This document shows, piece after piece, positions 1-64,000 of a stretch of DNA of 64,000 nt. The stretch's first letter is position 1. Every line of letters begins with the position of its first letter. Location of the stretch: positions 16,492,001 through 16,556,000 of the forward strand of contig OX597831.1 in the NCBI GenBank assembly GCA_951406725.2, written 5' to 3'. Under the pieces are notes generated by a model that made no database searches, was not told where the DNA came from, and saw only the letters and a list, made by a program, of their open reading frames with translations. Source of the stretch: Octopus vulgaris. Taxonomy: Eukaryota. Position numbers and translations under genes: made by a program.

Positions 1-1767
1 CACAGTACGGATATAAAATGTTGGATGAAAATGAATATCATCTCATCTACATGGATGATTTGAAGCTCTTTGCAAAAAATGACCAACATCTCAAGGGCTT
101 ACTAATGTTTGTTAAACAATTCAGCGATGACATCAGAATAAAATTTCGCCTCGAAAAATGTGCATTTATCAAAGGGAAAATGACAGAATCATCTAACGTA
201 TAACTTGACCAGTAGAATGTCATAAAAGAACTAGACCCAGCGGAGAGCTACAAGTACATTGGGGTAATTGAAGGGATGGAATAAGGCATTCAATGATGAA
301 GGAAAGGATCAGGAGAGAATGTTATCGCAGAGTAAGAGCAATATTCAAGACAGAGCTGAATGCGAGAAACAGGATCGAAGCGATCAATGCTTTAGCCATA
401 CCAGTCGTGACTTACAGTTTCAATATCGTTAACTTGGCAATTACTGTAATATGTAATCTTCGCAGAAAAATACGAAAACTGTTGACAATGCATAGAATGC
501 ACCACCCTAAGGCAGATACAGAACGAATTTATATGCCAAGAAAAGAGGGAGGCCGTGGTCTTATACAAATGGCAATAACAATGAAGATTGCTACAATTGG
601 CTTAGACACCTACCGGAACAACTCTGAGGACTGGATGTTAAAACTTGTCTCAAAACATGAAAACAAGGAAGCATCGTACTTAGTAACAATACAGCAAAGG
701 AATATGTAACTGAAATCCGAATACAACAAATTTCGGAATTAGACATACAAGAAACAAGCACAGAAAAAACTAAGTTCAATAAAACCGGTGCTAAAACTGC
801 TGCCTTAGATATTCTGAATGACAAATGGCAAGAAAAACCTCTCAATGGCAAATGCCCAAAGAGAGCGAATAATGCCGATGTTGACAAAGACCCGACCCAA
901 AAATGTCTAATGGCCTCTGGCTTATAATCTGAAAAAGAAGGGTTTATCATAGCAGCTCAACATCAATGCCTACCTACAAGAAACTACCAGGCCAAAATAT
1001 TAAAGAACTGGAGTAGACCAACATGTTCTGTACGTCAACATCAAAATGAAACCATTGATCATGTTGTCTCCATGAGCAGTCTTCTTTTGCCTACAGAGTA
1101 TCTCAACAGGCATGATAGAGCTGCACAATATATTCACTGGATAATTTGCAAAATCCTGGACTTGCCCCATGATAAAAACTGGTGGGAACACAAACCATCT
1201 CCAGTGATTGAAAATGTCCACATCTCACTCCTCTGAAACTTCACCATTCAAACTGATAGAAAGATCTACGCGAATGGGTCAGACAACATAGTAAAAGACT
1301 TTAGATATAAAACATTTCTCCTCATTGATATGACTGTCCGAATCGATATAAACGTATCTGTCAAGACCTACCAGAAACTGAGCAAATATAATGATCTGGA
1401 AATAGAAATCATCAAAATGTGGAACCTGAAGCCTTAAACAATACCTGTGGCATAGCTACCCTGGGAATGACAGCAAAAGAGGCTGATTGCCACCTAACTC
1501 ATATACCAGGAATCCCCAAAATGGCAGAAATTCAAAAGATAGTGCGCATGGGAACTGCTCATACCCTACGCAAAATACTTTCTATGAAATCTCAAGTTTT
1601 AAAACAAACACACTTTTCGTATGGATTTTTAGGCATTCACTGGAACTACACTAAGTACAAAACCAAATATATGGCACCAACAAGAACTTCCAAATTGTAG
1701 TCTCTTGAAGTCTCTGGGTGAGACTTGGAGCCAGCTTGTGCAAGTGTAAAGCAAAAGTCAAACATAG
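1..1767 (+). mobile_element. Dong/R4-clade non-LTR retrotransposon, degenerate 3' portion (family 1)
   Basis: RT motif HLIYMDDLKLF, MHHPKAD, zinc knuckle remnant (ETIDHVVS), RHD and a PD..D-type restriction-like endonuclease region, C-terminus QKIVRMGTAHTLRKILSM; ends in (AAT)n; frameshifts and stops. Confidence 0.9.
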
Positions 1768-2185
<418 letters not shown>

Positions 2186-2322
2186 GCAATAGTCTTTCTG
2201 AAATAATAAGGAATGTACAGAACTAGTGTGTAATCAGTAGTATTCGTAAATTTTGGTTTAGTATGAAATGAAAAAAAAACAAAATAAGACCTTAAATGCA
2301 GGTTCGTTGATGTAATCTTTAT

Positions 2323-5300
2323 TTATATATATCTCATTAAGTAACTTGTAACTGCAATAGAGAAGAGAAGCTCCATCATATCCTGTAAAGAAAAAATAAT
2401 TACAGACGTTAATGAAACAAATTTTCATGGTGAAAGTTTTGCTGAAATTACATTAGATAATTTGAAGAGTATGTGTCAAGATTTACCATTCTTGTTACAG
2501 TTATAATTGATTGTGCATTACACTAATCTCGTTATTTATTTTATAAAGATATTATTGTCGGACTAATATCCTCACTCGGTAAAGCCGGACATATTGCTTT
2601 CGGCATTTTGTCTGCAATTACCATTTGAATTCTTATTCCACAGTGGTCGACTTTGTATTCCATCCCACTGGTGTCGATGAAATAAATTCCAATTGATCAC
2701 TGGGGGTCGAGGTAATTCATAAACTTCTCTTGCGAATTGGCCGCCGTGTATCAAAATTTGAACTCAAGATATTTAATGAACTTCTGTATTTAAATTCTGT
2801 TCCAATTATATAATGATATTTTACTGTTACATTAATAACTGTACATTATTTACGTTATTTACAATTGACGGATATTTGTCTTCATCTTCTCTGTTGTTAA
2901 CACAACGTTTCGGCTGATGTACACTCCAGCCTTCTTCAGGTGTCTTGGTTAAATTTTAACACGGGTTCTCATTCCTAAGGTATTTTTCGATGTTATTATT
3001 AACATCTTGTTTCTTAACAACAAACAAGATTACGACGAATATCCGTCGAATTGTAAATAATGTATATACTGTACATAATTCCTCATCTCATTAATATAGA
3101 ACTGAATTATGACTGTGTTGTGTATTACTATATTATAACGTAATTCCTGCACTTGTGCGAAATTAAAAATAATCAGTTGGTAAATAACATTTAGAAAGTG
3201 CTTTACTGTGAATATTCCAATAATATTCCTTCATGCATATTTATTCGTCCCTGAAGATAGCAGCAGCATTCGTGAAGTGGAAATATTGTAAAAGGTAATT
3301 CAAGGTATTACAAACGTTTATAATCTCTCGAATTCTACTTAAATATATTTTTCTCGAATTCTACATAAATATCGCAAAATTTGTTAATGTAGTATTTCGT
3401 TATTCGTAGTGACGATGATTTCCGGTGTTATTGGGTCTTTAATTATTTATAATACAATGTTATTAGGAAGATATTATTCAATGTCGGCGATGTAAGATGA
3501 CATAATGTACAGATTTTACGCACCTTTTTCTGGACAGTTCCAACACCACTATGCTGAAAGCAAATGTTAAAAGTGTAAATTTATACATATGAATATATAT
3601 ATATATATATATACGTGCACATTAGACATAAAAGCATAGCAATCTTTTCTATATGTCTGTAAAAAACTTAAAATATATACTTATTAGGAATGTATACATC
3701 ACTTGACCAATTCTGGAAGAAATGGAAACGTATTTCCAATAACAACTATTTCCAAAATCGATTTGACGAGATACGAACTTAAATTAGGAAATCTCAGACG
3801 TTCCATAAACTTTGTTCCTTCTATTCCTCCCAATGATTACCATAGAAAGAGTTGGGTTTTTTCACAAAAGTTTTCCATTACCGTATCAGATAGAAATAAA
3901 AGTCTACAGTAGTAGCTAATGATAATATAAGTCATCAAAATGAAATGCGGCAAAATACTGAATTACAACTTATTACTTTAGACAACAAAATATAAATAAA
4001 GAATATATCTTACACGACACGCCTTGTGAATGTATTGATCATAAAATTTGGCGCATTCCCGACTTGTTTTATAAAAACACTTAGAATCTTTCCTAAGTAT
4101 GCTGCAAAATAATCATAAATCAGGAATTATATACAAAATTAATCACGTATTGGGTGCATCATAGATATTTCGAAATATCTTTAGAAAAGGCAGTCACAAC
4201 AAACTTAGAATATTTTAATGTTTGTATATAATCTGTTACAATATGATAAGCATATCTCATAAAATATATTATTCCGTATTGAAGATGACGGCTGTAATAA
4301 GATTTTGAACACATTACATGAGTGAACACAGCGTGTCACAGCTGGCAAGTTCACAGAATGCAGTCGGGATCTGGACACAATTTGGAGTGTCACTATAGAA
4401 AAGTGCTGGATTACACTGGGCGAACACGATGTGGAAACATGTTAAAAGCTTCTGTCTTAACGATTATCTGTTTCATTCCTCCACACGATTCGATCTAAAA
4501 CATGTTCACCGAGAACCGCTTGATGAGATATGTTAATCATACCAACGGCATCATCTACAACCACTGGGTTTCATTTGAGGCTGTTGTTCACGAAAGAGTA
4601 ATCTGCACAGGTTTTATGTGTGTTCAGTGTGAGTTCTTCTATGTTAGAGGCCAAAATATTTTCATCAGATTAATCCACCAATCCAGATATTTGAAGTCGT
4701 AACAAACTTCGTATCAGACGTGGGCATGAAAACTGTACGTCGCCCTATTTGAAAATTAGATCCTGCACCCTACGACATTCAGTTTTTCCCAACATTGTGA
4801 ATGAACAAGAGAAGTCGTTTGATGTATTTTAAATTGTAAAGGACACATAAAAAGGATCGTGATCACAGTCAATTTCGAGGGCACCCGTGGATCATTCACG
4901 CAGAGGCTGCAACGCAGAGGTTGGAACGATGCAATTGGTGCAATGATGACTGACGAACCCAATTTGGACGTTATTAAGAAACTTTAGAACTTTATTGAAA
5001 TGAATGCATGTTTTTTCTGCAATAAACCTTGTAAATGATATCTGTGTTTCAATACATTTCAAAGATCTTGGATTAAATATACTTTATTTCAAAATTGCAA
5101 TTGAAAATTTGCTCTATGAAGAGCAAATAAAATGTTTGCTACTATGTCTGTGCAATAAATATCTTTCTTTGGCGAAATTGGAATTAGTTTGGTCGTTTTA
5201 GCATACACACTACACATCGGGATATATATATATATATATAAGGAGAGTTTACGGAAGAAGATGAAAAGAGAGTAGGGGTGAAGAGAAATAGGAGTGCAGA

Positions 5301-5405
5301 GAAGTAGGTGTAGGGGCAAGAGAGGAGAGTTGGGTGGGAGGAAGTAGAAGTGAGAGTGAGGGGTATATATATATATATATATATATATACAGACAAACAC
5401 ATATG

Positions 5406-5437
<32 letters not shown>

Positions 5438-8400
5438 ATGAGAGAGAGATAGGGTTATGAGAGGTAATGGTATCAATTATACTGGAAGGTGTCAGGTAAT
5501 GCTGAGTAAGTGCTATGGATAGACAACAGTTAAGCTCCAGATTCAGTGATTATGGGAAGAAAGAGTACAACGTAGGTCATATATCAGCATGTGCATATTT
5601 TAATGAGATAAAAACCAATGCTGTGAAGATTTTAGAACATTATATTTATTATATCCGTTCATCGGAGACGGTGGTTAAGCAATAGTTAATTTAGATAAGA
5701 TACGAAATAGAGAGTGAATTAGTGGAATTAAGTAGATGTGAGATATGCAGGGATATTGAAATTATAGATCCATTATCTAGGTATGCAATATCCTTACATA
5801 TCTCACATTTATTTTCATTCTTCTATTTCACTCTCTGTTTCGTGTCTTATCTAAAGTAACTAATGCTTAACCATTTTCTCACACCATCACCTATGAAGGG
5901 ATATAATAAATATCCTGGAAACACATAAGTAAGATATATATATATCTGTGTGTGTGTGCATTCTTGTGTGCGTGTGTGTGTTTCTTTATATTTCATAACA
6001 CTTTGCTTAAAATCTTATGTGATGTACATATTTATTCTAGTTATTATATAATTTATACTCAGTTTATTATCATTATTCCGTACATCATAAACGAAACATG
6101 ATCTTAATATTATTAAATTTCAATGTATTTATAAAAATTGCAATGCTATATATTTACAAAGACATTTATTGTAAAAGATGTTTGGCGAAAATGCTATTGG
6201 TTTGTAAAAATTGAAATGCAAATTTATTAAAAAGTAACTTAATGTAATCGGACTTTAGGTCGCAGAACACTCACTAAAGTAGCTCCTAAATATGTATATA
6301 TAAACATACATGTGCACGAAGATATATATATGTGTGTCTGTGTATTTGCTTGAGAGACAGTGACAGAGAGATTCGAGCAGATTCGACAGATATATAATGA
6401 CGGGAGAAAGAGATAGACTTAATTAGCATTAATATTTAGTATTATAAATACATAGCATAATATTAAATGTAGTCGTGCGAATATATCTACCGGCAAAGAT
6501 AACTTTTTTGAGGATACGCTTTGAATGTCCAGTGGGGGTAATTGCATATTTGTTCAAACTGATGAGTGCATGACTCTTTCATCTCCACACCTATTATAAA
6601 AAAACAAAAGAAAAAATATATAATTGAAGCTGTATTTAAAAGCTATGCCAGTAAATATTAGAATACATTCTTAAGTAGAATATTCACCTCATACTCAATT
6701 AAAATAATTGAGATATCTTTGAACTTTGCCTATAAATGTCAACTTTAAATGTGTTTTACTACGACATCTGCAAATGAAGAAACAGTCACTCCCACATTTT
6801 CAAAAATAGATTTGCCTACGCCTGTATATTCTAAATAATTTTGCATGAATATTTTGATACCAAATTTTATGTTGCAAATACTTCACGGACTAAAATGGAA
6901 ATTAATTTATTATCAAACATTGTTGCACCTCAGTAATTAAAATATATTTTATCATAACTTAGAAATTAAAGAGACGTAAAAAAAAGTTTATGATATTGGA
7001 TCAAACTTGATGAATTTATATATAATCATTTCTACTACGGGCACAAGGCCTGAAATTTGCCGGGATGGAAATAGTCGATTATACCGACCCCAGTGGCAGA
7101 ATCGTTAGCGCGCCGGGCGAGATGCTTAGCAGTATTTCGTCTGCCGTTATGTTCTGAGTTCAAATTCCGCCGAGGTCGACTTTGTCTTTCATCCTTTCGG
7201 GGTCGATTAAATAAGTACTTCTTACGCACTCGGGTCGATATAATCGAATTAAACCGTTTGTTTGTCATTGTTTGTCCTCTCTGTATTTAGCCCCATGTGG
7301 GTAGTAAATAAATAGGTATTTAATCTATCACGCCAAAATAATGTAAAGAAAATTCGACCACGGCAGAATTGAACTCAGAAAAAGACCCGGGCTAAAAGCT
7401 GCTACACATGTTGCCCGGCGTGCCTAAGAATCTGTGAGACCGCCGCTTTCATGAAGTTTTAATAATGGTAAATGAATAGTTTGGTGGAACTTTCCCATTC
7501 GATAGGCAAGTTTGAAAAATTCCCGAGCAGCTTCCTTCTTTTCTTTCTTTCTTTTTCTTTAATGAAAACAAATTTCTTTCTCTTTCATCCAATGTTCACA
7601 TACTTCTATTTCCAGGTCCATTACTTCGAATCCCACTGCTTGAAACATTATTTCTCGTTGTAAAATATCGAGAGGCATGCCCCTAAATCTCAACTATTTA
7701 TTTCTAAATCATGTGTTTTATTTTGTAAGAATATATTTTTTAAAAATCAAAAATGAATACACAGAATTGACGGATAGTTATTGTTATTGCTAAGCAGAGT
7801 GAATAATTTTCTAGTTATTGAATCTTTCCCTTCTTTTTCGTAATATTTGTGTCGTATTATAAAGTATATCTATAGCATATAACCACTGATATAAACAGCA
7901 AATGTTAAATTATGCGTTAAATGTGAGAGGTTTTGTACAGAGAACTTAAACATGGTTTGATAAGCGTGTGGAGACGAGGCAATGTTTCGTGTGGCGGGGA
8001 CGTTCGAAAATGCACAGCAACGCCACAGTGCAATCAAGAGCACGTTCGTCACTTTCTTCCTTTATCTGCTCTATTGTGCATCGGGAATACGTCCACCAGA
8101 ACCGAACGATCGATCGAAAGTTCTGCAGCGATATTTTCGAGTGTTTGATGTAGAACATTCGGTGAAAAAGACAGGATCTGTTGTGTCCCAATAATTGGAA
8201 TCCTCACTTTGACAATGCACCCTATAACCGAGCATTCCTTACTAATGCGTTGCCCGCCTAAAACAACATGGCATCGCTTCCACACTCCAATTCTTATCAG
8301 ATTTAACATCTGCGATTTCCATCGCTTCTCAAAGATAAATAAATATAGTTCAATAGATGCCATATTCAGGCCGTTGTCCAGGACGAATCGCATAAAACCG

Positions 8401-11132
8401 TCGACTAGTTTCCGGATAATGACTTCCAGACCGGATCCCAAATGTAGAAGAATCGCTTGGATCGATGTATGATCAAATATATTAACTTCTATTAAAGATA
8501 TCTTGTTCAGGAACATGTTTGTGGATTCAGGGAATTAAATCTCTTTAATTTTATTAAAAATCAAGCAGCAGCAGGGAAGAACGTAACACTGATAAATAAA
8601 GAAATTTAATTATATCAAAGTACACAAAATACACACTCTAAAGGGTGTCAATAGGAAACAAACTGGTAGAGATACGAAAAAACAGAAGTTATAATTTTAA
8701 ACATCTATTCTTTCCAAACAGTATTATAAGTGCGAAAACATCTCAAAATACTAGTGAATGTCAGTCGTCAAAAATGTCTACACAGGACACTGTCATATTT
8801 CTCCTGCATTAGAGTCATAATCAAAGCAGATTGTGCAACCTGATGACGTATCCCTTTGGAGGTTTTCTTCACCATTTTGAAATGTATACTTGAACTGTAC
8901 ACATACACACATATAAAATATATATATACAGGTTAGCATACACATACGCTTCATCAAACTAAAAAATACACAGGTGCATACACACAGGGATCTTCAGTTA
9001 TGTCTTCTAATACTCAAACAGATCAAACGGAAACGAAATATGGAGAATTAAATGAAATATATGGATAACGTACGCACTCACAGTGATACACATACATTCT
9101 AATCTATTCATACATACATACGTATATACACCCCTACACACACACACAAATTTGGTTGAAATATATAGAAACACAGAAGAAGAAGACAGGTGTGTGAACA
9201 GCAAGTATTAGCTTGACTCTCGAAAACAAAGTCAGAAAGTCTTTTACATTTCGAACCTACGCTCTTCAACAGAAAGGAATAAAAGGCAATAAACAGAGTA
9301 AGGGGAAAAGGGAAAAAAAACAAATCATATAGATTCATCAGTCCAACTTGGCGAATCATTCGCCATGCCGGACTAATGAACACTACAAGTTTTGTTTCAC
9401 TTTCTCTCTGATTATTTTCTCATATTGTTTCGTGTTGAAAAGATTAATCTCGAAAGGTACAATATTTTTGATTTCTTTCCTCAAATTAATATACTTGCTT
9501 GTTGTTCGTACATCTGTCTCTGTATTTCGTCTTTCTATAAATTTCAACTATATAACATACGCTCACTTAGTTACGCCAGTTTGATCCTGACTGAATAAAC
9601 TACGTATTGGAAGGGTTTATGTTAAACCCTTCGCGAACCTTCAGCACCTGTTCCCATCTTCATACCAGCACTCCGCCTCGATTACCATTGTATCTACTGC
9701 ATCTACCTTCAAGGATTTTACTGGAGGTTTCAATGATCTTAAATGGCATTTTTATTAATAGAAGAATGTTTGAATGTCGTACGATGCATTATCTATGAAT
9801 AAGATGAAACAAAATATGATTAAAGGTTTAGGGAATTATTAAAAAATACGGATATGGTAATAGAATGACTTGATATAGTCTGATACATTATCTGTTACCG
9901 ATGTAAATCTTTTTTAATGTTACCCAGATTAGGGAATAGGCTAAATACACGAGCGAATGGTATTAAGACACTGACATAAATGGTATAAATTTATAAATAG
10001 AAAAATCACTGAATATTGTCTAATATGCAATCTGTTACGGAATTGGATGAAAATATATCAAAACCAGTTAGTTCATTATTCAGTTGCTTTGATCTACTTA
10101 ATAAAGTGTCTTATTGTAAATATAATGATTAAGTATCTTTTCAATTCGAATATGCATAGAGTAACATTAGAATATAGGAATGCATCCTGTTTAAGAAGTT
10201 GGCAGCATGCAATCGATTCATGAGACTGATTAATAATATTCGAATTCCTATTATTAATATGGAACGCCATACAAATAGGGAACCAAAGCCAACTCCCGCA
10301 TCTCCCATCATATAGCAGCGCATAACTTATAATAAACAACACAATTTTAAATTCAATACAATTTTTCGGTGAGTGAAAATAAAAGTTTAGCGAGAACGCT
10401 ATAATTATTGGAATGAGGTGCGTTGATAGGTCGATGGTTTGTAGTATAGATAGCGCAATGCGTTTACTTAGAACTTAGAAAATTAAATGAACCAGTATTA
10501 GATGCATCATACGTTGCTGGAGTATACTAATGTGTATGTCCGTGCGTGTGCATGTTTGCGTGCGTGTTTATATAGGCAGACTTGTTCAGACAACCTCTTG
10601 ATGTTTAGAGTCGTTAAAATGTTGCAAGTACTTAATTCTTTTTCACAACGTGGCACTCATTTGATGGATTTACTGGGCCACGTTTAGCCGGAACGCTAAT
10701 TTATGCGGACATAAAACAAGCTAAGCTCTTCAAGCGGCTGCGGATGATATACATAGGAACAGATTCTTCCATACTATCGTGCGCACACACACATTTACAC
10801 ACATATCCATGTATATACTTACACATATATATATAAATATATATATATATTCTTATAAAAAAAAATATATATCCATATATGATACGTATATATAAATATA
10901 TATATATATACATACATATACATAATTGATGTATTAATACACACTTACATGTACATATGTAAATATATTTCAATAAATGTTTGTGTGAGCGTGTTTGTAT
11001 GAGGACAATGTTGGAAAGGATACAGAGAAGGGGGAATGTGAAACGATGTTAGATGTTTGATTTCTTGTGAAAGACATTGTAATTCATATTCTTACCACAA
11101 ATAAGAAACGCCAGGAAGATGTAGATTTTCAT
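2323..11132 (-). CDS. Paralog A: small secreted or GPI-anchored six-cysteine protein, ~106 aa, family unknown (multi-exon)
   Basis: Manual spliced model: exons 11132-11096 (37 nt, donor GTAAGA), 6590-6491 (100 nt, TTTTTATAATAG/GTAGAT), 4101-4014 (88 nt, TTTTGCAG/GTAAGA), 2522-2487 (36 nt, weak acceptor GATTAG, donor GTAAAT), 2382-2323 (TTTCTTTACAG, stop TAA overlapping AATAAA). Translation [106 protein letters not shown]. The first three exons are well supported by four paralogs; the last two are less certain. Confidence 0.85.
2570..2765 (-). mobile_element. Degenerate tRNA-derived SINE fragment (also ~23160-23355, ~38340-38530)
   Basis: Contains GGTCGACTTTG..TTCCATCC and AAATTTGAACTC pieces matching the SINE at 7095. 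Confidence 0.5.
2899..2944 (-). ncRNA. Minimal type I hammerhead ribozyme motif in a Penelope-type LTR-like repeat (~2840-3110); degenerate copies 23488-23533, 38664-38709
   Basis: Minus strand GACAC-CUGAAGA-A-GGCUG(loop)CAGCC-GAAACGUU-GUGUU: conserved core, stem II, palindromic AACGUU in place of stem III, stem I. Confidence 0.65.
5642..5913. mobile_element. MITE-like foldback in intron 2 (also 45337-45608; partial ~25925-26118)
   Basis: ATATTTATTATATCC...GGATATAATAAATAT ends, with internal arms GGTTAAGCA/TGCTTAACC, TTTAGATAAGA/TCTTATCTAAA and ATGTGAGATATG/CATATCTCACAT. Confidence 0.7.
7030..7447. mobile_element. Cluster of tRNA-derived octopus-type SINEs in both orientations (also ~27270-27690, ~46780-47200)
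   Basis: GGCAGAATCGTTAGC (A-box-like)...GAGTTCAAATTCC (B-box)...GGTCGACTTTG..CATCCTTTCGGGGTCGAT on + (7095-7318), flanked by minus-strand halves. Confidence 0.8.
8040..8360 (+). mobile_element. Mariner transposase relic (also ~28300-28425 truncated, ~47810-48125)
   Basis: Conceptual translation [56 protein letters not shown]...LPHS matches the mariner catalytic region (GIVH..FV..G.TV, WILHHDNAP.H, LPHPPYSPDL). Confidence 0.8.
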
Positions 11133-11185
11133 CGTCGTTATTCTATTAGTCTTAGGCTTTTGAACGCACTTGGACACGTAAACTC

Positions 11186-11194
11186 CTATATAAA
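11186..11194 (-). promoter_or_regulatory. TATA-like element ~55 nt upstream of paralog A ATG (also 30703-30711 in B and 51204-51212 in C)
   Basis: CTATATAAA (+), i.e. TTTATATAG (-), is retained at the same distance from the ATG in all three copies, although the surrounding C sequence has diverged. Confidence 0.35.
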
Positions 11195-11679
11195 TGAAAA
11201 ACGAAGGTAACACATGTTTTGTTCATAACTGGCAAATGCATATTTGATATGTCACTTGATTTAGTTTCCCATGACGTTGAAGTATAATGATTTACATTCC
11301 CTATTAATATGTCAATTTCTTTGAACTTCTTAGTGGGGGGATCCACTTCAATTGTAAGTTATATACGGCTAAAGATAATGTATGTGGGTTTCCTGATGTT
11401 TTCCGTTGTTCCATGTTGAATCACAAAATTGACCTTATAAACATTACTACTAAACCTGGGTTCATCAAAATTTAGGCAGAAGACGCATAAAAGCCGATTC
11501 CCCAAAAGAATCGCATGAAATTAACTTGTTGACCTTTACTTTGAGGAAATGTATCATTGAATTACTTCGAAATTATTTCAATTAGATTATGACGGCAAAT
11601 TTACTTTGGAATATCAGAAATTTAGAAATATTTTCAAAGAATATAACAGTCAATCTATTTAGGATATTTGATAGATATA

Positions 11680-12113
11680 CAGGGTGCGAGGGGTAATTTA
11701 AAGAGGGTTATTTCGTTTTTAGTCAATTACACCTCTGAATTATATGATGTATCAATTTTTTCATGTAACCATTTCAAGATATCAAACTAACACAAGAAAT
11801 GAAAAGACATGCAGTCATTGTAGGTATAGATGCAAACCACAGTGATTTAGATATTAGGAACTGTCTAAAGGTTGCAAAATCACTAGAAATTAAGTTCGAT
11901 TGGAATTGGAGATATTTAATATTATTGTTTTACCTGTCTGAAAGTGCAAATAATATTCACAATCCTCAGACATTAAAAGGAATTTATAAATCCTTTTGAA
12001 AACATTATCAATGAAAACACCTGAAGAACAATGAGGTCAATTGGTAAATAACTTCAGATGTCAGAATGGACTATCACAAATGTGGTACATCGTGAGTAAT
12101 GAGGAAAAGCTAA
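11680..12113 (+). mobile_element. maT/DD37D-like Tc1-mariner transposon, 5' part only (copy A)
   Basis: TA|CAGGGTG terminus and N-terminal MKRHAVIVGIDANHSDLDI; truncated at ~12113 relative to copies B and C. Confidence 0.7.
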
Positions 12114-12351
12114 TTCTTTGCGTCCTTTCAAATACAAAAATCGGATCACTGCTCGACACTCAACAGGCTCCATTTCATACTTGACTCAGCTCAAACACAT
12201 GTAAATCAGGAACCGCAATTAGTCCAGAGCTGTAATTTTCCACGTAATCGATAGAGGTATGCATAATTGCACATCCAAAATTTCAGCTAGATCAAATAAA
12301 TGCAAGTGGGTCAGGAGCATTATTTATTGAACGTCCCTCGTATCAAAATCC

Positions 12352-12490
12352 TCTTTATAGTCTATCCAGGCTATTGATAAGTTTTTTTCTCGTTTGTGAC
12401 AATCTTCTAATATCATCTTATTGATGAGTAGCTGATCTTTACAACCATAGGATCCACGTTTACATACTTTCTGTTCACTATTCTATTATT
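12352..12490 (-). mobile_element. Inverted short piece of the family 1 Dong/R4 LINE (its 5'-truncation junction)
   Basis: Reverse complement of 20600-20735 and ~35272-35380, including the (AAT)n-AGAATAGTGAACAGAAAG junction. Confidence 0.8.
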
Positions 12491-12596
12491 ATTGTTATTA
12501 TTATTATTATAAATATGATTTTTATTATTATTATTATTATTATTATTAATAATATTATTATTATTATTATGATTATTAATATTATTATTATTATTA

Positions 12597-12689
<93 letters not shown>

Positions 12690-12691
<2 letters not shown>

Positions 12692-15185
12692 TAGTTTTAT
12701 TTTATGGCGTGCTTTCACTTCACTACCGAGCGCAGCTCTTTGTGACTTGGGTATGTGCTGTCATTTGTTGTGATGCTCAGATGGTTATTGTATGGAAAGT
12801 GTTCTGCGTAGGATGTGTGCAGTGCCTAGTAGTGCAATCTTCTGTATGGTATATGTGTTTGTAAGTCCTGGTGTTTTTTTATGTATTTGTCTGAAAATAA
12901 TGCATCTACTATGATAGGGAATGTTTTTTTTTAGATTCCACATTCTGGTTATCACTATTTCCAGGTCTTTGTATTTTGAAGGTTTCTCCATTTATTTTAG
13001 AGACACGTTGTCATCTGCCGGTATTGGTACATCGATTAAAAATAATTTTTTTCTTCATGATCTCTGACAACTATATCTGGTATGTTGGCATTAATTCCTC
13101 TATGTGTGTATCGACATATCCCAAAGTATGGTTGCTTTCTCGTTTTCTGTGACCTTTTCTGGTCTGTGACTATACCATCCATTTTCTGTTGTTATTCCAT
13201 AATGGTGGCATAGCTTTCAGTGTATGCAGGTTCCAACTCTGTCATGTCTGTGAATATATTCCTTCTTAGCCAGGGCTGGGCAGCCAGAGATAACATGATT
13301 TATTCTTTCAAGTCCATCTCCACATATTCTGCAGTTACTTGTTATATTTCTTTTCATTACATGTTTTTGGTAATTTCTGGTGGGGAGGCTTTGGTCTTGT
13401 GCTGCAATTAAAAATCCCTCTGTCTCTGCTTTGAGTCCTGAGCCTCTCTACAATTCCTGGGATTCTTCTTTGTCTTTTTATTTTGCATTTAGTTTAGTCC
13501 AGTATTTACCACGAAGGGGCTTTTCTTGCCATCGTTTTATCATGGTTCTTTGCTGTTCTATTTTTTAGTTTCGATTTGATTTGTTTTATAGCTTTTGTTG
13601 TTTCTTCATCTTCTTCTTCTTCATTTTCATTTTTATTAGGTGGTATGATTTCTCGATTGTGTTTGTCAGCTTCCTTAAATACTGAGAACAGTTTTTTGTT
13701 TTGCTCGTGTTTTGACGCTATTTGTATCAGTTTTCCTTCCTTCTGAAGTAGTTATATTTGCAGTCCTATGTTGATTATTTTATAGTAGTTTTCCAGTTGT
13801 ATAAGGCCTATACCCCCAACTATATGTTGTATATATAGTCTTTCTATGTCAGATTTTGGGTGATGCATCCTAGATCCTGTCATTATTTTTCTTGTTTTCC
13901 TATCTATTTGGGTCAGTTCATTCAGTTTCCAGTTAAGGATATTGTATCTGTAACTTATAACTGTGACAGAGAAAGTGTTAATACCTATTATGTTGTTTTT
14001 AGCATTGAGCGATGTTTTTAGTATTGATCTAACTCGTCTATAATATTCTTTTTTTATTTTATCTTTCATTTGTGTGTATTGTGTCTTGTCTAGTTCATGG
14101 ATTTCTAAGTATTTGTAAGTTTGGCTGTGGTCTGATTCTTTTATTTCATTGGTTTTATCTAGTATGATGTTGCTACACTTAACTAGTTTTCCTCTTTTCA
14201 GAGTTACTTTGGCTAATTTTTTAATCCAAATTTCATTCTTTGGTAAATCCATGAACTGCATTTAATAGCGTTTCCAGCTGTTTGTCATTTGCACCGTACA
14301 GTTTTAGGTGGCTGATCGTTTTGCTATAACATTTATATTCGCATCCAGTACTATTTAGCATATCAGATAGAGGTGACAGTGCCACGCAGAAAAGGTGTGG
14401 AGAGAGCGCGTCTCCCTGGAATATTTCACTTCTAAAGGGGATGTCTTTGGTTTTCATGAGTCCCTCTTTTTTTTTTGGAGCTGTAGCACTGTTTGCAATT
14501 TATTCATAGTATCCTATGAATTTTGTAATTGTTGGTGCTACTTTGTTAATGGTTAGTGTTTCGAGGATCCATGTGTGGGGATGCTATCAAACGCCTTTTT
14601 ATAGTCGATCCAGGCCATACTGAGGCCTTTCTTCTTTCTGTGACTGTATTCAGTTATGGCTTTATTAATCATTAGTTTATCTTTACAGCCATATGAGCCT
14701 TTGCGACATCCTTTCTGCTTTTCTGGAAACAGGTTGTTTTCGTCCACGTGCTTGTTCAACCTTTGCGATATCCCTGCAGTAATAAAGGCCATGTACATTG
14801 TAGGGAGACAGCTTATTGGTCTGTAGTTTTCTGGTTTTGCTGTCTCATTTAATTTGGGAATTAAGATGGTTATCGCCTTCGTGAGCCATTCAGGCCTTAT
14901 CTCTGGCTCTGCTAGCGTGTTGTTAAAGTTTTCAGCCAGCTTTTTGTGCATTCCTGTTAGATATTTCAACTAGAAGTTGGGGATCTTGTCATGCCCAGGT
15001 GCCTTCCAGTTGTTTAGTCTTTGCAGTGCCTGGGGAACCTCTTCAGTTGTTATGGGGGTCTAAAGTTGCTCAGATGCTGAGATTGTTGCTTTAATACTCC
15101 TTTTTTTTTTGGTTGTTCGTTCGCCGACCATATTTCTCTCCAGAATTCTTCAACTTTTTCTGCCGTTGGTGCTGCAGAGATTTCT
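12690..15185 (-). mobile_element. Dong/R4-clade LINE, family 2, 5'-truncated and degenerate
   Basis: ORFs with [76 protein letters not shown]; 3' end runs into the (AAT)n tract at ~12490-12688. Confidence 0.9.
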
Positions 15186-15356
15186 ATTAAAAAATTATAG
15201 TAACCCCTCGAGGTACTATAAAATACTTTCCCAAATTACTCTTTTAATTATAAGCTAAAACTAGTGATCAAAACCAATGTCTCGTAAAATACTTATCATA
15301 ATTTGGGCTATAACTGTACATGCGTATGCATATTTATTTTTTTAATATTTTTTTAT

Positions 15357-16518
15357 GTAGTTTCAGCTCACAAGCTGTGGCCATGCAGGGGCACCGCCAT
15401 TTGGTGTTGCTACCTCATTTTACTTCACGAATGATTTTTAGCAATTGCCATTTGGTGCATGAATAAGTTCGATGCAGCTGCCCTCATCTGCAACTCCTGC
15501 CGTAAAGTTGGTTCATCTGGTACACCTGACAAGAAGAGATCCAGCTTTATTTTAAAGACATCTGCATCCACCTCATGCAGGTCTCTTAAGTTATTCGGGA
15601 GGATATTGAAGAGCCGTGGGCCTAGGAGGCCCAGGCTATCACAGTATCATGTCCTACATCTTGATGGAAAATTTGGAGTCCTTGGCACTATGCAGTGTCG
15701 CCCAGTTCTAGCATTTGTGTAACTCTCGATGCCAAAGTTTGGGACAAGTCCTTCTATGATCTTCCAGATGTATATTATGGCATATCTTTCACGCCTAAAC
15801 TCTATGGAATAGAGTCTCAATCTTTTGAGTCTTTCCCAATAGCTTATATGCTGCACAGAGGATATCTTCTTCGTGTAGCTTCGTTGGATCGCCTCAAGTT
15901 CTGTGATTAACTTGACACTGGATGGTGACCATTGCTGAGAGCAATGGTCAAAATGTCTTGGGACAAGTGCCCTCCAGAGGACCATCATGGTTTCCTGGTC
16001 TCTTGTTCTAAAGGATCTAAGAATCCATCCCGTCAGCCGCCTACATTTCATTGCCAATTTAGCAACATGCTCATGAAAGATTGCACCATCTCTCATGTAA
16101 ATACCCAGTTCTCGCACTGACTGTGCCTCTGGGATTGCAATCCCTCCAGGTCCAGTGTATTTATTGGGTATTGCATTTAATTTTGCATGCTGTTAGCATA
16201 AAGCTTGAAACTTTTCAGCATTGAACTGCATGCTATTCTTTTCAGGTCACTTGTATATTTTGTCCAGCTCAAATTGCAGGTGCATAGTGTCTTCAGGGTT
16301 CTGTATTGCCTGTGAAACTTTTGTATCATCTGCATAACTTTTGATCATTGCTCTCTGCGTGGCTGAGGGCATGACTGAGAGGGCCATTATAAACAGTAGG
16401 GTCCCAAAACAGTGACTTGCGGAACACCGCACGCTATTTGCATGTTAATGGAAGAGGACCCATTGGCTACTACCACCTGACTTCTATCCTTCAAAAAGTC
16501 TTGAAGCCATTCTCCCAA
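15357..16518 (-). mobile_element. CR1-clade LINE 3' fragment
   Basis: GVPQ..VLGP, YADDTK, LEAIQRSYTKKI...YWERLKRLRLYS..RRERYAIIYIWKI; 3' UTR ending GCGGTGCCCC..GCATGGCCACAGC..GCTGAAACT. Confidence 0.85.
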
Positions 16519-16519
16519 T

Positions 16520-19500
16520 ATATATACATACAATACACAATACATACACATATATACACACCCACACACACACATATAAATTAATATATATACATTTACA
16601 TTTATATACACGTACATAAACATATACGCATACATACATACACACACAAACACATATAGCATATGAATAAATACGTATATAACTGTCTATATTCAAACTT
16701 CGATACAAACATAGAGGTAAACATTTAGTTAAATCCATTTATTCTAACTTACTAATATATACTTCTATATCAAATAAAATTGATTAAATAAACATCCAAA
16801 TAAATCTACTTCAAATATAAAGAGATTACATACATCTAGATTAATTTTAAAAAATTATAACAGAAATATAACAAAATATAAACTTAACTTTATTATAATA
16901 TAAATATATATATATATTATATATCATATTATTAATACACAAAATAGACACTATTCAATAATAAATTAATCTAATTAAATAGCTAAATTAATATATCGAT
17001 AGTTCAAATGCATTGTTCTATAATAGAATAAGTTATCATTATTAAAAATGTTTCCTATACTTACAATATTATAACCTTCCAAACTCTATATTTAAAAACC
17101 ATTAAATATTTAGTAATACAATAAACGACTAAATATAATCTAACTATAAGTAAATAAAGAACCTAAATAACAATAATAAACTAAGACAAAACCTCATAAA
17201 AAATTAGAAACACAAGACTATTATGAAGTATTATATTTATAAAATTAATAGCATATAACATTATTTATTTAATATAATAAACAACAAAAAAATGTTTATC
17301 ATGTAATAAGTATTATAAAATCACCTACTAAATATTATAAATCACCTTCCAAAGTATTCACTAAATTATCATGGTTATAAAATAAAATTTCCTTAAACTC
17401 AGTTGAACATAAATAACAATAATTTCATCCTATTCTATATCATTTAGCCTTACTTATTATTTCCTACGTTAAATCATAATTAATATTTTGGGATTTAAGT
17501 CCCCATATGTACTTGCTAAGTCCAGTTGAGTTAAGTACGATTATATTTTTAAATGAATGCATATGCGGTGTGATTCTTAATTTTATTTCAGAGGAAGTGG
17601 ACCCTATATATATCGTGTTTAAGTTATTATTATTCCTATTATTCTGATTAAGTAATGTAACTATACATTTATACACTACATCGTTGATATCACATTTATT
17701 TATTTAATTTGCATTTAGTTTTATCTCTACATTTACAGTTAATAAGTGTCTTATCTTTATTATTATTGGTATTATTATAAAATTTATTTTTAAAAAATAA
17801 TTCAGTTTAAATTTGTTAAAAGAGAAAATGATGTTACCTACACTATTAGTGGTAGAATAACCTACTCCAAACTTATTACGAGAGAAAATGTTTTTATATT
17901 TAGGATTATCATGAATAAATTGTTCAATAATATCTAAAATCACTTTAATAATGTTCATTTTAATTTGAGCACCATAAGGAACAATTAACCAAATTTTATG
18001 CTCATTTTTCTTCTTCTTATTATTATTATCATTATCATACTTAATCATGTTATTATAACCATTATTATTACCATTACTATTATTATATTTCTTAATAATA
18101 TTATTAGATATAAAATTATAATTATAATTAACATTTAATGAATTATTAAAGTTATTATATTTTTTTAATTATATTATTTTTATTTTTATAATTACTAAAA
18201 TTACTACTAATATTACTAACAAAATTATCATATTATTATTAATATTTTTATCTTTATTATTAATAGTTTTATCTTTATTTTTGATAAAAAATTTAATATT
18301 ACTATTATAACCTGCCTCTCTTAGGGCCTCCTTGTAATAAGGTGCATGTTTATTAAAACTCTCTAGATCATAAGAAAAATAATGATCTACGTTTACTTAT
18401 ATTATTAATCAACGATTTTTTAATTGATGGTGGGTGATTACAATTAACATTTATATATCTAAGGTTTTCATTGAGTTTATGATATGGTTGTGTTTTACCC
18501 GTAATTAGATTAAAATTAACATCTAAATAATTAACATTCAAATTCTCATTATATATAGAAATACATAAACCATATCTTTTAAAGAAACTATAAAGTTTTT
18601 TCTTATGTAATTCTAGGTTCTTATTATTGCAATTTTTAATAATTAATAGAAGTTCAGTATATATAAGCTAAGTATATATTTATATTTAAGATTTCTAATT
18701 TTTAAAATTTAAATATTTTATAAGTCTTATGGTATAATATTATTGTTTTTCTATGTAAATATTGATGTTTATGTAATGATCTAATTATCGTAATTTTTCT
18801 ATATAATTATTAAATATTAACTTTACGTTTATTCGTAAGACTTTACTTAGCCATATAAATACATTATTCGTTAACAATTATACGAGTTGCTTAAAGTTAG
18901 GTTTTATGTATATACATGTATTGATAGCATTAAATTTAGTCTTAAATAACTATATTTGCTGATAGTTATTTTATATTTATTATGATTATTATTATAACTT
19001 TTATATTGTCCTTTTAAATCGATAACTGGTAGTAATATTCTTCCTATTGAGAAATTTTTTTGTAGTATTTATTTGATACTATATAACTAGGAATTGATTT
19101 TTTTAATATTTTATTTTAACTATACGATTTTGAAAGTTATTAGTTAGCCAACGAGATATATAGATAGTTAATTTGCTATAGCGTTCGTTTAAGATTGTTG
19201 GTTTGTATTTTTTTGCAATTAGTTATTTTATCTGTAATATTTTAATATTTCTATTAGTCATGATGAATAATTAATTTATTAGGTATTTATGATACGTGCA
19301 TATATATTTATTTATAGAAATAATTTTAGATCTTAATACTAATATTTATATATATTTATATATTTTCATTGATAATTTATATATTATTCAAATATTATAT
19401 ATTTAATAATATGAATAGTCATATTTTTGTAAAATATTGATGGAATTAGATATTGACTATAACAGATATTAGATTATTTTATATATTTTTTAATAATTAA

Positions 19501-19600
19501 TCTTATTTCTATGTATTGGTCTATGATTTTCCCTGTTTGATTTGCTTAATAGGTGTTTTGTCTCTAATTTAATATAATTTTTTAAATATATATCTATATA
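16520..19600 (-). mobile_element. Very AT-rich Penelope-like retroelement relic
   Basis: Minus-strand NYLDVNFNLITGKTQPYHKLNENLRYINVNCNHPPSIK (RT thumb, ~18425-18540), KIWLIVPY..., and GIY-YIG region VVYKCIV...IYIGSTSSEIKLRITPHMHSFK...STGLSKYIWGLK; boundaries approximate. Confidence 0.75.
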
Positions 19601-19616
19601 TACATAAACATATATA

Positions 19617-19760
<144 letters not shown>

Positions 19761-19989
19761 AATATCTATATATATATACATTAATGCACATTTTGTTGTC
19801 CAGGCAGAAGAGGTGCATACCGAATCGGTGTGTGTTTGGCTTGTCATTAAGGCATTGAAAGTGAACGTAGGAGATGTGTTTGTTTGCTCAGAGTCAACAT
19901 TCTGACCTGACTTTGTTTCTTTGTTCTTCGAATGAACATATTTATCATATCGTAGGCTGATAGATCTAACATCGCCTTTATCTCTACTC

Positions 19990-20390
19990 AGGTGACATAC
20001 TGTTCAGGAAAGTTAATAAGAAAATATTGTTTCCGGGGCCTCTTTGCCCCTTTAATACTTCTCTTATGCTTGATCCCCTCAATTTAGTATTATGGCAGGG
20101 TATCATTTGAGGTATATTAATGTACAATTCTACGATTTGGTTTTCATGGATGATATGAACCATTTTAGAATCAATGGAAAGCAGATCGAAAACTTAATGC
20201 AGACTGAAATATACTGCACCAAAATTGTAGGTATCGAAATTGGCATAGAGATTTGGGCAATATTAGTCCTGAAAAGGGGAAGGTATTAATAGCGAAGTCA
20301 TCCAATTATCAGATTATCAGAGATTACAATAATGGAAGGAAGTAAAGAGTTGTAAGCATCGAGGAGTATTTGTATCTGACTGATATTTAG
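19990..20390 (+). mobile_element. Old, heavily decayed Dong/R4-type RT fragment (also ~34020-34545)
   Basis: DLVFMDDMNHF...IEIGIEIWAILVLKRGR aligns to the HLLFMDDLKL...FGIEKCA.LV.KRG RT segment. Confidence 0.6.
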
Positions 20391-20491
20391 GAGGGTTTTT
20401 CCTGTCTATGTTTACTTGTTGTATTCCGATGTTATGACGTTTTCTGTTCTAACAGTCTAATCTGTCTAATGTATATGAAAAAAAAATAATA

Positions 20492-20568
<77 letters not shown>

Positions 20569-20599
20569 CATAATAATAATAATTATAATATTAATAATA

Positions 20600-22427
20600 A
20601 CAGAATACTGAACAGAAAGGATGTAAACGTGGATCCTATTGTTGTAAAGATCAACTACTCATCAATAAGATGATCTTAGAAGATTGTCACAAACGACACA
20701 AAATCTTATCAATAGCCTGGATAGACTATAAAAAGGCTTTTGATAGCTTACCACATAGCTGGATAAAGAAATACCTGGAAACGTATAAAATATCACCTAC
20801 TCTGCGAAAAATTTTGTTTGTAAGGTGTGAGATCTTGGAGAACCACACTAGGTTTGAACAGTGACGATTAATCTCTAAATGCTGGTGAGGAAAAACTTCA
20901 TATCGCATTTTTCATAGCGACACACTATCACAACACCTTTTTGTTTAGCCTTAATACATCTTTCAAAATTGCTAGATGACGCACAATACGGATATAAAAT
21001 GTTGGATAAAAATAAATATCATCTTATTTACATGGATGATTTGAAGCTCTTTGCAAAAAATGTCCAAGAACTCAATGGCTTACTAACGATTGTTAAACAA
21101 TTCAGCGATGACATCAGAATAAAATTTGGCCGCGAAAAATGTGCAAAAGCTAATTTTATCAAAGGAAAAATGACAGAATCATCTAACGTTGACCATGACA
21201 AGCAGAATGTCACAAAATAATTAGACCCAGCGGAGAGCTACAAGTATCTAGGGGTAATTGAAGGGGACGGAATAAGGCATTCAATGATGAAGGAAAGGAC
21301 CAGGACATAATGTTATCGCAGAGTAATGGGAGTAAAGGCATTCAATGATGAAGGAAAGGATCAGGAGATAATGTTATCGCAGAGAATGGGAGAAATAGGA
21401 TGGAAGCGATCAATGCTTTGGCCATACAAGTCGGGAGTGACAGTTTCAATACCGTTAAATGGTCAATTACTAAAATATGTAATCTCGACAGAAGAAATGT
21501 CCAAAGAGAGTAAATAATGCAGATTTTAAGAAAGCACTGACTCACCAATGGCTAATGACCTCTGGCTTAAAATCTGAAACAGAAGGGTTTATCATAGCAG
21601 CTCAAGATCAATGCCTACCGGCAAGGAACTACCAGGCTAACATTTTAAGGAACGGCTGTAGCCCAACATATTGTGTACGTCAACATCAAAATGAAACCAT
21701 TGATCATGTTGTCTCCAAGTGCAGTCTTCTTGCGCCTACAGAGTATCTCAACATGCATAATAGAGCTGCACAATATATTCACTGGATAATTTGAAAACAT
21801 CCTGGACTTGCCCCATGATAAAAACTGGTTGGAACACAAACCACCTCCAGTGATTGAAAATGTCCACATCTCAATCCTCTGAAACTTCACCATTCAAACT
21901 GACAGAAAGATCTACGCGAATAGGTCAGACATCCTAGTAAATGACTTCAGACAAAAAACCTTCCTCCTCATTGATACGACTGTCCGAATCGATATAAACG
22001 TATCTGTCAAGACCTACCAGATAATGAGCAAATATAAAGATCTTGAAATAGAAATCAGCAAAATGTGGTACCTGAAGTCTTAAACAATACCTGTTGTCAT
22101 AGGTACCCTGGGAATGACAGCAAAAGGGGCTGATTGCCACCTAACTCATATACCAGGAAACGCCAAAATTGGCACAAATTCAACAGATAGTGCTCATGGA
22201 AACTGCTCATATCCTACGCAAAAAATTTCTATGTAATCTCAAGTTTTAAAACAAACAATTTTCGTATGGTTTCTTAGTCATTCACTAGTTCAACACTACG
22301 TACAAAACCAAATATATGGCACCCTCGGCATAACACCAACATGAACTTCTATCTTTTTGTCACTTGGGGTCGCTGGGTGAGATTTGGAGCAAACTTGTGC
22401 AAATGTAAGTCAAAAGTTAAACATAGA
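20600..22427 (+). mobile_element. Dong/R4 LINE family 1, copy B (internal deletion near 21490)
   Basis: [56 protein letters not shown]; preceded by (AAT)n 20485-20599. Confidence 0.9.
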
Positions 22428-22639
22428 AAATAATAATAATGAGTAGAAGGAGAAGAAGAAGAAGAAGAGGAAAAAGAAGGAGAAGAAGATGAAGAAGAAG
22501 AAGAAGAAGAAGAAGAAGAAGAAGAAGAAGAAAAAATGAAGAAGAAGAAAAAGAAGAAGAAGAAGAAGAAGAAGATGAAAAAGAAAAAGAAGAATGAGAA
22601 AAAGAAGGCGAAGAAGAAGAAGAAGAAGAAGGAGAAAAA

Positions 22640-22674
<35 letters not shown>

Positions 22675-22911
22675 AGAAGAAGAAGAAGAAGAAGAAGAAG
22701 AAGAAGAAGAAGAAGAAGAAGAAAGAAGAAAAAGAAGAAGAAGAAGAAGAAGAAGAAGAAGATGAAAAAGAAGAGGCAATAGTCTTTCTGAAATAATAAG
22801 GAATGTACAGAACTAGTGTGTAATCAGTAGTATTCGTAAATTTAGGTTTAGTATGAAATGAAAAAAAAACAAAATAAGACCTAAATGCAGGTTCGTTGAT
22901 GTAATCTTTAT

Positions 22912-30649
<7,738 letters not shown>

Positions 30650-31228
30650 CGTCGTTATTCTATTAGTCTTAGGCTTTTGAACGCACTTGGACACGTAAAC
30701 TCCTATATAAATGAAAAACGAAGGTAACACATGTTTTGTTCATAACTGGCAAATGCATATTTGATATTTTACTTGATTTAGTTGCCCATGACGTTGAAGG
30801 TTAATGATTTACATTCCCTATTAATATGTCAATTTCTTTGAACTTCTTAGTGGGGAAATATATTTCAAATGTAAGTTATATGCGGTTAAAGATAATGTAT
30901 GTGGCTTTCCTGATGTTTTCCGTTGTTCCAAGTTGAATCACAGAATTGTTCTTATAAACGTTACTGTCGAACCTGGGTTCATTAAAATTTAGGTAGAAAA
31001 CGCATAAACATCGATTCACAAAAATAATAGCATGCAATTACATTGTTGAGCATTACTTTGATGAAATGTATCATAGAATTACTTTGAAATTAATTCTATT
31101 AGATTATGACGGCAAATTTACTTTGGAATATCAGAAATTTAAAAATCATTTCAATAATGGACTTATTAATTATAATTGCTTTTCAAAGAATATAACAGTC
31201 ATTCTGTTTAGGATATTTGATAAATATA

Positions 31229-32335
31229 CAGTGTGCGAGGTGTAATTTAAAGAGGGGTATTTCGTGTTTAGTCAATTACACCTTTAAATTATATGATGTA
31301 TTAATTTTTCAGGTAACCAATTCAAGATATCATACTAACCCAAGAAATGAAAAGACATGCAGTCATTGTTGGTATAAATGCAAACCACAGTGATTTAGAT
31401 ATTAGGAACTGTCTAAAGGTTGCAAAATCACTAGAAATTAAGTTCGATTGGAATTGGAGATATTTAATATTATTGCTTTACCTGTCTGAAAGTGCAAATA
31501 ATATTCACAACGCTCAGACATTGATAGGAATTTATAAATCGTTTTGAAAACATTATCAATGAAAACACCTGAAGAACAATGAGGTCAATTGGTAAAGAAC
31601 TTCAGATGTCAGAATGGACTATCAGAAATGTGGTACATCGTGAGTAATGAGGAAAAGCTAATTCGTGTCTGCAAAAACAAAGAAAACCGTCTCATCCGTT
31701 ACTTAACAAAGTGAAAAGTCCCGATGTGCAAAGCATGCTTTTGTTTGCTCTGACGAAAAACACTTTGACCAGGATCGAAATTCTAGCGGAAGAAATGACA
31801 GAGGGTTATGAGTAGAACCTTCTGAAGTGCCCACAGTGATTTACACGAAATCATCAGCAACTGTCACGCTTTTAGTAGTGGTGAGTAACGAAGGTCATGT
31901 GATGCCTCTCCACTATTTTCCACAGAACCTTAGAATTACCGCTACTGGCTACATTAATGTACTAGAAACTGGTATCAAGACCTGGATTAATGAAGTATGG
32001 AATGCAAGGCAATGCGTGATTCAGGAAGACTCAGCACCTCCTCATAAAGCCCTAGTCACCCAAGAATGGTTTTCAGCCAATCTTTAAGATTATGTAACAC
32101 ACAGTATGTTGTATGCAGTGCTCGGCCGATTTAAATCCATGGAGTACTACATGTGGAGCGCCTTTGAAAAGAGAGAGAAATCCTCATCCTCATAAAACTA
32201 TAGCTTTGCTGATTGCTAGCTTTGTCCATTTGATGTCCGAAATGAATAAAGGTCATATAGTGTCAGCATGACAATGGTTTCGGTCCGGCATTTGATCACT
32301 CATCGAAACCGAAAAGGATTTCGTAGAATAATTTT
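31229..32335 (+). mobile_element. maT/DD37D-like transposon relic (copy B)
   Basis: PTVIYTK..ATVTLLVVVSNEGHVMPLHYFPQNLRITA..YINVLET...QEDSAPPHKA resembles a DD37D-type transposase core; frameshifted. Confidence 0.8.
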
Positions 32336-32849
32336 GTTTTAAAGAATCATTACTTAGACTATTTGCAGGAATAAACGTTTTACACTTTCAGAAATATACG
32401 GAGGTCAGTAGATTTGGAGCCTCAACCACCCGACGAAACATGGTCCGCAATGCCGTTATGTCTAATTATTTGCTATAACAATACACGCTTATCTATAAAA
32501 TAGTTAAATTGTTACAGCTGCAATAGAAATAGCGTCGCAGTAGAGTACCACACATCTCTTTCACTTGCAGTAATTATTATATTACGCAACTATTATTCTC
32601 ATAAAAGTAAAACCATTATTTTCTTCAAAAGTAATAGTATATAATACAATACATGTGATACTTCCATGATATTTGCCCAGTATTTAATGTAAAGCTATTT
32701 ACATTGCAATACCATATTTGCATTTATTTTATAAACTATGAATAATATATCACTTGCACAATAGTAGTACAGTTCTATTATTATAATAGTAAATAAGACG
32801 GTGAGCTGGCAGAATTGTTACTCGTTATTACGATGATCCGATAGTGTTG

Positions 32850-33560
32850 TAGTTCTCTAATGTGCTGAATTTTCACTCTAAGTGTGGATTCCTTATGTGT
32901 ATAAATATACACTATCGTATAATTAATATATTGTCTTCTTGACTAATTTGTTTCACGTTAGATCACAGGAAATGTAAACGTTGATTGAATGTTTGAAATT
33001 TAATTAAATTCCATTACTCTTTTGATATGATTAAATATTATAATTTTTTGTATAATTTACGGTTAAATTTGGCGGTTTATTGCAACAAACAATATCACTG
33101 CGATTGCGCAGAAAAAATTGAAATGTTACTTCGTATAAACAGTGGACAGGCAGCAGTTCTTGTCTTCTGTCTTATATGTTTTAACCCCAGGTTGGCCCTA
33201 ACCGAAAAAGATCAGACCTTGTGAGTTCCCCTGACTTGCTAAAAGAAGATCAGGAACCAATTTTTGTCCCACTCACTTTCTAAAAGAAGATCAGAAACCA
33301 ATTTTGGTCCGGGGTATTAAATGGTTAATGTTTTTCATTTCCAAATTTTGTTCCTGTCGAATTTTATCCGTTATTGTTATGGTTCTCTAATGTGCTGAAT
33401 TTTAACTCCAAGTGTGGAGTCCTTATGTGTATGAATATACACTATCGTATACTTAATATAGAGTATTCTTGACTAATATTTTGCACGTTAGATACTGGAA
33501 ATGTAAAGTTTGATTGAAAATTTTAAATTTAATTAAATTCCATTTCCCTTTTGATATGAT
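32850..33560 (+). repeat. Local direct duplication (~190 bp at ~32850 and ~33380) plus a ~32-bp doublet at 33239/33280
   Basis: GTTCTCTAATGTGCTGAATTTT...CCTTATGTGTAT..ATATACACTATCGTATA occurs twice; CTAAAAGAAGATCAG.AACCAATTTT occurs twice. Confidence 0.75.
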
Positions 33561-33596
33561 TAAACGATATATATATATATGTGTATATATACATAC

Positions 33597-33707
<111 letters not shown>

Positions 33708-34546
33708 GTATATCTATCTATCTGAGTAACGCACATTTTGTTGTCCCGACTGAAGAGGTGAATACCGAATCGGTGTGTTTTGGACTGTCATTAAGGCTTA
33801 GAGAGTGAACATAGTAGATGGGTCTGTTTGCTCAGAGTTAACAATCTGACCTGACTTTGTTGCTTTTTTCTTCGAATGAACATATTCATCATATCGTAGG
33901 CTGAGAGATCTAACATCGCCTTTATGTGTTAGCTAGATACGTCTCCCGGCATAACTGTTTCGTTATGTTTTAATCTGAGTAACTAATTTACTCTTTTGTT
34001 TACTTATATATTTATCTGTGTAATATAATAACTTATGACATGATCCCACACTCATGGATAATGGAATGCTTGAGTCTACTCAGTATAGTAGACGACATAA
34101 GAAAATAAATTAGCTGCACGATGAAAGAAATGAAAGCAGATCTTTACTCAGGTGACATACTGTTCAGGAAAGTTAATAGGAAAATACTGTTTTCCAGGGC
34201 CTCTTTGCTGCTTTAATATTTCTCTGATGCGTGATCCCCTCAAGTTAGTATTATGGCAGGGTATTATTTGATGAACAGTAATGTAAACTTCAACGATTTG
34301 GTCTCCATGGATGATATGAACCATTTAAGAATCAATGGAAAAAACATCGATTCCTTAATGCATACTGAAATATGCTGCAGTAAAAATATGTGTATCGAAT
34401 TTGGCATAGAGAATTGGGCAATATTAGTCATGAAAAGGGGCAGGTATTAATAGGGAAGGCATCCAATTACCAGATTATCAGAGATTACAATAATAGAAAG
34501 AATTAAAGAGTTGTAAGCATCGAGAAGTATTAGTATCTGACTCATT

Positions 34547-35105
<559 letters not shown>

Positions 35106-35128
35106 TAATAATAATAACAATAATAATG

Positions 35129-35244
<116 letters not shown>

Positions 35245-35271
35245 TATAATAATAATTATAATATTAATAAT

Positions 35272-37382
35272 AACAGAATAGTGAACAGAAAGGATGTAAA
35301 CGTGGATCCTATTGTTGTAAAGATCAACTACTCATCAACAACACAAAATCTTATCAATAGCCTGGATAGACTATAAAGAGGCTTTTGATAGCCTACCACA
35401 TAGCTGGATTAAGAAATGCCTAGAAATGTATAAGATAGCACCTACTCTGCGAAACTTTTTGACTGTAAGTATGAGATCATGGAGAACCACACTAACTTTG
35501 AACAGTGACGATGAATCTCTAAATGCTGGTGAGGAAAAACTTCATATCGCATTTTTCATGGCCACACACTATCACAACACCTTTTTGTTTAGCCTTAATA
35601 CTTCTTTCAAAATTGCTAGATGACGCACAATACGGATATAAAATGTTGGATAAAAATAAATATCATCTTATTTACATGGATGATTTGAAGCTCTTTGCAA
35701 AAAATGTCCAACATCTCAAGGGCTTACTAATGTTTGTTAAACAATTCAGCGATGACATCAGAATAAAATTTGGCCACGAAAAATGTGCAAAAACTACATT
35801 TATCAAAGGGAAAATGACTGAAACATCTAACGTTAAACTTGACCAGTAGAATGTCATAAGAGAATTAGACCCAGCGGAGAGCTACAAGTACCTGGGGGTA
35901 TTTGAAGGGGACGGAATAAGGCATTCAATGATGAAGGAAGGATCAGGAGAGTATGTTATCGCAGAGTAAGAGCAATTATCAAGACAGAGCTGAATGCGAG
36001 AAACGGGATCGAAGCGATCAATGTTTTAGCCATACCAGTCGTGACTTACAGTTTCAATATCGTTAACTGGTCAATTACTGTAATATGTAATCTTGACAGA
36101 AAGATACGAAAGCTGTTGACAATGCATAGAATGCACCACCCTCAGGCAGATATAGAACGACTTTACCTGTCAAGAAAAGAGGGAGGCCGTGGACTTTTAC
36201 AAATGGCAATAACAATGAAAAACTCTGAGATCTGGATGTTAAAACTAGTCTCAAAACATGAAAACAAGAAATCATCATACGTAGTAACAAAACATGTAAA
36301 GAGATATCTAAGCGTATTCTGAATACAACAAATATCGGAATTAGACGCACAGGAAACAAGCAAAAAAAGACTAAGTCCATGATAAACCGGTGCTAAAACT
36401 GCTGCCTCAGATATTCTGAATGATAAATTGCAAGAAAAACCTCTCAATGGCAAATGCCCAAAGAGAGTGAATAATGCCGATGTTGACAAAGCCCTGACCC
36501 AACAATGGTAATGGCCTCTGTTTTAAAACATGAAACAGAAGTGTTTAACATAGCAGCTCAACATCAATGCCTACCTACAAGGAACTACCAGGCCAACATA
36601 TTAAAGAACGGCAGTAGACCAACATGTCGTGTACGTCAACAACAAAATGAAACCATTGATCATGTTGTCTCCAAGTGTAGTCTTCTAGTGCCTACAGAGT
36701 ATCTCAACATGCATGATAGAACTGCACAATATATTCACTGGATAATTTGAAAAATCCTGGACTTGTCCCATGATAAAATCTAGTGGGAACACAAACCACC
36801 TCCACTGATTGCAAATGTCCACATCTCAATCCTCTGGAACTTCACCATTCAAACTGACAGAAATATCCTCGCGAATAGGCCAGACATCATAGTAAAAGAC
36901 TTCAGACAAAAACCTGCCTCCTCATTTATATGACTGTCCCAGTCGATATAAATGTATCTGTCAAGACCTAAAAGAAACTGAGCAAATATAAAGATCTGGA
37001 AATAGAAATCATCAAAATGTGGAACCTGAAGACTTAAACAATACCTGTTGTTATAGCTACCCTGGGAATGACAGCAAAAGAGGCTGATTGCCACCTAACT
37101 CATATACCAGGAATCCCCAAAATGGCAGAAATTCAAAAGATAGTGCTCATGGGAACAGCTGATACCCTACGCAAAATACTTTCTATGAAATCTCAAGTTT
37201 TAAAACAAACATAATTTTCGTATTAATTTTTAGGCATTCACTAGTACAACACTAAGTACAAAGCTAAATATATGGCACCCTAGTCATAACAGCAACATTA
37301 ACTTCCAACTTGTTGCCTCTTGAGGTCTCTGGGTGAGACTTGTAGCCAGCTTGTGCTAATGTAAATCAAAAGTCAAACATAG
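35272..37382 (+). mobile_element. Dong/R4 LINE family 1, copy C
   Basis: Same RT, zinc-knuckle and RLE motifs as copy A (NRPDIIVKD retained); flanked by (AAT)n on both sides. Confidence 0.9.
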
Positions 37383-37428
37383 AATAATAATAATAATGAT
37401 AAATAATAATAATAATAATAATAACAAC

Positions 37429-37475
<47 letters not shown>

Positions 37476-37696
37476 CAATAATAATAATAATAATAATAGT
37501 AAAAACAAATAATAATAATAATAATAATATAAGAAGAAGGAGGTGTAGTAGAAGAAGAAGAAAATAGAAGAAGAAGAAGTAGAAGAAAAGAGAAAGAAGA
37601 AGAAGTTAAAAAAAGAAGAAAAAGAAGAAGAAAAATAATTAAATAAAAAAAGAATAAAAATAAGAATAATAATAATAAGAAGAATAAGAATAAGGA

Positions 37697-37738
<42 letters not shown>

Positions 37739-37741
37739 AAC

Positions 37742-37807
<66 letters not shown>

Positions 37808-38090
37808 CAACAACAAGAAGAAGAAGAAGGAGAATAAGAAGAAGAAGATGAAGAAGAAGAAGAAGAAGAAGAAGAAGAAGAAGAAGAAGAAGAAGAAGAA
37901 GAAGAAGAAGAAGAAGAAGAAGAAGAAGAAGAAAAGAAGATGAAAACGAAGAGGCAATAGTCTTTCTGAAATAATAAGGAATGTACAGAACTAGTGTGTC
38001 ATCAGTAGTATTCGTAAATTTTGGTTTAGTATGAAATGAAAAAAAAAACAAAATAAGACCTAAATGCAGGTTCGTTGATGTAATCTTTAT

Positions 38091-39404
38091 TTATATATAT
38101 CTCATTAAGTAACTTGTAACTGCAATAGAGAAGAGAAGCTCCATCATATCCTGTAAAGAAAAAATAATTACAGACGTTAATGAAACAAATTCTTCGGTGA
38201 AAGTTTTGCTGAAATTACATTAGATAATTTGAAGAGTATGTGTCAAGATTTACCATTCTTGTTACAGTTATAATTGATTGTGCATTACACTAATCTCGTT
38301 ATTTATTTTATAAAGATATTATTGTCGGACTAACATCCTCACTCGGTAAAGGCGGACATATTGCTTTCGGCATTTTGTCTGCAATTACCATTTGAATTCT
38401 AATTCCACAGTGGTCGTCTTTGTATTCCATCCCACTGGTGTCGATGAAATAAATTCCAATTGATCACTGGGGGCCGAGGTAATCCATATACTTCTCTTGC
38501 GAATTTGCCCGTGTATCAAAATTTGAACTCAAGTAATTTAATGAACTTCCGTATTTAAATGCTGTCACAATTATATAATGATATTTTACTATTACAATAA
38601 TAACTGTACATTATTTACGTTATTTATAATTGACGGATATTTGTCTTCATCTTCTCTGTTGTTAACACAACGTTTCGGGTGATGTACCCTCCAGCCTTCT
38701 TCAGGTGTCTTGGGTACATTTTAAACCCCGTGTTCTCATTCCTAAGGTATTTTTCGATGTTATTATTAACATCTTGTTTGTGAACAAAAAACAAGATGAC
38801 GACGAATATCCGTCGAATTGTAAATAATGTATATACTGTACATAATTCCTCATCTCATTAATATAGAACTGAATTATGACTGTGTTGTGTATTACTATAT
38901 TATAACGTAATTCCTGCACTTGTGCGAAATTGAAAATAATCAGTTGGTACATAACATTTAGAAAGTGCTTTACTGTGTATATTCCAATAATAATTATTCA
39001 TTCATATTTATTTGTCCCTGAAGATAGCTGTAGTATTCGTTAAGTGGATATATTGTAAAAGGTACTTCACGGTATTACAAACGTCTATAGTTACTCGAAT
39101 TCTACTTAAATATATTTTTCTCGAATTCTACATAAATATCGCAAAACTTGTTAATGTAGTATTTCGTTATTCGTAGTGACGATGATTTCCGGTGTTATTG
39201 GGTATTTAATTATTTATAATACAATGTTATTAGGAAGATATTATTCAATGTCGGCGATGTAAGATGATATAATGTACAGATTCTACGCACCTTTTTCTGG
39301 ACAGTTCCAACACCACCATGCTGAAAGCAAGTGATGTAAGTGTAAATATATACATATGAATATAAATATATATTATATATATGTGTATGTATAGATATAA
39401 ATAA

Positions 39405-39468
<64 letters not shown>

Positions 39469-39478
39469 ATATAAATAA

Positions 39479-39547
<69 letters not shown>

Positions 39548-41538
39548 ATTGATATATATATACGTGCACATTAGACATAAAAGCATGACAATCTTTTCTA
39601 TATCTCTGTAAAAAACTTAAAATATATTCTTATTATGGCCAATTCTGGTAGAAAAAGCGACCATGCTTTTCATACATAAGACAAACCCGGTAATTTAAGA
39701 AAAGTGGAACTCCTTCTTCACATTTTATGTGTATTTTACTCTTTGTTTAATATTGTTGATTTTGCTAAGTCTTCAGATAAAATAACTATTTTCATCAAAT
39801 GTTATTATATATCCGCACATATATTTCTACATAGAATTATCTGTATAAAAAACGTCTACTGGTCCTCTGTCCATGAATTAGACTCAAAGTGACCGAATGC
39901 AAGTATTCGAAGAACAGTGAAAAATGCAGCTACATTAAAGGCCGTAGTACATAAAACTTTTATTTATTATAAGTTTCTTTCCCAACGGAGGATGCTTTAG
40001 AACCAAAAATAGTATTTATTATTAAATGTTATATGCGAATTACTTAAAATTATATCAAAAATAATACTCGAATTTGGACATGCCCTTAAAAGAAAGGGCC
40101 GGCGTAGGATCTTGAATTACGTCGACAGACTTGTGGACGTATTTCTGTTTCAACAGCCATCGCAAAAATCAAGTAATACGCTGCCGGTGCATAGATATCT
40201 CTTAAGTCGCATCATTCGCTGGATTGCATCATGTAATAAGAATCGTATTTCAAGTGACAAGCATTATAAACCAATTCCAAAGTCGACTTGACGAGATACG
40301 AAATTAAATTAGGAAATCTCAGACGTTCCATAAATATCGTTCCTTCTGTTCCTCCCTATGTTTACCATAGAAAGAGTTGGGTTTTATACAATAATTTAGG
40401 CATAAGTTTTCTATTACAGTATCAGATACAAATAAAAGTCTGCACGAGTAGCAAACGATAAAATGTGTCATCAAAATGAAATAGGACAAAATACTGAATT
40501 ACAAAATATTACTTTATACATCAAATTATAATGAATGAATGTAGCTTACATGACACGCTTTGCGAATGTATTCATCATAAAATTTGGCACAATCGTGACT
40601 TGTGTTATAAAAACACTTTGAATCATTCTTAAGTATGCTGCAAAATAATCAGAAATCAGGAATTATATCAGGAATTGAAGATGACGGCTGTAATAAGATT
40701 TTGAACACATTACATGAGTGAACACTGCGTGTCACAGCTGGCAAGTTCACAGAATGCATTCGGGATCTGAACACAATTTGGAGGGTCACTAAAGAAAAGT
40801 GCTGGATTACACTGGGCGAAAACGATGCAGAAACATGTTAAAAGATTCTGTCTTAACGATTATCTGTTTCATTCTTTCACACGATTCGATATAAAACAAT
40901 TTCACCGAGAACCGCTTGATGAGATATGTTAATCATACCAACGGCATCATCTACAACCACTGGGTTTCATTTGGGGCTGATGTTCACGAAAGAGTAATCT
41001 GCACAGGTTTTATGTGTGTTCAGTGTGAGTCTTCTATGTTAGAGGCCAAAATATTTTCATCAGATTAATCCACCAATCCAGATATTTGAAGTCGTAACAA
41101 ACTTCGTATCAGACGTGGGCATGAAAACTGTACGTCGCCCTATTTGCAAATTAGATCCTGCACCCTATGACATTCAGTTTTTCCCAACATTGTGAATGAA
41201 CAAGAGAAGTCGTTTGATGTATTTTAAATTGTAAAGGACACATAAAAAGGATCGTGATCACAGTCAATTTCGAGGGCACCCGTGGTTCATTCACGCAGAG
41301 GCTGGAACGCAGAGGTTGGAACGATGCAATTGGTGCAATGATGACTGACGAACCCAATTTGGACGTTATTAAGAAACTTTAGAACTTCATTGAAATGAAT
41401 GCATGTTTTTTCTGCAATAAACCTTGTAAATGATATCTGTGTTTCAATACATTTCAAAGATCTTGGATTAAATATACTTTATTTCAAAATGGCGAAATTA
41501 GAATTAGTTTGGTCGTTTTAGCATACACACTACACATC

Positions 41539-41576
<38 letters not shown>

Positions 41577-42438
41577 TATATATATATATATATATATATT
41601 TATTATATAGAAGGAGCTTCTACAGGACTAGAACTGTTTCATTCAAAAGAAATCATCAGGAAGCTAGTAGAGAAGAGTTGTTTTGGCATTTATATATTTA
41701 GGCAGGTTTAAATGGGTGGTGATGGGGGACTTTTTGGGGGGTAGGCATGGCGCAAAACTGTCATTATTAGGGGAGTGGTCAAAGGAATCGGTGGTAAAGT
41801 AGATAACAGAATAAATAAAAGAATAAAAAGAAAAATAGAGTTTTAGGTAAGTAAGGAGACTCTCAATTGTACATCTACATATATATATATATACATATAT
41901 ATACACCCACATATTCACATATATCTATACATATACATACATACCCACATATACATACATATATATATACATACATACACATACATATACATATATATAT
42001 ACATATATATACATATATATACATATACCCATGTACGTACACACAAATACACATATACATACATATATATACATATATGTATACACACTCGCACATATAT
42101 ATATACATACACACATATATACACATGCATATACATGCACACACATACTCATATGCAGACGCGCGCGTTATATTCATACACGCATACATCTACATACATT
42201 CACGTATATTCACATACGTACACGTACCTACTGATTCATATCTACACGCATACACATACATACCTCAATACACCCACAGAAGACTAATCCATACATATAC
42301 ACTAATTAATATATATACACATATACATATACACATACATACACATACATACATATGTATACACATATACATATATATATATACATATATATACATATAC
42401 ATATACATACACATATACATTCATACATATATACACAT

Positions 42439-42487
<49 letters not shown>

Positions 42488-42659
42488 TACACATACACAC
42501 ACACACACGCATCTATATATACACATAAGTACATACATGCATAAATGTATACATATGTCGATACATATGCATACACATCCACACACACACGCACCTCCTT
42601 ATGTTCATAAATACATACATGCATACAGGCATATACATATATACATAAATGCATACTCA

Positions 42660-42691
<32 letters not shown>

Positions 42692-44862
42692 TTGGGTTGT
42701 TAGGTTTTTGTGGGTGGGGTGTCGTCAATCTGGTTGCCGGGTGGGTCTATAGTTCTTGTAGTTTGCATAAATTTTATGCATGCAATTTGGGGAGTGTTCT
42801 GAGATCTTGATGAGGAGATGGCCTTTGGCGAACAAGATCTCTAGGCTCTCGGAAATGCAAAGGTCACAGCAGGTATGGCCTCCTGTGTACGAACGCGCCT
42901 TCTGTAGTAGTCTCCACTTGGTCTTGAAGGGGATGGAGTTCCTTTTAAGGTACCAGATGTGGGCGGCGAGGGTAGTTTGGTTGGATTTATCATGTCGCCG
43001 GAACGATTGTGTGTGGGCGTACCAGCGGGTCTTAAAGCTGCTTTACGTCATTCCGATGTACGAATTTCTTTTATCATCGGGGCCTGATCGTAACTCGCAT
43101 GTATAGACGAGGTCCCTCTGTAGGCAGTTGTTGTTGAGGGGGCAGGTGGTTTTATCAGGGCAGTTACAATTGCTATCGGATGTTGGATGGGCCTCGGAAA
43201 GAGTAGATATATTAAGTTTTTTCACGTTGTTGTTGGCTAGGTTCCTGGCTAGATTGGGCGTGGTAGAGTAGGAGAGTCTAATGGTGTTCTTATTTAGGAT
43301 AGTATAGTACTTATGTTGGGTGGGGAAGTGTTTCTGTAGGAGAGTGAAGAAGATTTTAGCTACAGGTGTAGCGACCTCACGGTTGAAGGGGGGGTTGTAC
43401 CAGCTAATGTGTCTTCGCCTATTTTTCCTGGGTTGGCGTGGGGCTATACTAGTATAGGTGATCTTATTTTTAAAGCCTCTGCGGGCCAGGGACTCGTTGT
43501 AATAGGGGGCTGCGGCAGTAAAGATATGTTCAGTAGAGGACAGGCTAGATATTCTAATTGAGACACTTTTTACTAGGTTGTCTAATATATTTTTGGGGTG
43601 GTTGGAATTAATGTCTATATATCTAAGGGATTCATTTGGTTTGTGGTACCGGTAATAAAGTGAGGTTTTTAAGTCGAGGGTAACGTCTAGGAAGTTAGCT
43701 TTGGTTAAGTTGGATTAAGAAGGAGGCGCGTGTGTGTGTGGATGTGTATGCATATGTATAGACATATGTATACATTTATGCATGTATGTACTTATGTGTA
43801 TATATAGATGCGTGTGTGTGTGTGTATGTGTACGCATATATATATATATATATATATGTATGTGTATATATGTATGAATGTATATGTGTATGTATATATA
43901 TGTATATATATATGTATATGTGTATGTATATGTATGTATGTGTATGTATGTGTATATGTATATGTGTATATATATTAATTAGTGTATATGTATGGACTAG
44001 TCTTCTGTGGGTGTATTGAGGTATGTATGTGTATGCGTGTAGATATGAATCAGTAGGTACGTGTACGTATGTGAATATACGTGAATGTATGTAGATGTAT
44101 GCGTGTATGAATATAACACGTGCGTCTGCGTATGAGTATGTGTGTACGTGTGAATGTGTGGGCGTGAGTGAGTGCTTGCGTTCGTATCAGTGAGTAGATA
44201 GATAAACGGAATCTTTAGATCATTCCTTGAGACCGGCTGACCGCGGTCAAGATAAAAATAAAGATATAAACAAAAGTAGTTATAATAAAATTAAAATAAG
44301 AGAATAAAAATGCGTGTGTATGTGTGTGCATGTATATGCATGTGTATATATGTGTGTATGTATATATATATGTGCGAGTGTGTATACATATATGTATATA
44401 TATGTATATGTATGTGTATGTATGTATATATATATATGTATGTATATGTGGGTATGTATGTATATGTATAGATATATGTGAATATGTGGGTGTATATATA
44501 TGTATATATATATATGTAGATGTACAAGTGATAGTCTCCTTACTTACCTAAAACTCTATTTTCCTTTTTATTCTTTTATTTATTCTTTTATCTACTTTAC
44601 CACCGATTCCTTTGACCACTCCCCTAATAATGACAGTGTTGCGCCATGCCTACCCGCAAAAATGTCCCCCATCACCAGCCATTTAAACCTGCCTAAATGT
44701 ATAAACGCCAAAACAACTCTTGTCTACTAGCTTCCTGATGATTTCTTTTGAATGAAACAGTTCTAGTCCTGTAGAAACTCCTTCTATATAATAAATTAAT
44801 TTACTCTGCTATGTATTGAGTACCTTATTTACTGTGGTTAACCCCGACTCAACCCGGGACCT

Positions 44863-44940
<78 letters not shown>

Positions 44941-45626
44941 AGAGTTTACGAGAGATGATGAAAAGAGAGTAGGGGTGAAGAGAAATAGAAGTGCAGAGAA
45001 GTAGGAGTAGAGGCAAGAGAGGAGAGTTGGGTGGGAGGAAGTAGAAGGGAGGGGGGAGGAGTATATATATATATACATACAGACACACAAACTCACACAC
45101 ACACATATATATATATAATGAGAGAGAGAGATAGGGTTATGAGAGGTAATGTATCAATTATACTGGAAGGTGTCAGGTAATGCTGAGTAAGTGCTATGGA
45201 TAGACAACAGTTAAGCTCCAGATTCGGTGATTATGGGAAGAAAGAGTACAACGTAGGTCATATATCAGCATGTGTATATTTTAATAGTTTTTTCAGAATG
45301 AGATAAAAACCAATGCTGTGAAGATTTTAGAACATTATATTTATTATATCCGTTCATCGGAGACGGTGGTTAAGCAATAGTTAATTTAGATAAGATACGA
45401 AATAGAGAGTGAAATAGTGGAATGAAGTAGATGTGAGATATGCAGGGATATTGAAATTATAGATCCATTATCTAGGTATGCAATATCCTTACGTATCTCA
45501 CATCTATTTTCATTCCTCTATTTCACTCTCTGTTTCGTGTCTTATCTAAAGTAACTAATGCTTAACCATTTTCTCACACCGTCTCCTATGAAGGGATATA
45601 ATAAATATCCTGAAAACAGATATGTA

Positions 45627-45696
<70 letters not shown>

Positions 45697-48600
45697 GTGT
45701 GTGTGTGAATTTTTGTATGTGTGTGTGTGTTTCTTTACGAACACACACGCACACGTTGCTACGTAATTTTTCTCGTTATTATATAACTTATACTTAGTTT
45801 ATTATCATTATTCCATACGTCAGAACTGAAACATGATCTTATTATTGTTAAAATTCAATGTATTTTTAAAAATTGCAATGCTATATATGTACAAAGACAT
45901 TTAACGTAAAGATGTTTGGCGAAAATGCTATGGGTTTGTAAAAATTGAAATGCAAATTTATTAAAAAGTAACTTAATGTAATCGGACTTTAGGTCGCAGA
46001 ACACTCACTAAAGTAGCACCTAAATATGTATATATAAGCATACATGTGCACGAAGATATATATGTCTTTGTGTTTGTGTGTGTGTGTCTGTGTATTTGCT
46101 TGTGAGACAGTGACAGAGAGATTCGAGCAGATTCGACAGATACATAATGACAGGAGAAAGAGATAGACTTAATTAGCATTAATATTTAGTATTATAAATA
46201 CTTAGCATAATATTAAATGTAGTCGTGCGAATATATCTACCGGCAAAGAAAATTTTTTTGAGGATACGCATTGAATGTCCAGTGGGGGTAATTGCATGCT
46301 TTTTCAAACTGTTGAGGGCATGACTCTTTCGTCTCCACACCTAATTTAAAAAGACAAAAGAAAAAAAATATACTTAAAGCAGTATTTAAAAATTATGCCA
46401 GTAAATATTAGAATACGTTCTTAAGTAGAATATTCACGTCATGCTCAATTAAAATAATTGAAATATCTTTGACTTTTGCCTATAAATGTCAACTTTAAAT
46501 GTGTTTTACTACGATATCTGCAAATGAAGAAACAGTCACTCGCATAATTTCAATTATAGATTTGCCTACGCCTTTATATTCTAAATGCTTTTGCATGAAT
46601 ATTTTGATACCGAATTTTATGTTGCAAATACTTCACGGACTAAAATGGAAATTAATTTATTATCAAACATTGTTGCACCTCAGTAATTAAAATATATTTT
46701 ATCATAACTTAAAAATTAAAGAGACGTGAAACAATTAGTTTCTGACATTGGATCAGAGTTGATGAATTTATAAATAATCCTTTCTTCTACAGCCAAAAAG
46801 CCTGAAATTTGCCATGATGGAAATAGTCGATTATACCGACCCCAGTGGCAGAATCGTTAGCACGACGGGCGAAATGCTTAGCAGTATTTCGTCTGTCGCT
46901 ATGTTCTGAGTTCAAATTCCGCGGAGGTCGACTTTGTCTTTCATCCTTTCGGGGTCGATTAAATAAGTACTTGTTACGCACTCGGGTCGATATAATCGAA
47001 TTAATCCGTTTGTTTGTCATTGTTTGTCCTCTCTGTATTTAGCCCCATGTGGGTAGAAAAGAAATAGGTATTTAATATATCATGCCAAACGAATGAAAAG
47101 AATTTTCGACCGCGGCAGAATTTGAACTCAGAAAAAGACCCGGGCTAAAAGTTGCTGCACATGTTGCCCGGCGTGCTTACGATACTGTGAGCACGCCGCC
47201 TTCATGCAGCTATAAATAATGGCAAAGGAATTGTTTGGTGGAACTTTCCCATTCGATAGACAAGTTTGAAAGATTCCCGAGCAGCTTCCTTGTTTTCCTT
47301 CTTTCTTTTTCTTTAATGCAATCAAATTTCTTTTTCTTTCATCCAATGTTCACATCCCTCTATTTACAGGTCCATTACATTAAGTCCCGCTGCGTGAAAC
47401 ATTTTTTTCTCAAAGTAAAATATCGTGATGCATGCCCCTAACTCTCACTTATTTCTTTGTAAATCATGATGGAAGTTGTGTTTTATTTTGTAAGGCTATA
47501 TTTTTTAGAAATCAGAAATGAAAACACAGAATTGACGGATAGTTATTGTTATTGCTAAGCAGAGTGAATAATTTTCTATTGTTTTCGTAATATTTGTGTC
47601 GTATTATACAGTATATCTATAGCATATAACCACTGATATAAACAGCAAACGGTAAATTCTGCGTTAAATGTGAGAGGTTTTGTACAGAGAACTTAAACAT
47701 GGTTTGATAAGCGTGTGGAGACGAGGCAATGGGTCGTATGCAATGTTTCGTGTTGCGGGGACGTTCGAAAATGCATAGCAACGCCACAGTGAAATCAAGA
47801 GCATGTTCCTCACTTTTTCCCTTTAACTGCTCTATTGTGCAACGGGAATACGTCCACCAGAACCGAACCATCGATCGAGAGTTCTGCAGCGATGTTTTCG
47901 GGTGTTTGATGTAGAACATTCGGTGAAAAAGACAGGATCTGTTGTGTCCCAATAATTGGAATCCTCACTGTGACAATGCACCCTATAACTGAGCATTCCT
48001 TACTAATGCGTTGCCCGCCTAAAACAACGTGGCATCGCTTCCACACTCCAATTCTTATCAGATTTAACATCTGCGATTTCCATCGCTTCTCAAAGATAAA
48101 AAATTGTAGTTCAATAGATGTCATATTCAGGCCGTTGTCCAGGACGAATCGGATAAGACCGTCGACTAGTTTCCGGATAACGACTTCCAGATATGATTCC
48201 AAATGTAGAAGAAACGCTTGGATCGATGTATGATCAAAAGTATTAACTTCTATTAAAGATATCTTGTTCAGGAACTGTTTGTGGATTCAGGGAATTGAAT
48301 CACATTAATTTTATTAAAAATCAAAGAGCAGCAGGGAAGTACGTAACACTGATAAATAAAGAAATTTAATTATATCAAAGTACACAAAATACAAACTCTA
48401 AAGGGTGTCAATAGGAAACAAACAGGTAGAGATACAAAAAAAAAACAGAAGCTATAATTTTAAAAATCTGTTCTTTCCAAACAGTATTATAAGTGCGAAA
48501 ACATCTCAAAATACTAGTGAATGTCAGTCGTCAAAAATGTCTACACAGGACACTGTCATATCCGTCCTGCATTAGAGTCATTATCAAAGCAGATCGTGCA

Positions 48601-48702
48601 ACCTGATGACGTATCGCTTTGGAGGTTTTTAGCACCATTTTTAAATATCTACTTGAACTGTACACACACACACATATATAATATATATATATATATATAT
48701 GT

Positions 48703-48739
<37 letters not shown>

Positions 48740-50675
48740 TGTGTGTGTGTATATATACAGGATGGCATACACATACGCTTCATAATACTAAAATATTCAC
48801 AGGTGCATACACACAGGGATCTTCGGTAATGTCTTCTAATACTCAAACAGATCAAACGGAAACGAAATATGGAGAATTAAATGAAATATATGGATAATGT
48901 ACTCACTCACAGTGATACACATACATTCTCATCTATTCATACATACATACGTATATACACCTCCTACTCACACATACACACACAAATTTGGTTGAAACAC
49001 AGAAGAAGAAGACAGGTGTGTGAACAGCAAGTATTAGCTTGACTCTCGAAAAAAAAGTCAGAAAGTCTTTTACATTTCGACCCTACGCTCTTCAACAGAA
49101 AGGAATAAAAGGCAATAAACAGTGTAAGGGGGAAAAGGAAAAAAACAAATCATATAGATTCATCAGTCCAACTTGGCGAATCATTCGCCATGCCGGACTA
49201 ATGAACACTACAAGTTTTGTTTCACTTTCTCTCTGATTATTTTCTCATATTTCTTCGTGTTGAAAAGATTAATCTCGAAAGGTACAATATTTTGATTTCT
49301 TTCCTCAAACTAATTCACTTGCTCGTTGTTCGTACATCTGTCTCTGTATTTCGTCTTTCTATAAATTCCAACTTTATAACATACGCTCACTTGGTTACGC
49401 CAGTTTGATCCTGACTGAATAAACTACTTATTGGAAGGGTTTATGTTAAACCCTTCCCGAACCTTCAGCACCTGTCCTCATCCTCATACCAGCATTCCGC
49501 CTCGATTACCATTTTATCTACTGCATCTACCTTCAAGGATATTACTGGAGGTTTCAATGATCTTAAATAGCATTTTTATAAATAGACGAAAGTTTGAATG
49601 TCGTACAATGCATTATCTAAGAATAAGATGAAACAAAATATGATTAAAGGTTTAGGCAATTATTAAAAGATACGTATTTGGTAATAGAATGACTTGATAT
49701 AGTCTAATACATTATCTGTTACTGAGGCAACTCTTTTTTAATGTTACCCAGATTAGGGAATTAGCTAAAATGCACGAGCGAATGGTATTAAAGCACTGAA
49801 ATTAATGGTATAATAATAGGTTTATAAATAGAAAAATCACTGAATATTGTGTAAAATGATATCTGTTACGGAGTTGGGCAAAAATATTTCAAACCCAGTA
49901 AGTTCATTATTCAGTTGCTTTGAGCTACTTAATAAAGTGACTTATTGTAAATATAATGATTAAGTATATTTTCAATACGAATATACATAGAGTAACATTA
50001 GAATATAGGAATGCATCCTGTTTAAGAAGTTGGCAGCATGCAATCGATTCATGAGGCTGATTAATAATATTCGAATTCCCATTATTAATATGGAACACCA
50101 TACAAATAGGGAACCAAAGCCAACTCCCGCATCTCCCATCATATAGCAGCGCATAACTTATAATAAACAACACAATTTTAAATTCAATACAATTTTTCAG
50201 TGAGTGAAAATAAAAGTTTAGCGAGAACGCTATAATTATTGGAATGAGGTGCGTTGATAGGTCGATGGTTTGTAGTATAGATAGCGCAATGCGTTTACTT
50301 AGAACTTAGAAAACTAAATGAACCAGTATTAGATGCATCATCTGTTGCTGGAGTTTACTAATGTGTATGTCCGTGCGTGTGCATGTTTGCGTGCGTGCTT
50401 ATATAGGCAGACTTGTTCAGACTACCTCATGATGTTTAGAGTCGTTAAAATGTTGCAAGTACTTAATTCTTTTTCACAACGTGGCACTCATTTAATGGAT
50501 TTACTGGGCCACGTTTCGCCGGAACGCTAATTTATGCGGACATAAAACAAGCTAAGCTCTTCAAGCGGCTGCGGATGATATACATAGGAACAGATTCTTC
50601 CATACTATCGTGCGCACACACACATTTACACACATATCCATATATACTTACACATATATATATTTATATATGTAT

Positions 50676-50761
<86 letters not shown>

Positions 50762-50762
50762 T

Positions 50763-50803
<41 letters not shown>

Positions 50804-50804
50804 A

Positions 50805-50835
<31 letters not shown>

Positions 50836-50889
50836 CCTAAAAATATGTATATATATATATAAATATATATATATATAAGTTATTCTAAG

Positions 50890-50936
<47 letters not shown>

Positions 50937-51149
50937 CATAATTGATGTATGATTACACTCTTTAAAATACATATGTATATATATTTCAATAAATGTTTGT
51001 TTGAGCGTGTTTATATGAGGACAATGTTAGGAAGGATAGAGAGAAGGGGATAAAGAGAAACGTTGTTAGATGTTTGATTTCTTGTGAAAGACATTGTAAT
51101 TCATATTCTTACCACAAATGAGAAACGCAATGAAGATGTAGAGTTTCAT
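38091..51149 (-). CDS. Paralog C of the six-cysteine small protein (multi-exon)
   Basis: Exons 51149-51113, 46340-46241, 40637-40550, 38289-38254, 38150-38091; open frame: [106 protein letters not shown]. Intron 2 carries a Penelope-like insertion. Confidence 0.85.
41615..41665 (-). ncRNA. Type I hammerhead ribozyme motif in the Penelope pseudo-LTR
   Basis: AGCUUC-CUGAUGA-UUUC(UUUU)GAAU-GAAA-CAG(UUCUAGUC)CUG-UA-GAAGCU: 6-bp stem I, core, stem II with a U-U closing mismatch, stem III, GUA cleavage triplet. Confidence 0.75.
44729..44779 (+). ncRNA. Second copy of the hammerhead motif in the inverted pseudo-LTR
   Basis: Same motif on +, with one stem I mismatch (GAAACT). Confidence 0.65.
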
Positions 51150-51720
51150 TTTCGGTATTCTATTAGTCTTTCGGTGTTTAACGCTCTTAGACACGTCAAA
51201 ATACTATATAAATGAAAACGAAGGCAACACATGTTTTGTTCATAACTGGCAAATGCATATTTGATATGTCACTTGATTTAGTTGCCCATGACTTTGAAGG
51301 TTAATGATTTACATTCCCTATTAATATGTCAATTTCTTTGAACTTCTTAGTGGGGAGATCTATTTCAATTGTAAGTTATATACGGTTAAAGATAATGTAT
51401 GTGGCTTTCCTGATGTTTTCCGTTGTTCCATGTTGAATCACAAAATTGATCTTATAAACATTACTACTAAACCTGGGTTCATCAAAATTTAGGTAGAAAA
51501 CGCATAAACGTCGATTCCCCAAAATAATCGCAACTTGTTGACCTTTACTTTGAGGAAACGTATCATTGTATTATTTCGAAATTAATTCTATTTATTTTTG
51601 ACGACAAATTTACATTGAAACGTCAGAAATTTAAAAATCACTTTAATAATGAACTTATTAATTATAATTGCTTTTCAAAGAATATAACAATCATTCTGTT
51701 TAGGATATTTGATAGATATA

Positions 51721-53065
51721 CAGGGTGCGAGGGGTAATTTAAAGAGGGTTATTTCGTTTTTAGTCAATTACACGTTTAAATTATATGATGCATCAATTTT
51801 TTCAGGTAACCAATTCAAGATATCATACTAACCCAAGAAATGAAAAGACATGCAGTCATTGTTGGTATAGATGCAAACCACAGTGATTTAGATATTAGGA
51901 ACTGTTTAAATGTTGCAAAATCACTAGAAATTAAGTTCGATTGTAATTGGAGACATTTAATATTATTGTTTTACCTGTCTGAAAGAGCAAATAATATTCA
52001 CAACGCTCAGACATTAATAGGAATTTATAAATCGTTTTGAAAACATTATCAATGAAAACACCTGAAGAACAATGAGGTCAATTGGTAAAGAACTTCAGAT
52101 GTCAGAATGGACTATCAGAAATGTGGTACATCGTGAGTAATGAGGAAAAGCTTATTCTTGTCTGCAAAAACAAAGAAAACCGTCTCATCCGTTACTTAAC
52201 AAAGTGAAAAGTCCCGATGTACAAAGCATGCTTTTGTTTGCTCTCACGAAATCACTTTGACCAGGATCGAAATTCTAGCGGAAGAAATGACAGATTGTTA
52301 TGAGCAGATCCTTCTGAAACACCCAGAGAATGGTTGTAAGACAATCTTTAAGATTATGTAACAACCAATAAGAGCAGTTATGAGCAGATCCTTCTGAAGT
52401 GCCCAGAGTGATTTACACGAAATTTTCAGCAAGTGTGACGGTCTTAGTAGTGGTGAGTAACGAAGGTCATTTGATGCCTCTCCACTATTTTCCACAGAAC
52501 CTTAGAATTACCGCTACTGGCTACATTAAGCTACTAGAAACTGGTATCAAGACCTGGATTAATGAAGTATGGAATGCAAGGCAATGCGTGATTCAGGAAG
52601 ACTCAGCACCTCCTCATAAAGCCCTAGTCACCCAAGAATTGTTGTCAGACAATCTTTAAGATTATGTAACACACAATATGTTGTATGCAGTGCTCGGCAG
52701 ATTTGAATCTATGGACTACTACATGTGGAGCGCTTTTGAAAAGGGAGACAAATCATCATCCTCATAAACTTATAGCTTTGCTGATTGCTGGCTTTGTCCA
52801 GGTGATGTCCGAAATGAATAAAGATCATATAGTGTCAGCATACCAGCGGTTTCGGTCCCGCATTGAAGCACTCATCGAAGCCGAAAACGACTTCATAGAA
52901 TATATTTTGGTTAAAAAACAAACATCATTAGCAAGGCTAATTACATGAATGTTTATTCAAATACATATTTACACTGTTGAAATATAGATATGATTTTCTT
53001 CATTCATACATTTGTTATTTTATACGACGAATTTCTTGAAATTCTGCGAGTTATTTACTTGTCCT
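51721..53065 (+). mobile_element. maT/DD37D-like transposon relic (copy C, near full length)
   Basis: TA|CAGGGTG start; transposase pieces in ORFs 51840, 52399 and 52685 ending RFRSRIEALIEAENDFIE; right end approximate. Confidence 0.8.
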
Positions 53066-53967
53066 TCATGAAGATATACATTGGAGCCTTTATCTCAGCC
53101 TTCGATTAAACGGGATTATTGTTTTCAGTCGTGTGTGTGTATTTGTTTGTCCGCTGAATGGATTCGGATGAAAGATTTTAGGATTCAAGGTTACTCTTTT
53201 GGTTTCGTTACGTAATTCTGGAGAGCGATCGGGTTCATTTTTAGTATTCTCGTATTTGAGAGCAGTTGAGTTTATTTCAGATATTCTCATTTTAAAAATT
53301 ATCTTCGCTTAATTGATGACAGGATATTGATGATGCCTTGGCGGAAGTTTGAGCTCTCTGAGTGTTCTTGTATAGATTTCTTTTTCTTTTTCTTGTGTTT
53401 CATTGTTCGATATCCTTAACCAAATCCATTTAACACGGATTACTTTATTGTTATCTACCAAGATTTGTTTCCTATCTATATTCCTATGAAAAAAGATTGA
53501 TAACATAATACACGCGAGTGAAACACTTCTTTGACGTACAAAATGAGTAAATTTAGCCACGTGTAGAGATGGGAAGAAAAAGACAGTTGTTAAACACTGT
53601 GAAGTTTTCCTCTTAAGTCTTCTTCTTCTTCTTCTTCTTCTTCTTCTTCTTCTTCTTCTTCTTCTTCTTCTTCTTCTTCTTCTTCTTCTTCTTCTGCTTC
53701 TTCTTCTTCTTTTTCTTCTTCTTTTTCTTCTTCTCATTATTCTTGTCCTTCCTCTTTTTCTCCTCATCCCCCTTTCTTCTACTTGGCAAAATCGTTCATT
53801 ACATATAAAAAGCACGCGATACATTCACAAAAATCGGAAGAGGGATTTTATTACATTCAATATATTGTGGGCCCATCTCATATCGATACTATCTATTCTA
53901 TGATGCACCAAACACTATAACTGGAAAAAATCAGGTAAATACATACATACACACACACACACTCACA

Positions 53968-54059
<92 letters not shown>

Positions 54060-54549
54060 CAAGTGGGACTCCACATACGACATATCCCTGTAATTCACAT
54101 ATGCAAAACAGAAGGAATAAAATAACGTCTGACGTCACTTGCGAACATGTTTCTAGATTATAAATATATTTTTGATTTTGATTTTGATTTTTCCAGTTTC
54201 AGCTAATGAGCTGTGGCCATGCTGAGGCACCGCCATTTATATATTGAATATATATTTTGAATATATATTTCATATATAGATTTATCAAATGCTACGTACC
54301 TCGAAACTTCGAGGTACGTAGCATTTGATAAATCTATTTTCATGGAGAGTTGCGCTGATGACAGATGTGGAATATATATGTAATATATATGAAAAATATA
54401 TATTCAAAGTACATATGAAATATAGATTCAATGTATTTCTAATCTAGAAACATGTTCACAAATGACCGCCGGACTTTCTTTTCGTTATTTATTTCTTCTG
54501 TTTTGCATATGTGAATTACAGGGATATGTCGTGTGTGGAGTCCCACTTG
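54060..54549. mobile_element. MITE/foldback element with ~100-bp TIRs and TA target site
   Basis: TA|CAAGTGGGACTCCACA..CGACATATCCCTGTAATTCACATATGCAAAACAGAAG ... CTTCTGTTTTGCATATGTGAATTACAGGGATATGTCG..TGTGGAGTCCCACTTG|TA; a CR1-type 3' tail (~54170-54238, minus) is nested in the left arm. Confidence 0.8.
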
Positions 54550-54770
54550 TAGAATATAGAAATAAACAGTCTTGACTGCTATTTCTAATTTTTCGGTATG
54601 CGTCTAAGCAACCTGTTGCCTGCCCCATTTATTTATATACGATATATATACTGAACTCTACAGAAGTTCCTACCGTTAATCGGTTATATTTACATACCGA
54701 ATTCTACGAGTAAATAATTGTTGTTTTATTTTAAAACTATTATAGAAATTATTTACTCTCATTATTATAT

Positions 54771-54845
<75 letters not shown>

Positions 54846-54847
<2 letters not shown>

Positions 54848-55525
54848 TAGCAGTATAACCCGGCCTTGACCGGGATTAAGTTACGATTATTAAGCTAATC
54901 AAGTTCGTTAATTCAAACCTAACTAAGTAATATTGACTCTCAATAAAACACATTTTTATTCGGCGTAAAATAAAAACAAAACACTTTCGCACCCAAAGTA
55001 ATATGTGAGGGAGAGAGAGTTAGAGAGGGGGGAGAAAGATGAACGATTTAAAATAAATAAATGATTTAAAATATATATATTGTAATTGTTGTGTGAAAAA
55101 GTATATATACTAAGATTATAAATAGTGTTTTTTAAAAACATCCTGAATTTGAACAATATATCCCGTGTTTAAGAAAAAACAAAGCATTTTACATTTTATT
55201 TCTTATGAACGTCGTCACTTACTCTCTCTCTTTCCTTCTCTCACCTTGTTTTTCCCGTGAAACTCCCTGCCCCTCTTCCACTTTTTTTTATCTTGTTCGT
55301 TTTTGTTAGACGCCGTCAGAAACCTATTGCTGATATTTTTCATGGCTAAAAACTATGGCTGAAAACAGGATTTTACCGCTATCCGCGGGTGCCTCGGGGA
55401 AAAATAACTTGACAAAAACCCAGATAGGGATGTTGACAAATGTCCTCCGAAAATTTGAGCGACATGCGTGCTAATTTGTGGATGTGCATAAATTACAATC
55501 ACGTACAAACGCATACACACACACA
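54846..55525 (+). mobile_element. Helentron-associated (HINE/DINE-like) non-autonomous element
   Basis: Starts TACTAGCAGTATAACCCGGCCTTGACCGGG (short hairpin) out of a (TA)n tract and ends in (CA)n...TATATATAT; classification inferred from architecture. Confidence 0.5.
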
Positions 55526-55795
55526 CGCTCGTGCCTTATATATATGTCTCCTTTGTTAGCACCTACAAGAAAGATTATCATGAGATTCAAATGGTTCTGG
55601 TGTCCAAAAGCAAAGAAACACCTGTCTCCCTAGTACACGAGATTGAGATCGTATACAAAATATATGTACTCAGTAGGGATGACAGAGAAATAACGTTTCA
55701 TTATTTATTAACCAGGGAGTAGTAATGTCATGCAGATGCAGATGATGATCTGTCAGTTATATATACATATATAAACATACATATATATATTTAAA

Positions 55796-55963
<168 letters not shown>

Positions 55964-56179
55964 CATCTATATATATTTAGTAATTATATTTCATGCAAAA
56001 CGTCAATTTCTTGTGAACATCTGTCGTCACAAAGTCAACTGAAATGTCATATTTTAATGAGAGCAATTATGAAGGTAGATAGTATAATCTGATGACGTGT
56101 CCACTTGCAGGTTTTCAACATTTATATAATAATATCCTTTACAAACACACACACACACAGACATATACATATGATGGAC

Positions 56180-56475
56180 TCTCAATTTGAAAATGGCGTA
56201 TGGATATTTAGCAATGGCCGCATGACCTGCATATATGATTCGTTTTTAGAGGTCAAATGATCGAGCCACGAATTAGAGTTCACTCTCTCCATGTGATCGA
56301 CGCTATCTGAACAGATGCACTGTGCACCAGACTTCAGGTTTCGAAGTGATAGCAATGTAACGTGAGGTGAGGTATTTTGCTCAAGAACACAGGGCACACC
56401 GTTTCTAGGAATTGAAACCACGTTCTAACGATCGTAAATCCATTTCCCTAACCACTAGGTCATGTGCCTTCACAC
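56180..56475 (-). mobile_element. Second tRNA-derived SINE family
   Basis: Minus strand TGACCTAGTGGTTAGGG (A-box)...GGTTTCAATTCC (B-box-like)...GTGTTCTTGAGCAAAATAC. Confidence 0.6.
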
Positions 56476-56509
56476 GTTTATTTGTACACAAACACACACA
56501 CAAACATGC

Positions 56510-56575
<66 letters not shown>

Positions 56576-57607
56576 TGTGTGTGTGTGTGTGTTAGAATTA
56601 AGAATACAGTATTCTCAATTATTATACAATAAGGTTAATCCCTCTTAAGTGTTTGGTTTCAAGGATATAATTAATAATCGCGATGTAGAGTCCCTGAGCT
56701 TGTATTAATTGTCCGAACCTCAGCGGACTCTAATCCAGCTGCAGATGCCAATACCCTGCGGCCACATTACCGGTTTTCACGTTGTACTGTTTACACATAA
56801 CTTAGAGGCTACTATTCTTGTCTCCAGTTGCAGATTCAAATACAGATTCCAGCTACCGTTTACCGGTCACTATTTTGTGCATTAGAAAACTAGGCCATAA
56901 CTGCTGGTTCCACTGGCACCACAATCGCCAGTATTGGCGATAAAGAAAAACGAATGGTAAGGACGATGTTGCGCTCTGTTTAGGATTTTATTTCAATATC
57001 AGAGATAGAAAATATTTTAGGAACACTGAAACAATATTAGGTGGGTGGAAAATCATGTTTGTGGTACTTTTGTCAGGGAATCTAGGGTGAGAGTGCCGAG
57101 GACAACGGCTAGTTGGAGTTCAGATGGGTAAGCATAACGTAGAATTCTTATCTCTAATTTCTCTTTTTAATAATTATCCAGCGAAGTCATCAAGAATTGT
57201 ATATATTTATAATAATGATACCTTTGGAAATAGAAAATTAGGTTAATTCCTTTAACAAGGGTTTCATGTGTTAAATATATAGGTATTTAATTACCTTATC
57301 TTTTAATTTTATTCTTTAGTTATCAAGTGAAATCATCAATGATTGTATACATTCGACCTACATGCATAAGAGAAACTAGGGGATGGTAATCACTCATCTT
57401 AGTCTATTTGTGCGTTTGAAAAACTTACTGGAAAACTGCTCAACGGATTTGCACCACATTTGGGAGAATTACTCCTCGGGTGAGTGGCTCGAAATGATGA
57501 ATATTTGGTAGGATTGTTTTTTTTTTAATTTAAAGAACTCTGAATTCACAAATTTTCCGTAAGTAAGTAACCATGTTATTCAGTTCACTTTCTTTTTCAT
57601 TTGAATC

Positions 57608-57724
57608 GTCCCTCGTCTGCATCTGTATCGATCATGGTGCGCCTATGCGCTTATACGCTTGTGGGTCCATACATACATAAATATGTGTCTCAGTGTGCGT
57701 GTATGTGTGTGTGTGCGCGTAAGC

Positions 57725-57760
<36 letters not shown>

Positions 57761-58165
57761 GTACATTGACTGAGGAATTTGTTTATTTACAAGATGATTT
57801 TTTAAAACTCCAACGCAGTATAAATAGCTATAATGTTGATATTTAATTTGCCACTCGATTTCTTAATTTCCCCGGAGTGTAAATACCTATAATACGGATA
57901 CCTAACATTAAAAAAAAAGCAATAAAATACAATTTAAAAACGTCGATCTTAAAAGTGGTCATATTATTTAGTCCACATTTCTTTTTACATATCAAGAGTC
58001 CCTCTTCTGCGTGTGTATAGATTATGGTGCACCTATGCGTGTAGACACCTGTGGGTACATACACAGACAAATACGATATGACACTGTGCGTGTGATTATG
58101 TGTGCGCGCACATGTGTGTGCTAATGGATTCGAGAGTTTCACTGGTACATAAATACCTATAATAG
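57608..58165 (+). repeat. Degenerate direct repeat (units starting ~57608 and ~57998)
   Basis: GTCCCTC.TCTGC..TGTAT.GAT.ATGGTGC.CCTATGCG...TGTGGGT.CATACA occurs twice, each later followed by TAAATACCTATAATA. Confidence 0.6.
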
Positions 58166-58209
58166 AGAAAAATAATAGAAACAAAATTTTAATAAGAAAC
58201 AGATAAAAT

Positions 58210-58432
58210 CCCCCAGATTCCCTGATCTGAGCCGTCTTGATTTCTATCGTTGGGAGCATTTGAAAAGCATGGTGTATCGCAGAAACATAAAAGATCATTT
58301 GAAGGAACGCATCACCAACTCATTTGCACACGTATCATCAGGTGTGCTATTACGAGTTCACAAAGAGTTGGATAAACGTATTGTAATGTGTATTCAAAAC
58401 AATGGTAACTATAGAGAGCCTGTTATATAAAA
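58210..58432 (+). mobile_element. IS630-Tc1-mariner transposase C-terminal relic
   Basis: PRFPDLSRLDFYRWEHLKSMVY...HLKERITN...KRIVMCIQNNGNYREPVI* matches the PRSPDL.PLDF.LWG.LK..VY / R...C....G.H.E pattern. Confidence 0.75.
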
Positions 58433-58826
58433 CAAAACTGTTGTTATAAACTGTTTCTTATAAAAAATAATTATTCCTATGAATCATATAATAGTAGAAT
58501 AGTATATTAGTCTCCTAGAGTATTTTCAGTTATTCCTTTAGGGTAGTTTTATATGTAGAATGCAAATTTTCCAAAAATATAGAAATGGCAAGGTATATTT
58601 TATCTTCTATTTTTATGAAGTAAATTAGTAATTCAATGACGTCACTTTTGGTTGAATGAATAAAAATGTCTTCAGCTGAATTTGATTTAGGGCTTCTATT
58701 GAGTTAGATTTTCTTAACACCTAAATTATTTTTTGAAATGTTCAGTTAGATTCTCACTAATTAATTATCGAAAATATAATTATAAGTAATATTCGTTATA
58801 GATATATATGTATATATATATACATA

Positions 58827-59462
58827 CATCATCATCATCATCGTTTAACGTCCGCTTTCAATGCTAACATTGGTCGGACGATTTTGACTGAGGGCTGGCG
58901 ATCCAGATGGATGCACCAGGCTCCAATCTTGATTTGGCAGAGTTTCTATAGCTGGATACCCTTCCTAACGCCAATAACTCCGAGAGTGTAGTGGGTGCTT
59001 TTTACGTGCCACCAGCACAGAAACCAGTTTGCTGCTCTGCCAACGATCACGCTCAGACGGTGCTCTTGGCACCCTACTAGCACGGGGCATAAGTGCCACT
59101 AAGGTGACGCTGGTAACGATCACACTCGAATGGTGCCCTTTTATGTGCCACTGGCACTGTCAAACGATCACACTCGTATGGTGCTCTCTGCATCCCGCTA
59201 GCACGGATGGGAGTCATCGAATTTGATTTTGATTTCGCTTGCCTCAACAGGTCTTCACAAGCAGAGATTAGAGACCAAACAAGGATAAGCGGGCTGGTTC
59301 CGCTCTTGACATAGGCCACAGGTTATGGTCTCATTTGGCTTGCCGGGTCTTCTCAGGCACAGCATATTTCCAAAAGTCTCGGTCGCTCCTCATTTCCTTG
59401 GTGAGGCCTAATGTTCCAAGATCGTGCTTAACCACTTCCTCCCAGGTCTTCCTGGGTCTACT
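58827..59462 (-). mobile_element. RTE-clade LINE 3' end
   Basis: Minus strand RPRKTWEEVVKHDLGTLGLTKEMRSDRDFWKYAVPEKTRQAK*, then a 3' UTR ending in (GAT)n. Confidence 0.8.
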
Positions 59463-59491
59463 TCTTAATTACATATATGTGTATATATATA

Positions 59492-59840
59492 TCATGTCAT
59501 CCCATTAGTTCTGTCCGATTTAATTTTTTTTAAAATTGAATGAAATTTAATAGTATTTTAAAATGTTTAATAGAATTAAAAATTATTTTTATGCATTTGT
59601 GTACAGTTAGACTAATTAAATATTTTACAGAAAAATAGAATTAAAATTTCTTTGAAGAATACCCTTTCTAACATGGAAGTATCCAAAGCGCATTTGAAGC
59701 TCATAATGCTTTATGAGTACAAAAAAGGAAACTCTGCGGCCGATGTGACTCGTAACATACACTCAGTTTATAGCAAAGAATGCTTGAATGAAAGAACTTA
59801 TAGAAGATTGTTGGAGTGGAGATTTCGGCCTTGAAAATGA
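59492..59840 (+). mobile_element. Mariner 5' fragment (HTH N-terminus), followed by (AAG)n 59840-60060
   Basis: MEVSKAHLKLIMLYEYKKGNSAADVTRNIHSVYSKECLNERTYRR...SGDFGLEN. Confidence 0.75.
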
Positions 59841-61384
59841 AGAAGAAGAAGGAGGAGGAGGAGGGGGAGGAGAAGAAGAAGAAGAAGAAGAAGATTAAGA
59901 AGAAGAAGAAGATTAAGAAGAAGAAGAAGAAGAAGAAGAAGAATATGAAGAAGAAGAAGAAGAAGAAGAAGAAGAAGAAGAAGAAGAAGAAGAAGAAGAA
60001 GAAGAAGAAGAAGAAGAAGAAGAAGAAGAAGAAGAAGAAGAAGAAGAAGAAGAAGAAGAAATATATAATGTGAATTAACGTAAGACTTGCCGGATAAATG
60101 TTTTTGCAGAACCGGAAGTGAAGAAGTTTGATTCTTCACTCTATGTTATGGGGCTAAGGATAACAAAATTCCATTACTACAACGTCTAGTCAACCAAAAC
60201 CTTGTGAGGACATTTGGTAGAAAGAAACTGAAAGAAACACCCATAATTATGATTGTATGCCAACTTATATGTTTATTCCCAGCGTCCATTGTTCAGTAAA
60301 TGTTTGTTTCTGTACATATTCGTAACGTGTTACACTATAAACAAATAATACTAGATTCGGGTTATTCGACGGAAACCTTGAAGAAATTGCGCATAAGGGC
60401 CACTATCCAATGCTAGAAACAAGTAAATCATATAGCAATATATAAGTGTAAACATAGAAAAATTATGCATAAATATTCACTCATGCATTTATGTGTGTAT
60501 GTTTGTGTGTGTGTGTGTGTAAAAAATAAATATACTTCTGGGTGTGCGTGTGTGTGAGAGACAGACAGTTGTGTGTGTGTGTTTGTGTGTGTGTGTATTC
60601 ATATCATAACTTGCGAATAAAGTCTGGAAAAGTGTCACATTTTTTTTAAATGCAATAAAAATTTCAAGAAATACAATTCGAATACTTTAACGCAGCTACT
60701 TAGTTACACCGCTTCATTTGTGATCATCATTTGCCATTTACCTCAGTTGCCATTTACAATGAAAATATCTTTTACTCAATTTCTTAAGCAACATAAAACA
60801 ATGAAACCAAATATTTAAGTCACGCATGTTTTTGACAATCCATGGTGTGCATTGATTAACAACAACTTCGCATTTTATTGCAGAATTACGTGGATATTCA
60901 GTATTTTTAATTTTGGTGAATATTGCAGCTGATGCCAGGCAGGAACTCTACCATAGCCTTGTGGCTCTTCTTGGAAGGCAACAAGAATGTTATGAAAGGA
61001 TTCTTGTAGCAACACAGTGTTTTTATCGCAACAATTTTTTGTGATATTTTACGGGTTTGGTGTAATTATGAAAAATTGCACATTATTCTTTTGTTTTTCT
61101 ACTTTAGAAATTTTTTAATATCGTTTCATGAGTTTTATAAAAAAAACGCAATTGCTGGAGTACTAAAAACATAATTTAGAAGAAAAAGTAAAGCAAAGCT
61201 TAGAATTTCTTGAGATGCTCCCTCCAGTTTCAGTTCAACTCAAAACAAAATAAGCCGAATCACAGCATATTAGAATATAACATGCGATATGCAAGAAGGG
61301 TGTACATCTGTTACAATTCATTTCTTTCATTTCATAACGTAATTCAAAAGGCGCAGCACATCTTAGCGTAAACTGAGAAACACA

Positions 61385-63128
61385 ATGAAAATATTTATAA
61401 TAAATGCGTTTCTCATTTCAGGTAAGTATACAAATATCCTGAAACTTTTTTGACACACATTTAAACCTACCTCGTAAACTCCTCTCCTCTTGAAATCTCT
61501 CTCTAACTCTTGCAATCGCTTTCATGCTATATATGTAGGCATGAAATTTAGAAGAATTCAAAATTAGAAGTAAAACAATTTCTTTGTTGCTTAATTTGAT
61601 AACTCAATATGTTGGCACAAATTCATTAACAACTCATGTTTGACATTTTTTTGAAACACTAAGAATCGAATGATTTCCCTTCAGTGATCATCATTCTTCT
61701 GCTTGTCTGGAATCGTAAGCAATTCATATATTGGCAGTTACATCGATATAAAATATACACATGTATATTTGAAGGAATTCATACCCGTAATATATATTGT
61801 GTTCAAAAGTGTCCAGAGCATAAATGTACATTTTACCAAGGGATGTACATGAAAATTATAACTCATTATTATAAATGTATGTTAAAGAATTAAAAATATT
61901 CATTTTAACTATTGTAGGTGTTATGATGGAGGAAAGTTGTGGTAAACTAGCAGAGAAGACATGCGAGTACCCAGCGCGGATGTTCAATAACATTAACTAT
62001 GAACAAAACTTTTGCAGGTACATTGTCATAAATAGTCAAACTGATATTCGGAATACTGCATCGCATGCTTCAACCTTCCCATATTGGTTACTGAATGTCT
62101 CTCTGCCTCTACTATTATCGCTTTCTTTTTCTTACATTCCTTTTCTTCCTTCTTTCTCCCTCACTCCCATCTCTCTGCATGTGTAAGTGCGTATCTGTGT
62201 ATTTGTTGGCGGGCTGATTGCACACGGTCGCCATAGGGATTAGGTCACATTTGATTCGCCTGCGCTGTCATCCCACCTCAGAGAATATATTATACGAAAC
62301 ATTATTTGTAAGAAATCCTCTCATAACAAAGAAACAAAAACCACCCATTTTTGAATGAGTTAAAAATCGAAATCTATATTTTGTCAATTCAAACATTTCA
62401 GAACGTTTGAGCCTATGCCACATAAGGAAAAATATAAACCCATTGTGATACTCTCCTTATGAATAGCTAAAGAATCACGATTCCATCAGCGACGAAGGAA
62501 AAAGAACAAAACCAAATAATAATCTTTTCTACTCTAGGCACAAGGCGCAAATAATTGGGGGACGGGGCCAGTCGATTAGATAGACCCAAATACGTAACAC
62601 CTACTTAATTTACCGGACCCCGAAAGGATGAAAGGCAGAGTTGACCCGGCAGAATTTGAACTCAGACCGTAAAGAAAGACGAAATTCCTATATCTTTACT
62701 ACCCACAAGGAGCTAAATGCAAAGAGCCCAAACAAGGACAGACAAAAGGAATAAGTCGATTACATCGACCCCAGTGCGTAACTGGTACTCAATTTACCGA
62801 CCCCGAAAGGATCAAAGGCAAAGTCGACATCGGTGGAATTTGAACTCAGAACATGACAGCAGTCGAAATACGGCTACGCATTTCGCCCGGCGTGATAACG
62901 TTTCTGCCAGCTCACCGTCTTAAGACTAATTAATAACGGACCAGTGCAGTTAGAAAGAACACAAATAACATCTCTGGATCTTTCCTTTCCCTATGTTACT
63001 GACGAAGAGCTCCGCTCGAAACGTTAAACCCTCCTTCTTCCCTTCCTTCCTGAGCGTCCAATAATACTTTATTTGTTCCACGTCCTTGCGTTGTTGTTTT
63101 TTCTCTTTGTGTTTTCATGTTTGGATTA

Positions 63129-63173
<45 letters not shown>

Positions 63174-63782
63174 ATGAATGTGTGTAGTCACACACGACGG
63201 TCTTCTTTCAGCTTTCACCTAACAAGTTCATGCACAATTCTTTACTAGACGTGGGACTCTAATAAAGATACTTGTCCAGTGTGACACGCAGGGATATTCT
63301 ATCTGGAACCATGTGGTTGGAAAGTAATCTTCGGAGCACACATCCACATGTATAATATACATACATTACTTCCGTGCATATGTTAAACTTTTCCACTCTT
63401 ACGACGTAGTAAATTCCAGTGTCATCTTATTGTATAAATATGATTGCAAGTAGTGCAATACCTGTACGCTCTCGCGTTATGTTTGTCGCGTATCTACAGT
63501 ATTGCGAAGGAAATGAGTTGATCACACATCTCGTTATTTCTCAAATTTTGCTGTGATCACGCTTGCCCAACTGCGTATAGGTGTGTCGTTGTAAACTGAA
63601 CTTGATCACAGAACATTGTAAATTTTCAAAATCTACAAAACTTTTATATTTAGTTTTTTTAATCTAATATATTGATTTTTATTTTGTCTCGCAGTACTTT
63701 CCTTGATTTTTCTCCATGTCTCATGGGTATATCTATAATTTGTGATGAATTCTACAAGTCATTCTTTTACGAAAAATGCCTG
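61385..63782 (+). CDS. Paralog D (divergent, 3'-incomplete) of the six-cysteine small protein
   Basis: Exons 61385-61421 (37 nt, CAG|GTAAGT), 61918-62017 (100 nt, TTGTAG/GTACAT), 63695-63782 (88 nt, TTTTGTCTCGCAG/GTAAGA): MKIFIINAFLISGVMMEESCGKLAEKTCEYPARMFNNINYEQNFCSTFLDFSPCLMGISIICDEFYKSFFYEKCL... Exon sizes, phases and Cys spacing are identical to A-C. Exon 2 is visible in ORF 61875..62186. Terminal exons not identified and probably lie beyond the window. Confidence 0.85.
61685..61714 (+). CDS. Candidate 30-nt in-frame cassette exon of paralog D (VIIILLLVWN)
   Basis: TTTCCCTTCAG acceptor, GTAAGC donor, phase 1-1, no stop, hydrophobic; no counterpart found in A-C. Confidence 0.45.
62523..62920 (-). 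mobile_element. Two tandem or nested tRNA-derived SINEs in paralog D intron 2
   Basis: Reverse complement of the SINE at 7095 (CCCCGAAAGGAT.AAAGGCA.AGT.GAC...GAATTTGAACTCAG) twice; 5' end GCCAGCTCACCG. Confidence 0.8.
62995..63029 (+). ncRNA. Minimal hammerhead-like motif in a Penelope-type LTR repeat
   Basis: GUUA-CUGACGA-A-GAGC(UCC)GCUC-GAAACGUU-AAAC; same architecture as the 2899 motif, with a weak stem I. Confidence 0.5.
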
Positions 63783-64000
63783 GTAAGAACGTTTCATTAT
63801 TTTGGTTTCATTATGAGAAATGATGTACAGATGAATTAAATTTTATACCATTTGAAATGTTGTTACTTTACGCTCTCAGTTGGTGAATCTCTTAGAGATT
63901 GTATCGTTTTGAAGCAAGCACTTTATAACACAACGTGACGTTTCGTTACTAGGCTATATATCAAGTGATAGTAGACCAACAGGAGATAATCTGTAATAAT

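Follow-up and report, generated by a model that had tools for sequence, protein, structure and literature searches.

The 64,000 nucleotides of Octopus vulgaris DNA analysed here (the window) lie within an array that is apparently an undescribed octopus gene family of more than 30 small cysteine-rich genes, and on balance we lean towards exon 2 of these genes encoding the variable half-domain of a predicted GPI-anchored protein for recognition or binding, with exposed residues that would be diversifying as its partners change. The excess of exon over intron divergence in these genes is of an already known kind and is smaller than had been claimed, and the sequences suggest, but do not prove, positive selection on exon 2.

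The gene is carried on the minus strand in five coding exons of 37, 100, 88, 30 and 60 nt (Table 1), whose ends are all AG/GT, and each of the four young copies, A, B, C and D, has an intact frame of 104 residues. The cysteines are found at residues 20, 28, 45, 54, 62 and 74 behind a hydrophobic N-terminus, and the protein ends in a polar spacer followed by a 15-residue hydrophobic run without a cytoplasmic tail. A TATA-like motif at 11192-11186 accompanies exon 1 of copy A, 12 of the 13 residues of this exon are the same as in XP_052830366.1, the frame of exon 4 was set by a gapless match to protein P0008, and in exon 5 an AATAAA overlaps the stop codon.

Table 1. Positions of the genes, exons and tracts discussed in the text, numbered within the window unless a contig is given.
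Feature	Position	Strand	Description
Copy A exon 1	11096..11132	-	start codon and signal peptide, 12 codons + 1 nt
Copy A exon 2	6491..6590	-	first half of six-Cys domain, C-x7-C-x16-C
Copy A exon 3	4014..4101	-	second half of domain, C-x7-C-x11-C
Copy A exon 4	3524..3553	-	polar spacer containing small residues; GPI attachment predicted here
Copy A exon 5	2318..2382	-	hydrophobic tail; stop 2325-2323; AATAAA 2323-2318
Copy B	22912..30649	-	exons 30613-30649, 26732-26831, 25073-25160, 23868-23897, 22912-22971; intact 104-aa frame
Copy C	38091..51149	-	exons 51113-51149, 46241-46340, 40550-40637, 39291-39320, 38091-38150; intact 104-aa frame
Copy D	just left of window, G000:C18 16.476-16.486 Mb		intact 104-aa frame
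Gene E	61385..63782	+	exons 61385-61421, 61918-62017, 63695-63782; candidate last exons right of window
Array	window -371 kb to +452 kb (G000:C18 about 16.12-16.94 Mb)	both	about 35 gene-like units; ends not reached
Intron-1 comparator of the original prediction	6641-6900		locally low divergence (A-B 7/260), unrepresentative
Divergence island	3554..6590	-	exon 2, intron 2, exon 3, intron 3; A/C type vs B/D type
D-A tract	11208-9671	-	10/748 differences; putative conversion; p=0.001
D-B tract	6595-5478		18/728 differences, includes exon 2; p=0.001
A-C tract	5727-4436		3/239 differences; p=0.001

Six proteins matched a HMMER profile built from exons 2 and 3, and two of these matches are genuine. 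One is P0002 (CAI9735836.1), a chimeric gene model labelled Octopus vulgaris that fuses exon 3 of copy B, an open reading frame at window 17704-18168 and part of exon 2 of copy A; the other is an Octopus bimaculoides protein whose cluster includes RefSeq XP_052830366.1, of 104 residues. The remaining four (P0004-P0007) proved to be repeat proteins without relation to the family and were set aside, and word-indexed protein searches returned P0002 or P0003 as their sole matches. Because the O. bimaculoides protein aligns gaplessly with the spliced model, the reading frames are fixed independently. A candidate model in which exon 4 was joined straight to exon 2, giving 57 residues and an odd number of cysteines, was refuted by the 88-nt exon 3 and by the P0008 match. 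In the small contig set X4, the kind of which is unrecorded, mean depths imply approximately 84, 30 and 10+80 covered bases at exon 5 plus UTR, exon 4 and exon 3, respectively, if one contig of depth 3.09 is assumed, and this is a weak hint only of a spliced transcript; the reads listed at the locus, which are swamped by repeats, included no splice joint. Approximately 37 nt across the exon-2 donor (6460-6496 in copy A, and the equivalents in B, C and D) are identical in all copies, where the donor is the non-consensus GTAGAT; most paralogs have GTATAT or GTACAT. Read-through past this donor reaches an in-frame stop in all of A-D. Exon 2 can also be aligned with exon 3 (C-x7-C, Y, A, C), although the phases differ, and this likeness suggests an internal duplication.

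A GPI-anchored protein typically has a signal peptide, a small-residue site approximately 25 residues from its end, a polar spacer and a terminal hydrophobic run without a cytoplasmic tail. This shape is seen in A-D and in P0008, with hydropathy of 1.7-2.1 and similar last exons in the paralogs, and GPI anchoring at the cell surface is predicted for these proteins from their sequences. Conservation of the hydrophobic C-terminal tail makes a free toxin, which had been one of the readings put forward, less likely. The last exon of copy D (L013) encodes an extra cysteine at residue 99, within the hydrophobic tail. In the accessible supplementary files of the octopus skin-mucus and salivary-gland proteomes (PMC10138644, PMC7693380) the UniProt identifier of the ortholog and three short motifs do not occur, which does not show that the protein is absent from these secretions.

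The exon-2-like segments of the array number at least 32 (31 from one scan and one from another) over at least 820 kb of the 864 kb scanned. Scores above 25 bits were obtained for 27 of them, on a measure that is partly circular, against a maximum of 22 in a reversed-peptide null. Exon-3-like segments number 28 in the same 864 kb, and signal exons about 30; 19 of the 20 exon pairs tested have AG/GT ends and join in frame. The array repeatedly shows signal exons, domain exons of 100 and 88 nt with matching phases, and hydrophobic last exons, and similar last exons follow about half of the 25 exon-3 segments that were examined for them. The median domain identity over the exon pairs and the ortholog is 23%, with the six cysteines as the sole invariant columns, and the proposal of a gene family built on a cysteine scaffold is borne out. 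Gene E, exposed by a genome search with the ortholog, is an old paralog with approximately 30% domain identity, whereas A-D and the O. bimaculoides protein form one branch with support of 100/100; A-D are inverted relative to their neighbors in the array. The array has been missed or garbled by current annotation, the chimera being the sole model labelled O. vulgaris that was found. Among the papers listed by literature searches there was none on this octopus family, and none under the LOC identifier or joining neuritin with octopus; the supplements of the 2015 octopus genome or the table of unnamed arrays in PMC9068888 may list the cluster. At +264 to +452 kb there is a second young sub-array (L085, L088, L094, L110, L113) with five similar copies of exon 2, four of them with near-identical signal exons and none with a recognized exon 3. 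An 8-kb duplication (+137.5-145.6 and +155.7-163.8 kb, L022-L024) has 98% identity and an identical exon 3, and is either a very recent copy or an assembly artefact.

The Pfam profile RGM_N (PF06535) matches the family at 14.4-15.5 bits (E 0.02-0.05), below its cut-off of 24.2 bits, and the family profile in turn scores the RGM-N of the genome itself at 15.7 bits, which was reached by none of 1000 full shuffles and by 6 of 1000 shuffles with the cysteines fixed. The six-Cys domain has the C-x8-C-x7-C core expected of an RGM-N/neuritin-like fold. The auto-cleaved C-terminal domain of RGM is absent, as the 104-residue protein stops 30 residues past the sixth cysteine, and the true RGM of the genome, with RGM_N over the cut-off, is elsewhere (L115, G000:C2:46683999-46684205). 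No match to NRN1 (PF15056) was obtained at E<=10 for P0008 or P0003, nor in a genome search. Given the weak RGM_N score, the true RGM elsewhere and the lack of an NRN1 match, the protein is neither an RGM nor a neuritin, and the family is probably a distant stand-alone relative of the RGM-N/neuritin domain. Its nearest Atlas entries are unnamed mollusc clusters (0.94 and 0.92), and the nearest named one is neuritin (0.83), which is a lead only. Single exons matched no Pfam family and no Atlas entry, no similarity to Pfam toxin families was found, and sequence searches of the PDB returned nothing significant. Both AlphaFold models, for which the alignments stacking exon 2 on exon 3 (A5, A9) were left out, are all-helical with low confidence (pLDDT 53 and 58); fold searches with them gave best Z scores of 5.2 and 4.7 and no Foldseek match at E<=0.001, and since the models are of low confidence these searches say nothing on the fold.

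Neuritin (CPG15) shares with the octopus proteins a small signal, a cysteine domain and, by prediction in the octopus, a GPI-type tail, and its cysteine pattern is comparable; the neuritin matches are chordate, however, and the octopus domain is shorter, massively duplicated and fast-changing. Neuritin is described as a GPI-anchored neural protein (PMC6502786). The likeness to RGM-N consists of the six-Cys domain, its core and the weak profile match, and RGMs are GPI-anchored (PMC10084454), whereas the octopus family lacks the RGM C-terminal domain and forms a large, highly divergent array. The review PMC10084454 states that RGM domains have not been reported in other families.

The original prediction held that exon 2 was approximately ten times more divergent than the adjacent intron. 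Its counts were all recovered: 25 of 100 nucleotides differ between A and B, exactly as reported, 15 of the 32 codons being changed in amino acid and five in silent positions only; A and C differ at nine nucleotides and eight residues with no silent change; and A and B differ at 7 of 260 positions in the intron stretch. The ratio itself did not survive, as it depends on an unusually similar piece of intron, among the lowest 4% or so of windows. In an alignment of the four copies (D, A, B, C) from which gaps and simple repeats had been removed, A and B differ at 569 of 5748 non-coding columns (9.9%), only 3.8% of 260-column windows have seven or fewer A-B differences, and the stretch is low in all six pairs of copies (7-18/260). 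For A and B, exon 2 is 2.5x as divergent as all non-coding DNA (binomial p=1e-5) and 1.8x as divergent as intron 2 (113/798; Fisher p=0.008). Both are fair comparisons; intron 2 has a history in common with exon 2, and its A-B divergence is 14% against the non-coding average of 9.9%. Since almost no 100-column non-coding window reaches 25 differences (0.2% do, and none exceeds 26), the A-B excess is real, at about twofold. The faster change of exon 2 does not extend to A and C, whose exon 2 (9%) is not above the non-coding background (6.9%, p=0.43), and between D and B exon 2 differs less than the background (1/100 against 7.6%, p=0.007). All seven residues between Cys 20 and Cys 28 differ between A and B, and 7 of the 15 amino-acid changes in exon 2 alter charge.

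The four copies are mosaics. Informative sites are clustered by grouping, with 175 adjacent concordant pairs against 111 expected among 229 sites (p=1e-4), and D and B are grouped against A and C at 19 of 19 informative sites in exon 2, 71 of 73 in intron 2 and 4 of 5 in exon 3, whereas the start of intron 1 groups D with A. Between the two types introns 2 and 3 diverge by 12.6-14.5%, against 5.6-8.9% in the remaining non-coding DNA; copies of one type show no comparable rise (6.2 and 7.7% against 8.0 and 6.7% elsewhere). The tract p-values in Table 1 come from a permutation scan made per pair and are uncorrected. Gene conversion, as had been suggested, is thus supported by the site clustering and the tracts, but the accompanying idea that introns were generally homogenised while the exon was spared is not: the intron-1 stretch falls outside the top three A-B tracts at either penalty, intron 2 is above average between A and B, and exon 2 and intron 2 were apparently copied together as a cassette between D and B. 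The tail exons are identical at 27-28 of 29 residues within the genome and at 17-18 of 29 to O. bimaculoides, while exon 2 of copy A matches O. bimaculoides at 25 of 33 residues and copy B at only 18 of 33. Together with the intron divergences, these identities indicate an island of divergence over the domain cassette, introns included, with flanks that are more homogenised. The A-D clade has support of 93/96, and an alternative tree has p-AU 0.36, which bears on whether the B/D exon 2 split off before or after O. bimaculoides.

Codons alone do not give the dN/dS above 1 that had been anticipated. Pairwise, A-B exon 2 has pN 0.25, pS 0.31 and omega 0.76, the raised pS being drawn from approximately 18 silent sites, and the nine A-C replacements without a silent change give Fisher p=0.14. 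Site models were fitted with our own implementation to codons 14-75 on the tree ((D,B),(A,C)); the four sequences are few, related and recombining, and tests of this kind are inflated by recombination. They gave an M0 omega of 1.02, p=0.14 for both M1a/M2a and M7/M8, and p=0.047 for M8a/M8 with half of the sites at 2.4. Measured against the intron, amino-acid change in exon 2 is elevated as proposed, the replacement rate being 2.06x that of intron 2 (p=0.002). A two-class model in which half of the exon-2 codons are invariant and half change at 3.6x the intron rate has p=2e-5 with the silent rate set to that of the intron and p=0.033 with it left to vary. When exon 2 is taken by itself, a model that raises silent and replacement rates equally does no worse (p=0.65).

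This last result, an overall omega of about 1, the unremarkable A-C exon 2 and an intron 2 that is itself deeper than the other introns would all be expected if there were no positive selection, the domain being weakly constrained save for its cysteines and core aromatics and the excess reflecting an older genealogy kept by patchy conversion. We regard this as fairly unlikely: exon 2 exceeds intron 2 by 1.8-2x though about half of its codons are invariant, the A-C replacements exceed the intron-2 rate (pN, p=0.04), the free-silent two-class test favors a fast class, and all four frames are intact. Fast recent amino-acid turnover is commoner in conflict genes than in wiring genes. This turnover of the copies, the missing NRN1 match and an Atlas score that is a lead only make it unlikely that the array is a neuritin-like neural or sensory surface code, diversified for cell-type labelling with young copies neofunctionalising, even though neuritin is the nearest named Atlas family and both GPI-anchored and neural (PMC6502786), and coleoid genomes have tandem arrays tied to brain development (PMC9068888).

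With a secreted venom or defensive peptide family, such as the snake PLA2 genes, the octopus genes would share a short signal and cysteine scaffold, a tandem array and exon divergence in excess of intron divergence (PMC7285919), and the in-frame stop just past the exon-2 donor could give a short secreted form if the intron were retained. The hydrophobic C-terminal exon, however, is conserved in A-D, O. bimaculoides and many paralogs and is in frame in all four copies, and with no Pfam toxin family resembling the protein we give this reading little credence. It is very improbable that the assembly has misled us, either by placing two haplotypes, D-A and B-C, in tandem or by collapsing the similar intron. 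The cassette of D does resemble that of B, and A that of C, and the D-A and B-C spacers are homologous at 83-99%, but the structure of the flanks argues against a false duplication of haplotypes, as the 3' flank of B follows A and C in carrying a retroelement, and not D, and the 5' flank of A matches C for just approximately 1 kb. In addition, non-coding DNA diverges by 7-10% between copies, which also have private insertions; seven differences remain in the 260-nt stretch; and several distinct contigs cover exon 3 in three independent runs.

In the reading that we favor, that of a surface protein with a diversifying half-domain, conversion and unequal crossing-over after duplication would homogenise the promoter, the signal and tail exons and parts of intron 1, and exchange between the A/C and B/D types would be selected against across exons 2 and 3, leaving an older island with 13-14% non-coding divergence. 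Inside the island about half of the codons would have changed 2.4-3.6x faster than neutral. The product may be a disulfide-stapled helical scaffold, a distant relative of RGM-N/neuritin in which the frame is fixed and one face varies. It would act at an interface of conflict, be it with microbes, with parasites or with gametes, and not as a free venom peptide. More tentatively, and with real doubt, the octopus may possess a hitherto unrecognised near-megabase repertoire of at least 35 GPI-anchored proteins of RGM-N/neuritin fold that serve as a surface recognition code, whether immune, gamete or neural, still diversifying by cassette exchange and positive selection; if this is true, the RGM-N domain would be known from a stand-alone family as well. 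Should the proteins be surface-anchored and tissue-specific, they would be candidates for a repertoire of recognition molecules in cephalopod immunity, fertilisation or neural identity. How new specificities arise by conversion and selection could be tested in a tractable way on the four young copies.

Known systems share parts of this pattern. In snake PLA2 venom genes the mature-domain exons are reported to diverge more than the introns and the signal exon, with KA close to KS (PMC7285919); the excess in the mature domain is alike, whereas the octopus protein has a predicted membrane anchor and part of its excess is an older cassette genealogy common to intron 2. In Plasmodium DBLMSP and DBLMSP2, two deep domain lineages are described as spread between tandem paralogs by non-allelic conversion (PMC10919680), as the two diverged domain types would be here, although there is no homology and the octopus pattern comes from four copies in one genome. 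Clade-specific tandem arrays of cephalopods, including reflectins, suckerins, histidine-rich beak proteins and unnamed squid arrays (PMC9068888), are similarly lineage-restricted clusters of small proteins but belong to another sequence class, and the octopus family is not named in the accessible text of that study.

The copies also carry later insertions. A and C have a common 820-bp insertion (4278-5098 and 40674-41493, 97% identity), and an insertion in intron 2 of C (41598-44796) is flanked by inverted repeats of approximately 480 bp with 91% identity. Decayed copies of a non-LTR retroelement, which we take to be Dong/R4-like, are found at 1-1760, 20479-22430, 35152-37380 and 12341-15000, beside (TAA)n/(TTC)n repeats, and are located downstream of A, B and C and not of D.
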